Source: a virus
IMG/VR virus record: IMGVR_UViG_3300010367_000168
Coordinates: 1 to 64,000 of that record
Reading direction: 5' to 3' (one strand)
DNA: 64,000 nucleotides
Below, in pieces: positions 1-64,000 of the stretch. Below the pieces are notes generated by a model that saw only the letters and a program-made list of their open reading frames with translations, searched no databases and was not told the origin of the DNA. Position 1 is the stretch's first letter, and each line of letters opens with the position of its first letter. Both the position numbers and the translations under genes were made by a program.

Positions 1-1
1 C

Positions 2-490
2 ATCTGGGTCAAGCAGCACTTCGTGGTGTCGCGGGGCGACTACCACTGGATGCATGAGCCCTGCTGGTATGCGGTCCGCAAGGGCAAGACCGGGCACTAC
101 AACGGGGATCGGAAGCAGACCACCGTTTGGGAGATCAAGAACAACAACCCGATGGGTGCGGGCAAGGGCAAGGAGAAGACCTGGGATCACGGCACGCAGA
201 AGCCGGTCGAGTGCATGCGCAAGCCGATCGAGAACAACTCCTCCGCCGGCCAGGCCGTTTACGATCCCTTCCTCGGGTCGGGCACGACGCTGATCGCGGC
301 CGAGATGATGGGCCGCGCCGGCTACGGCTGCGAGCTGAACCCGGTCTATTGCGACGTGATCATTCGCCGCTGGCAGGAATTCACGGGCGAGGAGGCCCGC
401 CTGGACGGGACCGGCGAGACCTACGAGGCCGTCCAGGCCCGGCGCCTCCAGGCCCCGACGCACCCCGAGCTGGCCAAGACGGTCCAGTGA
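2..490 (+). CDS. DNA N4/N6-methyltransferase, C-terminal part (5' end outside window)
   Basis: Frame is open from the window edge. It carries the AdoMet motif DPFLGSGTT and the EPCWY..KGK region typical of beta-class N4/N6 DNA methylases that precede phage terminase genes. Confidence 0.8.
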   Translation: MWVKQHFVVSRGDYHWMHEPCWYAVRKGKTGHYNGDRKQTTVWEIKNNNPMGAGKGKEKTWDHGTQKPVECMRKPIENNSSAGQAVYDPFLGSGTTLIAAEMMGRAGYGCELNPVYCDVIIRRWQEFTGEEARLDGTGETYEAVQARRLQAPTHPELAKTVQ

Positions 491-508
491 CAGCGGAAGG
501 ACGATCCT

Positions 509-784
509 ATGAGCTATTCCTTCAGCGTGACGGCCGACACCAAAGCCGAAGCCAAGGAGAAGATCGCCGCGGAACTGGAGCGTGTTGCCAGCGATCAGCC
601 GGTCCACGCCACGGACCGCGCCGCGGCCCAAGCCGCCGCGGAATCGTTCGTGGATCTGTTGAGCGAGCCCGCTGAAGGTCAAACGATCGTCGTCAACGTC
701 AACGGCTCTCTCGGTTGGCTCACCGAGGGTGACTTTTGCAGCGCCAATGTCGGCATCGGCGCGCGGGTCGGTGCCAAGACTTAG
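509..784 (+). CDS. hypothetical phage protein (91 aa)
   Basis: ORF track, GGAAGGA RBS-like sequence upstream, GC-rich third positions. No family recognised. Confidence 0.5.
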   Translation: MSYSFSVTADTKAEAKEKIAAELERVASDQPVHATDRAAAQAAAESFVDLLSEPAEGQTIVVNVNGSLGWLTEGDFCSANVGIGARVGAKT

Positions 785-796
785 GGGGGGCTGCTG

Positions 797-976
797 ATGA
801 TCTTGCGCGCAGACCTGTCGCCAGAGTCGGCCGCCGTCGCGCTGGAGCGCCTGGACGCGGCTCTCCTGGCCCTTGCAGCGGTGATGGCGGCCAATGCCGC
901 GGCCCTGCGGGAATGCGGCCTGGCCATCGTCCATTGGGCAGAAACCGAACGATGCAGAGCCGCCGGCTCTCGCTGA
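797..976 (+). CDS. small hypothetical protein (59 aa)
   Basis: Hand-translated ATG 797 to TGA 974-976, below the ORF-track cutoff. GC-rich third positions. Its 3' end overlaps the next start. Confidence 0.3.
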   Translation: MILRADLSPESAAVALERLDAALLALAAVMAANAAALRECGLAIVHWAETERCRAAGSR

Positions 977-1359
977 TCGAAGCCTGCACCTCGACGGCAA
1001 TCGGGTTCGTCGTCGCCACTGCGACGCAGATCGCCGTGTTCCCGCTCTTCGGGCTGCACACCAGCCTCGGCGAGAACATGGCGATCGGCGCGATCTTCAC
1101 GGTTGTTTCCATCGCCCGCTCGTACCTCGTGCGGCGCCTGTTCGAGACCTTGCATGTCAAAGCTCCGATCCTCTGCCAAGCCGACCGCGCTGAAGCTCAT
1201 CCAGGGCAACCCCGGCAAGAGGCCAATCAACAAGCGCGAGCCGAAGCCGATCTCTGCGATCCCCGACCCGCCGGAAGTGTTGTCGACGGCCGCTGCGATC
1301 GAATGGATGCGGATCACGCCGGAACTGCATGCCCTTGGGCTGCTGACCGGCCTGGATAG
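952..1359 (+). CDS. small membrane protein (two predicted TM helices)
   Basis: Sequence MQSRRLSLIEACTSTAIGFVVATATQIAVFPLFG...AIGAIFTVVSIARSYLVRRLF. The last ~65 codons overlap terS out of frame, so the true C-terminus is uncertain. Confidence 0.45.
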   Translation: MQSRRLSLIEACTSTAIGFVVATATQIAVFPLFGLHTSLGENMAIGAIFTVVSIARSYLVRRLFETLHVKAPILCQADRAEAHPGQPRQEANQQARAEADLCDPRPAGSVVDGRCDRMDADHAGTACPWAADRPG

Positions 1360-1636
1360 GGCCGCCCTGGCCGCGTACTGCCAAGCCTATGGTCGGTGGG
1401 TCCAGGCCGAGAAGGCCATTGCCGAGATGGCCAAGCGGGATCTCCTGACCGGTGGTCTGATGATCAAGACGAGCAACGGCAACGCCATCCAGAACCCGCT
1501 CGTCGGCACCGCCCACAAGGCCGCCGCCGACATGGTCCGGTACGCCTGCGAATTCGGCATGAGTCCGGCGGCGCGATCCCGTATCGCCGCTGGTCCGATC
1601 GAGGACGGGTCGAAGTTCGACGGGCTGCTTGCCTAA
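1154..1636 (+). CDS. terS: terminase small subunit (P27-family-like)
   Basis: N-terminus MSKLRSSAKPTALKLIQGNPGKRPINKREPKP and a helical body typical of P27-type TerS. It lies immediately upstream of terL. Confidence 0.8.
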   Translation: MSKLRSSAKPTALKLIQGNPGKRPINKREPKPISAIPDPPEVLSTAAAIEWMRITPELHALGLLTGLDRAALAAYCQAYGRWVQAEKAIAEMAKRDLLTGGLMIKTSNGNAIQNPLVGTAHKAAADMVRYACEFGMSPAARSRIAAGPIEDGSKFDGLLA

Positions 1637-3218
1637 GAAGCGCGGCGCGTTCCCCGAACGCGCAGAGAGGGTCCGCCGCTTCATTGAATGCCTGATCGTC
1701 CCGTCCGGCGTTGGCCAGGGTGGACCGCTTCGGACGCGGCGGTTCCAAAGGAAGTTCATCCAGGCGATCTATGAGCCCCATACCTTCAAGGGGCGGCGAT
1801 GGCGCCGGGTGGTGCGGCGGGCGATCCTCTCCATCGCCCGGAAGAACGGAAAGACGGCGCTGATCGCGGCCCTCGTGCTGGTCCATCTGTGCGGACCCGA
1901 GGCGATCCCGAACGGCGAAATCTACTCGGCCGCGAACGAAAGAGAGCAGGCCGCCCAGGTCTTCAAGGTCTGCCAGCAGATGATCGCGGCGGACCCGGAA
2001 CTGCGTTCTCGAGCCGGGCTTGAGGTGATCCCGTCCACGAAGACGATCATCTGCCGCCGGAACGGCTCGGTCTATCGGGCGATCTCGGCCGAGGCCGGGA
2101 CCAAGATGGGCTTGAACCCGAGCGTCGTCGTTTATGACGAGCTGGCGCAGAGCAAGAACCGGGCTCTCTACGATGCTCTCGACTCTGGCATGGGCGCCCG
2201 CGAGGAGCCGCTCTTCATCATCATCAGCACGCAATCGAATGATCCGCAGCACATCCTGTCGCAACTGATCGATGACGGGCTTCGGGCCGAAGACCCCACG
2301 ATCGTCTGCCATCTCTACGCGGTCCCCGACGACGCCGAAGACATCTTCGATGAAGCCGTCTGGCCGCTCGCTAATCCGGCTCTGGACGATTTCCGCTCCC
2401 TGGAGGACATGCGGGCGATGGCGCAACGGGCGTCACGCATGCCTTCGTTCGAGGCGTCCTTCCGCAACCTCTATTTGAACCAACGGGTCGATGCGCAGAG
2501 CCCGCTGATCCCGCGGTCGGAATGGGAGGCGTGCAAGGTCGCCGAGACCCTCCAGCCGGGCGAGCGGATCTATCTAGGGCTCGACCTGTCGGCGACCACC
2601 GATCTCACGGCCCTCGTCGCCTGCTCGGCGGACGGCGGCGACCGGATCGGGTCGTGGTTCTGGAAGCCGGGCGGGTTGGTCAAGGAGCACGAGCTGCGGG
2701 ACCGGGCGCCCTATTCCCTGTGGAAGGAGCAGGGCTGGCTCAGAGCCCCACCGGGCAAGGCCATCGACTACGGCTACATCGCCGAGCAGATCGCGGAGCT
2801 GTCCACCGACTACGACATTGTCGGCCTGGCTTATGATCGCTGGCGGATCAAGGACTTGATGCGGGAGTTCGACCGCATTGGCCTGCGCGCCTACGCGGAC
2901 GACGACAAGCCCATCCCCGGCGGCCTGCGGCTCGTCTCCTGGGGCCAGGGCTTCCGGGATATGAGCCCGGCGATCGACGCTCTGGAGATCTCGATCCTGC
3001 AGCGCAGGTTCGCTCACAACGGCAACCCGGTGCTCAACTTCTGCATCGCCAATGCGCAGGCCGTGAGCGACCCGGCCGGCAACCGTAAGCTCGACAAGTC
3101 GGCAACCCGGTTCCGCATCGACGGTGCGGTCGCGACGGCCATGGCTGTTGGGCTCAAGGCCCGCGACCTCCAGCGGGTCGTGCAGCCGACCTATCAGATG
3201 CTCTTCCTGGGGAGCTAG
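1629..3218 (+). CDS. terL: terminase large subunit
   Basis: 529 aa. ATPase N-half (ARKNGKTALIAALVL, VVYDELAQ) and nuclease C-half of Terminase_1 type. TTG start overlaps the terS stop. Confidence 0.9.
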   Translation: MPKKRGAFPERAERVRRFIECLIVPSGVGQGGPLRTRRFQRKFIQAIYEPHTFKGRRWRRVVRRAILSIARKNGKTALIAALVLVHLCGPEAIPNGEIYSAANEREQAAQVFKVCQQMIAADPELRSRAGLEVIPSTKTIICRRNGSVYRAISAEAGTKMGLNPSVVVYDELAQSKNRALYDALDSGMGAREEPLFIIISTQSNDPQHILSQLIDDGLRAEDPTIVCHLYAVPDDAEDIFDEAVWPLANPALDDFRSLEDMRAMAQRASRMPSFEASFRNLYLNQRVDAQSPLIPRSEWEACKVAETLQPGERIYLGLDLSATTDLTALVACSADGGDRIGSWFWKPGGLVKEHELRDRAPYSLWKEQGWLRAPPGKAIDYGYIAEQIAELSTDYDIVGLAYDRWRIKDLMREFDRIGLRAYADDDKPIPGGLRLVSWGQGFRDMSPAIDALEISILQRRFAHNGNPVLNFCIANAQAVSDPAGNRKLDKSATRFRIDGAVATAMAVGLKARDLQRVVQPTYQMLFLGS

Positions 3219-3295
3219 GCGGCGCGACGACCGGCTTCGTCTTGGGCCGAAGCCTGCGAGGTGGGGGCTCGGGCCGCCGCGCCGAGGCCGATCTT

Positions 3296-3315
3296 AGGGC
3301 ACACATTTGAGACCT
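3296..3315. promoter_or_regulatory. operator-like 7-6-7 dyad AGGGCAC-ACATTT-GAGACCT
   Basis: Member of the AGGGCWC-N6-GWGCCCT family seen at other intergenic sites. It lies in the terL-capsid gap. Confidence 0.4.
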
Positions 3316-3317
3316 AC

Positions 3318-3342
3318 AAGGGCGCAGTCTTGTGCCCTTTTT
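3318..3342 (+). terminator. hairpin plus T-run between terL and capsid gene
   Basis: AAGGGCGCA-GTCT-TGTGCCCTT stem (one G-U pair) followed by a T5 run. It overlaps the upstream ATG 3332, which favours ATG 3359 as the capsid gene start. Confidence 0.45.
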
Positions 3343-3358
3343 GCTTCTGGAGCTGCCC

Positions 3359-5299
3359 ATGCTTGATCGGGCCTACAGCGTCCTGCACGTCCGCAGCGTC
3401 AACGACGAGGACCGGGTGATCGAGGGCATCGCCTCGACCCCGCGGCCGGACCGTATCGGCGATGTCGTCGAGCCCATGGGCGCCAAGTTCGCGCTGCCGA
3501 TGCCTCTGCTTTGGCAGCACAACGCCACGATGCCGGTCGGCCACGTCGAGTTCGCCAAGCCGACCAAGGAAGGCATCCCGTTCCGAGCCGTCATCGCGAA
3601 GATCTCCGATGCCGGCACTCTCCGCGATCGTGTCGACGAAGCATGGCAGTCGGTCAAGGCCGGCCTCGTCCGTGCTGTGTCGATCGGCTTCCGGGCCATC
3701 GATCGCGAGTTCCTCGAAGGCGGCGGCATCCGCTTCCGCACTTGGGAATGGCTGGAGCTGTCGCTCGTAACCATTCCCGCCAATGCGGACGCCACCATCA
3801 CCGCCATTCGATCGATCGACGCCGAACTCCGGGCCGCGACCGGCCAGTCGGAGCGCAGGGCCGATCGTCCCAAGCTGCCCGGCGCCTCGGGCTCCCTGAA
3901 ACACAATGCGAAGAAAGGGGCCAAGGCTATGCCGAGGACCATCGCAGAGCAGATCGCTGCATTTGAGAACACCCGCGCCGCAAAGGCCGCGCGGATGGGC
4001 GACATCATGAACGAGGCTGGCGAGAACGATGTCACCCTCGATACCGAGCAGGCCGATGAGTATGACGGCCTGCGGGACGAGGTGAAGGAGATCGACTCCC
4101 ATCTCGGCCGGCTGCGCGAGCAGGAGGCCCTCCAGGCCGTCACCGCCCGTCCGGTCACCACGGTTGCCACTGAGCGCGGCCTGGCCGACCGGGGCCAGAG
4201 CCCGATCGCCATCGTCCGCGAGACCAAGCTGCCGCCCGGCATCGAGTTCGCCCGCTACGTCAAGGCGCTCGCCGCGGCGAAGGGCAACCCGCAGATCGCG
4301 TTCGAGATCGCGAAGTCGCAGTATCCCGAAAACGGCCGCATCCACAATGTGCTCAAGGCCGCGGTGGCCGCGGGCACCACGACCGACCCGACCTGGGCCG
4401 GCCCGCTGGTGGATTACCAGACCTTCGCCGGGGACTTCATCGAGTTCCTGCGGCCGACCACCATCCTCGGCAAGTTCGGCGCCAATGGCATCCCGAACCT
4501 GTTCAACGTGCCGTTCAACATCAAGATCCCGGCACAGACCAGCGGCGGCAATGCCTACTGGGTCGGCGAAGGCAAGCCGAAGCCCCTGACCAAGTTCGAT
4601 TTCTCGCAGATCGAACTGCGCTGGGCCAAGATCGCGAGCATCGCGGTCCTGACCGAGGAGCTGGTCCGCTTCAGCAACCCGAGCGCGGACACCCTCGTCC
4701 GCAACGCCCTGGCCGAGGCGGTGCGGGCCCGCATGGACACCGACTTCATCGACCCGGCCAAGGCCGCGGTCGCGAACGTGTCCCCGGCGTCCATCACCAA
4801 CGGCGTCGCCCCGATCGTCTCGACCGACGACGTTTCGGCCGATCTGGACGCGCTGTACACGGCGTTCATCACCGCGAACCTGTCGACGGCCAACGCGGTC
4901 TTCATCATGAGCGAGATCCTCGCGCAGCAGATCGCTCGCGTGAAGACCCCGCTCGGTCAGACCGAATATCCCAACATCGGGCCGCGCGGCGGCTCGCTGG
5001 AGGGCGTGCCCGTCATCACGTCGCAGTACGTGCCGGCTGGTACGATCATCCTCGTGGCGGCCGACCAGGTCTACCTCGCGGACGACGGTCAGGTCGTGAT
5101 CGACGCCTCCCGCGAGGCGTCCCTGGAGATGCTGGACAACCCGACCAACAGCTCGGCGCCGCCGACTGCCACGTCGCTGGTCTCGCTCTGGCAGACCAAC
5201 TCCATCGGCATCAAGGCCGAGCGCTTCATCAACTGGCAGAAGCGCCGGGCCCAGGCCGTCGCGCTCGTGACCGGCGCCAACTACGCGCCGACCACCTAA
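3359..5299 (+). CDS. prohead protease / major capsid protein fusion (HK97 type)
   Basis: N-terminal ~180 aa resemble an HK97-family prohead protease (MLDRAYSVLHVRSV..IEGIASTP..DRIGDVV). A coiled-coil linker follows, then a C-terminal HK97-type major capsid domain. TGGAG RBS precedes ATG 3359. Confidence 0.85.
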   Translation: MLDRAYSVLHVRSVNDEDRVIEGIASTPRPDRIGDVVEPMGAKFALPMPLLWQHNATMPVGHVEFAKPTKEGIPFRAVIAKISDAGTLRDRVDEAWQSVKAGLVRAVSIGFRAIDREFLEGGGIRFRTWEWLELSLVTIPANADATITAIRSIDAELRAATGQSERRADRPKLPGASGSLKHNAKKGAKAMPRTIAEQIAAFENTRAAKAARMGDIMNEAGENDVTLDTEQADEYDGLRDEVKEIDSHLGRLREQEALQAVTARPVTTVATERGLADRGQSPIAIVRETKLPPGIEFARYVKALAAAKGNPQIAFEIAKSQYPENGRIHNVLKAAVAAGTTTDPTWAGPLVDYQTFAGDFIEFLRPTTILGKFGANGIPNLFNVPFNIKIPAQTSGGNAYWVGEGKPKPLTKFDFSQIELRWAKIASIAVLTEELVRFSNPSADTLVRNALAEAVRARMDTDFIDPAKAAVANVSPASITNGVAPIVSTDDVSADLDALYTAFITANLSTANAVFIMSEILAQQIARVKTPLGQTEYPNIGPRGGSLEGVPVITSQYVPAGTIILVAADQVYLADDGQVVIDASREASLEMLDNPTNSSAPPTATSLVSLWQTNSIGIKAERFINWQKRRAQAVALVTGANYAPTT

Positions 5300-5304
5300 T
5301 CGGG

Positions 5305-5853
5305 GTGATCTGGCACGCGACACCCTGGCTCTCGGGCGACATCGGCGGCGGGTTGAACCTGTTCGTCGAGCGCCTGCCCGAGGACGCCTGGGTCTGCCTT
5401 CGTGACGGCGACACGATCTGGCTCACGTCAGATTGGGGCGACCAAGTTGAGCGGGTGGTAGCCGAGCACGGCGAGACTTTTGCGGTGCTCGGCTGCATGA
5501 CCAATCGGCTCCGGTCGCCCCACCAGCTCCACGGCGGCGTCATGTCGACCGATCCGGACATCGGGCGGCACCGCGATATCGCCCTTGCCCGGTGGAAGGA
5601 ACACGGCACCGCGGTTCAACCGCTGACCCGCGGCGTCCTGGCCGGCATGTGCCTGATCTTCCCGAAGCGGGTCTGGGTCGAGCACCCGTTCGAGGAACGC
5701 TCGATCCACTTCGACAAGACGTTCTGCGAGGCGGTGCGGGCCGGCGGTGGCCGGCTCGGCGTCGCTCTCGGGATCTACCTCTTTCATCTCTACCGCTGGG
5801 GCGCGCGGAACCCGTTTGCCTCCACGGCCCATCTTGCAGGGGTCGGTCGATGA
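5305..5853 (+). CDS. GT-A-like glycosyltransferase candidate (182 aa)
   Basis: Pattern LNLFVERLPEDAWVCLRDGDTIWL (DxD-like DGD), LAGMCLIFPKRVW and FDKTFCEAV..GGRLG resembles small GT-A fold transferases. Stop overlaps the next start (ATGA). Confidence 0.45.
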   Translation: MIWHATPWLSGDIGGGLNLFVERLPEDAWVCLRDGDTIWLTSDWGDQVERVVAEHGETFAVLGCMTNRLRSPHQLHGGVMSTDPDIGRHRDIALARWKEHGTAVQPLTRGVLAGMCLIFPKRVWVEHPFEERSIHFDKTFCEAVRAGGGRLGVALGIYLFHLYRWGARNPFASTAHLAGVGR

Positions 5854-7235
5854 AGATCGGCATCGGCGTCACCACGCACAACCGGCGCGAGACATTCCTC
5901 CACTCGCTTGCGCAGATCCGCCGCTTCGCACCGCCGGGTTCGGTGCTTGTCATCGTGGACGACGCCAGCGCCGAGCCGGCACCGGAAGCAACCTTCCGGT
6001 TCACGGTCAACGCCGGCATCGCTCGTGCGAAGAACAAGTGCTTGGAGCTGCTGGACGAAGCCGGGTGCGACGAGTTCTTCCTGTTCGATGACGACACCTA
6101 TCCGCTCTGCCCGGATTGGTGGCGGCCCTACGTCGAGAGCGACGAGCCGCACCTGATGTACATCTTTGCCGATTTCCGTGATCGTCCGACGCTTCGGGAC
6201 ACGACCATCCTCTACGGCGACAGCAAGATCACGGCATACAGCCACGCTCGCGGCTGCATGCTCTATCTCAATCGGCTCTGCCTGGAACGGGCCGGCGGTA
6301 TGAACCCGGCGTTCGGGCGCTGGGGCTGGGAACACCCGAACCTCTCGGAGCGGATCTACAATCTCGGCCTGACCACCTTCCGATATGCCGATGTCACCGG
6401 CAGCGACCGGCTGATCCATAGTGGCGACGAATTCCTGGAGGTGAAGTCGACGGTCTACGGCGAGGAGCGCCAGAAGTGGATCGCCCGCAATCGCGGCCTC
6501 CACCAGGGGCTCCGGGACGCGACCGAGTTCGTGCCCTTCCGGGCAACCGAGGACGTGGTCCTGTCCTGCTATTTCACCGGACAGCCGGACCCGCAGCGCG
6601 GCGACGCCCGGATGCCCACGAACTACGATGACCTCCTGCCGCTGATCAACAGCATGCACGGGCAGCAGCTCGTGATCTTGCACGACTGCCTGGATGCGCC
6701 GGACACGCCGACGCTCAAGCACGTGCGGGTCGAGACCGCCATTCAGCCCTACTTTCAGCGGTGGATCTCGTACCTCCAGTATCTTCGGGCGCATCCGGAA
6801 ATCGATCGCGTCTTCTGTGTCGATGCGACGGACGTGGAGTTGCTGAACGACCCGTTCATCGAGATGGGCGAGCACCTGTACATCGGCGATGAGCCCTCCC
6901 GGCTCGCATGCCCATGGATGCTCCAGCAGCACCGGGCGATCTTCTTGCTCGAATTCTTCCGCCGATATGGCCATCTGCCGCTGCTCAACGCGGGCCTCCT
7001 CGGGGGCCGGCGCCAGCTCGTGGTGCAGTTTTTGCAGCGGTTGATCTCGGTCTACTTCGACGCCCTGACCGATGCCGCGATCAAGAAGCTGCCGGGCCCA
7101 GGCACGACCGATATGGGCGTCTTCAACTACACTGCTCGAACCTTCTTCGCCGCCCGGCTCAAGCATGGCCGCGAGGTGAATACGGTCTTCAAGAGCTTCT
7201 GCAACGAAGGCCCGAGCTGGTTCCGCCACAAGTAG
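5850..7235 (+). CDS. two-domain glycosyltransferase (GT2-like N-half plus second nucleotide-sugar-transferase-like half)
   Basis: N-half MKIGIGVTTHNRRETF..VLVIVDDASAEP..NAGIARAKNKC..FFLFDDDTYP is a classic GT2 signature. C-half has CVDATDVELLNDPF (DxD-like). The ORF-track N-terminal extension from 5592 has implausible composition. Confidence 0.7.
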   Translation: MKIGIGVTTHNRRETFLHSLAQIRRFAPPGSVLVIVDDASAEPAPEATFRFTVNAGIARAKNKCLELLDEAGCDEFFLFDDDTYPLCPDWWRPYVESDEPHLMYIFADFRDRPTLRDTTILYGDSKITAYSHARGCMLYLNRLCLERAGGMNPAFGRWGWEHPNLSERIYNLGLTTFRYADVTGSDRLIHSGDEFLEVKSTVYGEERQKWIARNRGLHQGLRDATEFVPFRATEDVVLSCYFTGQPDPQRGDARMPTNYDDLLPLINSMHGQQLVILHDCLDAPDTPTLKHVRVETAIQPYFQRWISYLQYLRAHPEIDRVFCVDATDVELLNDPFIEMGEHLYIGDEPSRLACPWMLQQHRAIFLLEFFRRYGHLPLLNAGLLGGRRQLVVQFLQRLISVYFDALTDAAIKKLPGPGTTDMGVFNYTARTFFAARLKHGREVNTVFKSFCNEGPSWFRHK

Positions 7236-7243
7236 AGGTCGCC

Positions 7244-7498
7244 GTGCCAGAACTGATCTCTCTCAGGCCCATGCGTTATCGCCATCGGGCGCTTCGCCCC
7301 GGCGTGCCGTTCACGGTGCCGACCGACATCGAGGCCGACCTTCTGAAGCGGGCCCGCTGTGCCAGGGACGCCGTTCCGAATAATTCGGAGCGCGGCTACG
7401 AGGTGGCGGCCGTCACCGCGGAGGACTCGCCGGCCAGGCCGAAGCTCAAGCGCAAGCCGCAACGGTATCAGCGCCGGGACCTCCGGGCCGATGACTGA
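7244..7498 (+). CDS. hypothetical protein (84 aa)
   Basis: GTG 7244 preceded by GAGG. Alternative ATG at 7271. Basic C-terminus. No family recognised. Confidence 0.4.
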   Translation: MPELISLRPMRYRHRALRPGVPFTVPTDIEADLLKRARCARDAVPNNSERGYEVAAVTAEDSPARPKLKRKPQRYQRRDLRADD

Positions 7499-7757
7499 GC
7501 CCTACAGCGACCTTTGGCCCAGCACCCCGGCGGCCGAGGAGCGGCCGGAGCTGGTCCTCAACGTCCGTGTCCTGGAGGGCGATCTCCAGCGGCTCCGGCT
7601 GCGCCGCGGCGACAAGCTCGTCCTCATGACGGACCGCGTGCTCACAGAGAACGAGCAGGTCCACATCATGCATGAGCATAAGCGGTCCTTCCCCGACCAC
7701 GAACTGATCGTCCTTCCGCCCGGCTTCCGGCTCGGCGTGATCGCGGCATCGGACTAG
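7491..7757 (+). CDS. hypothetical protein (88 aa)
   Basis: ATG 7491 overlaps the upstream stop. Plausible composition. Confidence 0.5.
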   Translation: MTEPYSDLWPSTPAAEERPELVLNVRVLEGDLQRLRLRRGDKLVLMTDRVLTENEQVHIMHEHKRSFPDHELIVLPPGFRLGVIAASD

Positions 7758-7760
7758 CCC

Positions 7761-9143
7761 ATGCGGATCTTCGGCCTCACCATCTCCAGGACCGCGGACG
7801 AGGCCAAGGCGGTGCCGGCCAATCTGCGCGGCCCATCCAATCGCGGCGGGTGGTGGCCGTTCGTCCGCGAGCCCTATGCGGGAGCGTGGCAGCAGAACGT
7901 CGAATGGTCCACCGACGAGGTGCTGGCCTATTTCGCCGTTTACCGCTGCATCAGCTTGATCAGCTCCGACATCGCCAAGATGGAGTTGATGCTGGTCAAT
8001 TGGGCCAATGGCATCTGGACCGAGACCGACAGCCCGGCCTTCTCGCCGGTCCTGGCCAAGCCGAACCCGTACCAGACGCGCATCCAGTTTTTCCAGTCGT
8101 GGGTGATCTCGAAGCTCGTCAACGGCAACGCCTACGTCCTCAAGGAGCGCGATCAGCGCGGCGTCGTGGTGGCGATGTACGTGCTCGACCCGTGGCGGTG
8201 CCAGCCGCTCATCGCCGAGGACGGCTCGGTCTACTATCAGCTCGCGGTCGACACGCTCAACGGGATCGAGAACAGCGTCGTCGTACCGGCCCGCGAGATC
8301 ATTCACGACCGGTGGAACACGCTCTACCACCCCCTCTGCGGGACCTCGCCGATCTTCGCTTGCGGCCTCGCCGCCATGCAAGGGCTCAAGATCCAGAACA
8401 ACTCGGCGGCGTTCTTCGGCAATGGGTCGCAGCCGGGCGGCATCCTGACTGCTCCTGGCGCGATCAGTGATGAGACCGCTACTCGGCTGAAGGCGCATTG
8501 GGACGCCAACTACAGCGGCACCAATGTCGGCAAGATCGCGGTGCTCGGTGATGGCCTCAAGTATGAGGCCATGGCGCTCTCTGCCGTGGACTCGCAGCTC
8601 ATCGAGCAGCTCCGGTGGACGGCCGAGGTGGTCTGCGCGGCGTTCGGGGTCCCTGCCTACATGGTCGGGATCGGCGCAACCCCGACCTACAACAACATCG
8701 AGGCGCTCTCGCAGCAGTATTACTCGCAGTGCCTCCAGATCCACATCGAGAGCATCGAGATCTGCCTCAACGAAGGGCTCGCGCTTCCAAAAGCCTACGG
8801 CACCCGCTTCTCGATCGACGATCTGCTCCGGATGGACACGGCCACGATGATCAAGGCCGAGGCCGAGGCCGTGGGCGCTGGCATCAAGGCGCCGAACGAG
8901 AGCCGGCTTCGGCTCAACCTCCCGCCGGTCAAGGGTGGCGCCACTCCCTATTTGCAGCAGCAGAACTACTCGCTCGCAGCCCTGGACGAGCGCGACCGCG
9001 GCGACCCTTTTGCGAAGCCGGCGCCACAACCGGCGCCCCAGCTCGCGCCGCCCGAGGCCGATTCCGAGGAGGAGGAGCCGACCGACGTAACCGCGGCCTT
9101 GGTCGCGCGGATCGAGCGCGCATGGGAGGCTGCTCATGTTTGA
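7761..9143 (+). CDS. portal protein (HK97 family)
   Basis: 460 aa. VLAYFAVYRCISLISSDIAKM, NGNAYVLKERD and QQYYSQCLQIHIESIE are typical of HK97-type portals. Acidic C-terminus. Confidence 0.9.
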   Translation: MRIFGLTISRTADEAKAVPANLRGPSNRGGWWPFVREPYAGAWQQNVEWSTDEVLAYFAVYRCISLISSDIAKMELMLVNWANGIWTETDSPAFSPVLAKPNPYQTRIQFFQSWVISKLVNGNAYVLKERDQRGVVVAMYVLDPWRCQPLIAEDGSVYYQLAVDTLNGIENSVVVPAREIIHDRWNTLYHPLCGTSPIFACGLAAMQGLKIQNNSAAFFGNGSQPGGILTAPGAISDETATRLKAHWDANYSGTNVGKIAVLGDGLKYEAMALSAVDSQLIEQLRWTAEVVCAAFGVPAYMVGIGATPTYNNIEALSQQYYSQCLQIHIESIEICLNEGLALPKAYGTRFSIDDLLRMDTATMIKAEAEAVGAGIKAPNESRLRLNLPPVKGGATPYLQQQNYSLAALDERDRGDPFAKPAPQPAPQLAPPEADSEEEEPTDVTAALVARIERAWEAAHV

Positions 9144-10242
9144 TGTCGATGTCGTGGCGCGGGCCCTGGTCAACGGGGCCGAGCGCCGCCTGGAGACGCT
9201 CGTCGAGCCGGTCCGCGGGCTGGCCACCACCAACCGGCAGGACATCGAAGTTTGCACGGCGATGCTGTGCGCGGTCGAGGCCGAGCTGAAACAGGCCAAC
9301 GTCGTCATCAATGGTCTAGTCGAGCGGCTCGGCGAAATGTCCGAGCGGGTGGCCACCCTGGAGGCCAGGGCGCCTATTCCCGGCCCAGCGGGGCCCGCTG
9401 GGGCCGATGGCGCCCCAGGGGCGCCCGGTGCCAAGGGCGAACGTGGCGACCCCGGCCCTGCTGGCCCCCAGGGGCCGCAAGGGGAACCCGGCCTGGCCGG
9501 CGCTCCCGGCCCGAAGGGCGACCCCGGCGAGCAAGGCTCGGAAGGGCCGCAGGGCCCGGAGGGACCGGCTGGCCGCGACGGTGTCGACGGCCAGGACGGC
9601 GCGCCCGGCGAGCAAGGGCCGCAGGGCGAGGCTGGCCGCGACGGCTTGGACGGTATGGACGGCGCCCCTGGCGCGCCTGGAGAGGCCGGTCCTGCTGGTC
9701 CGGCTGGCTCGGCTGGGCCCCAGGGCGAGAAGGGCCTGGACGGCGCCCCTGGCCGCGACGGGCGCGATGGCGTGCAGGGACCGCAGGGCGAGCGCGGCTT
9801 GCCCGGCCCCCAGGGCGAGGTCGGCCCGGTCGGGAGCCGAGGCGAGCGCGGCGAGAAGGGGGACCCCGGCCGCGACGGCTACAGCATCACGGATCTGGAC
9901 TTCTCGACGCCGGACGGTGGCCGGACGCTCGTCGTCACGGTCGGTGGTGGCGACGAGGTTCTGACCAACGAAATCCAGACGCAGACCACGATCTGGCAGG
10001 GCACGTTCAAGGAGGGTGTCACCTATCTCCCCGGCGATATCGTCACGCTCGGCGGCTCCTGGTGGCACTGCAACCTGGAGACCACCGAACGGCCGGGCGA
10101 GGCCAAGGCGGCCTGGACGCTGACCGTCAAGCGCGGTCGTGACGGCCGGGACGGCAGGGATGGCGAGCGCGGCGAGCGCGGTCCGCAGGGGCCGCAGGGC
10201 CGTGACCTGACCCAGATCGCTCCGGATGGGAGCAAGTTCTGA
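9136..10242 (+). CDS. collagen-like triple-helix-repeat protein with C-terminal CBM5/12-like motif
   Basis: N-terminal coiled coil, ~55 uninterrupted G-X-Y triplets, a globular region WQGTFKEGVTYLPGDIVTLGGSWWHCNLETT..PGE..AAW, then a second short GXY run. Start overlaps the portal stop. Confidence 0.85.
   Translation: MFDVDVVARALVNGAERRLETLVEPVRGLATTNRQDIEVCTAMLCAVEAELKQANVVINGLVERLGEMSERVATLEARAPIPGPAGPAGADGAPGAPGAKGERGDPGPAGPQGPQGEPGLAGAPGPKGDPGEQGSEGPQGPEGPAGRDGVDGQDGAPGEQGPQGEAGRDGLDGMDGAPGAPGEAGPAGPAGSAGPQGEKGLDGAPGRDGRDGVQGPQGERGLPGPQGEVGPVGSRGERGEKGDPGRDGYSITDLDFSTPDGGRTLVVTVGGGDEVLTNEIQTQTTIWQGTFKEGVTYLPGDIVTLGGSWWHCNLETTERPGEAKAAWTLTVKRGRDGRDGRDGERGERGPQGPQGRDLTQIAPDGSKF
9382..9879 (+). 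repeat. G-X-Y collagen triplet tract (coding)
   Basis: Residues G83-G248 of the 368-aa ORF are continuous Gly-X-Y. Confidence 0.9.
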
Positions 10243-10544
10243 TGGCCACCGCCCCGCTCGTCACGCTTGAGATGGTCCGCGATCGGCTCCGCATCGACGC
10301 GGTCGATGATCAGCCCGACGTTGAACGGCTCATGAGAGAGGGCACGCGGATTGTGCTGGGCTATCTCAAGCCCCAGCCGGTCGGCAGCGCCCTCGACCGT
10401 GGCTGGACCATCGACACCGTGCCAGAGCATATCCAGACGGCGATCCTGCTCGTCATCCGGGCGCTCTATGACGGCGAGGACAACCCGCTGTCACAGGCCG
10501 TGATCGATATCGTTCATCGCGACCGGGACCCGGCGCTCGCATGA
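10242..10544 (+). CDS. head-tail connector (gp6-like)
   Basis: LVTLEMVRDRLRID...IQTAILLVIRALYDGEDNPLS matches the phage gp6-like connector pattern. The position also fits. Confidence 0.75.
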   Translation: MATAPLVTLEMVRDRLRIDAVDDQPDVERLMREGTRIVLGYLKPQPVGSALDRGWTIDTVPEHIQTAILLVIRALYDGEDNPLSQAVIDIVHRDRDPALA

Positions 10545-10888
10545 GCAAGCAGCCGATGCGGGCTCGGCGGCTCCGGACCCGCCTGACCTTCTACAGCCCG
10601 GTCGAAAACGAGAGCCCCACCGGCAACGTGGAGCTTGGCTGGACCCCGTTCGTCTCGCGCTGGGCCGAAATGGCCGGGATGCGAGGCAAGGAGCAGCTCC
10701 AGGCCGGGCGCCTTGAGGCCCAGGTGCCTTCCGTCGTCCGCATTCGGTGGGACAGCGAAACCGAGCTGATCACGTCGGCGTTCCGCGCCGGCAAAGACGG
10801 GCCGGACTTCGCCATCGTCTCGGTCTCCGAGCCGGACCAGATGCGCCGGATGATTGAGCTGTTGCTGCTCACGGGGAAGCCGGGCTAG
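10541..10888 (+). CDS. head closure / head-tail adaptor protein
   Basis: RLRTRLTFYSP..SPTGN...WTPFVSRWAEMAGMRGKE is typical of the Phage_H_T_join family. Confidence 0.7.
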   Translation: MSKQPMRARRLRTRLTFYSPVENESPTGNVELGWTPFVSRWAEMAGMRGKEQLQAGRLEAQVPSVVRIRWDSETELITSAFRAGKDGPDFAIVSVSEPDQMRRMIELLLLTGKPG

Positions 10889-10891
10889 GCG

Positions 10892-11356
10892 ATGGGCAAC
10901 TTCAAGGTCAGTGGCCAAGCCCGGCTCGATCAGAAGCTCCGGGAGATGCCCGAGGCTGTCCGCGAAGCCATGTCCAAAGCGATCGCGGAGGGCATGGAGG
11001 ATCTCAACGACTACCAGCGCCGGCTCGCGCATCGGGTGTGGCGGACGGGCGAGCTGGAGCGGAGCATCGGCTGGGGCTGGGTCACTCCTGGGCAGGAGGG
11101 GCTGGAGGGGCTGAAGAAGTTTCGGGCGGCAAACCTCGGGGCCAAGGGCGCTCTCCAGCTCGCGGCCAAAGCCTATGCGGGCCGGACCCCAAGCGGCGAA
11201 GCCTATTGGGCGAAATGGGTTGAGTTCGGGACCCGCAAGATGCCGCCCCGACCCTTCTTCTTCCCGGCCTACCGCATCAAGAAAAAGCAGATCAAGTCGA
11301 AGATTTCACTCGCGTCTCGCCGGGCCATCAAGGCGATTGCGAAGGCCGGACAATGA
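10892..11356 (+). CDS. HK97 gp10-family tail/neck protein
   Basis: WVEFGTRKMPPRPFFFPAY motif and position after the adaptor gene. Confidence 0.7.
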   Translation: MGNFKVSGQARLDQKLREMPEAVREAMSKAIAEGMEDLNDYQRRLAHRVWRTGELERSIGWGWVTPGQEGLEGLKKFRAANLGAKGALQLAAKAYAGRTPSGEAYWAKWVEFGTRKMPPRPFFFPAYRIKKKQIKSKISLASRRAIKAIAKAGQ

Positions 11357-11769
11357 GCCCTGACTGCTCCAACGAACTTCTAGCGGCAGTCCGCACACGG
11401 CTGCTCGCAGAGCCGGCCGTGAGCGCCATCGTCGGCACCCGCGTTTTCGACCGACCGGACATGGGAGTCGACTTCCCCTGGCTCCAGATCGGCGAGACCC
11501 TGATCCAACCCTTCGAGGCGCATTGCGTCACGGGGGCCAGCATCTTCTTCACCCTCCACGGCTGGGGCCGAGATGGCCATGCTGGCGACACCATGCGAGC
11601 CCTCGGGGCTGCGGTGTATGCCAGCCTCCATGCCAAGCGGTTCCCGCTGCCAGGGCCCTATGCCCTTCAGCTCATCGAGCATCAGAGCACTCAGGTATTG
11701 CGCGATCCGGACGGCACGACCCGGCACCTCGTGACCGACTACCGCGCTGACACCACGGCCGATCTCTAA
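11353..11769 (+). CDS. tail completion/terminator-like protein (DUF3168-like)
   Basis: LLAAVRTRLLAEPAVSAIVGTRVFD..P....FPWLQIG pattern, and position before the major tail gene. Confidence 0.65.
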   Translation: MSPDCSNELLAAVRTRLLAEPAVSAIVGTRVFDRPDMGVDFPWLQIGETLIQPFEAHCVTGASIFFTLHGWGRDGHAGDTMRALGAAVYASLHAKRFPLPGPYALQLIEHQSTQVLRDPDGTTRHLVTDYRADTTADL

Positions 11770-11848
11770 CGGCCAGCCCGACCCGGCCCTTGGGCAAGGC
11801 TGACCGGCCCGCAGTGATGCGCGCCATTCCCACGATGGAGCCCACGCC

Positions 11849-12301
11849 ATGGCCCAGCCCGAACTCGTCGGTGCGAGGGAGCTGCTGCTGTACTTCGAAG
11901 ATCCCAATGTCCCGAATGTTTGGCTCTTCGCCTGCGGCATCAACTCGCGAGCCCTGAACGGCACGCTCAACAACACGGAAACCCCGATCGCCGATTGCGA
12001 CGACCCCACCGCGCTGCCCGTGCGGCGGGTGACCGCAAACTACTTCGCCGAGGACATCTCGGGCACCGGGATGCTGGCGAAGGAGCGTCTGGACGATTTC
12101 GAGGCGATCTACAAATCCGCGGCCTCGCACCGCTGGCGGATCGGCCTGCTCAACACGGGCTATTGGCAGGGACCCTTCCTGATGACCAGCCGCAACATCG
12201 GAGGCGAGCAGGAAGGGTATGTCACCCTTGAGATCACGCTCACGAGCGATGGGCCGGTCCCCTACACCGCTGACCTCACCTTCCCCGGAGCAACGACGTG
12301 A
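11849..12301 (+). CDS. major tail (tube) protein
   Basis: 150 aa. ELLLYFED..FACGINSRALNGT..ETPIADCDDP resembles TP901-1/GTA-type tail tube proteins. It is followed by the chaperone pair and tape measure. Confidence 0.7.
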   Translation: MAQPELVGARELLLYFEDPNVPNVWLFACGINSRALNGTLNNTETPIADCDDPTALPVRRVTANYFAEDISGTGMLAKERLDDFEAIYKSAASHRWRIGLLNTGYWQGPFLMTSRNIGGEQEGYVTLEITLTSDGPVPYTADLTFPGATT

Positions 12302-12729
12302 CCTGGACCGCACTGATCGAGGTGCCGTTTGCCAACGAACTGCACCGTTTTCGCCTTGGCCTCGGCCAGCTCGAAGACCTGGAGACCCGCTTCCGCGCCG
12401 GCACCATCGAATGGGTTGAGCGGTTCCGCGCGAACCAATGGCGCATCGGGGAGATGCGTGCCGTGCTCATCACGGCGCTGGTGGGAGGTGGCCAGGACCC
12501 CCTCCAGGCCAAGGAGGTTGTCGACCGCTGCATGATGGCGTGGCCGATGGTCCGGAACGTCAAGCTGTTCTGGCTGATCGTCAACGCGGCCATCCTTGAA
12601 CCGCCGAGCGGGCTCTCCGCGGGAAAAGATCAAGCGGACGAGGAGGAGGAGGAAATGCTCTCAGCCTCGCCCGCCTTCTCGGTCTCGGCGGAGCCCTCGG
12701 CTACACCGCGAGCGAGGTCTGGCAAATGA
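12298..12729 (+). CDS. tail assembly chaperone (G-like, zero-frame product)
   Basis: Positioned between the tube and tape measure genes. Acidic tail. Contains the slippery heptamer. Confidence 0.7.
   Translation: MTWTALIEVPFANELHRFRLGLGQLEDLETRFRAGTIEWVERFRANQWRIGEMRAVLITALVGGGQDPLQAKEVVDRCMMAWPMVRNVKLFWLIVNAAILEPPSGLSAGKDQADEEEEEMLSASPAFSVSAEPSATPRARSGK
12621..12627 (+). promoter_or_regulatory. -1 programmed ribosomal frameshift slippery heptamer G_GGA_AAA
   Basis: Zero-frame codons are gcG GGA AAA. The -1 frame stays open to 12860 and encodes the conserved ..LLGLGGALGYTASEVWQMSLWELTALVDGF.. segment. Confidence 0.6.
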
Positions 12730-12860
12730 GCCTGTGGGAACTCACGGCTCTCGTGGATGGGTTCAACTCTGCCCATGGCGGCGATGGCGAGGGCAGCGGC
12801 GTTGAGCCGATGACCCTGGAGCGGCTGAAGCAGATCAACCCGCCGAAGACGCTGCACTGA
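12627..12860 (+). CDS. tail assembly chaperone -1 frame extension (GT-like product, joins 12298..12627)
   Basis: Hand translation of the -1 frame from the slip site to TGA 12858-12860. It could alternatively start at ATG 12726 as a separate 44-aa product. Confidence 0.55.
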   Translation, partial: RSSGRGGGGNALSLARLLGLGGALGYTASEVWQMSLWELTALVDGFNSAHGGDGEGSGVEPMTLERLKQINPPKTLH

Positions 12861-13239
12861 GCGACCGCTTCAACTCCAGAGCCCGCGCCTCGTTGCTCTC
12901 CACCTTTGCGGGATCGCAAGGGCCAACGGACTGAGCGTTGAAGCGATCGAAATAGGCATCGACGATCTGCTGCACCGTCTCACGTGCGAGGCCTGCCTTC
13001 TCGGCGAGCCCTGGCAACGCGATGCCGTGACCAACGATGGCGTTGCTGACCTTGTACCGTTCGGCCGCGTCGTCCTTGAGACAGAAAATCCTGCCGCCAT
13101 CGGCGTCGCCCTGGGCTCTGGCCATCTCGAAATACGCGTCGACCGGGTCCGGCTTGCTCGATCCGAAGTCGTGGACATTGGCGCCAGCCACCCCGCCCAC
13201 CAAGGCGGCGATCACAATCAGCGGGATGTAATGGCTCAT
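12835..13239 (-). CDS. signal-anchored or secreted small protein, antisense moron in the tail module
   Basis: MSHYIPLIVIAALVGGVAGA hydrophobic N-terminus. GC-rich third positions in hand translation. GGGGA RBS. It is the only minus-strand gene inside the late operon. Confidence 0.55.
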   Translation of the reverse strand: MSHYIPLIVIAALVGGVAGANVHDFGSSKPDPVDAYFEMARAQGDADGGRIFCLKDDAAERYKVSNAIVGHGIALPGLAEKAGLARETVQQIVDAYFDRFNAQSVGPCDPAKVESNEARALELKRSLSAASSAG

Positions 13240-13293
13240 TGAAATCCCCGGGTTTCTGAGTCGTTTCCGCACGCATACCACGGGGCGGCCTCG

Positions 13294-15801
13294 ATGGCAA
13301 ATACAGAGCTTGAGACCCTCCTAGTCACGGTCGAAGCCGATCTGCGCCGCTACTCCAAGCAGATGCAGCAACTCGGTCAGATGACCGAAGGCGGATTCAA
13401 GAGGGCCGGCAAGGCCGCGAACGACGCGCTAGGGAACATCGAGACCCGGTCGGTTCGGGCTGGCGCTGCGGCCACGCGGGCGATGCAGGACGCGCAGCGA
13501 TCGTCCCGCCAATTCGGCCAGCAGCTACAGAACGTCGGTTACCAAGTCGGTGACTTTTTCGTCCAAATTGAAGGCGGGCAAGGGGTCATAAGAGCCCTCA
13601 CGCAGCAAGGATCGCAAGTGCTCGGGGCCTTTGGGCCCTGGGGTGCGATCCTCGGTGCGGCGGCCGGCGCGCTCGGTGCCCTGGGCACGGCCCTCCTCGG
13701 CATGGGCGATGAGGCAAATAAGGCTGCCGCGGCGACCGACTCGTTCAAAGTTGCCCAGGATGCGCTCGGCGGTGTCCTGACCGAAAATCAGCAGAAAGTC
13801 TCGGACGCCAAGGACGCACTCAGCCTTCTGCAACTCGGTTATTCCAGCCTGGCAAAGCTGGCGCTCAGTGACGCGATCAAGAAGAACAATGAGGCCATCG
13901 CCGAGAGCTTCAACGAGATCAAGGAGGCCGGTGACTGGGCCTGGATTACCAAGGTCCTCGACCAATATGAGGCCGCAGCGAACCGCGCCGGTCAGAGCTT
14001 CGGCGAAAAGTTCGGGCCTGGGCTGGACAAGTTCCGGCAATCCCTGGACGAGCTGGGCAAGACCACGACGCCGACGCTCGCGCAGATCGAGGCCTTCATC
14101 GATGAGTTGATGGCCCTCCAGGGGACGGTGCCGGGTGCTGAACAACGCATCACGGGCCTCCTCGAAGCCGTCGCGCCCCTGATCGCGAAGCTCAAGGATC
14201 AGGCGGACCGCACTCGGGCGCTCAACGAATTGAACGAGGCGTTCGCGCGGAGCGGCGGCAAGGCGACCACGGCACTCAAGGTGCTCGGCTTCGGCTTCGT
14301 GGACGCGACCGTCGACGCGGTCAATTTTGGCGACGCTGTCCGAGGCGCGGTCGGGGCGATGGACGCTATGTCCAATGCCAAGCCGACCTTCCCGATGGCC
14401 GGCGGGAAAATGAGCTTCGGTGGCCAGCCGAACGGTGCCAAGGGCTTCGGCACGGTCGGGAACACCTTCGGCAACCTGGACCCGTCGTCGCTGCTGTCGG
14501 AGCCTGCCTGGGTCGACAGCGACGAGATCAACAACGCGATCAAGCCGCTCAACGTGCTCGGCCTCGGGTTCGCCAAGGTCGTCCCGGAGGCGAAGGAATT
14601 CACGGACTCGATCCGCGCGGCCGAGGCGTCTGTCGTCGACCTGTCCAAGGCGCCGAAGACGTTCACGATCGGCGGCGGCGGGATCAACTTCAAGGGCCTG
14701 CCAAGCCGGACGGACCTCCTCGGCCAGCTCTTCGGAAAGGAGAGCCCGGCGGACCTGGAGATGAGCCGGTTCTCTAGGGATCTCTATGGCGACGGCGGGG
14801 TGATCAAGCCGAAGAAGGCCGCCAAGGAGAAGGTCACCCCGGAGGACCGCGCCGAGGACCGCACTCAGGCCCTCAAGGACGAGATCGCGTTCAATCAGCA
14901 GTTGGCGGTCGTCTACGACCAGGGGGTCGAGGCGCGCAACCGGGTCACCGCCTCGTATCTGGCGCTCAAGGAGGCTCGGAAGACGGGCCTCGCCGAGGGA
15001 TCGGACGAATTCAAGCAGTTCGTCGATATCCAGACCAAGCAGAACGAGGTCAACCTCGGCCTTGAGCATCGCCTGGAGTTGATGAAGGAAGGCCAGACGC
15101 TCCACGAGTCCTTGATGACCGATCAGGAGCGGGAGACCAAGCTCCTCGCCGACTACAAGGAGATGCTCGACGCCGGGGCCCTGTCCTTCACCGACTACCA
15201 GCGCGCCGTCGCCAAGGCCAAAGACCACAACGAGGAGCTGATCGAGGCGATTGGCGGGGTCGGCGACGCCATCGAGTCCGGCATCCAGGGCGCGACGAGC
15301 TTCAGCGACGCTCTCGCGAAGATCGGCCTCCAGCTCCTCACCATGCTGGCCAAGGGTGCCTTTGGCGCAGGCCCGCTCGGGGGGCTGTTCAACCAACTCC
15401 TCAACGTCGGCGCTGGCGGCATCCTCGGCCTAGCCGGCGGCGGAGCTGGAGCCGCTGGGGCCGCTGGCGCCGCGGCGTCGATTGCGCCTGGGTTCGGGAC
15501 CGGTTTCCGCCGGTCCTTTGCCGCTGGCGGCATGGGCGGACCCGGTCCCGTCCTCGTCGGCGAGAGCGGGCCCGAGATCGCCAACATGCCAGCGCGGGGC
15601 TACATCGCCCCGGCCAACGCCACCCGGCGACTGCTGTCGCCGACCACGAATGGCCAGCCCATGCAGATCGTCGTCAACGGCGCCAAGGGCAACCAAGAGA
15701 TCATGCGGATGATCTCCGCCGGGGTGACGGAAGGGGTGCGCCAGGCCGGCAAGAACGTCCCGAGCATTCAGCGCAATTACAATCTGCGGTTCGCACCCTG
15801 A
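13294..15801 (+). CDS. tape measure protein
   Basis: 835 aa, helical and Ala/Gly-rich with Gly-rich hydrophobic blocks (GAILGAAAGALGALG). Position after the chaperones. Confidence 0.9.
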   Translation: MANTELETLLVTVEADLRRYSKQMQQLGQMTEGGFKRAGKAANDALGNIETRSVRAGAAATRAMQDAQRSSRQFGQQLQNVGYQVGDFFVQIEGGQGVIRALTQQGSQVLGAFGPWGAILGAAAGALGALGTALLGMGDEANKAAAATDSFKVAQDALGGVLTENQQKVSDAKDALSLLQLGYSSLAKLALSDAIKKNNEAIAESFNEIKEAGDWAWITKVLDQYEAAANRAGQSFGEKFGPGLDKFRQSLDELGKTTTPTLAQIEAFIDELMALQGTVPGAEQRITGLLEAVAPLIAKLKDQADRTRALNELNEAFARSGGKATTALKVLGFGFVDATVDAVNFGDAVRGAVGAMDAMSNAKPTFPMAGGKMSFGGQPNGAKGFGTVGNTFGNLDPSSLLSEPAWVDSDEINNAIKPLNVLGLGFAKVVPEAKEFTDSIRAAEASVVDLSKAPKTFTIGGGGINFKGLPSRTDLLGQLFGKESPADLEMSRFSRDLYGDGGVIKPKKAAKEKVTPEDRAEDRTQALKDEIAFNQQLAVVYDQGVEARNRVTASYLALKEARKTGLAEGSDEFKQFVDIQTKQNEVNLGLEHRLELMKEGQTLHESLMTDQERETKLLADYKEMLDAGALSFTDYQRAVAKAKDHNEELIEAIGGVGDAIESGIQGATSFSDALAKIGLQLLTMLAKGAFGAGPLGGLFNQLLNVGAGGILGLAGGGAGAAGAAGAAASIAPGFGTGFRRSFAAGGMGGPGPVLVGESGPEIANMPARGYIAPANATRRLLSPTTNGQPMQIVVNGAKGNQEIMRMISAGVTEGVRQAGKNVPSIQRNYNLRFAP

Positions 15802-16466
15802 TGCTGCTGATCCCATTCCCCGTCGTGCTGTCCCCCACGTTGCAAAACTGGTGGCTCGACGCCCGCACGAGATCCGGCGGCGAGACCGTCGTCGGCCGCG
15901 AGCAAGTCGTGTCCTCCGGGCTGCTGCGCTGGCAGGCGTCGCTGTCATTTCCGCTCTACAGCCGCGAGACGATCTTGGCCTTCCGCGCCTGGATTGCGCA
16001 GATGGAAGGTCGCGGAAATCGGACGCTGATCGGTCCCTGCGATTGCTCCACCGGAAACCGCCTCAGGGAGGTTATCGGCGGCATCCCGCACAGCGATCAG
16101 ACGATGCACAGCGACGGGGCTGGCTATTCCCAAGGCGGCGTCCCGGCCGAGGTGGTCGCGCTCGCGCCGATCGGCACCAATCAGGTTCGGATTTACAACG
16201 CCTCGACTGAAACGCCGATCTTGACCGGCTCCTACATCGGCCTCGGCAACTTCCTATACCTGATCATCGGCGCCGCCCCGCAGGCTGGCAACGAGACCGT
16301 CCTCACGCTCACTCCGAAGCTCCGCGCCGCGGTGCCCGTGGACACCGTTGTCGAGTGGTGCAAGGCCCGCTGCCCGATGCGGCTCATGGCCGATGACACC
16401 GGTCGGTTCGACCTGAGCCTCGGCCGTTACGGCAACGCCACAATCGATCTCGTCGAGGTCTGGTAA
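15801..16466 (+). CDS. minor tail protein (distal tail, lambda M/L position)
   Basis: ATG overlaps the TMP stop. 221 aa. Called by position only, with weak resemblance to GTA-type distal tail proteins. Confidence 0.5.
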   Translation: MLLIPFPVVLSPTLQNWWLDARTRSGGETVVGREQVVSSGLLRWQASLSFPLYSRETILAFRAWIAQMEGRGNRTLIGPCDCSTGNRLREVIGGIPHSDQTMHSDGAGYSQGGVPAEVVALAPIGTNQVRIYNASTETPILTGSYIGLGNFLYLIIGAAPQAGNETVLTLTPKLRAAVPVDTVVEWCKARCPMRLMADDTGRFDLSLGRYGNATIDLVEVW

Positions 16467-17081
16467 ATGCCCTTCTTCCCGCCTTTCCCGTCTGCGGTTC
16501 GTGCGCAGGCGCAGGGCCTCCATGTTGTCGCATCGCTCTTCATCACGTTCGATTTCCTGACCACCCCGATCCGCGTTTGGGAGGGGGACGGTGAACTCGA
16601 ACGGGAGGGTGAGACGTGGCGTGGCGTCGGTTCCCGAGTGAACAACGACGGGAGCCCCCTGCAGTCGATCGATGGGCTGGAGGAGGCGATCAACGGGCAA
16701 GCCCCGCAACTGAGCCTCACGCTTTCCGGAGTGGATCAAACGGTCGTGGCCGCAGCCCGCGAGGATGTCGCGAACCAAGAGATCGAGGGCCGGGATCTGA
16801 CCGTGCAGATCGGGTTCTTCGACGCAAGCCAACCGGGCTTGGTCCCGCTAGATAATCTCCTGGTCCTTGGCGTTTGGGCCATGCAGAAGCCGAGTTTTAC
16901 GGCGACGGGCCCGAGCCTGCGGACGATCAATCTCCCCTGCGAGACCCTGTTCGCCCAGCGCAGCCGCGCGCCTTTCGGTCTCCTGACCGACCGCGATCAG
17001 CAGCGCCGCTTTCCGGGCGATCTGGCCTGCCAATTCCCGCCCTCTCTCGTGGATCGCGACGTGGCATGGCCGCGCCACTAG
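16467..17081 (+). CDS. minor tail protein (hub/L-like position)
   Basis: 204 aa following the distal tail gene. Called by synteny with lambda-like and GTA-like tail tips. Confidence 0.5.
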   Translation: MPFFPPFPSAVRAQAQGLHVVASLFITFDFLTTPIRVWEGDGELEREGETWRGVGSRVNNDGSPLQSIDGLEEAINGQAPQLSLTLSGVDQTVVAAAREDVANQEIEGRDLTVQIGFFDASQPGLVPLDNLLVLGVWAMQKPSFTATGPSLRTINLPCETLFAQRSRAPFGLLTDRDQQRRFPGDLACQFPPSLVDRDVAWPRH

Positions 17082-17491
17082 GCGCCGGGGGGCCGGCCTT
17101 CGACGCCGGCCTGGCGGACCATCTACGCATCGGCAACGAGACGCCCGTCGAGCTGGGCCGGTGCGACTGCTCGCTGTGGGTGGCCGATTGGGTTCGCAAG
17201 CGGGTCGGCATCGATCTCGCCGAGGACTTCCGCGGCAAATACCACACCCGCGCCGAGTATCTCCGGTTGCTGATCCCCATGGGTGGGCTCGTGCGGGTGA
17301 CGGCCCGGCGCATGGATGCCATCGGCGCCGAGATCATCCCCCCGAGCGACTGCCGGCCTGGAGACATCGGGGTCATCGCGACGAGCGACGGTCCGGCCCT
17401 GGCGATCTGCGGGCCGGATGGATGGCTCGCCAAAGTCGGCGACGAGCTGGCCGCGTCCGATCACGCGACCTTTGCCTGGAGGCTCCCGTAA
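17066..17491 (+). CDS. tail-tip NlpC/P60-like protein (lambda K position)
   Basis: The RCDCSLWVADWV segment resembles the catalytic Cys region of NlpC/P60-type tail peptidases. ATG 17066 lies inside a longer ORF. Confidence 0.4.
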   Translation: MAAPLGAGGPAFDAGLADHLRIGNETPVELGRCDCSLWVADWVRKRVGIDLAEDFRGKYHTRAEYLRLLIPMGGLVRVTARRMDAIGAEIIPPSDCRPGDIGVIATSDGPALAICGPDGWLAKVGDELAASDHATFAWRLP

Positions 17492-20400
17492 ATGCCGGTT
17501 GCGATTCCGCTTGCCCTCGGTGCCGCGGCGGCCGGGGCCGGCGTCGCTGGCGGTATCGCCGCTGGAGCGGCCAGCCTGACCTTCCTCGGCATCGGGGCCT
17601 GGGGCTGGGCCGCGATCAGCGTCGGCCTCACCGTGCTCGGGTCGGTGGCGCAGATGATGCTGTCGCCAACCCCGCCCAAGCCGCAGATGCAGGACGGCGA
17701 CGTTTCCGTCAAGCAGGCGATCCCGTCGCGTCGCCGCATCTACGGCCGGCAGCGGCTAGGTGGCGTATTTCTGTATTACGACTCCACCTCCGAGGGCGAT
17801 CTGAAGACGCTCGTTTGCCACGCGGCTCACGAGGTCGACGATTCGGTCATCGGGGCGCCGAACCCGGAGGAGCACTGGCTCAACGACGAACGCGTCCAGG
17901 TTGACGACAACGGGCAAGTAACCGACGACCCGTGGTGGCAAGAAGGCAGCGGGTTCGGTGGTGACGAGGGGCACAGCGTCGTCACGATCATCAGCTATCT
18001 CGGCGCGCCCAGCCAAGTCATCGCCCAGTTCGACGACAGATGGACCGCCGATCACAAGGGGCACGGGCTCAATTGTACTTACGTCGAGTACAATGATCTC
18101 AAGGACGAGGACCAGCTCAAGGTCTTTCCGCAGGGGCCGCCCCCCTATCGCGTCGTCCTCAGGGGAGCCAAGATCTTCGACCCTCGGGACCCGGCCCAGC
18201 ATGCCGGCACCGAGTCCGGCTACAAGTGGTCGGATAATGCCGCGCTCGTCGTCCTCGACTATCTGACCCGTACCGAGAACGGCATCCCTGTCGGGTTCGG
18301 GATCGCGTGGTCTCGGGTCGATACCGCCAGCTTCGCCACTGCCGCGGCAATCTGCGATCAGCTCATCCCGATCAAGGTCAACGGGGTGGTCGCGGGCGTT
18401 GAGAAGCGGTGGCGCTCCTGGGGAGGCTATGAGCTTACGGAGGACCGGAAGGACGTTCTGAAGGATCTGCTCGACGCCTGTGCTGGCCGGCTCATCCAGA
18501 CCCCGCAGGGCAAGATCGGGCTTTCTGTCGGCGCAGGACGCTATCGCACGCTGCCGGCTGACCCGTGGACCATCCCCAGCGGCGTCCCGGCCTCGTCGGT
18601 GACCTTGGGCGAGGACCAGCTCTTCGGGTGGGACCTGACCAACGGCAAGGCTGCGATCGAGCGCGTCAACGAGGTCCGCGCGACCTACGTATCCGAGGCC
18701 TGGGATTGGGCCGAGACCGAGGCAGGCATCCAAACCGATGACGCCGGGATCGACCGCAACGGAACGGAGAGCAGCCAGATCAAGCTCCGGTTCGTCCCGG
18801 CCGAGAGTCAGGCCCAGCGGGTCGCCCGCGAGGTACTGCGCCGCGGCAACCCGACTTGGATTGGAACCGTCCGCACCACGCTCGCCGGGCTCGATGCCTG
18901 GGGCGAGCGTTGGATCACGCTCGTCATCCCGGAGCTGCTGATCGACGGTCTCTTTGAGGTGACCGGGATGCGGTTGGACCGGACGACCATGATGGTCGAG
19001 ATCGACGTGTCCTCCTATGACGATTGGTGGGATTGGACCGCGACCGTCGACGAAAAGTTGCCGGCTGTCCCGCCACCCGAGGACGAGGACGAAGACGACA
19101 TCCCGATCCCGGATAACGTTGCCGTCGCCATCGTGCATCGGCCGATCAATGGCCAGACCGTCCAGGCAGTTGGCGTGATCACGTGGGACCCGCCTCCGAG
19201 GCCGATCTATACCGCCCGTGCTCGCTACCGCCCCGTCACGGTGCCCGTCTCGCCCTGGCAGTCGCTGCCGGTGGCGCAGGACGGCCTCCAGGTGGAAACC
19301 AACCCGCTCGCCGATGGCCAAGGCTACGAGGCGCAGGTTCGGTTCCTGGGGGCGCGCGGGGCGGGCGGCGATTTCTCGACTCCCCCGGTGTCGTTCACCG
19401 CCGTTGCCGATCCCGTGGCGCCGCCCTCTCCGACCGGTCTCACGGCCCAGCAGGGCGTGCCGACGTTGGGTTCGGTGACGGTCCAGGCGACCGCGCCGAA
19501 CTCGCCCAAGCATGCATCGCTGCGGTTCTATCGCAACTCGTCCAGCTCGTTTACCGGCGCGACCCTCATCGCCGGGCCGCTCTACTCAAGCCCCGGCTCT
19601 AGCCGCAGCTATGTCGACACGCCGGGCACTGGCGACTGGTGGTATTTCGCCACGAGCGCGAATTGGTCGAGCGTCGAGAGCCTCCCGACCCTGCCTGGCG
19701 TGCTGGCCGAGGTTCTCCCCGCGGCTCCGGTCATCACCACCACGCCTGCGACCATCGGCCAGACGAACCCGACCATCACTGGCACGTCCGCTGCGGGCGC
19801 GACGATCAAGGTATTCGCCAACGCCGTCCTCAACACCACGACGACCGCATCTGGCGCGGGCAGCTGGTCCGTCGCCCTGATCGCCCTCGGCAGCGGGGCG
19901 CAGACCATCACTGCAACCGCGACCGTCGCCGGCAATGAGAGCGCCGCCTCGGGCTCCGTGACGATGACTGTCGTCTGGTACGATCCGGACGCTTCGGTCC
20001 ATGCCGACTTCAAGGGCGGGCAGTACCGGCTCAACGGCTCGGCCTCGACGCTGGCCGGCATCTTCGATGTCCTCACCACGTCGGCACAGATCGTAACCCA
20101 TGCCAATGGGGCGCTGTCGTTCGTGCCCGCCAACTCCGCCCCGCTCTGCGACCGGGGGCTTGAGGTTTGGGAGAACAGAACCAACCGCTGCACCAATCGC
20201 AATGCGGCGCCGGTCGATCTAACCGGGGTCACTCTGAGCGGCGATGCTGCGGCGACGCTGACCCGCGTCGATGACAGCGCCAGCATGGGCTCGGGCTCGA
20301 TCCTCAACGCCCTGCTGACCGGCGGGGCGTTGAACGGGTTCGTCTACAAGCTGGACAACTCCATTGGGACCACCGACGCCTTCGCCACGATCAGCGGCAT

Positions 20401-21139
20401 CGTCGCCGTTGTCGGTGCCTGCCGTGGCTCCATCGTCTACCGGGGCTCCGCCGGACGCATTGAGATCGGCGGAGCGACTGCGGTCGCGTTCGCGGCCTCG
20501 ACCCCGTATTCGCGCGTGGGTGGGGGCAGGACGGCAGCCGCCACCACCGAGCAGATGCGCGTCGCTGCGCCGGCTGGCTCGGTGATCTTCTTCATTCTCA
20601 ACCAACTGGAAAACGGGTCGACCGATACGGCGCCGATCGTGGTGAATGCCGCCACCGCGTCGCGTAGCGCCCCTCTCATCCAGCACACGGCCGGCGTCGA
20701 CTTCAATGCCGTGGAGGGCTTCTTCGGAGCCCGCGCGAAGGTCGCCCCCGGCACCACCAACTCGGGTGTCGTCGTCGGGTCACTCCAGACCACGATTGCC
20801 GATGCGAACCTGATCCAGTTCAGCGCGGTTTCGGCAATGCGCGGCCTGACCCAGGTCGCCGCCGCGGCGACGGGTGTGGCATCGCAGTCGGTCACCGCGA
20901 CGAACATGACGACCGGCATCTACGGATACCGCGCCAACGACTTTGCGTTCGCTGCCAACGGCCTACCGGTGGTGACGGACACCTCTGGCGCGGTCCCCAC
21001 GGGAACGCCCGCAAAGATCACTGTGAGCCTCTCGGTCACGCCCCCGCTGAATGGGGTCATCGAGCAAGTCAAATGGGGCCTCGCGAGACCCGCGAACGCG
21101 CTCATCCAAGCCAAGAGCGGCTGGACGACCCTCTCCTAG
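17492..21139 (+). CDS. host specificity / central tail fibre protein (lambda J / GTA g15-like)
   Basis: 1215 aa. Gly/Ala-rich N-terminus, then SRRRIYGRQRLGGVFLYY, which is conserved in J-like proteins. Ig-like segment PVITTTPATIGQTNPTITGTS..ATIKVFAN. Confidence 0.8.
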   Translation: MPVAIPLALGAAAAGAGVAGGIAAGAASLTFLGIGAWGWAAISVGLTVLGSVAQMMLSPTPPKPQMQDGDVSVKQAIPSRRRIYGRQRLGGVFLYYDSTSEGDLKTLVCHAAHEVDDSVIGAPNPEEHWLNDERVQVDDNGQVTDDPWWQEGSGFGGDEGHSVVTIISYLGAPSQVIAQFDDRWTADHKGHGLNCTYVEYNDLKDEDQLKVFPQGPPPYRVVLRGAKIFDPRDPAQHAGTESGYKWSDNAALVVLDYLTRTENGIPVGFGIAWSRVDTASFATAAAICDQLIPIKVNGVVAGVEKRWRSWGGYELTEDRKDVLKDLLDACAGRLIQTPQGKIGLSVGAGRYRTLPADPWTIPSGVPASSVTLGEDQLFGWDLTNGKAAIERVNEVRATYVSEAWDWAETEAGIQTDDAGIDRNGTESSQIKLRFVPAESQAQRVAREVLRRGNPTWIGTVRTTLAGLDAWGERWITLVIPELLIDGLFEVTGMRLDRTTMMVEIDVSSYDDWWDWTATVDEKLPAVPPPEDEDEDDIPIPDNVAVAIVHRPINGQTVQAVGVITWDPPPRPIYTARARYRPVTVPVSPWQSLPVAQDGLQVETNPLADGQGYEAQVRFLGARGAGGDFSTPPVSFTAVADPVAPPSPTGLTAQQGVPTLGSVTVQATAPNSPKHASLRFYRNSSSSFTGATLIAGPLYSSPGSSRSYVDTPGTGDWWYFATSANWSSVESLPTLPGVLAEVLPAAPVITTTPATIGQTNPTITGTSAAGATIKVFANAVLNTTTTASGAGSWSVALIALGSGAQTITATATVAGNESAASGSVTMTVVWYDPDASVHADFKGGQYRLNGSASTLAGIFDVLTTSAQIVTHANGALSFVPANSAPLCDRGLEVWENRTNRCTNRNAAPVDLTGVTLSGDAAATLTRVDDSASMGSGSILNALLTGGALNGFVYKLDNSIGTTDAFATISGIVAVVGACRGSIVYRGSAGRIEIGGATAVAFAASTPYSRVGGGRTAAATTEQMRVAAPAGSVIFFILNQLENGSTDTAPIVVNAATASRSAPLIQHTAGVDFNAVEGFFGARAKVAPGTTNSGVVVGSLQTTIADANLIQFSAVSAMRGLTQVAAAATGVASQSVTATNMTTGIYGYRANDFAFAANGLPVVTDTSGAVPTGTPAKITVSLSVTPPLNGVIEQVKWGLARPANALIQAKSGWTTLS

Positions 21140-21193
21140 CCGATCCCCCAAGACCCGTTCCGACACCACCGTTCTTTGACGGAGCCCCCGATT

Positions 21194-24100
21194 ATGGCGA
21201 TCCCGAACGCTGACGAAATCTGGCGTGATCTCAATGCGGACGGGACCCCGCATGAGCCGATCAAAGACGAGATCCGGCGATACCTGAATTCCCTGTTTGT
21301 CGTTGCGTCGGCCAACGGGATGAAGACTTACCCCAACAAAGCAACGATGGACGCCGACACGAGCCAGCCTGTCGGCAAGCCCGCCCTCCTCTATGCCGAT
21401 CCTGTCCCGGCCAACAATTACCCGACCATTTGGACTTGGAGCGGGTCCGCGTGGATCGCGGGGGTCGATCGGATCAGCAGCCTTGCCGTCCAGGTCAACG
21501 CCAACGCGGGAGCGATTGCAGACGTGAACGCCGGTCTCATTCAGCAGCCGCAGCAGGCCAATTTTCAGTACCGCACGGGATACGTGCAGTCGTGGACGAC
21601 GATCACGAACCCCGCCACCCGGTGGACGATCTCGGAGACCGATGGGTCTTTCAAGATCGACACGACGGCGTCGCTACCGCAGCCCTGGCCGGTCGGCATC
21701 AAGCTCCCCTATGATCTGGTGCCCGGCGACGTGATCGAGGCCGAGTACAAGATCACGGCGGGAACGGTCGACGGCACGGTGGGACCGTACATCGGCACCG
21801 ACCCGGCGATCAGCGGCGACATCAGCACGGGTGCGATCCTCTACCACTGGCGCAATGCAGCCTCGGGCGGCGGCATCTATGGCCAGAACTACACGGGGAG
21901 CGGCGGCATCGTGGCGGGCTACGCAACGGTGCCCCAGGCCGGGACCGATGCACCTTCGGTTCCCTTCGTCCTGAATGACGTTCTGAAGATCATCGCCAAG
22001 GTGAAGGCCAATCGCAGCCTGACCATCGAGCTGTATGTCAACGGCACGTTGAAGATCACGCTGGATGCTCCGGGGGTGCTGCCGGTCGGCCGGGTGGTCG
22101 TCGGCCTCCTGCCGCCGGTTTCGGGCTCGGCCACCATCACCCACGTCAAGCGCACCGGCTTCATCGGCCAGACCGTCTATATCGACTCCCAGGCATCGAT
22201 CAGCGGCAACGGGTCCAACGGCGCTCCGGTGAAGACGTGGAGCGAGGCCGTTGCCATCGCCCAGGCAAACCGCCTGTCGGTCTGCGACGTGGTGATCCTG
22301 TCGGCGGAACTCCGCGGAGCGATCGTCGCGGACGACAAGCTGTTCTCGCGCTATCGCATCAGGGGGCGCGGCGGCTCGCAAACCAAGATCATTGCTGCCG
22401 ACTTCAGCCCGAACGATTGGCAGCTTCTTGGCGGGACCACTAAGGTTTGGTTCCGCCCGAACAAGAACGCTGCCGGTTCGCCGAATGTGACCCTGTCCGG
22501 CACGGTCTATTTCCCCGGCGTGCCGAGCCACCCGTATCCGTGGATCACGCTAGAGGATAGCTGGCTGCCGTATTTCACGGGAGTGCCTGCGGACCTGGAG
22601 GGGCAGGCCCAGGGTGGTCGCCGGGTGTCGGGCGGGAACCTGTATGTCCGCATGCCGGACAGCTTCGGCACGGCTCCGAACGCTACGACCATGGAGGTCA
22701 ACACCAGCGCGGCCGTTCTCTACTGCGTCGGCGCGCCGCAGCTCGAAGTCGAAAACATCGTCTTCTCGCGAGGCGGCAACGATGTCTTCTTTGCTGATCG
22801 CGCAACCGCAGTATTCCGGCATTGCCGTTTCGAATGGGGCGAAGTCAACGGTACGCAGGACTCGGCGGGCAACGTCTATTACTTCGATTGTGAGTGGCAC
22901 GGGGTCTCCAACGATCTCGCCGCACGCACCTTCCCGGTCGGCTACGCCGAAACCCTGCTGATGCTCCCGGTTTCGTATTTCAGCGGGTGCCGGATGTACG
23001 GGACGGTGCAGGGCGACGGCATCGCCCACCATGGCTCCACGGTCGCGATCAAGTCCCGGATGCGGGTTCATGATTGCGACATCTACGATTGCGCCAAAGA
23101 CGGCATCGTCCCGGCGTCCTGCGATTTCGAGATCAGCGGCTGCCGCATCCGGCGGTGCGCAAACGCTCAGATCGAGATCATCGGCGGCGGGACCGGCCCG
23201 TCCCTCCCGACCGGCATGTCCGCGAATGGGTCGATCACGGATTGCACGCTCGATCCCGCTGGGGTTGGCCTGTACGGCTTCCTTCAGTCCGGCGCGGCCG
23301 GCGGCAAGATCGCCACCACGATCGATCGGTGCCACTTCTCGACGCCGGTCAACGGCGAGTTGTGGGGCACCGTTTCGCCCGTGGCTGGCCGCACCTCGGT
23401 GCCGGCCGATTTCACCACCACGGTCATCGCCTCCACGTTCGAGCGGAACTCGTCGGAGCGGGTGATCCGCGACAATGGGGTGGTGACCTTCGATGTGAAC
23501 GATCCGCTCGGCGAGGTGCAGGACGTTCTCGGCCCGATTTCGGAAGTGATCATCCCCGATGGGGCGACGACCGTTGATGGGCTGAATTTCATCCTGCGCT
23601 TTTCCACCCCCGAGCCCAGCAACCGGCTTCTCGGCGGCATCACGGACCAGAGCCTTTTTGCCATGTTCAAGGGGTTCCTGCTCGCCGGGATCGGCGGCGG
23701 GACCCTGCGGCGCAGCGCGGACCCGGAAGTGATCTGCCAATGGGTCACGGCGAATGGCCGGGTCAAGATGCGCCTGCATTCGGACCCGGCTAAGGACATC
23801 ATTCCGGGCGGAGGCGGATCGTCGGGGGCATCCAACCCGCTCGGCGCGCAACTGGTGATGTATCCGGTCTACGGGCAAAGCCTGGGGGAGGGCGCCGAGG
23901 CGCTGCCCCCCATGTCCCTCGCCTCGACCGGGTCGAACGCCTTCAAGTTTGCGAGGGGCGTGCGTACGTTCAAGCTGGACGCCTGGGCCCTCAATCCGGC
24001 AGGGCGACCGGCGGCCGACTTCAACTTCGTCCCGCTGACCGAGCAGGTTGACGGCGCCACTGGCGAGACGATCGCCACCGCCTTTGCGGCGATGGTCAAG

Positions 24101-25450
24101 GAACTCGTCGTCGGGCCGTTCTCCCCCACCCCGCGCACGGGCGAACCCCAGATCCTCGTGACCTTCCCTGGACGGGGTGGCCGCCTGCTGGACGAGTTGT
24201 CCAAGGTCCCTGTCGTTCCCGATGGCGTCGGGGACTATTACGGAACGCTGATCGATGACGTTCGCCGCGCCAAGCAATACGCCATGGAAAATGGCATGTC
24301 GTTTGCCGTGGGCGGCATCATCTGGATGCAGGGCGAAGCCAACAATGGCCTGAACATCACTCGCGGCGGCCCGGTCCTCGCTTACTCCGACTTCATCGCT
24401 CAGTACTCCGCGGGCCTGATCGCGCTGGCGGACAATCTCGACGCTGATATCCGGGCGATCACGCAACAGAGCGGTCGCATCCCGTTCTTCACCTATTCCA
24501 CCGGGGGCGTTGTCTCCGCGCAGGCGCAGTACAGGGCCGCTGAAACGGCGCCCGCGAAAATCATCCCGGTCGGGCCGACCTACTACGTTCCGGGAGCCAG
24601 GAACAGCTATTACGGCTCCCCCCAGCAGCACGGGGCCGAACTCCACCTGGCCGCCGATGGGGAGCGTTGGTTCGGGTCGAACGTGGCCAAGGTGGTCTAT
24701 CGCAGCCGGGTGCTGCGGGAGCCGGCCGTGAGCCTCAAGCCGCTGTTCGCCAAGCGGATCGATGCGACCACGTTCGACGTGACGTTCTCGGTCCCGCGGC
24801 CTCCCATCCGGATCGATACCACGTTGCTGCCGCTGCAAGGGGCTGGAGCCGCAGGCTTCACGCTCTACAACGGCACTTATGCCGGCCTGGCGGCTGGGGT
24901 CTACCCGGCCGCAGGACCGGTGATCACGTCGGTCGCCGCGGTGGACGTGGACCGTCTGCGGTTCACGACCGGGAGCAATCTCCCGGCGGGGACGGTCTCA
25001 CTGACCTATGGACAGGACCCGAAGGTCTTCACCGTCCCGGCTCCGGTCGCGATCTGGCGGGATGGGGCTGTGCTGCCCAACGGGAACGCCTCGAAGGAGT
25101 TGGTTTTCGCGGGGTCGCATTCCGCGCTGTTCGCCAAGCTTCTGGAGGAAGGCGCGTTCATGGTCGATCGGCTGACCCCGACCCTCAACCGCAAGGCCTG
25201 GGTCGGACGGACGGTCACCGAAGCCGGCGGCCAGACGATCATCCGGGGTGAAGCCGGGGAAGTCACGGTCGGCTCGTTCGCCGCTGGCGACACCATCCAG
25301 ATCAGCCGACAGGGGCCTTACGGGAACGTCGCGGACAGCGACACGGCGATCTCGACCCTTTCCTTCGCGGATCACTCCTACGGCAGCCGGACGGGTCCCT
25401 ATCCGCTCGCAAACTGGCTGATCCCGTTTGCCGATCTCGTCCTGACCTAG
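21194..25450 (+). CDS. tailspike/tail fibre with parallel beta-helix and SASA/SGNH-like esterase domain
   Basis: Beta-helix style repeats (NIVFSRGGNDVFF, CRFEWGEVNG, DCDIYDCAKDGI, ISGCRIRRCANAQIEI). C-terminal YGQSLGEG and IIWMQGEAN resemble sialate-O-acetylesterase-type motifs. GGAG RBS before ATG 21194. Confidence 0.7.
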   Translation: MAIPNADEIWRDLNADGTPHEPIKDEIRRYLNSLFVVASANGMKTYPNKATMDADTSQPVGKPALLYADPVPANNYPTIWTWSGSAWIAGVDRISSLAVQVNANAGAIADVNAGLIQQPQQANFQYRTGYVQSWTTITNPATRWTISETDGSFKIDTTASLPQPWPVGIKLPYDLVPGDVIEAEYKITAGTVDGTVGPYIGTDPAISGDISTGAILYHWRNAASGGGIYGQNYTGSGGIVAGYATVPQAGTDAPSVPFVLNDVLKIIAKVKANRSLTIELYVNGTLKITLDAPGVLPVGRVVVGLLPPVSGSATITHVKRTGFIGQTVYIDSQASISGNGSNGAPVKTWSEAVAIAQANRLSVCDVVILSAELRGAIVADDKLFSRYRIRGRGGSQTKIIAADFSPNDWQLLGGTTKVWFRPNKNAAGSPNVTLSGTVYFPGVPSHPYPWITLEDSWLPYFTGVPADLEGQAQGGRRVSGGNLYVRMPDSFGTAPNATTMEVNTSAAVLYCVGAPQLEVENIVFSRGGNDVFFADRATAVFRHCRFEWGEVNGTQDSAGNVYYFDCEWHGVSNDLAARTFPVGYAETLLMLPVSYFSGCRMYGTVQGDGIAHHGSTVAIKSRMRVHDCDIYDCAKDGIVPASCDFEISGCRIRRCANAQIEIIGGGTGPSLPTGMSANGSITDCTLDPAGVGLYGFLQSGAAGGKIATTIDRCHFSTPVNGELWGTVSPVAGRTSVPADFTTTVIASTFERNSSERVIRDNGVVTFDVNDPLGEVQDVLGPISEVIIPDGATTVDGLNFILRFSTPEPSNRLLGGITDQSLFAMFKGFLLAGIGGGTLRRSADPEVICQWVTANGRVKMRLHSDPAKDIIPGGGGSSGASNPLGAQLVMYPVYGQSLGEGAEALPPMSLASTGSNAFKFARGVRTFKLDAWALNPAGRPAADFNFVPLTEQVDGATGETIATAFAAMVKELVVGPFSPTPRTGEPQILVTFPGRGGRLLDELSKVPVVPDGVGDYYGTLIDDVRRAKQYAMENGMSFAVGGIIWMQGEANNGLNITRGGPVLAYSDFIAQYSAGLIALADNLDADIRAITQQSGRIPFFTYSTGGVVSAQAQYRAAETAPAKIIPVGPTYYVPGARNSYYGSPQQHGAELHLAADGERWFGSNVAKVVYRSRVLREPAVSLKPLFAKRIDATTFDVTFSVPRPPIRIDTTLLPLQGAGAAGFTLYNGTYAGLAAGVYPAAGPVITSVAAVDVDRLRFTTGSNLPAGTVSLTYGQDPKVFTVPAPVAIWRDGAVLPNGNASKELVFAGSHSALFAKLLEEGAFMVDRLTPTLNRKAWVGRTVTEAGGQTIIRGEAGEVTVGSFAAGDTIQISRQGPYGNVADSDTAISTLSFADHSYGSRTGPYPLANWLIPFADLVLT

Positions 25451-25459
25451 GGGGTTTGA

Positions 25460-26260
25460 ATGGTGGATATCGTTACCTCGGCAACGTCCGACGATCCGAC
25501 GTTGCCCTTCGACGGCCCCCGCGGGTTTGCGTCCGCCGGGCTGACCGGCCTGTACTTCATCGACGGCAGCGACACCACGGCCAGCATCACCAATGCGGCC
25601 GGCGGTGGCGCTACGGCGGTTGTCCCCGCGGGTGGGGCGACCGCAGGCTGGTCCGCCGCGTCGCTGATGACCAATGGTGGCATCCAGCTTCGGGGCAACA
25701 CGATCCTGCCCGGACCGACGACGGATCTGACGTTGCCTTGGACCATGTTCATGCATGGCGCTGTCGGGCTCCCCACCGATCACGGGGTGACGACGTGGGT
25801 TTCCCCGGTCCTCTCGACCGACCAATACGTCAACCTCAAGGGCGTGATCATGTACGCGTCGATCGGGACCGCCTACCCGACGACCTCCACGCAACTCAAC
25901 CCCGCGATGCGGTGGACGAACAACGGGGCGCAGTCGGCGCCGGTTGTGATGGGCGCGCCGGTCGATCTCACCTATCTGGACCCGGTCACCTTCGCCTTCT
26001 CGTACAATGCGGGGTCGATCCGCACCCGCATTTTCCGCGGCGGGACGAAGATCCAAGACCTGTCCCAAGCCGTAACGATCGCGAATGTGGTGAACGGCAC
26101 GCCATCGCAGAAGCTGACCGTTTCCACCAATCAGACCAACTATGCCGAGGCCAACATCCTCTGCGAGGTGTTCGGCTGCTACGACCGGGCACTGTCGGAC
26201 AACGATCTGGTCACGACCGATCTGGTCGCGTCCGGCATCCGCTTGGCGCGCGGACGGTGA
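25460..26260 (+). CDS. tail fibre accessory / LamG-like jelly-roll candidate
   Basis: 266 aa and beta-rich. A C-terminal ..VFGCYDRALSDNDLV.. pattern is seen in concanavalin/LamG-like domains. Position after the tailspike. Confidence 0.4.
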   Translation: MVDIVTSATSDDPTLPFDGPRGFASAGLTGLYFIDGSDTTASITNAAGGGATAVVPAGGATAGWSAASLMTNGGIQLRGNTILPGPTTDLTLPWTMFMHGAVGLPTDHGVTTWVSPVLSTDQYVNLKGVIMYASIGTAYPTTSTQLNPAMRWTNNGAQSAPVVMGAPVDLTYLDPVTFAFSYNAGSIRTRIFRGGTKIQDLSQAVTIANVVNGTPSQKLTVSTNQTNYAEANILCEVFGCYDRALSDNDLVTTDLVASGIRLARGR

Positions 26261-26266
26261 TCCCGA

Positions 26267-26563
26267 ATGTCTGATTTCGGCGAGGGCCCAGGTCGCCGCT
26301 TTTCGGACCGGCCAGAGCTGCGCGACATCGTGCGCGAGATGCAGGAATTGAGCCGCCGCGTCACCGTCATCGAGACCAAACTGGACATCAAGCTCCAGCA
26401 GATCAGCACCGACATCGAAGGTCTGAAAGCCGATGTCGCGGAGTGTGCCACCAAGGAGCAGCTCAAGCCCGCGGTCTGGCTCTTGGGCATCATCGGCAGC
26501 TCCGGCGTGGGCGCCTTCGTGCTGACCTTGTGGAACATGGTCCTCAAGAAGGGCGGGAGCTGA
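26267..26563 (+). CDS. coiled-coil protein with C-terminal TM helix (lysis-cassette associated)
   Basis: AVWLLGIIGSSGVGAFVLTLWNMVL TM segment. Lies directly upstream of the endolysin region. Confidence 0.4.
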   Translation: MSDFGEGPGRRFSDRPELRDIVREMQELSRRVTVIETKLDIKLQQISTDIEGLKADVAECATKEQLKPAVWLLGIIGSSGVGAFVLTLWNMVLKKGGS

Positions 26564-27102
26564 TGACCATCCGGCACCGCCATTGGTTCAGGGAGCCGCT
26601 ATGGTGGCTCGCCTTCCTGATCGGAGCGCCGCTGTCGGTCGCTTTCGCATTGATGGTGTGGGCGCTGATCGACCGCTCGCCGCCTGTGATCTACCGGGGC
26701 CTCAATGCCGGTGCGTATGACCCGGCAACGCGGATCTTGTCGCTCCAATGGATCATCCAGCGTAACCGCTACTGCCCTGGGGAGCTGGTCCGCTCGATCG
26801 AGGCCCAGGTCGGCGGGACGATCAGTCTTCCATCGGTTGTCATCGACCCGGATGCAATGACGCGGGAAGTGAGGGCCGCTCGGCTCGGGACCACCTATGT
26901 CGGGGGCACCAACTTGATCGAAGTGCCGCCAACGGTCGGCGGCACCATCAAGCTCACGACGATCCCGCGGTTCGTTTGCTCACCGTTCCAGCTCTTCGCG
27001 CCAATCGAGGCGTCCGTGCCGCCCATCATCTTCACGATCCCTGATCCCGAGTCATGGACGGGCGGCGGCATGCCGGTCCAGGTGGGTCCGCTCCCGGAGT
27101 AG
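26563..27102 (+). CDS. N-terminally membrane-anchored protein (179 aa)
   Basis: ATG overlaps the upstream TGA. PLWWLAFLIGAPLSVAFALMVWALI TM segment. Function unknown. Confidence 0.4.
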   Translation: MTIRHRHWFREPLWWLAFLIGAPLSVAFALMVWALIDRSPPVIYRGLNAGAYDPATRILSLQWIIQRNRYCPGELVRSIEAQVGGTISLPSVVIDPDAMTREVRAARLGTTYVGGTNLIEVPPTVGGTIKLTTIPRFVCSPFQLFAPIEASVPPIIFTIPDPESWTGGGMPVQVGPLPE

Positions 27103-27108
27103 AACCCC

Positions 27109-27825
27109 ATGATCTCTGCTGATCTGTTGAGCGCCCTGTGTCCCCAGGGCGAGGGGACCGTCATTGCCGGCCTGGCGCGATCGTTCGATTTGCTGCTGCC
27201 CGCCTTTACTCTCTCGACACCGCTCCGCCAGGCCCACTTTGTCGCCCAAGCAGCGGTCGAGACGGCCTATTTCCGGACCCTGCGTGAGTACGGCACCGGG
27301 CAGCGATACGCCCCCTACGTCGGCCGCGGGCCGGGGCAGCTCACCTGGGAGGCCAACTACGTCGAAATGGGCCGCCGCCTGTCGCTCCCGTTGAAGGCGC
27401 ACCCCGAGCTGGTGGAGGACCCGGCCCTCGGGACGGTGGTCTTCCTGATGTACTGGATGGATCACAACCTCAACCGTTACGCCGACGAGGACGATGGCCG
27501 GGCGATCTCGCGGGCCATCAATCGTGGCTCGGCGGCATCGGACAAGGCGGCCAACGCCGAGGCCGAGCGCCTCGCGATGGTTGCCAAGGCCAAGGCGCTC
27601 ATCGGAGGCGCTAGTGGGGGCGCCCCGCGCTCGCTAGCGGCGCTCCAGGTCGCGCTCAACAGACTTGGCGCGGCGCCCAAGCTGTCGGTCGATGGCCGCA
27701 TGGGCCCCGCTACCGAGGCCGCGGTAATCGATTTTCAGGCATCCCGAGGGCTGGTGGTCGATGGCAAGGCCGGCCCGGTGACATGGGCCGTCATCGACGA
27801 CGCCCTGGCCGAACTCGACGCCTAG
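27109..27825 (+). CDS. endolysin: GH19-like (chitinase-type) catalytic domain plus PG_binding_1 domain
   Basis: LRQAHFVAQAAVETAYFRTLREYG..YVGRGPGQLTWEANY (GH19 phage lysin signature) and a C-terminal LQVALNRLGA..LSVDGRMGPATEAAVIDFQASRGLVVDGKAGPVTW. Confidence 0.85.
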   Translation: MISADLLSALCPQGEGTVIAGLARSFDLLLPAFTLSTPLRQAHFVAQAAVETAYFRTLREYGTGQRYAPYVGRGPGQLTWEANYVEMGRRLSLPLKAHPELVEDPALGTVVFLMYWMDHNLNRYADEDDGRAISRAINRGSAASDKAANAEAERLAMVAKAKALIGGASGGAPRSLAALQVALNRLGAAPKLSVDGRMGPATEAAVIDFQASRGLVVDGKAGPVTWAVIDDALAELDA

Positions 27826-27842
27826 CTGAAAGGAGCGAGCCT

Positions 27843-28028
27843 ATGGCCCCTCTCCCGCTGCTCATGAATGTGATTGCGGCGGTGATCGTCGTCATCCTTT
27901 TGGTGTGGCTTATCAAGCAGATCCCGGTCGACCAATGGATCAAGAGCGCGTTGTACGTGCTGCTCGTCGTGATCCTGCTGGTGTGGCTGCTGGCGCTATT
28001 CCCGATCGTACATATCGGCATCCAGTGA
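27843..28028 (+). CDS. small two-TM membrane protein (holin candidate)
   Basis: 61 aa, AAAGGAG RBS, two hydrophobic helices. Adjacent to the endolysin. Confidence 0.5.
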   Translation: MAPLPLLMNVIAAVIVVILLVWLIKQIPVDQWIKSALYVLLVVILLVWLLALFPIVHIGIQ

Positions 28029-28037
28029 GGTGATCCC

Positions 28038-28226
28038 ATGGACTTCGGCAGGGTCTCAAAGGCAATAGCTGGGGCGTTCGCAGCCGGCATAGGTGGCGCC
28101 GGTACGAGTGCAATTGTGATCCCCGATGGCGTGACGATGCCGTGGTACGGCTATGTCCTAGTCGGGGCGCTCAACGCAGTGCTTGGGTTCGCGGTCGTCT
28201 ACTTCGCGCCGCGGAACACGGCCTAG
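28038..28226 (+). CDS. small membrane protein (holin/antiholin candidate)
   Basis: 62 aa, Gly/Ala-rich hydrophobic segments. Last gene of the plus-strand late block. Confidence 0.45.
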   Translation: MDFGRVSKAIAGAFAAGIGGAGTSAIVIPDGVTMPWYGYVLVGALNAVLGFAVVYFAPRNTA

Positions 28227-28465
28227 CGTTGGAAGGTGGAGCGCCTTGCGGGTGGTCTTCGGAGCCCTCGCTCGTGCTCCTTCAATGCGGCTCGCCTTTC
28301 GATCATCAACTCCTTGAGCCGCTCGCAAACCGGGTCCGGCACCTCGGCCAGCACCCTCCACTTATAAATTGTCCGACGATTGATCCCCAGCGCACGCGAC
28401 ATCGGAACTATCCAGTTGTCGCCAAAGAGGAGCGCCCCAGCCTTTTCTAAGTAATCGATGTTCAT
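28223..28465 (-). CDS. small HTH DNA-binding protein (Cro/YdaS-like)
   Basis: MSRALGINRRTIYKWR helix-turn-helix. The second ATG (28465) has GGAG at proper spacing. Convergent with, and 4 bp overlapping, the late operon end. Confidence 0.55.
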   Translation of the reverse strand: MNIDYLEKAGALLFGDNWIVPMSRALGINRRTIYKWRVLAEVPDPVCERLKELMIERRAALKEHERGLRRPPARRSTFQR

Positions 28466-28489
28466 TCGCATCTCCGCTGTAGACGAATC

Positions 28490-28520
28490 GCCCCGGTCCT
28501 AATGGCCGGGGCTTTTTTTT
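28490..28520 (+). terminator. rho-independent terminator of the late operon
   Basis: GCCCCGG-9 nt loop-CCGGGGC followed by T8. Confidence 0.65.
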
Positions 28521-28699
28521 GTGACCGAAATCCGCTGCCCATCGATGTTCTCGGCACGTTCAGGTTTCCTAATTCAGCCTGCCATCTGGGGCACCATTCT
28601 GAGCCCGCGAGGGCACACATGCGGGCCCGGCCACCTTACCAAAGACTGCCGCTTCGTTGTACTGCCTAATGCCACCCTGGTCCCCACGGTGACTGCGAA

Positions 28700-28721
28700 G
28701 GGGGCACATTTGTGTGCCCCC
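28700..28721. promoter_or_regulatory. perfect dyad GGGGGCACA-TTTG-TGTGCCCCC (operator family member)
   Basis: 9-bp arms read directly. Core GGGGCAC-N6-GTGCCCC matches the 7-6-7 family. Half-sites occur at 28611 and 28757. Confidence 0.45.
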
Positions 28722-29158
28722 TCCGTACACGGATGTGAGCCCTGCTGGAAAATGCCACAGGGCACAGTTTTGACTTTAATTCGGACCATTGAGCCAAATG
28801 CATATCATATGACGTGCCGGGTTGCGACTCCCCGCAGAGTCAAGGATATCCCCTTATAACTATTCCAATCCGCCGAGAATTTGAGCGCTCGTGGCAAATT
28901 CTTGGATGTATTCTTGGACAGCCCGGTGTTCTAGCAGAGTCGTCGGACCGTCACTTCACCCTAATTACAGGGTCCGCTCTGCCAGTACACTTTAACATGG
29001 CAATTCCAATGTTTACCGTCGTTCACAAAGACTCTGCCCGAAGGGGTTGCAATGGCCCGCGACTCCGGATTAACTTCTCAGAGGGAGGTTGTTCGTGCAA
29101 TTGATCGACCGATTTCTTGGTGTCCTACCCCGACCCCAAAAGGGCGGGGCAATAGCGA

Positions 29159-29190
29159 AGCGCGCCGGCAACGAACGCGCTCCTGTTTTT
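29159..29190 (+). terminator. weak terminator-like hairpin upstream of the dual-HTH gene
   Basis: AGCGCG-11 nt-CGCGCT followed by CCTGTTTTT. Confidence 0.3.
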
Positions 29191-29216
29191 CTCCAACGGA
29201 CATAGGAGGCGAAACG

Positions 29217-30992
29217 ATGCATCGAGCATCAGGGGAAACTTTGACTAAAATTGTTTCCAATTCTACCTTGACGATCCCTCAACGGCATTTGCGAACTGTC
29301 GATTTCCGGCCACTTTCACGACAGGAAGGCCAGGGGATGACATCAGGCGACGACGCATCCAACGATACCGCCATCGCCCTCGCGCTCAAGCGAGCGGCAG
29401 GCGCCAAGCTCTTGAAGCAGCACAAGAAACGTGAGGCGCGCGAGGCGACCAAGCAGGCTCGCCTAGACCGCCTCAAGGTCAAGCAACAGGCACCGGAGGA
29501 TCGCCCGCCTACGCCGATCCCGGCGCCGCGGACCGGTGCGGCGCTCCTGGTGGAGGCGCAGCATTTCCTCCAGGACAAGGCCCAGCGCGAGCAGCGCATC
29601 CGACAGCTCTCGGCCATAGCCATGGGGCGGGCCAGCACACCAGAGCCGGTCGTGACGCAGCGGCTACCGCCGCCCCCTCCATCGGGCCCCGATGATCCCC
29701 GCGTCCTGAATGGGACGCTGGCCCCATCACCGAAGGTCGCGGCGATCCTCAGGGCGAGCGTGTCCGAGGCAGCGACCCAAGCGGCGGCAACGAAGCCCCC
29801 GCGACCCGAGCAAACGGGCCGTCCGGAAGCGTGGCTGGAGGTGCTGCGATCCGGCACCCCGAGTCAAATCCTCGCCTGCCGGCGTGCGAAAGACCTCAAG
29901 GGGGACGATCTCGAAGCGTTCAACCGGGCGCGGCGGCGTGAGATCGATGCCGTCCTCGGCGGGCGGCGATTGAAGGATCTGTCTCCGGAAGAGATGCAGG
30001 CTTACAGCGCCGTGAAGGCGCGCCATCTGGCCCTCATGGTCGACCACCACGCTCCGCGGGCCGTGCGCAAGGGTGCCGCGCGTTGCGCAGTCGGGAGGGC
30101 GATCGACAAGCTCCGCCACGAGGCGGGCCTCACGGTCAGGCAGCTCGCCGAGCGGGCTGGTCTGTCGCGAAGCCGGCTGACCAATGCGATTGCTGGCAGG
30201 CAGCAACTCAGGCGAGACGAAGCCGCCCTGCTCGGACACTTCTTCAACGTCAACCCGGAGCCATTCATGAGCACCACCACCACGTCGAGCCCGCCCAAAA
30301 CCAAGCCGGCGCCCCTTGCGCTCAATGGCGTCACCCCGCCCAAGACGAACCCAGAGCGGCGGGGCTACAACGAGCAGCACGACCTGAACATTCTGTTGAA
30401 GCTGACCGAGCCGCGGGACGGCGACAGCCACTTCCAGGCCAGCCTTCGGCGGATCATGCGGGCCCGCGGGCTCATGGCGCAGCACGTGGCCAAGCTCTGC
30501 GGGCTGTCGGCAGACGTGCCCGGTCGGCTCCTGCGGACCGGGATGGCCCCGGCGCCGGCTACGCGCGAGAAGCTGATCAGCGGCCTCGGCGTTACCGAGG
30601 CGGAGCTGTTCGGCAGCGAGGAGCCGCTGGCGGAGGCGGCGCCCGTCCGGCCCCACGGGGTCGTCCAGGCCGAAGCACTCGCGCCTGTGGCCCAGGAGGC
30701 CGAGGGCGAACTCGCGCCCGACGAGGCTCGCGGCGCCGTCCTGGCAACGCCCATGGTGCCGGTCGAGATGGGTGTCCCGATGCCTCCGATCGTCCTGCGC
30801 TCCGACCGGTATCCGTGGACCATGCCCAAGGGTGGCAGCTTCAAGGCCGAGGTGCCGTTCGGCATGCCCTGGGCCACTTTCCGCAGCCGGTTCGTGAAGA
30901 TGATCGATCGCCAGAGCGAGAGCCTCGGTCACTGGTACTCGTTCGAGGAGGCCGAGGACCAGGGGTCGATCCGGGTGTGGAGGGTCATCTGA
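29217..30992 (+). CDS. large regulatory protein with two XRE-type HTH segments
   Basis: GGAGG RBS 7 nt before ATG 29217 (alternative ATG 29337). HTH-like LTVRQLAERAGLSRSRLTNAIAGRQQL and MAQHVAKLCGLSADVPGRLLRTG. Lys/Arg/Gln-rich and Pro-rich N-half. Unknown C-terminal domain. Confidence 0.5.
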   Translation: MHRASGETLTKIVSNSTLTIPQRHLRTVDFRPLSRQEGQGMTSGDDASNDTAIALALKRAAGAKLLKQHKKREAREATKQARLDRLKVKQQAPEDRPPTPIPAPRTGAALLVEAQHFLQDKAQREQRIRQLSAIAMGRASTPEPVVTQRLPPPPPSGPDDPRVLNGTLAPSPKVAAILRASVSEAATQAAATKPPRPEQTGRPEAWLEVLRSGTPSQILACRRAKDLKGDDLEAFNRARRREIDAVLGGRRLKDLSPEEMQAYSAVKARHLALMVDHHAPRAVRKGAARCAVGRAIDKLRHEAGLTVRQLAERAGLSRSRLTNAIAGRQQLRRDEAALLGHFFNVNPEPFMSTTTTSSPPKTKPAPLALNGVTPPKTNPERRGYNEQHDLNILLKLTEPRDGDSHFQASLRRIMRARGLMAQHVAKLCGLSADVPGRLLRTGMAPAPATREKLISGLGVTEAELFGSEEPLAEAAPVRPHGVVQAEALAPVAQEAEGELAPDEARGAVLATPMVPVEMGVPMPPIVLRSDRYPWTMPKGGSFKAEVPFGMPWATFRSRFVKMIDRQSESLGHWYSFEEAEDQGSIRVWRVI

Positions 30993-31342
30993 TGACCATG
31001 GCCGAGGCGGAGGGCTCCTGTCCCGCATGCGGTGCCTCGATGACCTTCACCATCGACCGCAGCGATGACGCCCCGCCCGAAGCCATGCAGGCGCTCAGAC
31101 TTGGGATCGCGGACTACGCGGCACACCAGGAACGCGTTCGGCGCATTAGGGCCGATCTGCGGCGCCTTCGGTTCGTCTTCTATCTGGCCGCCGGGGCCTG
31201 CACCGGGTCGGGCCTCGTCTACATGAACGGCAATGACATGATGTCGAAGTGGTACGCGGTGGCGGCCAGCGCGACGGCCGCGCTGGCGTGGTTTGCGGCG
31301 GCGACATGGGTGATTGATCTCAAGGAACGGACGATCCGCTGA
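30992..31342 (+). CDS. zinc-ribbon plus two-TM protein (116 aa)
   Basis: ATG overlaps the upstream stop. CPACGASM motif and hydrophobic C-half. Confidence 0.5.
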   Translation: MTMAEAEGSCPACGASMTFTIDRSDDAPPEAMQALRLGIADYAAHQERVRRIRADLRRLRFVFYLAAGACTGSGLVYMNGNDMMSKWYAVAASATAALAWFAAATWVIDLKERTIR

Positions 31343-31851
31343 TGCCAGAGACATCCTCCATCCAACCGGACATCCGAGAGCTGATCCTTGCAGACCTTCC
31401 GCACCATTGCGCGAGGCTCTGCGAAGAGATCCTCATCACGATGGATCAGCTGATGTTCTCCTTGGCAATCGTGGTCACGGAGACCGAGGTGCAGACGCTC
31501 ATGATCCCAGTCCCGACCAACGAGACCGAGGCTGCGGTTGCCAACGGGCTCAGACACCATCTGCAGCAGCACGGGGCTATCGCCTATGCCGTTTGCACGG
31601 AGGGCTGGCTCCGGTTCGCGGATACTGCGGGCCTGTCGGACCCAAAGCCCCCGAGCGAGCATCCGGACGGGGTCGAGGCCGTGATGATCATGGGCGAGGC
31701 GCTGGACGGCCCGTTCCATTGCGCGTTCCGCACGCTGCGCAACGAGACGGGGAAGGTCCGCGCCCTCGGCGATGATCTCGTGGCCGGTCGCGCGCCACCG
31801 AAGACCGGCCTGTTCATGGGCCTCCTCGCGCCGCCCCCGAAGCTGCACTGA
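31342..31851 (+). CDS. hypothetical protein, paralog A (169 aa)
   Basis: ORF track. Shares architecture with the 31866..32375 product (..AYAVCTEGW..PDGVEAVMIMGEALDG..). Confidence 0.55.
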   Translation: MPETSSIQPDIRELILADLPHHCARLCEEILITMDQLMFSLAIVVTETEVQTLMIPVPTNETEAAVANGLRHHLQQHGAIAYAVCTEGWLRFADTAGLSDPKPPSEHPDGVEAVMIMGEALDGPFHCAFRTLRNETGKVRALGDDLVAGRAPPKTGLFMGLLAPPPKLH

Positions 31852-31865
31852 GCGGAGATCTGACC

Positions 31866-32375
31866 ATGAGATTGAACCCGCTCACGGATGATCAGCGGCG
31901 CCGATTTGAAACCGACATCCTCGGCGTCGCGCTGGAGACGAGCGATGCCATCATGCGCAGGATTGGCGGGCTGACCGAGGGCGTCCTCGTCGCGCTCACG
32001 GCTAAGGGCGCTCTGATCGAAGCCGTCCCGATGCCACCCCACTTTGGCCATCGCACCGCCATTGCTGAATCGTGTCGGGGCCTTCTCCTGGCCAGCCGGG
32101 CAACGGCCTATGCCTTCGCCCATGAGGTGTGGACGCGGAGATCGACCAAGGAGGATCTAAACGAGCCTGTCGGAAACTTCGCCGACATGCCGGACAGCGA
32201 AGAGGCCGTGGTGATCGTCGGGCAAACCACGGACGGCAATTTCGGCGCGCACTACAACATCGTTCGATCGAGGCGCGACGACTTCAAGCGGCTTCGCCCT
32301 CGGGACGAAGGCGGCGGAAGGATGATCTACACCGGCATCTGGACCGATCTGCTCTATCGCCAGCAGGCGAGCTGA
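31866..32375 (+). CDS. hypothetical protein, paralog B (169 aa)
   Basis: ORF track. ..AYAFAHEVW..DSEEAVVIVGQTTDG.. aligns by eye with paralog A. Confidence 0.55.
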   Translation: MRLNPLTDDQRRRFETDILGVALETSDAIMRRIGGLTEGVLVALTAKGALIEAVPMPPHFGHRTAIAESCRGLLLASRATAYAFAHEVWTRRSTKEDLNEPVGNFADMPDSEEAVVIVGQTTDGNFGAHYNIVRSRRDDFKRLRPRDEGGGRMIYTGIWTDLLYRQQAS

Positions 32376-32397
32376 CAACACAAGGGAGGAAGGAGCG

Positions 32398-32718
32398 ATG
32401 GCCACCAAGAATCCAGATGGGTCAATTGGGCTCACTCCGGAAGAGGGCGCAGAGTTTTACGGGCATGCCAACGAGGCGCTCATGGCCGACATTGCAGCGG
32501 CGGCCAAGACCCACGGCGTGCATGCGATCAGCGTGTGCGCCATCACCAGCGATGTCGGCGTCCTGACCTTCTCGACCGGTGCTGATGTCGCGTGGAGGGA
32601 GATTGCGCGCGCCCTGGCCGTCAAGATGGGTGTCGACCTGAGCGAGATGCTCAAGGGCGGTGACCTGAAGATCCATGGCCGCGGCAAAGTCCGCCGGGCG
32701 CCGGGGAGCAGGCAGTGA
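32398..32718 (+). CDS. hypothetical protein (106 aa)
   Basis: ORF track, GGAGG-type RBS. No family recognised. Confidence 0.5.
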   Translation: MATKNPDGSIGLTPEEGAEFYGHANEALMADIAAAAKTHGVHAISVCAITSDVGVLTFSTGADVAWREIARALAVKMGVDLSEMLKGGDLKIHGRGKVRRAPGSRQ

Positions 32719-33038
32719 CCATCGCTGGCGAAATGACACCGGAGATGGCGCGCGCCCTCCAGTACGACGCGCAGAAGGCGGGCATCCTACCGATGTGGGT
32801 TGTGACCACGGGCACCAAGGACTTCGGCCATCGGTTCGTCGCCCGGCCCCATTTCGTCGGGGACGTGAGGAATGTCCAGATCGGGGGCGTCATCCAGACG
32901 GCGGCCGATACGCTTGCATCGGCGCGGTATCTCATCGCCGACACCCTGGAGGAGCTTCGCGGTCTCCTGCCCCCTGGCCTCGTCCGGATCAGCAGGGCCG
33001 AGCAGGACGACGCCGTGATCGTCGAGTCCTGGTTCTAG
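32715..33038 (+). CDS. hypothetical protein (107 aa)
   Basis: GTGA start/stop overlap. PMWVVTTGTKDFGHRFVARP..LEELRGLLPPGL..DDAVIVESWF recalls a small conserved family of unknown function. Confidence 0.5.
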   Translation: MTIAGEMTPEMARALQYDAQKAGILPMWVVTTGTKDFGHRFVARPHFVGDVRNVQIGGVIQTAADTLASARYLIADTLEELRGLLPPGLVRISRAEQDDAVIVESWF

Positions 33039-33049
33039 AGGGGAATGCC

Positions 33050-33247
33050 ATGGACAAGGAGATCCACGTGCTCATGGAAATCGACGGCGAGGCCGAGAGC
33101 GTGGTCGTGGCCAGCCTCTACGATGCCGGCGTCCACGCTGCTGCGTTCATCCGGAACCTCAGCCTGGAGAAGCATCTCGGAGCCGAGGTCAAGATCGAAG
33201 TCGAGATCTGCGCGGCGAAGCCTGCTGCCGGTTGGCCGGAGTTCTGA
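33050..33247 (+). CDS. hypothetical protein (65 aa)
   Basis: Internal ATG of a longer ORF with a GGGGAA RBS-like sequence. Acidic. Confidence 0.4.
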   Translation: MDKEIHVLMEIDGEAESVVVASLYDAGVHAAAFIRNLSLEKHLGAEVKIEVEICAAKPAAGWPEF

Positions 33248-33248
33248 C

Positions 33249-33725
33249 ATGGCCGAGGAACAGATCCTTCGCGGCGTGCCGAAGACCGTCCAAACCCTCT
33301 ACGACAAGTCGTCGTGGGGCCCCGGCCCCTGGCAGGACGAGCCCGACGACGTGCGCTGGAGCGATAGCGTCACCGGCCTTCGCTGCATGCTCCGACGCAA
33401 CCCGGCCGGCTTCTGGTGCGGCTACTGCGGGCTTCCTGGGAACCATCCCTGGGAACGCCTGAAAGCCGACGACATCCCGGCCGGCATTCATGGTGGGATC
33501 TCGATGAAGGGCATCGTCCAAGGCGATGGCGTTGGGCTGACCTGGATTGGGTTCGATTGCGGTGGGCCGAAAGATCTCAAGCCCGGCCTCGTCGGTGCGG
33601 GAAGAGGATGGTCTGGCGCGGTCTACCGGGACCAGCAGTACGCGACGACGCATGTGCTGCGGCTCTGCGTAGAGATCTGTCTCGCGACCGGCCCCGGCGC
33701 TTGGTGGGAAGGTGGCCGTGGCTGA
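33249..33725 (+). CDS. hypothetical phage protein (158 aa)
   Basis: GPWQDEPDDVRWSD..GLRCMLRRNPAGFWCGYCGLPGNHPW..IHGGIS is a pattern common in phage early regions. Function unknown. Confidence 0.55.
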   Translation: MAEEQILRGVPKTVQTLYDKSSWGPGPWQDEPDDVRWSDSVTGLRCMLRRNPAGFWCGYCGLPGNHPWERLKADDIPAGIHGGISMKGIVQGDGVGLTWIGFDCGGPKDLKPGLVGAGRGWSGAVYRDQQYATTHVLRLCVEICLATGPGAWWEGGRG

Positions 33726-34281
33726 ATTCTGCAATCAGTGCGCCGGCCCGATGGGCTTTGGCGGCGACTTCGCCGGCATCACCACCGACGAGGGATGGCG
33801 CGCCGGGCGCGCGGCTGCGGTCCTGTGCGAGGGGTGCGGGCCGACCCAGGTTGACCCCGCGGGCAACTGTGTCTCGCCGTACTGCTGGCACCGGCACGGC
33901 CTGCCGACAAAGGTCGGGACGCCCGAGGCGGACCGCATCCGCCGACTGCTGCTGCGGATCGACCATACCGTCAACCGAGCGGCGGACCAGACGCTTGTCC
34001 ACGCCCCGCTCGCCACGTTGTTGGAGGCCGAGGAGGTGGTGGAAGACCTTGGGATGCGGTTGGGCCTTGTGCCGCTCCCGCAGACCCGGCGCGCGGGTGA
34101 TATCAAGCCGGCCTGGCCGGCTCGTCAGATCGGGACGATGGATCGGTTTGCCTTGGCCATTGGCGATCTGCTGGACGCCTTCATCGCCGCGGGTGCGATG
34201 CCGGACGTGCTGGCCGAGGCGCTCCAGTTCGAGGCCGACCGGCTCATGGAACTCGATGCAAAGGAGGGGGAGACATCATGA
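33712..34281 (+). CDS. Cys-rich hypothetical protein (189 aa)
   Basis: ORF track. CNQC..CEGC..C..C cysteine pairs at the N-terminus. Confidence 0.5.
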   Translation: MAVAEFCNQCAGPMGFGGDFAGITTDEGWRAGRAAAVLCEGCGPTQVDPAGNCVSPYCWHRHGLPTKVGTPEADRIRRLLLRIDHTVNRAADQTLVHAPLATLLEAEEVVEDLGMRLGLVPLPQTRRAGDIKPAWPARQIGTMDRFALAIGDLLDAFIAAGAMPDVLAEALQFEADRLMELDAKEGETS

Positions 34282-34484
34282 TGCTGCCGTATCAGGACCG
34301 CGCACGGTTTGATGCTCAATTGGTTCTGGAGTTCCTGGACGGGTGTCCTCATCGCGGCCAAGCCCCGGAGCAGGGGTGGATTTCGCTGGCGAGGGAAGCC
34401 TGCCATCGGATCGCATTTCTCGAGGGTGCTGTCGCCGGGCTCGAAGCCCTGGCCGAGGCGCGCGACGGGAACTCCGCCGCATGA
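34278..34484 (+). CDS. hypothetical protein (68 aa)
   Basis: ORF track. Start overlaps the upstream stop. Confidence 0.45.
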   Translation: MMLPYQDRARFDAQLVLEFLDGCPHRGQAPEQGWISLAREACHRIAFLEGAVAGLEALAEARDGNSAA

Positions 34485-34717
34485 GCGCCGTCAAGAAGTG
34501 CCCCGTTTGCGAGATCGGCGAGATGGACGAGACCCTGCAGCAACAGGTCTTTGATCTCCGCGTCGGGCCGCGCCCGACCGATCTCGTATCGCTCGTGGCC
34601 GAGGACGTGCCGGTCATGACCTGTCGCCACTGCGGCGAGCAGCTCACCGACTGGCGCGGCGGCCGAGCCCAGGAGCGCGCGGTGGCGGCCTATCGCAAAG
34701 CGGCCCGCGGGGAGTGA
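34481..34717 (+). CDS. YgiT/MqsA-type zinc-ribbon protein (78 aa)
   Basis: CPVCEIGEM...VMTCRHCGEQL, ATGA overlap. Confidence 0.45.
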   Translation: MSAVKKCPVCEIGEMDETLQQQVFDLRVGPRPTDLVSLVAEDVPVMTCRHCGEQLTDWRGGRAQERAVAAYRKAARGE

Positions 34718-34721
34718 GGCG

Positions 34722-34910
34722 ATGAGCCCATACATCGAAGATCTGCTGCGACGCATGGACGCCTACGTGAAGGTCGAGAGCGCGCGGCTTGGCGAGGGCG
34801 CGACCTATCACCCGATGCATCCCGTGACTCTCGTGGCCGAGGCCAAGGTCGCACTGCGGGCGGCAGAGATGCTCGCCGAAAAGAAGGGGTTGGGAGAATA
34901 CATCCAATGA
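34722..34910 (+). CDS. hypothetical protein (62 aa)
   Basis: ORF track. Confidence 0.45.
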   Translation: MSPYIEDLLRRMDAYVKVESARLGEGATYHPMHPVTLVAEAKVALRAAEMLAEKKGLGEYIQ

Positions 34911-35131
34911 ACGATCGACCCACGTCGGAAGACATCGCCGACATGCTCATCTCCATGGAGCAGGCCGGCTGGCACCGGAAGGGCTACGCGATGACGCGCG
35001 GTCGCTACGAGGCCATCGTCGGCATCGACGGCAGCATCTTTGTGAGGGGCCCCGACGAGGAGGGACCGAAGTCGGTCGACGAGCTTCTCCGCCCGGTTTC
35101 CGGAGACGGGAAGTGGGACCACGATGCGTGA
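34907..35131 (+). CDS. hypothetical protein (74 aa)
   Basis: ORF track, start/stop overlap. Confidence 0.45.
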   Translation: MNDRPTSEDIADMLISMEQAGWHRKGYAMTRGRYEAIVGIDGSIFVRGPDEEGPKSVDELLRPVSGDGKWDHDA

Positions 35132-35441
35132 GCACCTCTTGGCCGACCGCCGTGTGGTGGAACGCGCCTGGCCGATCGTCATCGTCCAGGACCGATACGG
35201 GGGCGCCTATAGCGGCGGCGCTTGGCTGGCCATCGCCAAAGGCGACGAGATGGAAGTCGAAACCTTCGGCGCTAGCCGCGTTATGTGCTGCCTCAAGGCC
35301 GGTCCGCACGGCAGCGACACCGACGCGATGGCGTTCTGGCTTTTCCCGCCGGAATGGATCGCGGCCGGGGCCACGCCCAACGAGGCGACGATGGCGCTTA
35401 TTGAGAAGCTGTCCGCCACGCCGGGAGGTGACGATGCTTGA
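35124..35441 (+). CDS. hypothetical protein (105 aa)
   Basis: ORF track. The IVIVQDRYGGAYSGGAWLA pattern is seen in phage proteins of unknown function. Confidence 0.5.
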   Translation: MREHLLADRRVVERAWPIVIVQDRYGGAYSGGAWLAIAKGDEMEVETFGASRVMCCLKAGPHGSDTDAMAFWLFPPEWIAAGATPNEATMALIEKLSATPGGDDA

Positions 35442-35769
35442 TGCCGGACGACTGCATCGGTGGCTCGAAAATCTGGCGCTCGCCAATGTGCAGGAGTTCA
35501 CGCTCTCGGATGACGCCCGGCTTTGGCGAGGGCTGGCGCCCTACCTTTACACCCTGGCCATCGTTCAGGCCCCGGTCCTGACCTACGACATTGATCGCTG
35601 GTGCTTCGACGACCCGGAGCTGGCGCGCCGATGCTTGGCCGCCTGGGACGGCCGCGGCGATCCGCCGGACGGATGGATCAAGCACGTCAACACGAACCGG
35701 TGCCGCCTCAACGGCGACCCGACCAAGGAGACCATCGGATGGCCCGAGCCGGTATTACGATCCCGTTGA
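35434..35769 (+). CDS. hypothetical protein (111 aa)
   Basis: Internal ATG overlapping the upstream stop region. Confidence 0.45.
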   Translation: MLDAGRLHRWLENLALANVQEFTLSDDARLWRGLAPYLYTLAIVQAPVLTYDIDRWCFDDPELARRCLAAWDGRGDPPDGWIKHVNTNRCRLNGDPTKETIGWPEPVLRSR

Positions 35770-36269
35770 TGGATTCGGAGGACGCGCGGCTCATTGCGGC
35801 GGCGGCCGAGGATTCGGTCGTGCCCTGCGGCTCGTGCCATGCATGTTGCCATAGCCCCGTTGAGGTGCAGCCCCACCGCGGCGACGACCCGGCCCTCTAC
35901 GAGCTTGCGGTCAACATGGATATGTCGGCGCCGAACCGCCACACCATGATCACGCTCAACCGCAAGCCGGATGGCTCCTGCTACGCGCTGAAGAACGGCC
36001 GCTGCACAATTTGGGACAAGCGTCCCGTGATCTGTCGCGCCTTCGACTGCCGGAAGCTCTTCGCCATGCACACCAAGGAGGAGCGCCGGACGCTGGTCGA
36101 GCTGAAGTATTTCAAGCAGGCCATCTTCGACGCCGGGCGCAAGCGATGGTCCACCCTGCTTGATGCCGAGGCTCTGCGCGCCGCCTGCAAGCGGGTGGGA
36201 TATGGCCGGATGGCCCTGGAGTTCATGGAGCGCCGCCGTGGCGTGGCGCCGAAAGGACCGAGATCATGA
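35769..36269 (+). CDS. YkgJ-family cysteine-cluster (CxxCxxCC) protein
   Basis: CGSCHACCHS ... CYALKNGRCTIWDKRPVICRAFDC. TGATG overlap at 35767-35771 (alternative ATG 35739). Confidence 0.6.
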   Translation: MDSEDARLIAAAAEDSVVPCGSCHACCHSPVEVQPHRGDDPALYELAVNMDMSAPNRHTMITLNRKPDGSCYALKNGRCTIWDKRPVICRAFDCRKLFAMHTKEERRTLVELKYFKQAIFDAGRKRWSTLLDAEALRAACKRVGYGRMALEFMERRRGVAPKGPRS

Positions 36270-36598
36270 GCGAAGCCGTCCACGCCGACGATCTGCGCGA
36301 CACGTTCCTCCAGGTGCTCGCTGCCTATGCCCATTATTGGGCGACCCTGGAGGGCAAGACCCCGCACGAGCGGTGCAACGGGCTCGCCTTCTCGATGCTG
36401 GCCATGATCGACGGCAGCAACATGTCGCTGCCGTCCTTTGACCTAGTCGCCCGGCCCCATCCCGACGACAAGCCCCTCCTCCAGGCGGAGGGGAGCGATT
36501 GGATCGAGGACGGGACGATCATCAGCGATGGCGGCCTCCACGAGGTTTGGCGCCGATACGAGATCCCCGCCGCGCCGGACGAGGACACCAAGCCATGA
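36266..36598 (+). CDS. hypothetical protein (110 aa)
   Basis: ORF track, start/stop overlap. Confidence 0.5.
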   Translation: MSEAVHADDLRDTFLQVLAAYAHYWATLEGKTPHERCNGLAFSMLAMIDGSNMSLPSFDLVARPHPDDKPLLQAEGSDWIEDGTIISDGGLHEVWRRYEIPAAPDEDTKP

Positions 36599-36672
36599 CC
36601 GGGACCGAGCGGGCCATCGTGATCATCATCTGCGCGTTCTTCGGCTTCATGGCCGTGCTCGTCCTTTCGTGA
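36595..36672 (+). CDS. 25-aa hydrophobic micro-protein candidate
   Basis: Hand translation MTGTERAIVIIICAFFGFMAVLVLS. ATGA overlap with the upstream stop. Confidence 0.3.
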   Translation: MTGTERAIVIIICAFFGFMAVLVLS

Positions 36673-36692
36673 CCCACCAAGGAGACCAAGCG

Positions 36693-36974
36693 ATGTCAGA
36701 TGATGAACCGCAGATCGCCGAGGACATGAAGCGGGCCATGGAAATGGTCGGCGATCGGCAGAAGTTCTTCCGGATGCTGGACGCTCTCACCGCGGCCACG
36801 GATTTTCTGCACGGGCACGGCTGGGCCCGCTTCGGCGTGGTCATGCGCAAGGGCTCGCACGAGGTCGTGCTGACTCTTGATGGCGCGATTCAAGCGAGTG
36901 CCTCGTGTGCGGACGCCGACCTCCCGCAGGAGATCCATCAGCTCGCGGCCACGGGACGCCGGCACGATGCGTGA
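36693..36974 (+). CDS. hypothetical protein (93 aa)
   Basis: AAGGAG RBS before ATG 36693. Confidence 0.5.
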   Translation: MSDDEPQIAEDMKRAMEMVGDRQKFFRMLDALTAATDFLHGHGWARFGVVMRKGSHEVVLTLDGAIQASASCADADLPQEIHQLAATGRRHDA

Positions 36975-37191
36975 CCCGACCGAGGAGCCACCGCTGATCA
37001 ACACATTCGTCGAGGACATGCTTGCTCACGCCACCAGCGAGACGGAACGAACGCAGATGCTCGCGGCGATGATGACGATCTGTGCCGAGTACATGGCCCG
37101 CGAGATAGGGCGCAGCAGGACCCGCCACGCCCTCCTCGGCCTGGACGCCTTCATCCGCAACGCGCAGCCGGCGCGGCCCTGGGAGGAATGA
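36967..37191 (+). CDS. hypothetical protein (74 aa)
   Basis: Internal ATG overlapping the upstream gene end. Confidence 0.45.
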   Translation: MRDPTEEPPLINTFVEDMLAHATSETERTQMLAAMMTICAEYMAREIGRSRTRHALLGLDAFIRNAQPARPWEE

Positions 37192-37192
37192 C

Positions 37193-37546
37193 ATGGGCTG
37201 GAAACTCGATAGGGTTCGGCAATGTGCCAAGTGCCCGTGGAAGGTGTCGACCAATCCCTACGAGATCCCGAACGGATACGAAGTCGAGCTGCATCGGGAC
37301 CTCGCCTCGACCATAGCTCGGCCTGGCGATCTGTCCGCGGCAACCGGCGAGCGGCACGTCATGGCCTGCCACGAGCACCCGCCGGGCCAAGAAGCATACT
37401 GCGTCGGGTGGCTGATGAATCAGCTCGGGCCCGGCAACAACATCGGCCTGCGGGTCAAAATGATCGGCTGCGAAAACATCGGCGACGTTCAGCTTGACGG
37501 GCAGCAGCATCGCCGGTTCGAGGACACCCTGCCGAAGGGGAGATGA
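37193..37546 (+). CDS. DUF6283-like Cys-rich protein
   Basis: CAKCPW..NPYEIPNGY....MACHEHP....CVGWL matches my recollection of the DUF6283 pattern. Confidence 0.45.
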   Translation: MGWKLDRVRQCAKCPWKVSTNPYEIPNGYEVELHRDLASTIARPGDLSAATGERHVMACHEHPPGQEAYCVGWLMNQLGPGNNIGLRVKMIGCENIGDVQLDGQQHRRFEDTLPKGR

Positions 37547-37749
37547 GCATGGACGAAGACGATTTCGATGATCGCGCCCGAGCATTCCTCGCCGAGCTTC
37601 GAAGGATCAGTCTCAAGCACCGCGTGATGATTGGCGGCTGCGGCTGCCTCGGTTCGCCCTGGCTTGGCGGCATCACGAAGAAGAAGTTGAAGACGGGGAA
37701 AAGTCGGTACGCGATCGACCCTGATTTCACGAACCTCAAGTGGGAGTGA
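37543..37749 (+). CDS. hypothetical protein (68 aa)
   Basis: ORF track. Confidence 0.45.
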   Translation: MSMDEDDFDDRARAFLAELRRISLKHRVMIGGCGCLGSPWLGGITKKKLKTGKSRYAIDPDFTNLKWE

Positions 37750-37751
37750 CC

Positions 37752-37958
37752 ATGCACACGGATCGGCCGGTCCCCGGAGAGTTCACTTCTGACTGGAAGC
37801 CAACGGCAGCCGAGGCCCCGGCTTTCCGCTGCCGCGCCTGTGGCTCGGGCGATGTCTGGTATCGCCGATGGGAGTCATCCTGCGGCGGCTATGAAGATGT
37901 CATCTACCATTGCCGCAAATGTGATCGGCGGTGCTGGGTCGAAGGGGCAGACGCGTAG
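37752..37958 (+). CDS. zinc-ribbon protein (68 aa)
   Basis: CRACGSGD ... CRKCDRRC. Confidence 0.45.
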   Translation: MHTDRPVPGEFTSDWKPTAAEAPAFRCRACGSGDVWYRRWESSCGGYEDVIYHCRKCDRRCWVEGADA

Positions 37959-38342
37959 ATGGCGGGCTCGATCTCAAGGGCGGCGCCGTTCGAGCCGCGC
38001 GAATACCAGCTGCCTCGTGCGATGGAGATTGACGCCATCGTGCGTCTCGGCCGGGAGCGCGCGGAGCTGGCCCCGAGCCATCCGGCATCGGTGGTGCTCC
38101 ATGTCGCGACCCGCCTGCTGGAGGAGCTGGCGGCCGAGCGTGGGCTGCTGTCGGAGGATTGCGGTGCGCTGCCGGAACCGGCGGAGGACACCGGCCCGCG
38201 GTCGCGGATGGAGCGATTCATCAGCACCATCGAGGCCGTCTCCGATCGGTTTCTGGCCGAGGGTGCCCACCCCCCGAATCTTGCGGGCGCACTTCGGGCG
38301 GAGGCCGATAGGATCGAGCACCAGCAGCCAAGGGAGGATTGA
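37959..38342 (+). CDS. hypothetical protein (127 aa)
   Basis: ORF track. Confidence 0.5.
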   Translation: MAGSISRAAPFEPREYQLPRAMEIDAIVRLGRERAELAPSHPASVVLHVATRLLEELAAERGLLSEDCGALPEPAEDTGPRSRMERFISTIEAVSDRFLAEGAHPPNLAGALRAEADRIEHQQPRED

Positions 38343-38344
38343 GC

Positions 38345-38629
38345 GTGGCCGAGACCTTTGGCGAGCTGGGGCTACGGCCTCGCGAGACCAGCGTCATTCG
38401 GGATTGCCTGTGGGCTCGAACAGTGGTGCCCAATGGCCACTATCTGTGCAGCCCAGGGCAGATTGCATCGGCCAAGCGGCTCATCGACAAAGGGTTCATC
38501 ACCAACGTGACCAGCGAGGCGGGGATGTCCCCGAGGGTGCGTGGCGATGGCAGCGACGGTTGGCTCGTCGTGAAGATCGACGAAGCCAATATCGAGGCGA
38601 TGCGGAAGGCGGAGAGCGTCCAGAAATGA
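38345..38629 (+). CDS. hypothetical protein, tandem paralog 1
   Basis: GTG 38345 lies 6 nt after AGGGAGGA. VAETFGELGLRPRETSVIRDCL..YLCSPGQIASAKRLIDKGFI..WLVVKIDEANIEAM. Confidence 0.5.
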   Translation: MAETFGELGLRPRETSVIRDCLWARTVVPNGHYLCSPGQIASAKRLIDKGFITNVTSEAGMSPRVRGDGSDGWLVVKIDEANIEAMRKAESVQK

Positions 38630-38883
38630 CCAAGACGTTTGGCGAGCTGGGCCTTGAGCCCGGCGAAATGGACGTGATCAAAGCATGCCTGCACGCCTGG
38701 GATGTGACCCCGACCGGCTACTACCTGTGCAGTCCAAATCAGATCGCGTCGGCCGAGCGTCTGATCGCTAGGGGCTTCATCGCCGACGCGAGCGCGGAAG
38801 CCGGGCCCGCTCCCTTGGGGTGGTCGAAATGGCTCGTCGTGAAGATCGACGAGGAGAACATCGAAGCGATGAGCAGGGCTTGA
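38626..38883 (+). CDS. hypothetical protein, tandem paralog 2
   Basis: MTKTFGELGLEPGEMDVIKACL..YLCSPNQIASAERLIARGFI..WLVVKIDEENIEAM. ATGA overlap. Confidence 0.5.
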   Translation: MTKTFGELGLEPGEMDVIKACLHAWDVTPTGYYLCSPNQIASAERLIARGFIADASAEAGPAPLGWSKWLVVKIDEENIEAMSRA

Positions 38884-39021
38884 AGGGAGGGCGGGGCCGA
38901 CAAGGGTTTCCGGGGTCATCTTCACCGTTCGAGGATGTAGACCCCAGGAGCATTCGGCCCCGCGAAGATCATAGCAAAGCGGAGGGACGATCGCCATGCC
39001 GCGGTTCAACTCCGCTCTGGC

Positions 39022-39228
39022 CTACGGTTCGTCGACCGGGTCTGCGGCTTCGCTGCCTGCCTCACCGAGCACGTCTTCCTCCAGCGCGAACTCGCCCACG
39101 GTTTCATCGCCGTCCGCGATCTCGCCTTCCTTCTCGCCGCCTTCGATCCGGTCGGCCACCGCGCGCAGCAGCTCGGCGACCTTGCCCGCATCCCTGCCAA
39201 CGACATCCATGTCCAGGGCAAACGCCAT
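39022..39228 (-). CDS. highly acidic small protein (68-72 aa)
   Basis: Hand translation shows GC-rich third positions. About one third of residues are Asp/Glu. GGAGAG precedes the second ATG (39228); alternative start 39240. Confidence 0.5.
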   Translation of the reverse strand: MAFALDMDVVGRDAGKVAELLRAVADRIEGGEKEGEIADGDETVGEFALEEDVLGEAGSEAADPVDEP

Positions 39229-39297
39229 CTCGCTCTCCATCAAAGGGAAACCCGCGTCCTGCGGGCGGCATATGCTTTCCCGTTTTGAATCGGCGCG

Positions 39298-39332
39298 CAA
39301 AAGAAAACCCCGCCAGCTCGTGGCCAGCGGGG
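39298..39332 (-). terminator. minus-strand rho-independent terminator
   Basis: On the minus strand CCCCGCUGGC-CACGA-GCUGGCGGGG forms a 10-bp stem with two G-U pairs, followed by UUUUCUUUU. On the plus strand the same positions are C-A mismatches and no U-tract follows. Confidence 0.6.
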
Positions 39333-39955
39333 CTCAGTTTGGCATCCTGGCTGCGCCCAACCCGGAGAGGAATGGCGCAGTGCGACGGTGACAACCGCTA
39401 TGAAGCGCCGTCGCGAGGTGCCTCGGCGGCACCATAGCGCAGGGCGCCCGGCTTGGCCACCGGATGCGCTCGGGATGGACACCGATTCAGGGCTCACATA
39501 TGATTCCGTTGCGCCAACACGTCACGCACGAGCCGTCTTGGCCAGCCTCGGGTCTGCCACCATCGAGCCCCCCTCGTTGCCGGCGCCCGATGCGGCCGGT
39601 CCCCCTCCCGACTGCGGCTTCGACCGCCGTGGGCTCACAAGGGACCGGCCGCCCCCCAATGTTCGTCCAGCGTGTTGTGCGGGGAGTCCGCAACGGCTAT
39701 AATTGGCGCGCGAATGTTGACCCACACCATCCGCACCGGCCGGGCCGCTATCCGTCCCTTTTTGCGCGAGAGAGGCCGGGGCGGCCCGGCTACCATTCCC
39801 CCCATCATCAGAATGCCCCTGTGCCACGCACAAGTGGCGCGTCAAGGCCGTGCCACCGCCGCCGGTAGTCTCCGGGGCGGGTCCGCCTAGCAGGCGCCCT
39901 TGTGGGGCTTTGTGCGCCATAGGCGCCAATTCAGCCTGGCCGGGCCGACCTAACT
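39333..39955 (-). ncRNA. candidate structured non-coding RNA (family unknown)
   Basis: About 620 nt with no credible ORF in six frames, ending at the minus-strand terminator. Contains a perfect 12-bp long-range dyad (39592-39603 / 39641-39652) and nested hairpins. Confidence 0.25.
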
Positions 39956-40114
39956 AATTATGTGAGCTGGGTATTGACTCCGTTCGGCAGTCGCGCCCAC
40001 GCTTCGCGACTATTTAGGGGGGGCTTTTTAGTGACTGATTTCCTGTCTGCGGATGGCAGCACCACCAAACATCGCCGCTCATTCCGCCGGGCTTTCCGGA
40101 ATTGGATCTGGCCG

Positions 40115-40834
40115 ATGTTCCGCGATTTTCCACGCGAGCTTTTGCGGACGAAGCTGATCCGGTTTGGGATCAGCGCGACCCGGTTCGCGTGGTATGCGCT
40201 GCTGCTTCGCCGCATGAGGACGGCCGGCGCGACCGGCGGCGTCGCCAAGTCGACGCTCCAACACAACCTGCGCGGCATGCTCGACCTCCACGTCGAGCGG
40301 TCCGTTCGACTGATCTACCCGATCGCGATGTGGGCCGCCGCCCGGAGGACAAGCCTCGCAGATCTCAGGGTGCTCACAGTAGGGCCGCGGACCGAAGGCG
40401 AGATCTTCAACCTCGTCGCCCATGGCTTCCGTCGTGGCAACATAGTCGGTCTCGATCTGATCTCCTATTCGCCCACCATCGAGCTTGGCGACATGCACGC
40501 CATGGCATATTCGGATGCGACCTTCGATGTCGTGGTCGCCGGGTGGGTCATATCGTATTCGGACCAGAAAGACATCGCTGCCAGAGAGATCGCGCGAGTG
40601 ACGAAGCCGGGCGGGATCGTCGCCATCGGTATCGAGTGGGGCCGGAAGTCGCCAGAGGAGGTCGCAGCCGAGCGCACGGGCTATATCGTGGGGTCGGCGG
40701 TACGGCTTCGTTCAGCCCAGGCGATCCTTGACCTATTCGGCGACCGCGTCGACCGGGTGTATGCCCAAGTGGACGATCAGGACATCGCCGACGAGGAATC
40801 TGGCGATCTTCTCGTTGTCTTCCGGCTGAAATAG
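40115..40834 (+). CDS. class I SAM-dependent methyltransferase
   Basis: LRVLTVGPRTEGEIFNL..DLISYSP..DATFDVVVAGWVISY..KPGGIVAIGIEW (Methyltransf_11-like motifs I and post-I). Alternative GTG start at 40031. Confidence 0.65.
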   Translation: MFRDFPRELLRTKLIRFGISATRFAWYALLLRRMRTAGATGGVAKSTLQHNLRGMLDLHVERSVRLIYPIAMWAAARRTSLADLRVLTVGPRTEGEIFNLVAHGFRRGNIVGLDLISYSPTIELGDMHAMAYSDATFDVVVAGWVISYSDQKDIAAREIARVTKPGGIVAIGIEWGRKSPEEVAAERTGYIVGSAVRLRSAQAILDLFGDRVDRVYAQVDDQDIADEESGDLLVVFRLK

Positions 40835-40844
40835 AGACGCGGCC

Positions 40845-41000
40845 ATGTACAACTCGCAATACGATCTGAACGGCGACCCCGGCACCGCCGCCAACGAGTA
40901 TGGCTGGATGGTCCTGCTGGTGGTCGTAGCCGCCTGCCTCCTGTGCGTGCTGTTCAAGCCGAAGGCCGACCCGCGCCGCGACACGCGGGACGAGGAATAG
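40845..41000 (+). CDS. 51-aa single-TM micro-protein candidate
   Basis: Hand translation MYNSQYDLNGDPGTAANEYGWMVLLVVVAACLLCVLFKPKADPRRDTRDEE. Confidence 0.35.
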   Translation: MYNSQYDLNGDPGTAANEYGWMVLLVVVAACLLCVLFKPKADPRRDTRDEE

Positions 41001-41008
41001 GATCGCGC

Positions 41009-41248
41009 CTACGGGTGCTCATCAGCCTCCCCCCGCCAATAGGCCCTCGCCGCGCACCGGTGGCGCTGTAGGGCCTTGGCGCGTTTGGCCTGGGCCACGG
41101 CGGCCCGACGAAGCGCCTTGGCCTGTAGGGCCTTGCTGCGGCGCCGGGTGCGGTGGCGCTTGGGATGGCTGCGCTCCTGCCGATTGTCCAGGAGCGCTTG
41201 CCGGGCCTCGTCGCTACTCGGATCAGGAAACGAGCGCCGTGACATCAT
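41009..41248 (-). CDS. basic Arg/Lys-rich small protein
   Basis: ATGA overlap with the upstream gene stop. Repeated AKALQ units. Confidence 0.35.
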   Translation of the reverse strand: MMSRRSFPDPSSDEARQALLDNRQERSHPKRHRTRRRSKALQAKALRRAAVAQAKRAKALQRHRCAARAYWRGEADEHP

Positions 41249-41766
41249 TCATCCACGATGAGCAGGCTCGGGTTCGTGCCCAGCTGGCCGGCACCGAGAG
41301 CGAGCGGCAAATGCTTCTGGTAGCCGATGGCGTGGGACCAGTCGACGCGCCCGGTGTTGCGAAGCCGACGCAACGTCTCAATCGCCTCGGCGACGGTGAT
41401 GCGCTCCATGTAGGCAACGGCGCCGCTCCAGTCGAAAGCGTGGAACAGTTGGTCGGCGATGTGCTTTTTCAGCCCGAGCCATTTGGCAGCTACATACGGG
41501 ACCATTGAATCAAACGGCCAAGCGTTTTCGAGTGTCGGCCCGCTCCAGAAGCGAACCGGGTCTGCCAGCAGCGCGGCGTGCCCCGCCAAGCAGGCCACCG
41601 TGCCGCACTCGCCGTTGTCGCTGCACCACGCGGCCATATAGAACCACACTCGCTTGCCGGTCACCGGGTCGAGCCATCCGGGTTCGCCGACGTTCGGCAC
41701 AGCCTCCAGGTGCGCGATCAGCATGTCGAGGTTGGTGGTGGTCAGATTGACTGATCCATCGGGCAT
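41245..41766 (-). CDS. hypothetical protein (173 aa)
   Basis: AAGGAG RBS. The CGTVACLAGHAALL motif resembles a conserved phage family of unknown function. Confidence 0.55.
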   Translation of the reverse strand: MPDGSVNLTTTNLDMLIAHLEAVPNVGEPGWLDPVTGKRVWFYMAAWCSDNGECGTVACLAGHAALLADPVRFWSGPTLENAWPFDSMVPYVAAKWLGLKKHIADQLFHAFDWSGAVAYMERITVAEAIETLRRLRNTGRVDWSHAIGYQKHLPLALGAGQLGTNPSLLIVDE

Positions 41767-41782
41767 CACCGCTCTCCTTCGC

Positions 41783-42520
41783 CTATTCGTCTTCGGCCGT
41801 CATTGCAGCCACCATGTAATTGGTCAGATCCCTGGGGCGGGTCGGCTCGCACCTGACCTCGATCAGATCGACAGGACCGCCGGGCAGTCCGTCATCGAAG
41901 ACGCCAACGACGATGCGACCCGTGAACCAAGCGAAGGTGTCGAGATCGGTACGGCCGGCCAGCAGGATCGGGCCCTCGGCGAATTGCTCGTGCCCGTGGA
42001 CCACGTGCCGGCGACGGTGACCTCGCTCGTCGGCGGAATTGTAGAGCTTCCACAGGAGGACTTCCTCGCGCTGCTCATCGAGTGGCACCGCAGGGTCCAC
42101 GCCGGCATGGACGAAGACCCGATGCCGATCGACGTAGATCGGCGGCAGGTTGTACAGCCAACTCAGGTGCTCGTTCGGCACCACCCCAGCGTCGATCCGG
42201 CCGGTCGTCGGATGGCCATACGAAAGCAGAGTCTCGGCCCCGCCGTTGCCGATCCACCAGAGCATTTCCGCCAAGCGGCCGACGCATCGGAACATCATGT
42301 CCTCGTGGTTTCCCTTGAGGCAGACCCAGGTCCAGCCGGGCGGGGGGCCGGCCATGAGCCGGTCGATGATCTGTTTGCTCTGCGGCCCCCGGTCTACGTA
42401 GTCGCCGAGGAAAACAATCGTGCCAGGCTGACTCGCATGAGCCGCGATGGCCTCCAGCGCCGCCTCCAGGATGTCGAAGCGACCGTGCAGGTCGGCGATG
42501 GCATAGGTGACGCCGGGCAT
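41783..42520 (-). CDS. Ser/Thr protein phosphatase (lambda PPase-like metallophosphoesterase)
   Basis: YAIADLHGRFD, FLGDYVDRGP, LKGNHEDMM and VHGH motifs. GGAG RBS before ATG 42520. Confidence 0.85.
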   Translation of the reverse strand: MPGVTYAIADLHGRFDILEAALEAIAAHASQPGTIVFLGDYVDRGPQSKQIIDRLMAGPPPGWTWVCLKGNHEDMMFRCVGRLAEMLWWIGNGGAETLLSYGHPTTGRIDAGVVPNEHLSWLYNLPPIYVDRHRVFVHAGVDPAVPLDEQREEVLLWKLYNSADERGHRRRHVVHGHEQFAEGPILLAGRTDLDTFAWFTGRIVVGVFDDGLPGGPVDLIEVRCEPTRPRDLTNYMVAAMTAEDE

Positions 42521-42708
42521 TACCGCTCTCCGCGAGATCAGGGTGTGGTTCGCCAAGGGCCGGGCGCTAATCCGGCTCTATCCAACGTCACCGATATTCG
42601 GCTCATTCGAGGGCCTGTGTGCCGTGCCTCGGGCGCGTCCGCTGGACACCTTCGCTGCTGGCTGCGTGTCTGCTTTCCACACCGCCTCGGCCTCAACATC
42701 ATATCCCA

Positions 42709-42756
42709 CGCAGGGCACAGATCAATGCCCTTCGCAGGGCACAGATCAATGCCCTT
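42709..42756. repeat. perfect 24-bp tandem duplication, each unit an operator-type dyad
   Basis: CGCAGGGCACAGATCAATGCCCTT x2 read directly. Core is AGGGCAC-AGATCA-ATGCCCT. Confidence 0.9.
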
Positions 42757-42763
42757 GGCGAGC

Positions 42764-42852
42764 TGGTGGGCGCCCGAGGATTCGAACCTCTCGCGGCCGA
42801 CCCGTCTCGGATATCGCGCCGGGTTTACAGCCCGGTGACGGGAAAGGCGCCC
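42764..42852 (-). tRNA. tRNA-like gene, Tyr(GUA)-type anticodon loop, non-canonical body
   Basis: 7-8 bp acceptor stem with encoded ACCA, TTCGAAT T-loop, and anticodon arm CCGGG-CUGUAAA-CCCGG. Only ~8-10 nt lie where the D-arm should be, and a ~27-nt extra arm is present. Confidence 0.4.
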
Positions 42853-42853
42853 A

Positions 42854-42927
42854 TGGATCGGGCGGCTGGATTCGAACCAACGTTGCAGGGACCAAAGCCC
42901 CGTGTCCTACCGCTAGACGACGCCCGA
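42854..42927 (-). tRNA. tRNA-Gln(UUG)
   Basis: Manual cloverleaf of 74 nt: U1-A72 pair, D-loop AGCGGUA, anticodon loop CUUUGGU, T-arm GUUGG-UUCGAAU-CCAGC, encoded CCA. Confidence 0.8.
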
Positions 42928-42936
42928 GCGGGAGGA

Positions 42937-43025
42937 TGGCGGAGGGCGGAGGAATCGAACCCCTAGCGTTCGTCACGCTACCCCGGTTTTCGGGACCAGT
43001 TGCCGGCCATTCAGCGGCGCCCTCC
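42937..43025 (-). tRNA. tRNA-Ser(CGA)-like, class II, with C33
   Basis: 89 nt with a 6-bp variable arm UAGCGU/ACGCUA and encoded CCA. The anticodon loop CCCGAAA has C instead of the near-invariant U33. G8 and an A-C mismatch in the T stem are also unusual. Confidence 0.55.
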
Positions 43026-43026
43026 G

Positions 43027-43115
43027 TGGCGGAAGGGGAGAGGATCGAACTCTCGCGAGGACTGGCCCCGGCTACGGTCTAGCAAACCGACGCATTACCG
43101 CTCTGCCACCCTTCC
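43027..43115 (-). tRNA. tRNA-Ser(GCU), class II
   Basis: 89 nt. 3-bp D stem, anticodon loop UUGCUAG, 5-bp variable arm, perfect T-arm GAGAG-UUCGAUC-CUCUC, encoded CCA. Confidence 0.7.
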
Positions 43116-43202
43116 AAATCAGAAGGATGATCGACTCAATTGCTGTCGGTATCGCAGAGCGCGGGTCATTCGAGCGATATACCACGGCCGAGCTGACCGC
43201 GA

Positions 43203-43661
43203 TCAGGAAATCTGCGGCGGGAACACCAGCACCTCAACCCCGTCGAGGGTGCTTAAATGCCGGATGATTTCCTCGCGGACCGCGAGCCATTCCAGGCCGC
43301 CTCTGCCGCAGCCCAGGGCCGGCAAGGCGATGGAAGCAATGCCGCGCCGCTGGAGGGACGCGGCAAGGCGCTCCAGCCCCCAGGACACCCATTCCAGGCG
43401 GCTCGGCTGGCGCCACGACTGCTTTGTGGGAAAGTGGACGATCCACCTGGGCACCGAGCCGATCTTGTAGTCGAACACGTGCAGGCGCCCTGGCTGGAGG
43501 GCTTGGCGGTGGCACGCGGCCATGTAGGCGTGGCTTGCTTCGGGGAAGCGGCTCCGGAACTCCTTCGCAAGGCCGGCCCCCATGACGCCATCCGTGTTGA
43601 CCGGGTTGACCAGGGCCTCGGCCTTCGCTTCGAAGAGCGAGCCGTCGCAGTAACGGATCAT
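43203..43661 (-). CDS. stand-alone macro domain protein (ADP-ribose binding/hydrolase type)
   Basis: ALVNPVNTDGVMGAGLAKEFRSRFPE and IALPALGCGRGGL are characteristic of TARG1/DarG-like macro domains. 152 aa with no fused domain. Confidence 0.75.
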   Translation of the reverse strand: MIRYCDGSLFEAKAEALVNPVNTDGVMGAGLAKEFRSRFPEASHAYMAACHRQALQPGRLHVFDYKIGSVPRWIVHFPTKQSWRQPSRLEWVSWGLERLAASLQRRGIASIALPALGCGRGGLEWLAVREEIIRHLSTLDGVEVLVFPPQIS

Positions 43662-43958
43662 TTACCTCCTCCTCTGCCGGGCCCGGCGGCTCCGCCCGTG
43701 CTGGCCGGGATCGCCGCCAGCAGCGATGTAGGCTCGCCTGCCCTCATCGGTGGCGCCGAACCATTCGGTCGTCTGGCCATCTTCGATCCGAGCCCGGAGC
43801 GCTTTGATCCAGCCCTGCCGTTCGAGGCTGCGCTTGGTGCCTACCGAGACGACGAAGAGGGGCCCGATCCGCCAGCCGGCTTGATCGGACCCCCATATCT
43901 CGGGCTTGTGGCCCGACGTAAACAGCGTCTTCAGGGCCTCGAATTGGGGAGGCGTCAC
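43662..43958 (-). CDS. hypothetical protein with basic tail (98 aa)
   Basis: GTG 43958. Its TAA stop directly abuts the macro gene ATG, and the GGAGGAGG RBS lies in its 3' end. Confidence 0.4.
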   Translation of the reverse strand: MTPPQFEALKTLFTSGHKPEIWGSDQAGWRIGPLFVVSVGTKRSLERQGWIKALRARIEDGQTTEWFGATDEGRRAYIAAGGDPGQHGRSRRARQRRR

Positions 43959-43972
43959 CTGTCCGCCGCCTC

Positions 43973-44182
43973 TCAGACGGTGGCTGCTGTTGCGCGACCA
44001 TTCAGCCGATCGGCCTCGCCTTCGATCCGGCCACGGTCGTGCGTCCATTCGCCGATGATATGAAACGTCGGCGTCGCATCGGTCTCATAGACCCCGTTCG
44101 GCGCGCGTGATTGCGACCACCAGTGGGCGAGTGCCCATCCGGCGCGGCTGTCGAAGATCACGATGTACTTGTGATTGGTCAT
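43973..44182 (-). CDS. hypothetical protein (69 aa)
   Basis: GGGAGGGGG RBS before ATG 44182. Confidence 0.45.
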   Translation of the reverse strand: MTNHKYIVIFDSRAGWALAHWWSQSRAPNGVYETDATPTFHIIGEWTHDRGRIEGEADRLNGRATAATV

Positions 44183-44193
44183 CGCCCCCTCCC

Positions 44194-44544
44194 TCACGCG
44201 GCAGCCATGGTGACATCCAGGTGGATGGCATCGTAGGGGAACAGCACCCCGGACTCGGTGCCAATGATCTGCCGGTCCAGGAGACCGGCATCGATCAGCG
44301 CATGGATGTCGGTGTGAACGCCCTTGAAGTCGCGGTCCACCCGCCGGGCGATCTCGCGCATGGTCATGGCGCCCTGGCCGGCCATCGCCCGCAGGATGTC
44401 CCACCGCTTGGGCGTGATCACTTTGTGCAGCGCCTCGAACGTCCGGAAATCAATCCGGGGCTCCTGGGGCTCGCCTTTGTACGCCGCAATGAAGCGAGCC
44501 TCAGTGTCGGCCAGGGACGCGACGCCGATTGTAACGGTGTTCAT
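44194..44544 (-). CDS. TumA-like winged-helix antitoxin/transcriptional regulator
   Basis: MNTVTIGVASL..PRIDFRTFEALHKVITPKRWDILRAM..MTMREIARRV.RDFKGVHTDIHALIDAGLL resembles the HVO_A0114/MarR-like partners of DUF6516 toxins. ATGA overlap with the toxin stop. Confidence 0.55.
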   Translation of the reverse strand: MNTVTIGVASLADTEARFIAAYKGEPQEPRIDFRTFEALHKVITPKRWDILRAMAGQGAMTMREIARRVDRDFKGVHTDIHALIDAGLLDRQIIGTESGVLFPYDAIHLDVTMAAA

Positions 44545-44831
44545 TTCAGGATCTCCATCCAGGTTGCAACATCCGCCCGAAAGTCGGCCAGCAGGGTCTC
44601 GACATCGACAAAGCGGTAAGGGATCTCGGTGCTGCCGAGGTGCTTGTGGTCGCCCTTGCCGCGCTCGTTGTCGTACCGCATCACGCACTCGCCCTTGGAC
44701 ACGAGGGCGAGGCGGTATTTGACGTTGTGCTTGCTCCCCGGCACCGGGGCCGGCACCGCCCAAACGACCATCTCGACGAAAGCCGTCTCGGTCAGGATCA
44801 GTCGGTTGCGTAGGAGAAGCTTGGCGTTCAT
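44541..44831 (-). CDS. TumE-like (DUF6516) toxin candidate
   Basis: MNAKLLLRNRLILTETAFVEMVVWAVPAPVPGSKHNVKYRLALV..RYDNERGKGDHKHLG..EIPYRF matches my recollection of the DUF6516/TumE signature. Confidence 0.55.
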   Translation of the reverse strand: MNAKLLLRNRLILTETAFVEMVVWAVPAPVPGSKHNVKYRLALVSKGECVMRYDNERGKGDHKHLGSTEIPYRFVDVETLLADFRADVATWMEILK

Positions 44832-44832
44832 G

Positions 44833-44852
44833 AGGGCACAATACTGTGCCCC
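44833..44852. promoter_or_regulatory. operator dyad AGGGCAC-AATACT-GTGCCCC abutting the toxin start codon
   Basis: Read directly. Begins 2 nt upstream of the TumE-like ATG. Confidence 0.55.
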
Positions 44853-44950
44853 AACGGTGATGTAAAGCACTCCATCACCCACAGAGTGAGGGCCGCCTGG
44901 AGGATGCCCGGCGGCCCTGTTTTCATGCATCGCGGTTTGTAAGTCGGCGT

Positions 44951-44978
44951 GGGGTGCCTTGGGGCGCCTTGGGGCGCC
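44951..44978 (+). repeat. three tandem 10-bp repeats GGGGYGCCTT
   Basis: ggggtgcctt ggggcgcctt ggggcgcc, with helical-turn periodicity. Confidence 0.8.
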
Positions 44979-45008
44979 GATTCCGGTTTGTAACGCCTAA
45001 CCTGTTGA

Positions 45009-45020
45009 TTTCACGTGAAA
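45009..45020. other. perfect 12-bp palindrome TTTCACGTGAAA (candidate recombination core or operator)
   Basis: Read directly. Lies centrally between the 9-mer pairs. Confidence 0.4.
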
Positions 45021-45127
45021 CGCCGGTTCCTGGAAGTTCTTCTGTTCCGCCCTGTATGTCGCAGAAATCCTGGAGTTTCGGGCAGGTTTGTAAAAGGTTT
45101 GTAGAAAGGACCCGGTTGATCTGTTCC

Positions 45128-45324
45128 CTATTCACCCCGCCGCGGGTGGCCGGGCATCTTCTCCGACCACCGGGCGTCCTCGAATTCGCGCCGCGCATCG
45201 GCCTCCTCGATCAGCGCGTCCACGAGTAACTTCCTGGCGCGTTCGGTGTCCGCTTGCGCCCGCGCGACTTTGCGCGTGGCGGAGTCGAGGCGGCGCTTTG
45301 CGCGCCGCTCCAGGGGGCCGGTCA
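45128..45324 (-). CDS. hypothetical coiled-coil protein (65 aa)
   Basis: Internal ATG 45324 of a longer ORF. Charged helical sequence. Confidence 0.4.
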
Positions 45325-45335
45325 TTCCGAGCCCC

Positions 45336-45557
45336 TCAACCGACGAGCCTTCTGGCACAATCGACACCAAACGGGAACCAGCCCTGGGACTGATCCTCAG
45401 GGACATCTTCCCGATCGTGATAGGTGTTATCCCGCCGGTCCAATTCCAGCCATGCCACGCGGCCCGAGATCGCCTTCCCGCAGCGGGTGCAATACCGGCT
45501 GCTCGGGTCAATCTCATTGGTGTGCCCCATGACACGCGGGGCCTGCATGCTGGTCAT
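45336..45557 (-). CDS. hypothetical small protein (73 aa)
   Basis: ATGA overlap with the upstream stop. RYCTRCGK...FPFGVDCARR. Confidence 0.45.
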   Translation of the reverse strand: MTSMQAPRVMGHTNEIDPSSRYCTRCGKAISGRVAWLELDRRDNTYHDREDVPEDQSQGWFPFGVDCARRLVG

Positions 45558-45886
45558 TCCGAGCCCTCCAGAACATAGTCGATGCGGACATCGCGCCCCC
45601 CGTTGACGATGATCTCCTCAACCTCGGCGGCAATGTGTCGGGCCAGGATCGTCAAGACGGAAATGGCCGCGCTCTGCTCTCTTTCAGCGCCGTCGCGGTT
45701 CTTCCAACGAATCGTGTAAGCCCAGCCTCTGCCGACCGCGGCGCCCGGCTTCAGCAGCGCGCGACTGCCGTGGCTCCGGTACACGTCCTTGACCTTGCCC
45801 GAGCCGATGGCCTTGAGGTCGGTGTCCTTGATGGCGCGACGGGCTTGGCGCCGCTGCCGGATGCGCGTCGTAGCTTTGCCGCTCAT
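45554..45886 (-). CDS. hypothetical protein (110 aa)
   Basis: ORF track, start/stop overlaps on both sides. Confidence 0.5.
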   Translation of the reverse strand: MSGKATTRIRQRRQARRAIKDTDLKAIGSGKVKDVYRSHGSRALLKPGAAVGRGWAYTIRWKNRDGAEREQSAAISVLTILARHIAAEVEEIIVNGGRDVRIDYVLEGSE

Positions 45887-46107
45887 GATTGCGCTCCCTT
45901 CGACGCCGCCTCTCTGCCGGCATCGGTGATGTAATGATCGCCGTGAGCGTTCGGGACGATCAACCCCGCTGCCTCCAGGTCGGCCAAGGCAACCTTGATC
46001 CGGTGCCGATCAAAGCCGGTCCGGCCGCCGCCACGGATGACCCCATCGGGGTGCGCAGCGCCGTCCTGGAGGAGGCGCACCTTCGTGACGGACAGGCGGA
46101 GGCTCAT
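45883..46107 (-). CDS. hypothetical protein, possible winged helix (74 aa)
   Basis: Internal ATG 46107. The longer ORF's N-terminus has implausible composition. Confidence 0.4.
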   Translation of the reverse strand: MSLRLSVTKVRLLQDGAAHPDGVIRGGGRTGFDRHRIKVALADLEAAGLIVPNAHGDHYITDAGREAASKGAQS

Positions 46108-46283
46108 TGCGGCACCTCCCGCGCCGCTGGCGCGCCCTTCTGTGCCTTGGCGGCCTCCTCGGCCCAGCGCCGCACCTCGGGGGCCTGCGGGCCCCCGAGC
46201 ATGCCGGTGATCTCTTCGACCGTGCGGCCAGCCTCGACCATCCGCCGGACCATGTTCTTCAGAGCGGAAAGGAAGAGCGGCAT
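46104..46283 (-). CDS. small HTH-like protein (59 aa)
   Basis: MPLFLSALKNMVRRMVEAGRTVEEITGMLG resembles resolvase-type HTH. Confidence 0.4.
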   Translation of the reverse strand: MPLFLSALKNMVRRMVEAGRTVEEITGMLGGPQAPEVRRWAEEAAKAQKGAPAAREVPQ

Positions 46284-46519
46284 CACCGTCCTCCCTTCGC
46301 CACCGCGGGCGCCGCTGGGGCTTGCGCGGCCTCCAGGTGGCGCACAGTGGCCTCCAGGCGGCGAATGTACGCCACGGCCAGCGGCAGGGCGAATTGGGGC
46401 GCAAGGCCCCGGCCAGCGGCGGCGTCGGCCAGGGCCGCGGACAGCTCGGCGTCGTCCTTGAAAGCCACAAGGAGGTCGCCGAGATCGGGCTTGCGGGCGA
46501 GTTCGTCCAGGATGTTCAT
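46283..46519 (-). CDS. hypothetical protein (78 aa)
   Basis: GAGGGAGG RBS before ATG 46519. Lies immediately downstream of int. Confidence 0.45.
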   Translation of the reverse strand: MNILDELARKPDLGDLLVAFKDDAELSAALADAAAGRGLAPQFALPLAVAYIRRLEATVRHLEAAQAPAAPAVAKGGR

Positions 46520-46530
46520 CGCGGCCTCCC

Positions 46531-47646
46531 TCAACCCACAAGCCGGAAGCGATCACGCATCTTGCGCCGCACTCCTTCCTGGAGCTGCGCCTTCTCGGCC
46601 TCCTCGCAATACCGCTGCACCTCCGAAAGGGTCTCGTGGCCGGTCACGGTCATGATCTCGTGCGGGGTGCAGCCAGCCTCGGCCAGCCGCCGGGCAGCGG
46701 CCTTGCGGAGGCCATGGGCCACGCATCGGCTCGGGAGCTTGGCGGCATCGAAGTTGGCGGCCATCCAGACGCTCAAGCGGGAGGCGATGAATGGCTGGTG
46801 GATGCTGTTGAGCAGGATGTGCTGCTGGATGTCGGTCGGGATCTTTTCCCTCTCGCAGGTTTCCCGCCACGCATCGAGCGCCTCGACCAACTCGGGCTCG
46901 CAGTTGATGTAAAGGGTCTTGTCCTTCTTCGCGCCCTTGCCCTTCTTCTGCTGGACGGCAATGGTCGCCCGGCGGTTGCCCTCCTGATCGGTGAACCACT
47001 GGATCTCGGGCCACTTCATTTTGGCAACGTCGATCCCGCGCTGCCCGGTGAACAGAAACAGGGTGAAGGCCGTCCGCTCGCGCGTCCCGACCTTCCATCG
47101 CGTCTCGTACTGAGCGATCTCCTGCTCATTCCAGGTGTGGTGCTTGCCGATCTCCAGCTTCTCGACCCCGAGGGTCGGGTCGCGGTCCATCCAACCCCGC
47201 CGGATCACGAACTTGGCCAGTTGGCGCAGCGCCTTCAGCAGGTTGTTATGCTGGCCGGGGCGATCGTGGTAGGTCGCAAAAAATTCCTCGATCTTGGCGA
47301 CCGGGGTGCCGCGCACCGACCGGTGGCCATGGACCTTGCAGAAGATGGCCAAGATGCGCCGGGTCTTCTTCCGCGACTCCTCGCCCTGCTTGCCGAGCCC
47401 AACCGCGAGGAAATCCTTCACCGCGGCGTTCCACGTCTGCTGCCCGGTGCTGGTCTTCATCGCCTCGGGGAGCGGGGCCTGCTGGGGGACGAAGCCGAGC
47501 GCCATGTTGTACTGCGCCATGAACTCCGGGGAGCCCGGCTTGCCGATCAACCGCACCGCCTTCTGCTTCGGGAACCGGAAATAGGACCGCTCTCGTCCAT
47601 GCCGGTCGGTGAAGGTGTTCACGTATTTGAGGGTGACGGTGGCCAT
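46531..47646 (-). CDS. int: tyrosine recombinase / phage integrase
   Basis: 371 aa from ATG 47646 (GAGGTG RBS). C-terminal catalytic signature ..AHGLRKAAARRLAEAGCTPHEIMTVTGHETLSEVQRY... N-terminal arm-binding-like segment RSYFRFP..VRLIGKPGSPEF. Confidence 0.9.
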   Translation of the reverse strand: MATVTLKYVNTFTDRHGRERSYFRFPKQKAVRLIGKPGSPEFMAQYNMALGFVPQQAPLPEAMKTSTGQQTWNAAVKDFLAVGLGKQGEESRKKTRRILAIFCKVHGHRSVRGTPVAKIEEFFATYHDRPGQHNNLLKALRQLAKFVIRRGWMDRDPTLGVEKLEIGKHHTWNEQEIAQYETRWKVGTRERTAFTLFLFTGQRGIDVAKMKWPEIQWFTDQEGNRRATIAVQQKKGKGAKKDKTLYINCEPELVEALDAWRETCEREKIPTDIQQHILLNSIHQPFIASRLSVWMAANFDAAKLPSRCVAHGLRKAAARRLAEAGCTPHEIMTVTGHETLSEVQRYCEEAEKAQLQEGVRRKMRDRFRLVG

Positions 47647-47651
47647 CGTGG

Positions 47652-47885
47652 TCACCTCACCCAAACGGCGCCACGCTGGAGCGTTTCCAGCGTGCGATAA
47701 TACTCGCGGGTGAAGACCGGGCTGCTGGGGTCGCCGGGCAACCGAAATTTGACCGTGATCGGGCGGCTGGGCGCCTTGGTTGGCGCCGCTGGGTCCGCTG
47801 CGGGGAGATAGGTTGCGACGAAGTAGTAGGCCGTGCCGTGCGGGTTCGGAATGGACCGCAGATGCTTCAATTCGGTCAGTGACAT
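47652..47885 (-). CDS. stand-alone integrase-N-terminal (arm-binding)-like protein, RDF candidate
   Basis: HGTAYYFV...ITVKFRLPGDPSSPVFTREYYRTL aligns by eye with Int residues HGRERSYFRF..AVRLIGKPGSPEFMAQYNMAL. GGAGAC RBS. Confidence 0.5.
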   Translation of the reverse strand: MSLTELKHLRSIPNPHGTAYYFVATYLPAADPAAPTKAPSRPITVKFRLPGDPSSPVFTREYYRTLETLQRGAVWVR

Positions 47886-47900
47886 TATGGTCTCCGGGTT

Positions 47901-47938
47901 TGGGCACTTGTATGTGCCAGGGCACACATTAGTGCCCT
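47901..47938. promoter_or_regulatory. two abutting operator dyads upstream of the int operon
   Basis: TGGGCAC-TTGTAT-GTGCCA and AGGGCAC-ACATTA-GTGCCCT share base 47919. Confidence 0.55.
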
Positions 47939-47966
47939 TCGCCGCAGATCTGGAAGGGCTTTTTTT
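47934..47966 (+). terminator. plus-strand hairpin plus T7 (terminator-like) in a minus-strand gene region
   Basis: GCCCTTC-12 nt-GAAGGGC followed by TTTTTTT. Confidence 0.35.
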
Positions 47967-47974
47967 ACAAACCT

Positions 47975-47994
47975 AGGGCTCACTTGTGTGACCT
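47975..47994. promoter_or_regulatory. operator dyad AGGGCTC-ACTTGT-GTGACCT
   Basis: Read directly. Overlaps the stop of the HTH_17-like gene. Confidence 0.45.
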
Positions 47995-48265
47995 ACGCGT
48001 CGTCCCAGCTCGTGTCCTTGATCGGGGGCGGGACCTCCTCCCATTTGACATCGATGTGCGGGAGCGCCTTGTACGCTGCGGTCACCTCGTCACAGTCCCA
48101 CGTCTGCACGCCCCCGACACTCCGGGGTGGCGGCATCACCTTCGCCCGTACCAGCCGTTGGAAGTTCTCAACGCCGATGCCGATATAGGCCGCCGCCTCG
48201 GGCAACCGCAGGCCCAGCACCACAGGGAGGCGGCTCCTGGCCTCGGCGCGAGTGATGGTCGGCAT
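47993..48265 (-). CDS. AlpA/excisionase-type HTH protein
   Basis: LRLPEAAAYIGIGVENFQRLVRAKVMPPP..GGVQTWDCDEV (MerR/HTH_17-like), upstream of int. Confidence 0.6.
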   Translation of the reverse strand: MPTITRAEARSRLPVVLGLRLPEAAAYIGIGVENFQRLVRAKVMPPPRSVGGVQTWDCDEVTAAYKALPHIDVKWEEVPPPIKDTSWDDA

Positions 48266-48268
48266 CGC

Positions 48269-48448
48269 CTATCCCTCCTTGATCTCGTAGCCGTAGAATT
48301 CCGGGTCATGGGCGATGAAGTCGAACACGTCGCCATACGCCAGCCCGAGGCGCTCGTGGATCAGCATCCAGTGCGCGCCCTCGGGAAGATCGAGTTCCTC
48401 GACCTCTTCCATCACATCGCGGACACGCTCCTTGGTCGGCCTGGCCAT
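48269..48448 (-). CDS. hypothetical protein (59 aa)
   Basis: Internal ATG 48448. The upstream part of the long ORF is Arg/Pro/Gly junk. Confidence 0.4.
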   Translation of the reverse strand: MARPTKERVRDVMEEVEELDLPEGAHWMLIHERLGLAYGDVFDFIAHDPEFYGYEIKEG

Positions 48449-48453
48449 GATCG

Positions 48454-48705
48454 TCACCGGGCCCGCTTGAGGCCGATCTCCTTCACCGTCTCGAACTGAA
48501 TGCCGAGCCGGCGACGGACATCCTCCTTGGCGGCATACATGACGTGCCATGCCTCCCGGATGTCCTGCATCTCCGCGGCCTTGCCCATGGCCGCGTAAGT
48601 CACGATCTCGCCAACCGGGGTCTTGGCCAGCAGAGCGACGAGGCCCTTCCGCTGGTCCAGCCGGGGCCGGCTCGGCTTGCGCATGTTCGCGATGCCCATG
48701 TCCAT
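48454..48705 (-). CDS. hypothetical protein (83 aa)
   Basis: GAGGAGG RBS before ATG 48705. Confidence 0.5.
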   Translation of the reverse strand: MDMGIANMRKPSRPRLDQRKGLVALLAKTPVGEIVTYAAMGKAAEMQDIREAWHVMYAAKEDVRRRLGIQFETVKEIGLKRAR

Positions 48706-48707
48706 GC

Positions 48708-49184
48708 CTACCTCCTCGTAAGTGATGCTTCCTGGCTCTCGCGGTCGCGTTGACTGCGGAAGCGGTCCGACAGCCGCGTCCAGATCCCGGCCGCGTCGGG
48801 GTTGCGGTCCAGCTCGCGCCGGCTCTCCTTGCAGCCGCAGATCCGCCGGACCTGTTCGGCCGCCGCCTCCTCGCTGTCGACCTTGAGCCACGCTTGGAAA
48901 GCCGGGTCCTTGCACAGGATGCCGGCCTGCTTGACGAACGGCAGCTTTCGCCACGACTGCCGCTCCGGGGGCTCCAACTCACGGTTCGTCTTCACCGAGA
49001 GCACCTCGGGGTCGAGGGTGACGATGGCGCAGGGCCTGGACGAGCCCGGCAGGGGGAAACCGCCGAGCCGCCGATGAACCTCGTCGCCATCCTCGATCGG
49101 CGCCTCGAAGAGGATCTGCACAACCCCGCGGCTCGGGATGGCCTTGAGCTGCACGAAGTCGGCGATGATCGGTTCTTCTCTCAC
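48708..49184 (-). CDS. hypothetical protein (158 aa)
   Basis: GTGA overlap with the upstream stop. Plausible composition from VREEPIIADFVQLK. Confidence 0.45.
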   Translation of the reverse strand: MREEPIIADFVQLKAIPSRGVVQILFEAPIEDGDEVHRRLGGFPLPGSSRPCAIVTLDPEVLSVKTNRELEPPERQSWRKLPFVKQAGILCKDPAFQAWLKVDSEEAAAEQVRRICGCKESRRELDRNPDAAGIWTRLSDRFRSQRDRESQEASLTRR

Positions 49185-49402
49185 TCGCTCGCTCCCACCG
49201 GAGCGACCGTGAAGCCGCGGTGTTCCAGGCACTCGATCGCGTAACTGGCCTCGGCCAGATACCCCGTATACGTCCCCTCGACATCGTCCAGGGCGATGTC
49301 CGCCTTGCAGGCGAGGAACTTCTGACCTTTCCCATCCATGATGGCCCAGACCTCGGCCAAGGCCTCGGACGCCGCTCGGCGCAGTTTGCCGTGGCTGGTC
49401 AT
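49181..49402 (-). CDS. hypothetical protein (73 aa)
   Basis: ORF track. Confidence 0.45.
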   Translation of the reverse strand: MTSHGKLRRAASEALAEVWAIMDGKGQKFLACKADIALDDVEGTYTGYLAEASYAIECLEHRGFTVAPVGASE

Positions 49403-50250
49403 GGCGTCAAATCCATCGGCTTGGCAGCCAGGGTCTCGGCCTCGACGATCAGGTCGATGGCCCAGCTATTGCGCTCGGGGTCGGACGCGGCCCATGCCCG
49501 GATGGCCTGCACGGCATCCTTGTTCTCCTGGATGTCGATCAACTTCCGATTGGTCCCGAGGCCGCGGATCAGATTGGTCAGGAATTCTCGGGCCCCGTTG
49601 CCGTTGGCCGGGAACCTCCGCTCCACGACCCGGCCCGTAAACGTGTCCGGCGGGAATGACAGGACGAAGTGCCGGCCACCCGATGTCCCCTCCTGCGGAG
49701 TTGGCACCGGCGGTGACGGCTGGCTGCTGGCCGTGTCGGCCTGGCGTCCGGCCTGGCGGGCGCCTTGGCCAGCTTGTGCGCCCTGGCGATAGCCCTGCTG
49801 CGCGGCGCCCTTCACCCGGTCGCGGACGAAGTTCCCGGCGGCGAGGCCGCCATCGTCATCCTCGTCCCCGGTCAGGCCGACAGCGGCGCCGAAAGCGTAC
49901 CTCTTCGCATAGGTGATCGCGCTGCCCATTTGCTGGGCCGAGAATTCGCGCCCGAGCACCACCGGGATCTCGGTCTCGATCCACTGACCCGAGGCATGCA
50001 TCAGCAGCGTGGTGACAACGAGCACGCCCTTTTCGGAATACTCGGGCGCCTGCATCCAGGCGATGGCGTTCTCGCTCAACGCAGCGCGGGCGGCGTCGAT
50101 CAGGGCATCCAAGGTGGCATACTTGAACGTGTATTTGGCGCCGCTCTTGGTCTCGACCTCCACTGGCCGGTCCCGACCGGGATTGCGCATCGTGCCCTGC
50201 GCCTTGGCCAACGCCTCGGCGAACTTGTCGATCTGTTCGCTGCGGATCAT
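49399..50250 (-). CDS. ERF-family single-strand annealing protein
   Basis: KYTFKYATLDALIDAARAALSENAI...LLMHASGQW...QQMGSAITYAKRYAF..GLTGDEDDDG is the ERF signature. Confidence 0.8.
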   Translation of the reverse strand: MIRSEQIDKFAEALAKAQGTMRNPGRDRPVEVETKSGAKYTFKYATLDALIDAARAALSENAIAWMQAPEYSEKGVLVVTTLLMHASGQWIETEIPVVLGREFSAQQMGSAITYAKRYAFGAAVGLTGDEDDDGGLAAGNFVRDRVKGAAQQGYRQGAQAGQGARQAGRQADTASSQPSPPVPTPQEGTSGGRHFVLSFPPDTFTGRVVERRFPANGNGAREFLTNLIRGLGTNRKLIDIQENKDAVQAIRAWAASDPERNSWAIDLIVEAETLAAKPMDLTP

Positions 50251-50252
50251 GA

Positions 50253-50759
50253 TCAGCCCTGCCGAATGGAGATGGTGGGAGCCGGGTTCGACAGGACGGC
50301 GCCGGCCACTTCGTCGCCGTCTTCGAGCGCCGCTTTGATGTCGGCCTTGATCGGCTTCCGGATGATCTTCACGTAGGCGTCGGGGAGCGCCGCCTCGTCG
50401 ATTACGATCACGTGCCGGCTGCCCTTGGTCAGGGTGACGGTCGCCTCGGGGAAATCGAACCGCCTCCGGGCCGCGGTCTCCATCGCCGCCTGCACGAGAT
50501 ACTTCTTCCGGGCGGCGCGATCCTCCAGGCGGCTTTTCCGAGACGCCATCTTCTTGACCCGCGCGGCCAGCGCCTCGGCCATCGTCTCGTCGTCAAAGGA
50601 CGAGACGATCAGCGCCCGGCACCGCTCCGGAAAATCCGAGATGCCGTCGAGGGTGTCGAGCAGCGCCGGCTCGTCCTCGGCCAGAGTGGGGAACTCCCGC
50701 AGCAGCGCCTCGCGCAAAGAGGCATCAGCGGCGGCATCGGCAGTGAGGCTGCGATTCAT
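50253..50759 (-). CDS. Siphovirus Gp157-like protein
   Basis: ALLDTLDGISDF..RVKKMASRKSRLEDRA...VIVIDEAALPDAYVKI..KADIKAALEDGDEVAGAVL. Sits next to the annealase. Confidence 0.65.
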   Translation of the reverse strand: MNRSLTADAAADASLREALLREFPTLAEDEPALLDTLDGISDFPERCRALIVSSFDDETMAEALAARVKKMASRKSRLEDRAARKKYLVQAAMETAARRRFDFPEATVTLTKGSRHVIVIDEAALPDAYVKIIRKPIKADIKAALEDGDEVAGAVLSNPAPTISIRQG

Positions 50760-50944
50760 GGCTTCATCCCGAAAGCGACATAGGCGAGCGGAATTCCCCA
50801 CAAGGCCAGGGCGACCCCGGCGCCGAGGATGACGGTGCCGAACACGACCTCCGCTGGGCCGGATCGGCAGACGGGCGAGAGGAGCAGCGCGAAGCCATAG
50901 AGCACGAGGAACGTGGCGCTGATGACGAGGACCGCGCCGGTCAT
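50756..50944 (-). CDS. small two-TM membrane protein (62 aa)
   Basis: MTGAVLVISATFLVLYGFALLL...VILGAGVALALWGIPLAYVAF. Confidence 0.45.
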   Translation of the reverse strand: MTGAVLVISATFLVLYGFALLLSPVCRSGPAEVVFGTVILGAGVALALWGIPLAYVAFGMKP

Positions 50945-51141
50945 CCCGACACCACGAGCTTCGCGAGGGCCGCGATCCACATCAGCGCCAGGAAGACCCC
51001 AACGATCAGCGCCGCGGCGGCCTTGTCCCCTTTCGTCCAGCGCAGCGGTCCACGGATGGCACTGTTGATCAACATCGAGATGCCGAAGCCGGCGATGAAG
51101 GCGAAGGTGGCGGCGAGTGCGGAGACGAAAACCGGGTTCAC
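50941..51141 (-). CDS. small two-TM membrane protein (66 aa)
   Basis: GTGA overlap. VNPVFVSALAATFAFIAGFGISML...AALIVGVFLALMWIAALA. Confidence 0.4.
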   Translation of the reverse strand: MNPVFVSALAATFAFIAGFGISMLINSAIRGPLRWTKGDKAAAALIVGVFLALMWIAALAKLVVSG

Positions 51142-51437
51142 GGCATCTGCTCCCGCCGGACCATGGCGCGGGTCCGATCTCGTTCCCTGGCGTCGTCGAT
51201 CTTGTCTTCGGTCCACCAGCGATGGGCGGCGGCGATGTCGAACGGCACCCAATGGGTCCGGCCGACACCCGAGGCCACGACCTCCAGGAGCTTGGCCGCC
51301 GCTACCACGTCGTCGCCGCCTTCGCTCTCGTCATAGGCACCGCAGGCATCATCGATCCGGTCGTAGATCGTGACCGTGTGCTTCCGCTCCTGAATGCTCC
51401 ACCAGACCAGGACATAAAGCGGGGGCGTGGCGCGCAT
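51138..51437 (-). CDS. first gene of leftward early operon, hypothetical (99 aa)
   Basis: GGAG RBS before ATG 51437 (ORF opens at GTG 51455). Confidence 0.5.
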   Translation of the reverse strand: MRATPPLYVLVWWSIQERKHTVTIYDRIDDACGAYDESEGGDDVVAAAKLLEVVASGVGRTHWVPFDIAAAHRWWTEDKIDDARERDRTRAMVRREQMP

Positions 51438-51486
51438 ACCGATCTCCGGTTGCACCCTTTGGGCGGGGTTGAGTGAGGTATCTGCC

Positions 51487-51506
51487 AGGGCTCACATCCG
51501 AGCCCT
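51487..51506. promoter_or_regulatory. operator dyad AGGGCTC-ACATCC-GAGCCCT at the leftward early promoter region
   Basis: Perfect 7-bp arms read directly, 30-50 bp upstream of the leftward operon. Confidence 0.55.
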
Positions 51507-51578
51507 TCACGATGCTGTCATCATGTGGTCACGTCGTTTTGCGGTCAAGCGCGTTTTCTTTCCGATTTTCGTCCGTCC

Positions 51579-51587
51579 TGTGGATAA
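51579..51587. promoter_or_regulatory. consensus DnaA box TGTGGATAA
   Basis: Exact reverse complement of TTATCCACA. A single copy in the divergent control region. Confidence 0.4.
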
Positions 51588-51593
51588 GTCTGT

Positions 51594-51646
51594 GGTTTGT
51601 AAGTGCATAAGGCCTCCGTGGGGTACTATGGGGCGCTATGGGGCAT
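51594..51646 (+). repeat. composite element GGTTTGTAAGT + 3 x 10-bp GGGGYRCTAT (second copy of the 44934-44978 element)
   Basis: ggtttgtaagt ... ggggtactat ggggcgctat ggggcat. Same order, orientation and periodicity as in the 44.9 kb gap. Confidence 0.7.
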
Positions 51647-51707
51647 AAATATCCCGTACACGAAAAGTGAAGGCGGGCGGTTTCTCTAAAGTCACCGCTC
51701 ACGGTTT

Positions 51708-51727
51708 GTGACCTGATTTTAGGTCAC
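51708..51727. promoter_or_regulatory. dyad GTGACCT-GATTTT-AGGTCAC upstream of the rightward early gene
   Basis: Perfect 7-bp arms. A second dyad TTGCGG-CGAT-CCGCAA lies at 51751-51766, and a TATAGT -10-like hexamer at 51746-51751. Confidence 0.45.
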
Positions 51728-51785
51728 TGCATTTTTCTTTGCGTTTATAGTTGCGGCGATCCGCAAAACGCGCATTCATCAAGGC

Positions 51786-52046
51786 ATGCTCTATTGCGAC
51801 GCCGCCCTGTATCGAGTGCAGCGATGGATCGAGTCCCTCGATCCGCACCTTCGCTCGCCGCTGATCCTTGCTCGCCTGACAGGGCTCAGTTCTGGGACCC
51901 TGACCCGATTTCTTCGGCCGGGCGGGGTTGGGAATGTGACCCTCGATACCCTCCGCCGCCTGGAGCAGCACGTGCCCGCCGATTTCATGCCGCTGCGCAT
52001 GCAGGCGGAGATCACGCGGGACGACGAGCCGGCAAACGCCGCTTGA
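51786..52046 (+). CDS. small HTH regulator (Cro/CII-like position)
   Basis: LILARLTGLSSGTLTRFLRPG HTH-like segment. First gene of the rightward operon. Confidence 0.5.
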   Translation: MLYCDAALYRVQRWIESLDPHLRSPLILARLTGLSSGTLTRFLRPGGVGNVTLDTLRRLEQHVPADFMPLRMQAEITRDDEPANAA

Positions 52047-52085
52047 CCACCAACTGGCCGGCGCTGCCGGCCACGGGAGGCTCCT

Positions 52086-52400
52086 ATGGTCGACTTCGAG
52101 AAGATGGCCGACAGCGGCCGGGCCCTGAAACAGCGGCTCGCCACCGCGGTTGAAACGATCGCCGGCTATGACCGGGACATCGACGGGCTCAAGGCGCAGC
52201 GGAAAGAGGCTCTGGCCACCGCGGAGGCCGACGACAAGCTGGTGCCCGTGGCCGTGGCCTTCCTGGCCCATCTCCACCGCACCGGGAAGAGCGCGCGGGT
52301 CACGTCCGCCGACTGGCCGATGGTCGAAAAGTACGCCGAGGTGCTGGGCCTCGTCCTGCCCGGCAACGATCAGCCGGATCTCTTTGCCGAGACCGACTGA
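52086..52400 (+). CDS. hypothetical protein (104 aa)
   Basis: ORF track, GGAGG RBS. Confidence 0.5.
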   Translation: MVDFEKMADSGRALKQRLATAVETIAGYDRDIDGLKAQRKEALATAEADDKLVPVAVAFLAHLHRTGKSARVTSADWPMVEKYAEVLGLVLPGNDQPDLFAETD

Positions 52401-52870
52401 TGCCTCGTCGCCGGATGGCGCCGCTCGGCGTCATGACGGCGGCGCAGCTCCGCCGCTACCAGCTCTCGCTCGTCACGGAGGATGCGGTGCAGTCGCAGAT
52501 CATCTCGTTCCTTCGGCAGATGCCGGACCCTCCCTTGGGGCCGGCTTGGACAGCGATCAATCCCGTGCCAGCCAAGAGCAAGGCCGCCGCCAGCCGATCC
52601 AAGCGCATGGGGCTGGTGGCGGGCTTCCCCGACTTGCACGTCCTTTGGGGTGGCCGGGCGGCCTATGCCGAGTGCAAGCGGCCCATCGGGGGCCGGCCAT
52701 CCGGTGATGAGCAGCCCAAGGTCCAAGGCCACCTCGTCGCCGCGGGCGGCTTCGTGGCGATCGTGACCAGCGTCGAGGAGTTCTTCGGCTTCCTTCGGGA
52801 AACCTTCCCCCTCGAATGGGCCGCCCTGGGCCGGGCCTGCCCCGGTCTCTGGCAGCGGAGCGTCCAATGA
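52400..52870 (+). CDS. VRR-NUC domain nuclease
   Basis: GLVAGFPDLHVLWGGRAAYAECKRP..SGDEQPKVQGHLVAAGGFVAIVTS fits the G.PD...E.K...Q pattern. Confidence 0.6.
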   Translation: MPRRRMAPLGVMTAAQLRRYQLSLVTEDAVQSQIISFLRQMPDPPLGPAWTAINPVPAKSKAAASRSKRMGLVAGFPDLHVLWGGRAAYAECKRPIGGRPSGDEQPKVQGHLVAAGGFVAIVTSVEEFFGFLRETFPLEWAALGRACPGLWQRSVQ

Positions 52871-53196
52871 CCGCGCCTGACTTCATCGCGCTCCGGGTTG
52901 GCCTAGCCGGGCATCCCCTCGTGACCGAGGCCGTTGCCCTGTGCAATCGCGACCGGGCTCTGGTTCTGGCCGTGCTGGTCGAGTTGATCGGCGTTGGGCT
53001 GTCGGCAAGCGACCGCGGCGATCTCCGGGACTTCGATGCCGAGGGTATGGCCCAGCAGTACGGCGTCGAGACCGCCGACATCCTGTTCGTGCTCGACGCG
53101 CTCCGTGTCGTCGGCGTCATCAGCGTCGGCCTCGGCGAGGGCTACAACGAGCTGCATCGGCACCCCATCCGGTATCCGGAAGGCTCTGCCGTATGA
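52867..53196 (+). CDS. hypothetical protein (109 aa)
   Basis: ATGA overlap. Confidence 0.45.
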   Translation: MTAPDFIALRVGLAGHPLVTEAVALCNRDRALVLAVLVELIGVGLSASDRGDLRDFDAEGMAQQYGVETADILFVLDALRVVGVISVGLGEGYNELHRHPIRYPEGSAV

Positions 53197-53411
53197 CCCC
53201 GCTCGCCGACATCCTCGACCGGGTGCTGTTCGAGATCGCCGAGGCGATGGACTGGCCGCTCGACGCCAAGTCGCGGTTCTTCTACCGGCTTGCCGATCTC
53301 CTGCCCGCCAGCACGGTCAAGTCGCTGATCGTGGACGCTGTATCCGCCGGCATCCTCTCCCCGAACGAAGCACGCCGGATCATCGCTGCCCTCGACCTGG
53401 GGGCGGCATAG
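53193..53411 (+). CDS. hypothetical protein (72 aa)
   Basis: Internal ATG overlapping the upstream stop. Confidence 0.45.
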   Translation: MTPLADILDRVLFEIAEAMDWPLDAKSRFFYRLADLLPASTVKSLIVDAVSAGILSPNEARRIIAALDLGAA

Positions 53412-53413
53412 CG

Positions 53414-54181
53414 ATGGCACGCATCCGGTCAATCCATCCGAGCCTGCTGACCGACGAGGCGTTCATGACGCTCACGGTCGATGCGCCCCTTGCCGTGACG
53501 CTGCTGATCGGCCTCTGGACCGAGGCCGACGACCAAGGGGTGTTCGAGTGGAAACCGCTCACGATGAAGGCCCGCATCCTGCCGGCACCGGTGGTGGACA
53601 TCGCCCCCCTGCTGGAGGTGCTGGTGGTGAACCGGTTCATCCGCCGGTTCGAGATCGACGGGCGGATTTACGGCGCGGTCCGGAACTTCACCCGGTTTCA
53701 GCGGCCGAAAAAGCCGAACGCGATCCACCCCATGACGGAAGAGGTCCGAGCCTGGGTCGGAACCGGTTCCGTACCAGTGGGGAACCGGTTCCGTACCGGT
53801 GGGGAAAAGAGCCCGCAGATGGAGGATGGAGGAGGAAGGAAGGAAGGGAAGGAGGAAGGAGGGAAAGGAAATCATACTGATGATCCCAGCCTCCCACGCG
53901 AGCGCGCGCGAGGCGATGCCTCGCGGGAGTATGCCTTCGTTGGTCGAGTGGTGCGCCTGTCGAAGGCGGACTTCGATCGGTGGTCGTCGGCCTACCGGCA
54001 TCTCGAACTCACGGCCGAGCTGATCGCCAGGGACGCCTATCTGGCCGGCCCCGAGGTCAACGACCGGGATCGGAAGAACTGGTTCACGTCCACCAGCAAA
54101 TACCTCGCCAACCGGAACGCCGAGCTGGCCAACAGGGCCAGGGCCGGTCCGGACAAGCTGCCCCGTGGCTATGCGATCTGA
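53414..54181 (+). CDS. replication initiator candidate (lambda O-like organisation)
   Basis: Conserved-looking N-domain (IRSIHPSLLTDEAFMTL..IGLWTEADDQGVFEW), a Gly/Glu/Lys linker encoded by iterons plus a homopurine tract, and a C-domain. Lies directly upstream of the primase-helicase. Confidence 0.45.
   Translation: MARIRSIHPSLLTDEAFMTLTVDAPLAVTLLIGLWTEADDQGVFEWKPLTMKARILPAPVVDIAPLLEVLVVNRFIRRFEIDGRIYGAVRNFTRFQRPKKPNAIHPMTEEVRAWVGTGSVPVGNRFRTGGEKSPQMEDGGGRKEGKEEGGKGNHTDDPSLPRERARGDASREYAFVGRVVRLSKADFDRWSSAYRHLELTAELIARDAYLAGPEVNDRDRKNWFTSTSKYLANRNAELANRARAGPDKLPRGYAI
53759..53802 (+). repeat. two tandem 22-bp iterons, each containing the palindrome GGAACCGGTTCC
   Basis: ggaaccggttccgtaccAgtgg / ggaaccggttccgtaccGgtgg read directly inside the initiator ORF. 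Confidence 0.85.
53828..53871 (+). repeat. 44-nt uninterrupted homopurine (GGA/GAA-rich) tract
   Basis: Read directly, followed by the AT-richer atcatactgatgat. Confidence 0.85.
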
Positions 54182-54186
54182 GCGCC

Positions 54187-55867
54187 ATGCGGGTCGAACT
54201 CGCCAACGTCCGTGCCGGGCTGGAGGCCCAAGGCTTCCGGCTCCGCTCCTACAACCCCGGCGAGCACCACTCGGTTTGCCCGAGGTGCAGCCCCACCAGG
54301 AAAAAGAAACATGCCCGATGCGTTTCAGTCCGGATCGAGCCCGATGGGGCCGCATGGCAGTGCCACCACTGCGGATGGCGCGACGGGTTCCGGCTCCACG
54401 GCGATCAGCCGCGCCGTCGAGAAGTGGTTTCTGAGCCGCGGCATCCACCAAGGCGCCCTTCGGGCTGGCGGCGTGTTTTCGGAGGTTCGGGACGGCTCTG
54501 ATGTGATCGTCTTCCCGTACCGGCGCCGCGGGCGGATCGTGAACCAAAAGTACCGCGGCCACGGCAAGCGGTTCTGGATGGATGCCGGCGGCGAGCTGAT
54601 CCCGTGGAACATCGATTGCCTCCAGGGCAACCCGGATCACGTGTATTTCGTCGAGGGGGAGATGGACGCCCTGGCCTTCATTGAGGCCGGGATCTGGAAC
54701 GTGATTTCGGTGCCGAACGGCGCCGGCCCGACCAACGAGCAGCCGGGCGAGGTGCCCGAGCCCGAGCAGGACGACGGCTTCCGCTACCTGTGGAACTGCC
54801 GCGAGGAGCTGGCCGGCCGCCGAATCGTCCTGGCCGGCGACAGTGATGCGCCTGGCGTGCGCCTCCGCCACTCGCTCGTCGCCCGGCTCGGCCGCGCCAA
54901 CTGCGATATCGTCGACTGGCCCGAGGGCTGCAAGGACGCCAACGACTACCTGCTGGAGGTCGGTCCGGACGCCTTCGCCGAGTATGTGCGTGCCAGCCGC
55001 AAGCCCTATCCCATCCGGGGCCTGTGGGCGTGGAACGACGTGCTGCCGACCCCGCCGATGGAGACGCTCGACATCGGCATCCCGCTGCTGCGCCAGCACG
55101 TCCGGCTCGCTCGCGGCACGGTCTCGCTCGTCACGGGCATCCCGAACCACGGCAAGAGCGCGCTCGTGAAGCAGCTCGCCTGCCAGATGATCAAGCTCCA
55201 CGGCTGGAATGTGACGGTCGCCAGCTTCGAGGACCGGGTCTACGCCAACCTCATGCCAGAGCTGCTCCGGATCATGAGCGGTCAGGGCCCATCGCTGGAG
55301 CCGTGGGTGATCGCGGCGCGAGCCGATGCCGCGCTGGTCCTCGCCAAGCACCTCTCCTTCATCGCCGACGAAGGCTATGTGGACGAGCCGATGACCCTGA
55401 AGTGGTTCGTCGACATCGCGCGCGACGCGAAGGCGCGCTTTGGCACCGCCATGCTGATCGTAGACCCGTGGAATGAGATCGAACACCTGTGGGGCCGCGA
55501 TCAGAACGAGACGCAGTACATCGGCGAAGCCCTGCGGGATCTGAGGCGCCTCGCGGTCGAGCTGGACATGCACATCATGATCGTCGCGCACCCGACCAAG
55601 GTGCTCGATGGTCAGGCACCCGGCCTCTACCACGTCTCGGGCTCCGCCCATTGGGCGAACAAGGTCGATGTCGGCCTGGTCGTGCATCAGCCGCATTTCG
55701 GCCAAGGCCCCGGCGGCCCGACCGAGGTCTACATCCGCAAGATCAAGCGCGCCGAACTCGGCCAGCGGGGGGTCGTGGTCCTGCAATTCAATGCAGCCAA
55801 TGCCTCGTTTGAGGCCCCAGCCGGCCGCCCGTTCGACGACCCCGACATCGAGAGGACCGCAGCATGA
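54187..55867 (+). pseudogene. primase (Zn-ribbon + TOPRIM) / P-loop helicase, reading frame broken near 54400
   Basis: Frame 1 encodes the zinc ribbon (CPRCSP..WQCHHCGW) and stops at 54501. TOPRIM (VYFVEGEMDALAF), Walker A (GIPNHGKS) and Walker B (MLIVDPWNE) continue in the +1 frame, which has no plausible start of its own. Confidence 0.6.
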
Positions 55868-56169
55868 GCATCACGAGCGATGGGCTGACCGATGGTTTGC
55901 CGGTCGAGGGCTATCGGCCGCAGACCGATGAGGCGATTGCCCTGGTCAACGAGAACAAGCGCCTGGAGGAGCTGATCCTGCGCCGGCTCGATGAGCTGCG
56001 GGAGCTGGCGATCCAAGCCGAGAACGGTGGCAACAATCACCTGATCGACTTCCGCTGGTTCTCGATCGCGAGGACGCACATCGAGCAGGGCTTCATGGCC
56101 CTCAACAGGTCGATCTTTCAGCCGAGCCGCGTTTCCCTGCCCTGGGGCGTCGGAAAGCCCGAGGAGTGA
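55864..56169 (+). CDS. Acb2-like cyclic-nucleotide sponge candidate
   Basis: ~100-aa helical protein. EGYRPQTDEAIALVNENKRLEE...DFRWFSIARTHIEQGFMALNRSIFQP matches my recollection of the Acb2-type family, including the 15-residue Tyr-to-Lys spacing. Memory-based. Confidence 0.4.
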   Translation: MSITSDGLTDGLPVEGYRPQTDEAIALVNENKRLEELILRRLDELRELAIQAENGGNNHLIDFRWFSIARTHIEQGFMALNRSIFQPSRVSLPWGVGKPEE

Positions 56170-56372
56170 TGATGGGATCGTTCCTCAATTGGCTTTGGGG
56201 GCCCGAACCCGAGTTCAAGCAGGACGAGGCGCTCCCGTTCCTCCGCTGGCGCGACGGCCGCCTGCTCCGCCCGCGGGTGCCCCCGCCGGTCCAGTACATC
56301 ATCCAAGGGCCTCGGTTGCCGTGGGTGAACGAACACAAAATGCGGGGCCGCCGCCCCGAGGATCTCCGTTGA
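56166..56372 (+). CDS. hypothetical protein (68 aa)
   Basis: ORF track. Overlaps neighbours at both ends. Confidence 0.4.
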   Translation: MMMGSFLNWLWGPEPEFKQDEALPFLRWRDGRLLRPRVPPPVQYIIQGPRLPWVNEHKMRGRRPEDLR

Positions 56373-57076
56373 TGCTCCGCCTCCTCGATCTCTTCGCCGG
56401 CATCGGCGGCATGAGCCTCGGGCTCCAACGCTCGGGTCATTTCCGCCCGGTGGCGTTCTGCGAGATCGACCCGTTCTGCCACCACGTCCTCCGAAAGCAT
56501 TGGCCCGAGGTTCCGATCTATGGCGATGTCCGATCCCTCGACCGAGCCCGGCTTGCCGCTGCCGGAATTGCCGTCGACGCGATCTGCGGCGGCTTCCCCT
56601 GCCAGGACATCTCGGCCGCTGGGCGAGGTGCGGGGCTTCATGGCTCCCGTTCCGTTCTCTGGCGTGAGTTCGCTCGACTGCTTGGCGATCTTCGACCGAG
56701 ATACGCGATCGTGGAAAACACCGATGCCCTCACTTTTCGCGGGCTCGGGATCGTTCTCGGAGACTTGGCCGCGCTCGGGTTCGATGCGGTCTGGCATTGC
56801 ATACCGGCTGCCGCCATTGGTGCCCGCCACCTCAGAGAGCGGGTCTGGATTGTGGCCTACACCGATCGCTCGGGATTGGAAGAGCAGTGCTACCGCCACG
56901 CGCCAGAACTCGCGGCCGCTTTCGGAACACATGCCTGGGGCTTTGAACCCGAATTGGATCGAGTGGCTCCTTGGCTTCCCTATCGGGTGGACCGCGTTCG
57001 CGCGCTCGGCAATTCCGCGGTCCCGCAAATCCCGGAGATCATTGGCCGTCTAATCGGCAACCTGGAGGCAGCGTGA
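56372..57076 (+). CDS. DNA (cytosine-5)-methyltransferase, short form
   Basis: Motifs DLFAGIGG (I), GFPCQDIS (IV), IVENT (VI), RERVWIV (VIII) and GNSAVP (X). Only 234 aa, so a very small target-recognition region. Confidence 0.85.
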   Translation: MLRLLDLFAGIGGMSLGLQRSGHFRPVAFCEIDPFCHHVLRKHWPEVPIYGDVRSLDRARLAAAGIAVDAICGGFPCQDISAAGRGAGLHGSRSVLWREFARLLGDLRPRYAIVENTDALTFRGLGIVLGDLAALGFDAVWHCIPAAAIGARHLRERVWIVAYTDRSGLEEQCYRHAPELAAAFGTHAWGFEPELDRVAPWLPYRVDRVRALGNSAVPQIPEIIGRLIGNLEAA

Positions 57077-57753
57077 TCCACTATCACGGGACGCCGATCT
57101 CCCCGGTGATCGAACGGCAGAAGATGGCCGGCAAGCATTTCTGCGTCTCGTTTGAGCGGCCGGACGATGCCGAATGGTGCCTCGCCAACGGGCAGTCGGT
57201 GCTGTGGGACAATGGGGCGTATAGCGCCTTCCGCCACGGCAAGCCGCTCGACACCGGCAAGCTTTACGCATGGCTTGAGCGGCGTCTGGCGCAGCCGCAT
57301 TGGGCCATCATCCCCGACCGGATCGGCGGCGACATCGACGAGCAGCGGGCCATGGTTTCAGCCTGGCCGTTCCCGAGGACCCTCGGGGCGCCGGTCTGGC
57401 ACATGGCGCTGGAGATCGACTACCTGCTCGAACTGGCCGACGAGTGGCCGCGGATCTGCTTCGGCAGTTCCGCTCGGTACTGGCAGATCGGCAGCCCGAT
57501 TTGGGAGCGCCGTTGCGACGAGGCGTTCAACGCCTTGGCCAAGCGCCACCCGCGGTTGCCTTGGGTCCACATGCTGCGTGGCCTCGCCCTGGCCGGTGAC
57601 CGCTGGCCCTTTGCTTCGGTCGACAGCGCCAACGTCGGCCGCAACTTCAAGACCCTCAACACGTGCCCCGAGCGAATGGCCCGCCGTCTCGACGCCATCC
57701 AGTGCCCGATCATCTGGACCCTGCGGATGGTGCAACAGGATCTCGTCGCATGA
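57073..57753 (+). CDS. dpdA: DpdA-like (TGT-superfamily) DNA transglycosylase candidate
   Basis: VLWDNGAYSAF resembles the DSGGFQ/DSGSYQ catalytic-Asp motif, and FASVDSANVG resembles the ..FDSA.. motif of archaeal-type TGT/DpdA. GTGA overlap with the MTase and ATGA overlap with the transporter gene. Confidence 0.55.
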   Translation: MIHYHGTPISPVIERQKMAGKHFCVSFERPDDAEWCLANGQSVLWDNGAYSAFRHGKPLDTGKLYAWLERRLAQPHWAIIPDRIGGDIDEQRAMVSAWPFPRTLGAPVWHMALEIDYLLELADEWPRICFGSSARYWQIGSPIWERRCDEAFNALAKRHPRLPWVHMLRGLALAGDRWPFASVDSANVGRNFKTLNTCPERMARRLDAIQCPIIWTLRMVQQDLVA

Positions 57754-58259
57754 TGCTCCTGACCCTCTACGTCCTCACAGTGCCGGCCGCGAATTGGCTG
57801 ATCGGAAACGTCGGCCGCTGCGTCGTCGAAGGGCCGTGCCTGATCCCGGTCGGCTTCGGCCTTGAGGCCCCGAGCGGCGTGCTCATGGTCGGCCTGGCGC
57901 TTGCCCTCCGCGACGCCATCCAGCGCCGCCACGGGCTCGCTCCAGCCTTTGGTGCCATCGGGCTCGGCTGCTGCGTGTCGATATGGGTCGCGCCGGACGC
58001 GCTGGTGGCCGCCTCGGCAGCGGCCTTCCTGTCCTCCGAGTTGGCCGACCTTGCCGTCTACACGCCGCTCCAGCGGCGCCGGCTGGTCCTGGCCGTGCTC
58101 GCCTCCGGTGTCGTCGGCGCCGCCGTCGATAGCGCGCTCTTCCTGTGGATCGCGTTCGGGTCGTTGGACTTCTTTGCCGGCCAGATGCTCGGAAAGGTCT
58201 ACATGACCGTCGCCGCGGTCCCTCTCGTGCTCATGACCAGAAAGAGGGCTCCCGCATGA
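57750..58259 (+). CDS. yhhQ: YhhQ/VUT-family (queuosine-precursor transporter-like) membrane protein
   Basis: Polytopic. AAAFLSSELADLAVYTPLQRRR...ASGVVGAAVDSALFLWIAFGS parallels the YhhQ ..Q.LD..VF..L....S...G...DT..F..IAF.. signature. Confidence 0.65.
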   Translation: MMLLTLYVLTVPAANWLIGNVGRCVVEGPCLIPVGFGLEAPSGVLMVGLALALRDAIQRRHGLAPAFGAIGLGCCVSIWVAPDALVAASAAAFLSSELADLAVYTPLQRRRLVLAVLASGVVGAAVDSALFLWIAFGSLDFFAGQMLGKVYMTVAAVPLVLMTRKRAPA

Positions 58260-58816
58260 TCAGCACCCACAAGGATCGAACCTACGGCACCAAACGCGTT
58301 CAGGTCGGCGACCGCTGGCGCACCGACTTCCTGCTGCACTGCTCGGGATGTGGGGCCGAGGACACGATCCACATGGACCCGAACTGCAAGCCTGACCTGA
58401 TCGTCCAGAAGTTCGAGCGGATGGGCTGGAAGGTCGATGAGCGCAATCCGGCTCGGAACCTGTGTCCGCTCTGCCAGCCCCGCACCAACCCGAAGCCCAA
58501 GCCGAAGGAGGACGTGATGGCCGATCTGCCGAAGGGCCCCACGCATGAGCAGCGCAAGCGCATCGCGCAGCAGCTCCGCGGGGTCTTCGACGAGGCTCGT
58601 GGCTGCTACCTCGACGCGCACACCGATCAGTCGGTCGCTCAGGAATTGCAGATGCCGTGGGCTTGGGTTCGCGAGTGCCGGGATCTGCTCGGCTACGAGA
58701 TCAAGATCGACCCCGAGATTGAGGCGCTTCGGAGCGAGTTCGCCACCCTGGCCGACATGCTCGTCGCTGCCGAGGCCAAGCTCGCCGCGCTCGAAAAGAG
58801 GAGGCTCGCGTCATGA
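58256..58816 (+). CDS. hypothetical protein with Cys pairs and a C-terminal coiled coil (186 aa)
   Basis: ATGA overlap. CSGCG...CPLCQ. Confidence 0.45.
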   Translation: MISTHKDRTYGTKRVQVGDRWRTDFLLHCSGCGAEDTIHMDPNCKPDLIVQKFERMGWKVDERNPARNLCPLCQPRTNPKPKPKEDVMADLPKGPTHEQRKRIAQQLRGVFDEARGCYLDAHTDQSVAQELQMPWAWVRECRDLLGYEIKIDPEIEALRSEFATLADMLVAAEAKLAALEKRRLAS

Positions 58817-59046
58817 TCGAAGATTTGGAAACGCCCGATCCGGAACTCCGGGTCGAAGCGGCGACCGAGGCTCTCTATGTCCACCTCCGGGCCCTCGTCC
58901 TCAAAGAGAAATTCGACATGGACGAGATCTTCGCCGCGATGTGCGAGGTCGTGGCCGAATGTGTCAGGCGGCGCCCGGACCGCGCGCAGCATGTTCGCAA
59001 CATGCTTGCTGACCTATCCGGCGCGGACGTTCGGAGGGTCCCATGA
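58813..59046 (+). CDS. hypothetical protein (77 aa)
   Basis: ORF track. Confidence 0.45.
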   Translation: MIEDLETPDPELRVEAATEALYVHLRALVLKEKFDMDEIFAAMCEVVAECVRRRPDRAQHVRNMLADLSGADVRRVP

Positions 59047-59276
59047 ACGAGCCGGAAGCCCGCGCGATTTGGGACGCCAGCCGCGACGATCTCGTCGTGG
59101 ACATGATCACGGCAATCGACCGCTCCGGGCGCCGGCACAAATGCTCGCCGCGGGAGACCATCGCTGGCGCGGCATTCGCCCTGGCCTGCTGCATTCGGGT
59201 CGAGCCGGGCTCCGAGGAGATCGTCCGAGACGTTTTTGCGATCGTCGGCGTCTCGCTGAAGGAGCCCGGCCCATGA
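59043..59276 (+). CDS. hypothetical protein (77 aa)
   Basis: ORF track. Confidence 0.45.
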   Translation: MNEPEARAIWDASRDDLVVDMITAIDRSGRRHKCSPRETIAGAAFALACCIRVEPGSEEIVRDVFAIVGVSLKEPGP

Positions 59277-59488
59277 CCGCGAGCCCAGAGCAGGAAGCTC
59301 GCATCCGCGCCATCGGCGCTGCTGCGATCGAGATCATCGAGGCCACCCGACTGATCGGCCAGGCCCACAACCTATCCCCCGACGACACGTTGGCCTCGCT
59401 CGCGATGGCGAGCAACTCGATGGACGCGGCCATGGACGTTGTCGCCCAACTCAAGGAGCTGGCACGTGGATCACGAGAACCACTTTGA
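59273..59488 (+). CDS. hypothetical protein (71 aa)
   Basis: Internal ATG overlapping the upstream stop. Confidence 0.4.
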   Translation: MTASPEQEARIRAIGAAAIEIIEATRLIGQAHNLSPDDTLASLAMASNSMDAAMDVVAQLKELARGSREPL

Positions 59489-59762
59489 CACCGAGGTCGA
59501 TCTGGAGTGCGCGGTTGCCGAGCTGGAAGCGGCGGCCGATGCGATGATGAACGCGGTCATCACCGTCATTCGGCGCGAGTCCATGCACCCGGCTCGCGCC
59601 ATCTACGCCACGGCGGTCGCGCTGTCGTCGATGATCGACGCCTTGCCGGCAACGGTGCGGGCCCAAGCCGGCGCGGACGTGATCAGAGTGATCGAAGGCG
59701 GCCTGGCCGAGGCGGCCAAGGCTGATGGCCAAGCGGTGGCCAGAGGGCCGCTGCTCGCATGA
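59466..59762 (+). CDS. hypothetical protein (98 aa)
   Basis: GTG 59466 lies 7 nt after AAGGAG. Confidence 0.4.
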   Translation: MDHENHFDTEVDLECAVAELEAAADAMMNAVITVIRRESMHPARAIYATAVALSSMIDALPATVRAQAGADVIRVIEGGLAEAAKADGQAVARGPLLA

Positions 59763-59941
59763 CCACGCCGCAAATGATTATGACGGTCCTGCTCACCCTC
59801 CGCTTCGTCGGGCCACTGGCGCGGGCGTTCGGAGCGGAGTTCCCGATGCGGAGGCGCGAACCGCCGTGGGTTGAACTGCCCGCCGCCGTCATCGCTGTCG
59901 GCATCTACGTCTCCGTGCTGGCCTGGGGAGGGTTCTGGTGA
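59759..59941 (+). CDS. small membrane protein (60 aa)
   Basis: ORF track, two hydrophobic segments. Confidence 0.4.
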   Translation: MTTPQMIMTVLLTLRFVGPLARAFGAEFPMRRREPPWVELPAAVIAVGIYVSVLAWGGFW

Positions 59942-60171
59942 TGGCCACGGCGCCCAAGACGGCAGAGCCCATTGCGGACAAAAGTGAGCCCTCGCGCTTC
60001 CTCTACGGGCTCCACTTCGCCTATCGTGGGCGGCTCTATCAGATCGGTCCCGAGGAGCTGGCGAGATGCCTCTGGTCCGATGGTGCAGCCTGGGCCGCCG
60101 ACGTGGCTTGGGCCCGCCAGATCATCGACGCTCTCGCCACAAAAATCACAGGAAAGGCACCAAGCCAATGA
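59938..60171 (+). CDS. hypothetical protein (77 aa)
   Basis: ORF track. Confidence 0.45.
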   Translation: MMATAPKTAEPIADKSEPSRFLYGLHFAYRGRLYQIGPEELARCLWSDGAAWAADVAWARQIIDALATKITGKAPSQ

Positions 60172-60617
60172 GAGACCTTCGCCTGCTGGATGCTCATCGG
60201 GTCCACCTCCAAGGCATGCCGCTCGGCGATGACCGGGAGGGTGCGTTTCAGCTCCAGTCGCCGATCGACCGGGCCCCGCTCCGCGTCATAGCCTCGTCGG
60301 ACATGGGCTGGGATCACGTGTCCGTCTCGCGCCAGAACCGGCCCCCGAATTGGCACGAGATGTCATTCGTGAAGCGGCTCTTCTTCAAGGAGGGCGAGAC
60401 CGCAATGCAGCTCCACGTGCCGGTGGACGATCACGTGAACTTCCACCCCAACTGCCTGCACCTGTGGCGTCCTCATGACGTGGAGATCCCGCGCCCGCCA
60501 TCCATGATGGTCGGGCCGTCCACCGCGCCGGCCCACCCGAGCGAGCCCGATGCGCTCGGTGAAGCACCTCAGGCAGTAGCCGCCGATCGGTCGGTCCAGA
60601 GAAAGGCACGCGGATGA
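60168..60617 (+). CDS. conserved phage protein of unknown function (149 aa)
   Basis: LRVIASSDMGWDHVSVSRQNRPPNWHEMSFVKRLFF..ETAMQLHVP..DHVNFHPNCLHLW is a pattern frequent in phage genomes. Confidence 0.55.
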   Translation: MRDLRLLDAHRVHLQGMPLGDDREGAFQLQSPIDRAPLRVIASSDMGWDHVSVSRQNRPPNWHEMSFVKRLFFKEGETAMQLHVPVDDHVNFHPNCLHLWRPHDVEIPRPPSMMVGPSTAPAHPSEPDALGEAPQAVAADRSVQRKARG

Positions 60618-60928
60618 CGACCCCGCTGTTCGAGGACCAGGAGACGCGGGAGTGGCTCGGCATCGACGGACCCGATGCCGAGCAGAAGCTTCTCGATGCC
60701 ATGGCGCCGGCCTGCCGGGCCATCTCCGGGTCGCTGCGCAAATCGGGGCTGGATCAGCGCCAAGCGGCGTTCCTGGTGGTGATGGTGATGGGCGCCGTGC
60801 TGGCAGCCCAGCCCAGCGCCACAGACCGCGACAAGCTCATCGTCGAGGCCCTGCTGGCCCTGGACCGCGTCCGCGATGAATGGGCCAAGGCGCGGGCTCG
60901 TCGCCGCCCGCGGCCGATGGTCAACTGA
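60614..60928 (+). CDS. hypothetical protein (104 aa)
   Basis: ORF track. Confidence 0.45.
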   Translation: MTTPLFEDQETREWLGIDGPDAEQKLLDAMAPACRAISGSLRKSGLDQRQAAFLVVMVMGAVLAAQPSATDRDKLIVEALLALDRVRDEWAKARARRRPRPMVN

Positions 60929-60929
60929 G

Positions 60930-61142
60930 ATGCTGAAGCTCGATAGGGAGGCGACCGAGGCGCTCGTCGATCTCGGGACCCATCGCCGGGCGTGGCGGAC
61001 ATCGCTCCTGGCTTGCATGCGCAGGGCGAAATACGACCCGCCCGAGGTCGATGACCGGAGCTATTGGGAACACGAGATCGAGGTCTTCGATCGAGTGCTC
61101 GAAATCCTCACCCGGCTGGATGCTCACGTCCTGGACAGGTAG
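60930..61142 (+). CDS. hypothetical protein (70 aa)
   Basis: Internal ATG just after the upstream stop. Confidence 0.4.
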   Translation: MLKLDREATEALVDLGTHRRAWRTSLLACMRRAKYDPPEVDDRSYWEHEIEVFDRVLEILTRLDAHVLDR

Positions 61143-61150
61143 GAGCTGTG

Positions 61151-61348
61151 ATGAAGGTCAAGCACGATCGCACCATGTTCCCGCCGGCCTGGAACACGAC
61201 CAACGTCCTCACACTCGTCTCGGGCGGCGATCAGGTCGCGCATCGCGTTGTCGTCACCGATGCCAGTGGGTTCTCCGCTGCGCTCGAACTCACGGCCGAC
61301 AAGGCGAACGATCTCTACCTCAAGCTCAAGGCCAGCATCGAAACGTAG
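61151..61348 (+). CDS. hypothetical protein (65 aa)
   Basis: AGGAG RBS before ATG 61151. Confidence 0.45.
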   Translation: MKVKHDRTMFPPAWNTTNVLTLVSGGDQVAHRVVVTDASGFSAALELTADKANDLYLKLKASIET

Positions 61349-61360
61349 CAGCAGGGGATC

Positions 61361-61900
61361 ATGAGCGCGAAGAGCAAGGCCAGGGTGCAGTCGCTGCTGG
61401 AGACACCGGAGCGGGCCCAGCACGCAGCAGCAATCATCGACCGCAACATCGGGACCGCCATAGGCACGCCACGGGGCCGGCTCATTCAGAACCCGCTTGA
61501 TCGTCTCGCAGTGCGTGAGTCCATCACGCCACGAATGCATGCCGCTGGGATGCGGCTCAAGGAGGACTTCGAGGTCGGGGTCCTCGGCGCCAAGGACGCC
61601 GAGGGCAACTTCGCCCTCGGGATCAGGGGCCAAGCGAACCACGCATGGGTCCCGGATGTCCAGTTGGACGCGATCCGCCGGTTCAAACTGGCCATGATTG
61701 CGGTCGGGGCCCACGTCGGCGCCGTCCTGGTAGCCTTCTGCTGCTACGACCGGGACGTGGTGAAGATCGCGGTCCAGCAGGGTCGGAACCGGGACAAGGT
61801 GATGGGGATCGTCGAGGTCGGGCTCGAAACCCTGGCCGACCACTATGGCATGCTCGGCAAGGACGAGCGCCGCAAGATGCAGGGCTGGAGGGAGGACTGA
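61361..61900 (+). CDS. DUF6456-like HTH protein, late-gene regulator candidate
   Basis: NPLDRLAVRESITPRMHAAGMRLKEDFE...VLVAFCCYDRD...GLETLADHYG fits my recollection of DUF6456 (sigma region-4-like). It is the last sizeable gene of the early/middle operon. Confidence 0.45.
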   Translation: MSAKSKARVQSLLETPERAQHAAAIIDRNIGTAIGTPRGRLIQNPLDRLAVRESITPRMHAAGMRLKEDFEVGVLGAKDAEGNFALGIRGQANHAWVPDVQLDAIRRFKLAMIAVGAHVGAVLVAFCCYDRDVVKIAVQQGRNRDKVMGIVEVGLETLADHYGMLGKDERRKMQGWRED

Positions 61901-61902
61901 AC

Positions 61903-62148
61903 ATGGTGCCGCCGATCGTGCCTGCCCCGGTGCCGCCGCCGGGCTTCTACATCGCGGAGGAGATGAAGGCCCGCTTCCTTACGATATCCGACGTGGCGCT
62001 CGTCCTGGACGTGAGCGAGACCACCGTCGATGGCCTGATCCGCGGCGAGGTCCGGATTAAGCCGCGGGTCGCCGACGATCTCGCCGTGCTGTTCGGGGTG
62101 TCACCGGAATTTTTCCTCAACCTCCAGCGAGCATACGACGAGCAGTAG
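61903..62148 (+). CDS. HigA-family XRE antitoxin-like HTH protein (orphan)
   Basis: PPGFYIAEEMKARFLTISDVALVLDVSETTVDGLIRGEVRI..DLAVLFGVSPEFFLNLQRAYD. No HigB-like partner is evident. Confidence 0.55.
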   Translation: MVPPIVPAPVPPPGFYIAEEMKARFLTISDVALVLDVSETTVDGLIRGEVRIKPRVADDLAVLFGVSPEFFLNLQRAYDEQ

Positions 62149-62243
62149 AGCCGACTCTCGCCGAAAAAACAGTATCTTGTGCCATGCCGCACGGTGTGGC
62201 AGCATCTGCCCCATCGTGACTTCGTGTCCCTGCGATCTGAAAG

Positions 62244-62267
62244 ACGCCCGGCCCTGGAGCCGGGCGT
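62244..62267. terminator. hairpin between convergent genes (bidirectional terminator candidate)
   Basis: ACGCCCGGC-CCTGGA-GCCGGGCGT, a 9-bp perfect stem. Only short T/A runs on either side. Confidence 0.4.
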
Positions 62268-62274
62268 GCCTGTT

Positions 62275-62679
62275 TCAGGGCTTGGGCGGCTGAACCAATA
62301 GGGCAAACTGGTCCGGCCCGATCTCCAGCCGGACAATGTCGCCGGGGCTCAGATCCACCCAATTCTGCGCGTCATGGCCGGGGATCTTGTCGATCCCATC
62401 ACTGCCGCCGAACGAGTCCGCCTTGGTCTCCCACCATAAGTCGAAGGACATCGTCTCGGGGTTGCACTCGTTGGCGTAAACGATCCGGTTGGTGCGCTCG
62501 CCGCCGGGCAACGGTGGGATGCCGTTGCTCATCAGGTAGATGCCGTCGTCGCCCACCAGATGCAAAGCCGGCTTGACCGGGTCGCCGGGTTGATCGGCGT
62601 AGCATGGTCGGTGAAGCCGTGATGCGTAGGCGTGTGCGAGAAGCTCCTTCACGCCGGCTTTGTCGAAAGTGAGGATCAT
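62275..62679 (-). CDS. DUF3085-like protein
   Basis: MILTFDKAGVKELLAHA...PALHLVGDDGIYLMSNG matches my recollection of DUF3085, often found near anti-restriction genes on mobile elements. Confidence 0.45.
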   Translation of the reverse strand: MILTFDKAGVKELLAHAYASRLHRPCYADQPGDPVKPALHLVGDDGIYLMSNGIPPLPGGERTNRIVYANECNPETMSFDLWWETKADSFGGSDGIDKIPGHDAQNWVDLSPGDIVRLEIGPDQFALLVQPPKP

Positions 62680-62694
62680 CGTTTCTCTCCGGGT

Positions 62695-62833
62695 TGGTGG
62701 TCGTCGATCTACCAGGGGGTTCTGCCGGCCGCTGGCGAATTCGGCGGCGCTCGGACCCAGCTCGGCGGATCGGTCGTCGATCCACTGGGGGTGGTCGTCG
62801 ATCTACCAGGGGGTCGTCGATCTACTGGGGGGT
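62695..62833 (+). repeat. iteron array: four ~21-bp GTCGTCGATCYACYRGGGGGT units (three contiguous)
   Basis: Copies at 62697-62720, 62772-62792, 62791-62814 and 62814-62833, read directly. Each contains GATC. Confidence 0.85.
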
Positions 62834-63099
62834 TTGGGAGGTCGGTGGTGTGTCCCGGCCGCAACAGTCTCATTTCGGCCACAGAGCGTGTCTCCCGGCT
62901 GCCACAGAGCGGCCCGGTCGAGACACCTGTCTCCGATTTGCCACGTGTCCGCCGGGAGACGCACTCGGCGGGCCAGGGCAACCCGATCGTCCTACACGCC
63001 CGGCATGGCGATCCCGATCCGAGCCCCCGCCCGGCTTCGCGGAACCCGGCTTCCGGGTTCAACGTCGACTTGGTGGCGATCTCGTTTGGGCCATAGGCG

Positions 63100-63560
63100 G
63101 CCCCGCCACCAAGGGGCCGCCACCATGGCCACCAGGGGCCCAGCTGGGGCCCACCAGGGCCGGCCCGGCTGTAGGGGCTTGCCACCAGGGCCACCAGCGC
63201 CGACCCGGCTGTAGGGCCGCCCCACCAGGGCAGGCCATGGCAAGGCGGCCCGCACAGGGGCCCGGCTAGGGCCCTTGGGCGAGTGCCCTGGTAGGGTAGC
63301 CTAGGCGAAAGGAACTCGAGCCCTACGGGGCCGCCACGCAACCGGGCCGCCGGCCCCCGGCCCAGGCCGGCCCCGTTGGGCCCGCCTGGACGAGCCAAAG
63401 CCCCGCCGGCTGTAGGGCCGCGGGGCTGGGCTCGGGTTCGGCTCGGGCTGGGGCTGGCCCCCACCATGGCGACTCCTGTTGCGCTGGGGCCGGCTGGCCC
63501 TGGCACTGCCAAAGCCCCGCGCGGCGCTGGCCGGCGGGGCTTTGGCTGGTGGCGGGGCTT
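63100..63560. repeat. very GC-rich ORF-poor field with CCACCAGGGCC / CCCGGCTGTAGGG repeats and REP-like hairpins
   Basis: CCACCAGGGC appears about 4 times and CCCGGCTGTAGGG 3-4 times. Hairpins AGCCCCGC..GCGGGGCT (63399-63427) and a perfect 12-bp stem CCAAAGCCCCGC..GCGGGGCTTTGG (63509-63545). Confidence 0.7.
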
Positions 63561-63564
63561 CGCG

Positions 63565-63810
63565 CTAGGGCAGTTCACCCCCAGCAGCCAGGGCGCGGAA
63601 AGCCGCGTGCTGGACTTCCTGGGCTTGGGCTTTCAGGCTATGGGCCGCCACCAGATCCGGGCCCCAATCGCCGCGCTGGTAGCTGTAGCGGCGATCCACC
63701 GCCTTTCGCCCAAATTGAGCCACCAGGGCCGCGCAAAAGGCCTCCTCCGCCGCGTTGGCTGCGGCAATGGAGTCGTAAAGGGCTTGGCCCAAGGGTGTAC
63801 GGGTGACCAT
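63565..63810 (-). CDS. hypothetical protein (81 aa)
   Basis: GGAG RBS before ATG 63810. Plausible helical composition. Confidence 0.45.
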   Translation of the reverse strand: MVTRTPLGQALYDSIAAANAAEEAFCAALVAQFGRKAVDRRYSYQRGDWGPDLVAAHSLKAQAQEVQHAAFRALAAGGELP

Positions 63811-63905
63811 GGTGGGACTCCGGGTTGTGGGGCCGCTGGCCGGCCCTTGCACTGCCCTGGGCCCCGCCGGCTGTTGCCGCGCGGGGCTGGGCTGGGTCGG
63901 CTGGC

Positions 63906-64000
63906 CTAGTCGGAGCGCGCATCCCGATAGGCCTCGGCGCTGGTGTTGAAAGGGCCGGCCGGCTCGCCATCCGGCAAGCAGCCAGGGAACTCGGCAACCC
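63906..64000 (-). CDS. 3' end of a minus-strand gene continuing beyond the window
   Basis: Hand translation ..VAEFPGCLPDGEPAGPFNTSAEAYRDARSD-stop (TAG at 63906-63908). Too short to classify. Confidence 0.3.
   Translation of the reverse strand, partial: VAEFPGCLPDGEPAGPFNTSAEAYRDARSD

Follow-up and report, generated by a model that had tools for sequence, protein, structure and literature searches.

A DpdA-family protein and a short VUT/YhhQ-family transporter encoded side by side in a phage operon: a probable salvage cassette for 7-deazaguanine modification of DNA

Two adjacent genes of the phage sequence analysed here, a 64,000-nt stretch (positions 1 to 64,000 of IMG/VR record IMGVR_UViG_3300010367_000168, hereafter the window), probably act together as a cassette that serves 7-deazaguanine modification of the phage DNA by salvage. 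The first encodes a protein assigned to the phage DpdA family and the second a putative membrane transporter of the Vut_1/YhhQ family (VUT; Table 1). We put the probability of this reading at about 65%; its basis is the homology, the conservation of catalytic residues, the class of fold, the linkage of the genes and the absence of Que genes. The literature already covers DpdA-only phages, which formed the largest group when phage 7-deazaguanine genes were surveyed in 2019, as well as yhhQ genes in phages and the idea of salvage; the novelty here is the close linkage of DpdA and VUT in the clade of the window. The clade would thereby offer a clean two-gene system in which to study salvage-fed DNA modification.

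Table 1. Position of the genes discussed in the text, in window coordinates
Feature	Coordinates	Strand	Remarks
N6/N4 DNA methyltransferase, C-terminal part	23..490	+	Pfam N6_N4_Mtase match
68-aa ORF, no assigned function	56166..56372	+	TGATG junction to Dcm
C5-cytosine DNA methyltransferase alpha chain (Dcm)	56372..57076	+	ATG start, 234 aa
Methyltransferase beta chain, nested +1-frame ORF	56520..57053	+	177 aa
DpdA-family DNA guanine transglycosylase candidate	57073..57753	+	GTG start, 226 aa
Short VUT/YhhQ-family membrane transporter	57750..58259	+	ATG start, 169 aa
Gene 3' of VUT, no assigned function, cysteine pairs	58256..58816	+	ATGA junction

The calls and coordinates of the Dcm, DpdA-like and VUT genes proved correct on sequence check. 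The original prediction had these three genes chained by TGATG, GTGA and ATGA overlaps into one module. Two of the overlaps stand, GTGA at the Dcm/DpdA junction (57073-57076) and ATGA at the DpdA/VUT junction (57750-57753), but the TGATG (56370-56374) belongs to the junction between the upstream 68-aa ORF and Dcm. A second ATGA (58256-58259) joins VUT to the following gene, and start/stop overlaps are found at about 12 junctions from 52400 to 60617. Since they are general across the operon, they do not set three genes apart as a unit. Dcm is moreover a rare neighbour: as read from locus coordinates, a C5-methylase lies within ~1.5 kb of DpdA in only ~8 of ~160 related loci. The single module was therefore discarded. 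As to the flanking genes, the one 3' of VUT was found in only one of the related loci (L007) and matched phrog_21667 (function not assigned) at 4.5e-24; the 68-aa ORF, without a Pfam or PHROG match, is conserved in the same locus at 84%.

A minimal DpdA-family protein

The middle protein had been described as TGT-superfamily-like on the basis of two motifs, and profile searches, family comparison and its catalytic residues agree in placing it in the DpdA family. It matched phrog_887 ('queuine tRNA-ribosyltransferase') at 8e-35 in a PHROG profile search, and MED16 DpdA at 35% identity (E 4e-28). Comparison by hhalign of its family with the DpdA proteins of 9g and CAjan gave a probability of 96% (E 4.5e-9) over 153 columns, corresponding to query residues 35-191; with profile A1 against 9g DpdA alone the probability was 90.7%. 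Across a diverse set of 28 members that takes in 9g and CAjan, five residues (D46, H110, H166, D184 and S185) never vary and D82 occurs in at least 90% of the sequences. Both motifs quoted in the original prediction hold invariant family residues, D46 being within VLWDNGAYSAF and D184 and S185 within FASVDSANV; their aligned counterparts in the DpdA of 9g and CAjan are LDSGAFSA and YSCDSS. On sequence, the protein is thus classified as a member of the phage DpdA family, homologous to validated DpdA. By order and spacing, D46, D82, H110 and D184 would correspond to Asp95, Asp130, His181 and Asp256 in the scheme of the bacterial DpdA structure 7UI4 (PMC10164549), with D46 as acid/base, D82 and H110 as base-binding residues and D184 as nucleophile.

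Some searches returned little. Pfam and NCBIfam scans of the 226-aa protein gave no match, Pfam TGT included, a result that carries no information, since the validated DpdA proteins of 9g and CAjan fail to match Pfam TGT as well. Searches of PDB sequences with profile HMMs A1 and A4 yielded chance matches only, and hhalign of the family against a single E. coli TGT sequence gave nothing, that template being too weak to count as evidence.

On the proposed TGT fold the comparisons gave a mixed answer. The AlphaFold2 model (pLDDT 84, pTM 0.82) has eight beta-alpha units and confidently predicts a TIM-barrel-like fold, i.e. a minimal beta/alpha barrel. When it was compared by Foldseek with BFVD, the top-scoring entries were viral proteins that carry the annotation queuine tRNA-ribosyltransferase (E 7e-7 to 2e-4, TM 0.55-0.66), in agreement with the comparison with the DpdA1 profile. 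Against the PDB, the 50 matches listed comprised weak generic TIM barrels only (best E 6e-4, TM 0.35), with no TGT and no bacterial DpdA (7UI4) in the list.

With the DpdA1 of 9g and CAjan (Queuovirinae) the protein has in common a homologous barrel core, the DxGAFS and (S/A)xDS motifs, both conserved histidines and the lack of a Zn motif. It differs from them in length (226 aa versus 306-317 aa), being devoid of ~30 N-terminal and ~90 C-terminal residues, and shares only ~19% identity with them. The singleton DpdA proteins (group 3 of Hutinet 2019), found in MED16 (Pantoea), SEN1/SW9 (Salmonella) and the lambdoid phages SfI/HK106/BTP1, belong to the same family and are 33-35% identical over ~85-95% of the length. 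The DpdA of the bacterial Dpd island (Salmonella Montevideo, PDB 7UI4) is likewise a TIM-barrel transglycosylase with three catalytic/binding Asp and a His, but it exceeds 400 aa and possesses Ins1-3, Ins8 and a CXCX2CX22H Zn site (PMC10164549). The 226-aa protein ends ~40 residues past the putative nucleophile Asp and contains neither the Cys/His motif of the Zn site nor Ins1-3 nor the Ins8 DNA-binding insertion. Bacterial DpdA also needs the DpdB ATPase, with DpdC making dADG (PMC10164549), and neither partner is present in the window. DpdA would then appear reducible to a bare 226-aa barrel.

The transporter, its linkage to DpdA and the supply of precursor

That the third protein is VUT/YhhQ-like and polytopic was confirmed by a Pfam Vut_1 match (2.4e-11) above the cut-off (44.7 versus 27.2 bits) and by hydrophobic stretches over most of its 169 aa. 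It also matched phrog_4899 (3.4e-35), CAjan gp41, annotated as 'putative preQ0 transporter' (39% identity, E 6e-13), and, by hhalign, E. coli YhhQ (89.6% probability, 101 columns). The latter, a preQ0/preQ1 importer (COG1738), belongs to the same Pfam family but is longer (221 aa), and VUT remains below the NCBIfam equivalog cut-offs, with 33.5 bits versus 50.95 for TIGR00697 (queuosine-precursor transporter); PRK11212 was not reached either (18.2 bits versus 252). We categorized the gene, from these matches, as a short Vut_1/YhhQ-family transporter. Its functional similarity to a queuosine-precursor transporter is argued from context and from its identity with CAjan gp41, and VUT would accordingly be an importer of a 7-deazaguanine base. 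A search for preQ1 riboswitches around VUT was negative, both in the window and in six related loci.

DpdA and VUT were adjacent (defined as VUT at most 1.5 kb from DpdA), always on the same strand and in either order, in 83 of the 121 related loci that could be assessed. The proportion was 50/55 for viral loci, 30/61 for bacterial-genome loci and 3/5 for isolate phages; in the viral set, VUT was upstream of DpdA in 24 cases and downstream in 26. Isolated phages with both genes include the Rhizobium phages RHph_N3_2 and RHph_X2_30 and Pseudanabaena phage Pam5. No third conserved partner emerged when the neighbouring ORFs of the related loci were clustered. The conserved unit is therefore the DpdA-VUT pair. 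At 50% identity the family numbers 864 representatives, and it is found on more than 580 IMG/VR contigs; the clade of the window ranges over Alphaproteobacteria, cyanophages, Solirubrobacterales and others. Among known systems, CAjan resembles the window in having a short VUT gene in the same cluster as DpdA, and YhhQ co-localizes with ~9% of dpd islands (PMC11888242). The singleton phages are similar in that DpdA is their only deazaguanine gene, sited among early or nin-region genes; unlike the window clade, where a VUT gene usually lies next to DpdA, MED16 and SfI lack one in that place.

[quoted passage not shown] A tblastn search of its six frames with FolE, QueD, Gat-QueC and QueE of 9g and with DMCA QueD gave a best E of only 0.06, and no Que family was detected in Pfam scans of 61 non-structural ORFs. 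In this the window differs from 9g and CAjan, both of which encode FolE, QueD, QueE and QueC. Two relatives (L051 and L060) are arranged VUT-QueC-DpdA, their QueC corresponding to PF06508 at 1e-42, and in others the gene beside DpdA is weakly QueD-like (PTPS) or of the radical-SAM type. The QueC, QueD-like and VUT neighbours tie the DpdA family to 7-deazaguanine metabolism; the VUT-QueC-DpdA variants also give a hint that what is imported in some relatives may be a compound that precedes preQ0 in the pathway. The idea of precursor import, already present in the original prediction, thus receives strong context support from the DpdA-VUT adjacency in the three sets of loci, and import itself would be the corresponding function.

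Proposed mechanism and alternatives

From the above we infer a mechanism, that is to say a substrate, a DNA target, a direction of transport, a level of modification and a protective role. Both genes would be expressed from the long rightward early operon, together with replication and anti-defence genes. VUT would raise the intracellular supply of a 7-deazaguanine base, most likely preQ0 or preQ1, taken up from outside and adding to the output of the host queuosine pathway. After replication, the minimal DpdA would swap guanine for this base in double-stranded phage DNA by the double displacement chemistry of TGT/DpdA, in which attack by D184 would give a covalent enzyme-deoxyribose intermediate and D46 would serve as general acid/base. 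The phage encodes no recognisable tailoring enzyme, which, together with the absence of preQ0 synthesis genes, suggests that the final base would be dPreQ0, dPreQ1 or host-derived dADG. By analogy with other DpdA-only phages, the modified base probably replaces no more than a minor part of G, within a sequence motif.

Characterised phages provide points of comparison. Expression of 9g DpdA alone in E. coli leads to dPreQ0 in DNA (PMC6884629), and deletion of dpdA from CAjan causes loss of modification (PMC7544227). MED16, the one characterised relative that has DpdA only, contains dADG in its DNA, where it replaces only ~0.13% of G and gives little protection against restriction (PMC8306585); in some DpdA-only phages, such as Orion, modification is not detectable (as cited in PMC8306585). 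We consider it possible, if on the whole doubtful, that DpdA-VUT is a self-sufficient and widespread salvage-only hypermodification cassette, for which the environment would set the level and perhaps the identity of the base (preQ0, preQ1, queuine, CDG or an undescribed 7-deazapurine). Were this true, the chemistry of phage DNA would depend on an external micronutrient.

An alternative, which we hold to be unlikely, is that the DpdA-like enzyme uses host-made preQ0/preQ1 only, VUT being dispensable or carrying another substrate, e.g. a vitamin-like compound. It accords with the fact that deletion of yhhQ from CAjan had no effect, modification being unchanged (PMC7544227), with the score of VUT under the TIGR00697 cut-off, and with the lack of an adjacent VUT in about half of the prophage loci and in two of the five isolate phages. 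The CAjan result is however not transferable to a phage without synthesis genes, because CAjan makes its own preQ0 (PMC7544227), and a same-strand linkage found in 50 of 55 viral loci in spite of changes in gene order would be difficult to account for if the two genes did not share a function.

We give little credence to the possibility that the cassette serves RNA or host physiology. In that case the host would benefit from queuosine precursors salvaged by VUT, which the DpdA-like enzyme would insert into tRNA, or host DNA would be modified in lysogeny, so as to tune translation or mark the lysogen. DNA is the substrate of the nearest relatives that have been characterised (PMC6884629, PMC7544227, PMC8306585), even though the DpdA family descends from tRNA-guanine transglycosylases (PMC10164549), and the 226-aa protein is without the insertions or Zn subdomain by which TGTs hold tRNA (PMC10164549). 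Many members of the family are found in prophages of bacterial genomes, and the phage is itself probably temperate, since integrase and Cro/CI-type HTH domains are present in the window; yet the two genes lie in an early lytic operon amid replication genes, and the phage tRNAs (Gln and Ser) have no GUN anticodon.

Finally, it is very improbable that the 226-aa protein is a TIM-barrel enzyme of other chemistry (glycosidase- or aldolase-like), related to DpdA by remote ancestry: transaldolases are the top PDB fold matches of the model and no Pfam or NCBIfam model fits it, but these fold matches are not meaningful (TM ~0.35, rmsd ~9 Å), the protein has in common with DpdA1 three Asp and two His positions that do not vary, and the QueC, QueD-like and VUT neighbours point to 7-deazaguanine metabolism.

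The upstream putative two-chain methyltransferase and other genes of the window

Next to a salvage cassette formed by DpdA and VUT, the upstream Dcm would act independently and add a second, unrelated mark. The multilayered anti-restriction that the original prediction expected from the combined marks is unproven, and its view of Dcm as a very short single-chain enzyme with all core motifs has to be revised. The 234-aa product matched Pfam DNA_methylase (1.5e-33) and phrog_363 (6e-65), aligned to M.HhaI residues 12-174, i.e. motifs I-VIII, and contains motif X (RALGNSAVPQI). Motif IX (NPNWIEWLLGFPIGWT) is however encoded outside this product, in the nested +1 ORF, which carries a WPTP segment followed by motif IX EWLLGFPIGWT and matched phrog_1008 ('DNA methyltransferase') at 4.4e-22.

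The two-frame layout is repeated in eight related loci, all of which have a Met near the equivalent nested-frame start. Between the window and L007, the 23 substitutions in the nested segment are distributed 13/8/2 by f0 codon position, which is a +1-frame coding pattern, and the substitution phase along the Dcm gene runs from f0 to f1 and back to f0. The alpha frame remains open across the nested ORF, both in the window (P = 0.003 by codon permutation) and in the eight loci (0 stops versus 4-16 expected, P <=0.005 each). The alpha-frame linker that stands in place of the small domain shows no coding constraint, as judged from only 23 substitutions. A double ribosomal frameshift was considered and rejected: splicing the frames artificially into an f0-f1-f0 hybrid brought no gain in score over the plain ORF with either phrog_363 or Pfam, which, with the alpha frame kept open, favours two polypeptides. 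[quoted passage not shown] The TRD of M.EcoHK31I is assigned to alpha, whereas nested-frame selection in the window, judged from 23 substitutions, includes the WPTP region before motif IX. A CmoX (5-carboxymethylcytosine) enzyme was also discarded, the motif being the canonical GFPCQ and not the SPPC of CmoX, and CmoA being absent (PMC12783734). The finding has a practical consequence for Dcm annotation: the nested ORF matches only 49 protein clusters in 5.8 billion and is almost never called by gene callers, so that such enzymes are annotated as odd, truncated Dcm.

A few other genes were considered. The CxxCxxCC protein at 35601-36269 (29 bits versus Pfam PF03692) was tried as a homologue of DpdM (dPreQ1 methylase); it was left out of the system because tblastn over 50,697 phage records gave no match. 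DndB-like and DUF6884 proteins were not seen in Pfam scans of the window ORFs, and none of the PADLOC defence-system models matched DpdA, VUT or their unnamed neighbours. The N4/N6 methylase announced at the start of the window is indeed there: 23-487 matched Pfam N6_N4_Mtase (1.2e-18) over the C-terminal part only (profile positions 133-219 of 221), as well as PADLOC MTase_II (1.8e-34), and the gene is probably severed by the window edge.

The DpdA-like protein

The original prediction had placed all three genes correctly, namely those for the C5-cytosine methyltransferase (Dcm), a 226-aa DpdA-like protein in the middle and a 169-aa Vut_1/YhhQ-type transporter (VUT). Scans of the middle protein against Pfam and NCBIfam gave no match, an uninformative result because the validated DpdA of phages 9g and CAjan miss the Pfam TGT family too. 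In PHROGs it matched phrog_887 (‘queuine tRNA-ribosyltransferase’, 8e-35), and tblastn matched it to 105 phage records. Among these was Pantoea phage MED16 (35% identity, E 4e-28), in which DpdA is the sole encoded gene of the pathway and dADG amounts to ~0.13% of G in the DNA (PMC8306585).

Compared with 9g and CAjan DpdA (DpdA1), a family alignment of 165 sequences matched over residues 35-191 (96% probability, E 4.5e-9). D46, P107, H110, G131, H166, P179, D184 and S185 were invariant in a 28-sequence alignment of the family with both DpdA1, where D82 was kept in at least 90%; the two TGT-like motifs originally quoted contain D46 and D184/S185. In the bacterial DpdA scheme, Asp95 is the acid/base, Asp130 and His181 read the base and Asp256 is the nucleophile (PMC10164549). 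Mapped by order and spacing, the conserved residues of the middle protein would fit this scheme. H166 aligns to the His of the KIKVHGFG segment of 9g DpdA and may correspond, the numbering being putative, to the ‘position 196’ histidine absent from DpdA2 according to Hutinet et al. 2019.

As to the TGT fold, on which the original prediction had staked its DpdA assignment, the AlphaFold2 model is of good confidence (pLDDT 84, pTM 0.82) and has eight beta-alpha units. Foldseek matches among viral models were mostly annotated queuine tRNA-ribosyltransferase (E 7e-7 to 2e-4, TM 0.47-0.66) and came from viruses of Arthrobacter, Mycobacterium, Microbacterium, Dinoroseobacter and Sulfolobales; those from the PDB were weak generic TIM barrels, with neither TGT nor 7UI4 among the 50 matches listed. 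Taken together, the fold comparison is mixed and does not refute the assignment. The protein is a stripped-down barrel, its alignment showing neither a Zn site nor the large Ins8 insertion; the Zn motif is likewise missing from 9g and CAjan DpdA. The annotation as a DpdA-family protein with a VUT neighbour was correct.

Coordinates of the features discussed (in the window unless a related locus is named)
Feature	Position	Strand	Remark
CxxCxxCC-domain protein	35601-36269	+	PF03692, 29 bits
tRNA-Gln(TTG) and tRNA-Ser(GCT)	42854-43115	-	
Primase-helicase	54212-55867		551 aa
Acb2/Tad1 hairpin-domain protein	55864-56169	+	101 aa
Dcm (alpha chain)	56372-57076	+	234 aa
Nested ORF (beta chain)	56520-57053	+	+1 frame inside Dcm
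DpdA-like gene	57073-57753	+	GTG start
VUT gene	57750-58259	+	
Primase-helicase, L007	3511-6426		971 aa
HNH endonuclease ORF, L007	7547-7903		inserted in Dcm
VUT-QueC-DpdA, L051	6999-8645		
VUT-QueC-DpdA, L060	6743-8395		

The DpdA-VUT pair and its putative precursor

The transporter passes Pfam Vut_1 (44.7 bits versus a cut-off of 27.2) and scores under the NCBIfam equivalog cut-offs. It shares 39% identity with CAjan gp41, a ‘putative preQ0 transporter’ that is short too (159 aa), and its family profile matched E. coli YhhQ with 89.6% probability; no sequence relatives of YhhQ were found in the PDB.

The DpdA-like family is large, with 864 representatives (50% identity) at E <=1e-3, relatives on more than 580 IMG/VR stretches and prophage copies in Rhizobiales, Methylobacterium, Burkholderiales, Solirubrobacterales and others. 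Among loci in which DpdA is flanked on each side by 1.5 kb or more, a VUT lay within 1.5 kb in 50 of 55 viral contigs, 30 of 61 bacterial genome contigs and three of five isolate phages (Pam5, RHph_N3_2 and RHph_X2_30). The two genes were always on the same strand, VUT being upstream in 24 of the viral loci and downstream in 26. No third conserved partner emerged when the neighbouring ORFs were clustered, and a C5-methylase was found within ~1.5 kb of DpdA in ~8 of ~160 loci (coordinates read by eye). The three-gene module originally proposed reduces to DpdA-VUT as the conserved functional unit, with Dcm an occasional neighbour.

Two related loci, L051 and L060, have the order VUT-QueC-DpdA (QueC matching PF06508 at ~1e-42), which hints at a QueC-type amidation step or at uptake of a compound that precedes preQ0 in the pathway (e.g. 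CDG). Other neighbours of DpdA were a weak PTPS (QueD-like) protein (Caulobacter phage DMCA, L107) and a radical-SAM protein (L151).

The window itself, as had been noted, lacks preQ0 synthesis genes: tblastn with 9g FolE, QueD, Gat-QueC and QueE and with DMCA QueD was blank in all its frames, and Pfam found no Que, QueF, ArcS or DpdC-type domains among 61 non-structural ORFs. A search for a preQ1 riboswitch found none, and neither of the only two tRNA genes is a queuosine target with a GUN anticodon. The paper on DpdM, the dPreQ1 methylase, names E. coli YkgJ, zinc- or iron-binding, as a DpdM homologue. The window encodes a CxxCxxCC metal-binding domain protein; since tblastn of 50,697 phage records returned zero matches to it, a tie to the DpdA cassette is unsupported.

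We estimate at about two in three the probability that the DpdA-VUT cassette is a salvage-fed modification system, in which VUT would supply a 7-deazaguanine base that DpdA would swap for guanine in phage DNA. Which base is inserted and at what level, whether VUT is needed if the host makes preQ0, and whether so small a DpdA binds DNA unaided are the chief uncertainties. The salvage idea was already anticipated, since its elements are published: a 76-phage group encoding DpdA but lacking the synthesis genes (Hutinet et al. 2019), a yhhQ inside the CAjan cluster, whose deletion had no effect because CAjan makes its own preQ0 (PMC7544227), and YhhQ accompanying ~9% of bacterial dpd islands (PMC11888242). 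New here is the finding that, within this DpdA clade, linkage to VUT is the rule; its tightness provides a simple experimental system. Because certain DpdA-only phages have no detected modification and MED16 dADG gives little protection in vitro (PMC8306585), the strong ‘multilayered anti-restriction’ role once proposed is not established.

A methyltransferase in two frames

A second useful outcome is that the methylase consists of two chains, one encoded inside the gene of the other. The alignment of Dcm with M.HhaI ends after motif VIII and then jumps to motif X; contrary to the claim that all core motifs were present, motif IX (WPTP...NPNWIEWLLGFPIGWT, a typical one) sits in the nested +1 ORF, which matched phrog_1008 (‘DNA methyltransferase’, 4e-22). 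Eight related loci share this two-frame layout, at N-terminal identities as low as 38%. Substitutions between the window and L007, a 73.8-kb IMG/VR contig carrying a 98% identical copy of the middle protein, were tallied by alpha-frame codon position: at positions 1, 2 and 3 they numbered 3, 1 and 20 in the N-terminal part (alpha frame coding) and 13, 8 and 2 in the nested segment (+1 frame coding). At motif X the alpha frame is coding once more, as seen with other sequence pairs. Over the nested ORF the alpha frame has no stop in any of the eight loci, versus 4-16 expected by codon permutation (P <=0.005 per locus; in three loci 0 of 5000 permutations reached this openness).

The architecture is that of M.EcoHK31I, whose beta chain with motif IX lies wholly inside the alpha gene in another frame, both chains being required (PMC2836561); here too motif IX is in an other-frame ORF inside Dcm, and both frames are kept in the eight loci. 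The nested ORF is overlooked by gene callers, its product having 49 matching protein clusters in a 5.8-billion-cluster database. A CmoX-type carboxymethylase is out, given the canonical GFPCQ motif (PMC12783734).

In L007, an HNH endonuclease ORF is inserted between the nested-ORF stop and motif X. The nested frame ends just before the HNH start codon, and the HNH stop is overlapped by a restart ATG (MKNRVNRVRALGNS...); this is either a split alpha chain or a mobile intron-like element.

The early operon

The window (65.7% G+C) looks like the genome of a tailed phage, close to complete. Long plus-strand ORFs occur in its first 28 kb, and it encodes a small-terminase domain, an integrase, an ERF recombinase, a primase-helicase and Cro/CI-type HTH domains. 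The middle protein is also encoded on a 68-kb JGI contig. The predicted junctions GTGA (57073) and ATGA (57750) were confirmed; TGATG (56370) is present too but joins Dcm to an upstream 68-aa ORF, and an extra ATGA at 58256 couples VUT to the next gene. About a dozen gene junctions across 52400-60617 have 1- or 4-base overlaps, and no convincing internal promoter or terminator was found; the overlaps are thus typical of the early operon in its entirety and do not argue for a three-gene module.

Directly upstream in the operon, the protein with an Acb2/Tad1 hairpin domain (PF24729, 2.8e-18, 66 versus a 27-bit cut-off) may be an anti-CBASS or anti-Thoeris sponge that binds cyclic-nucleotide immune signals. 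The L007 primase-helicase has an additional block of ~400 aa, ending HN and followed by S, that the window copy lacks and that looks like an intein. Other genes for host takeover or anti-defence may lie among the non-structural ORFs at ~28000-46000, where Pfam matched a Macro domain (2e-16), a TumE toxin (3e-15), a calcineurin-like phosphoesterase (1e-14) and a class I SAM methyltransferase (8e-10).
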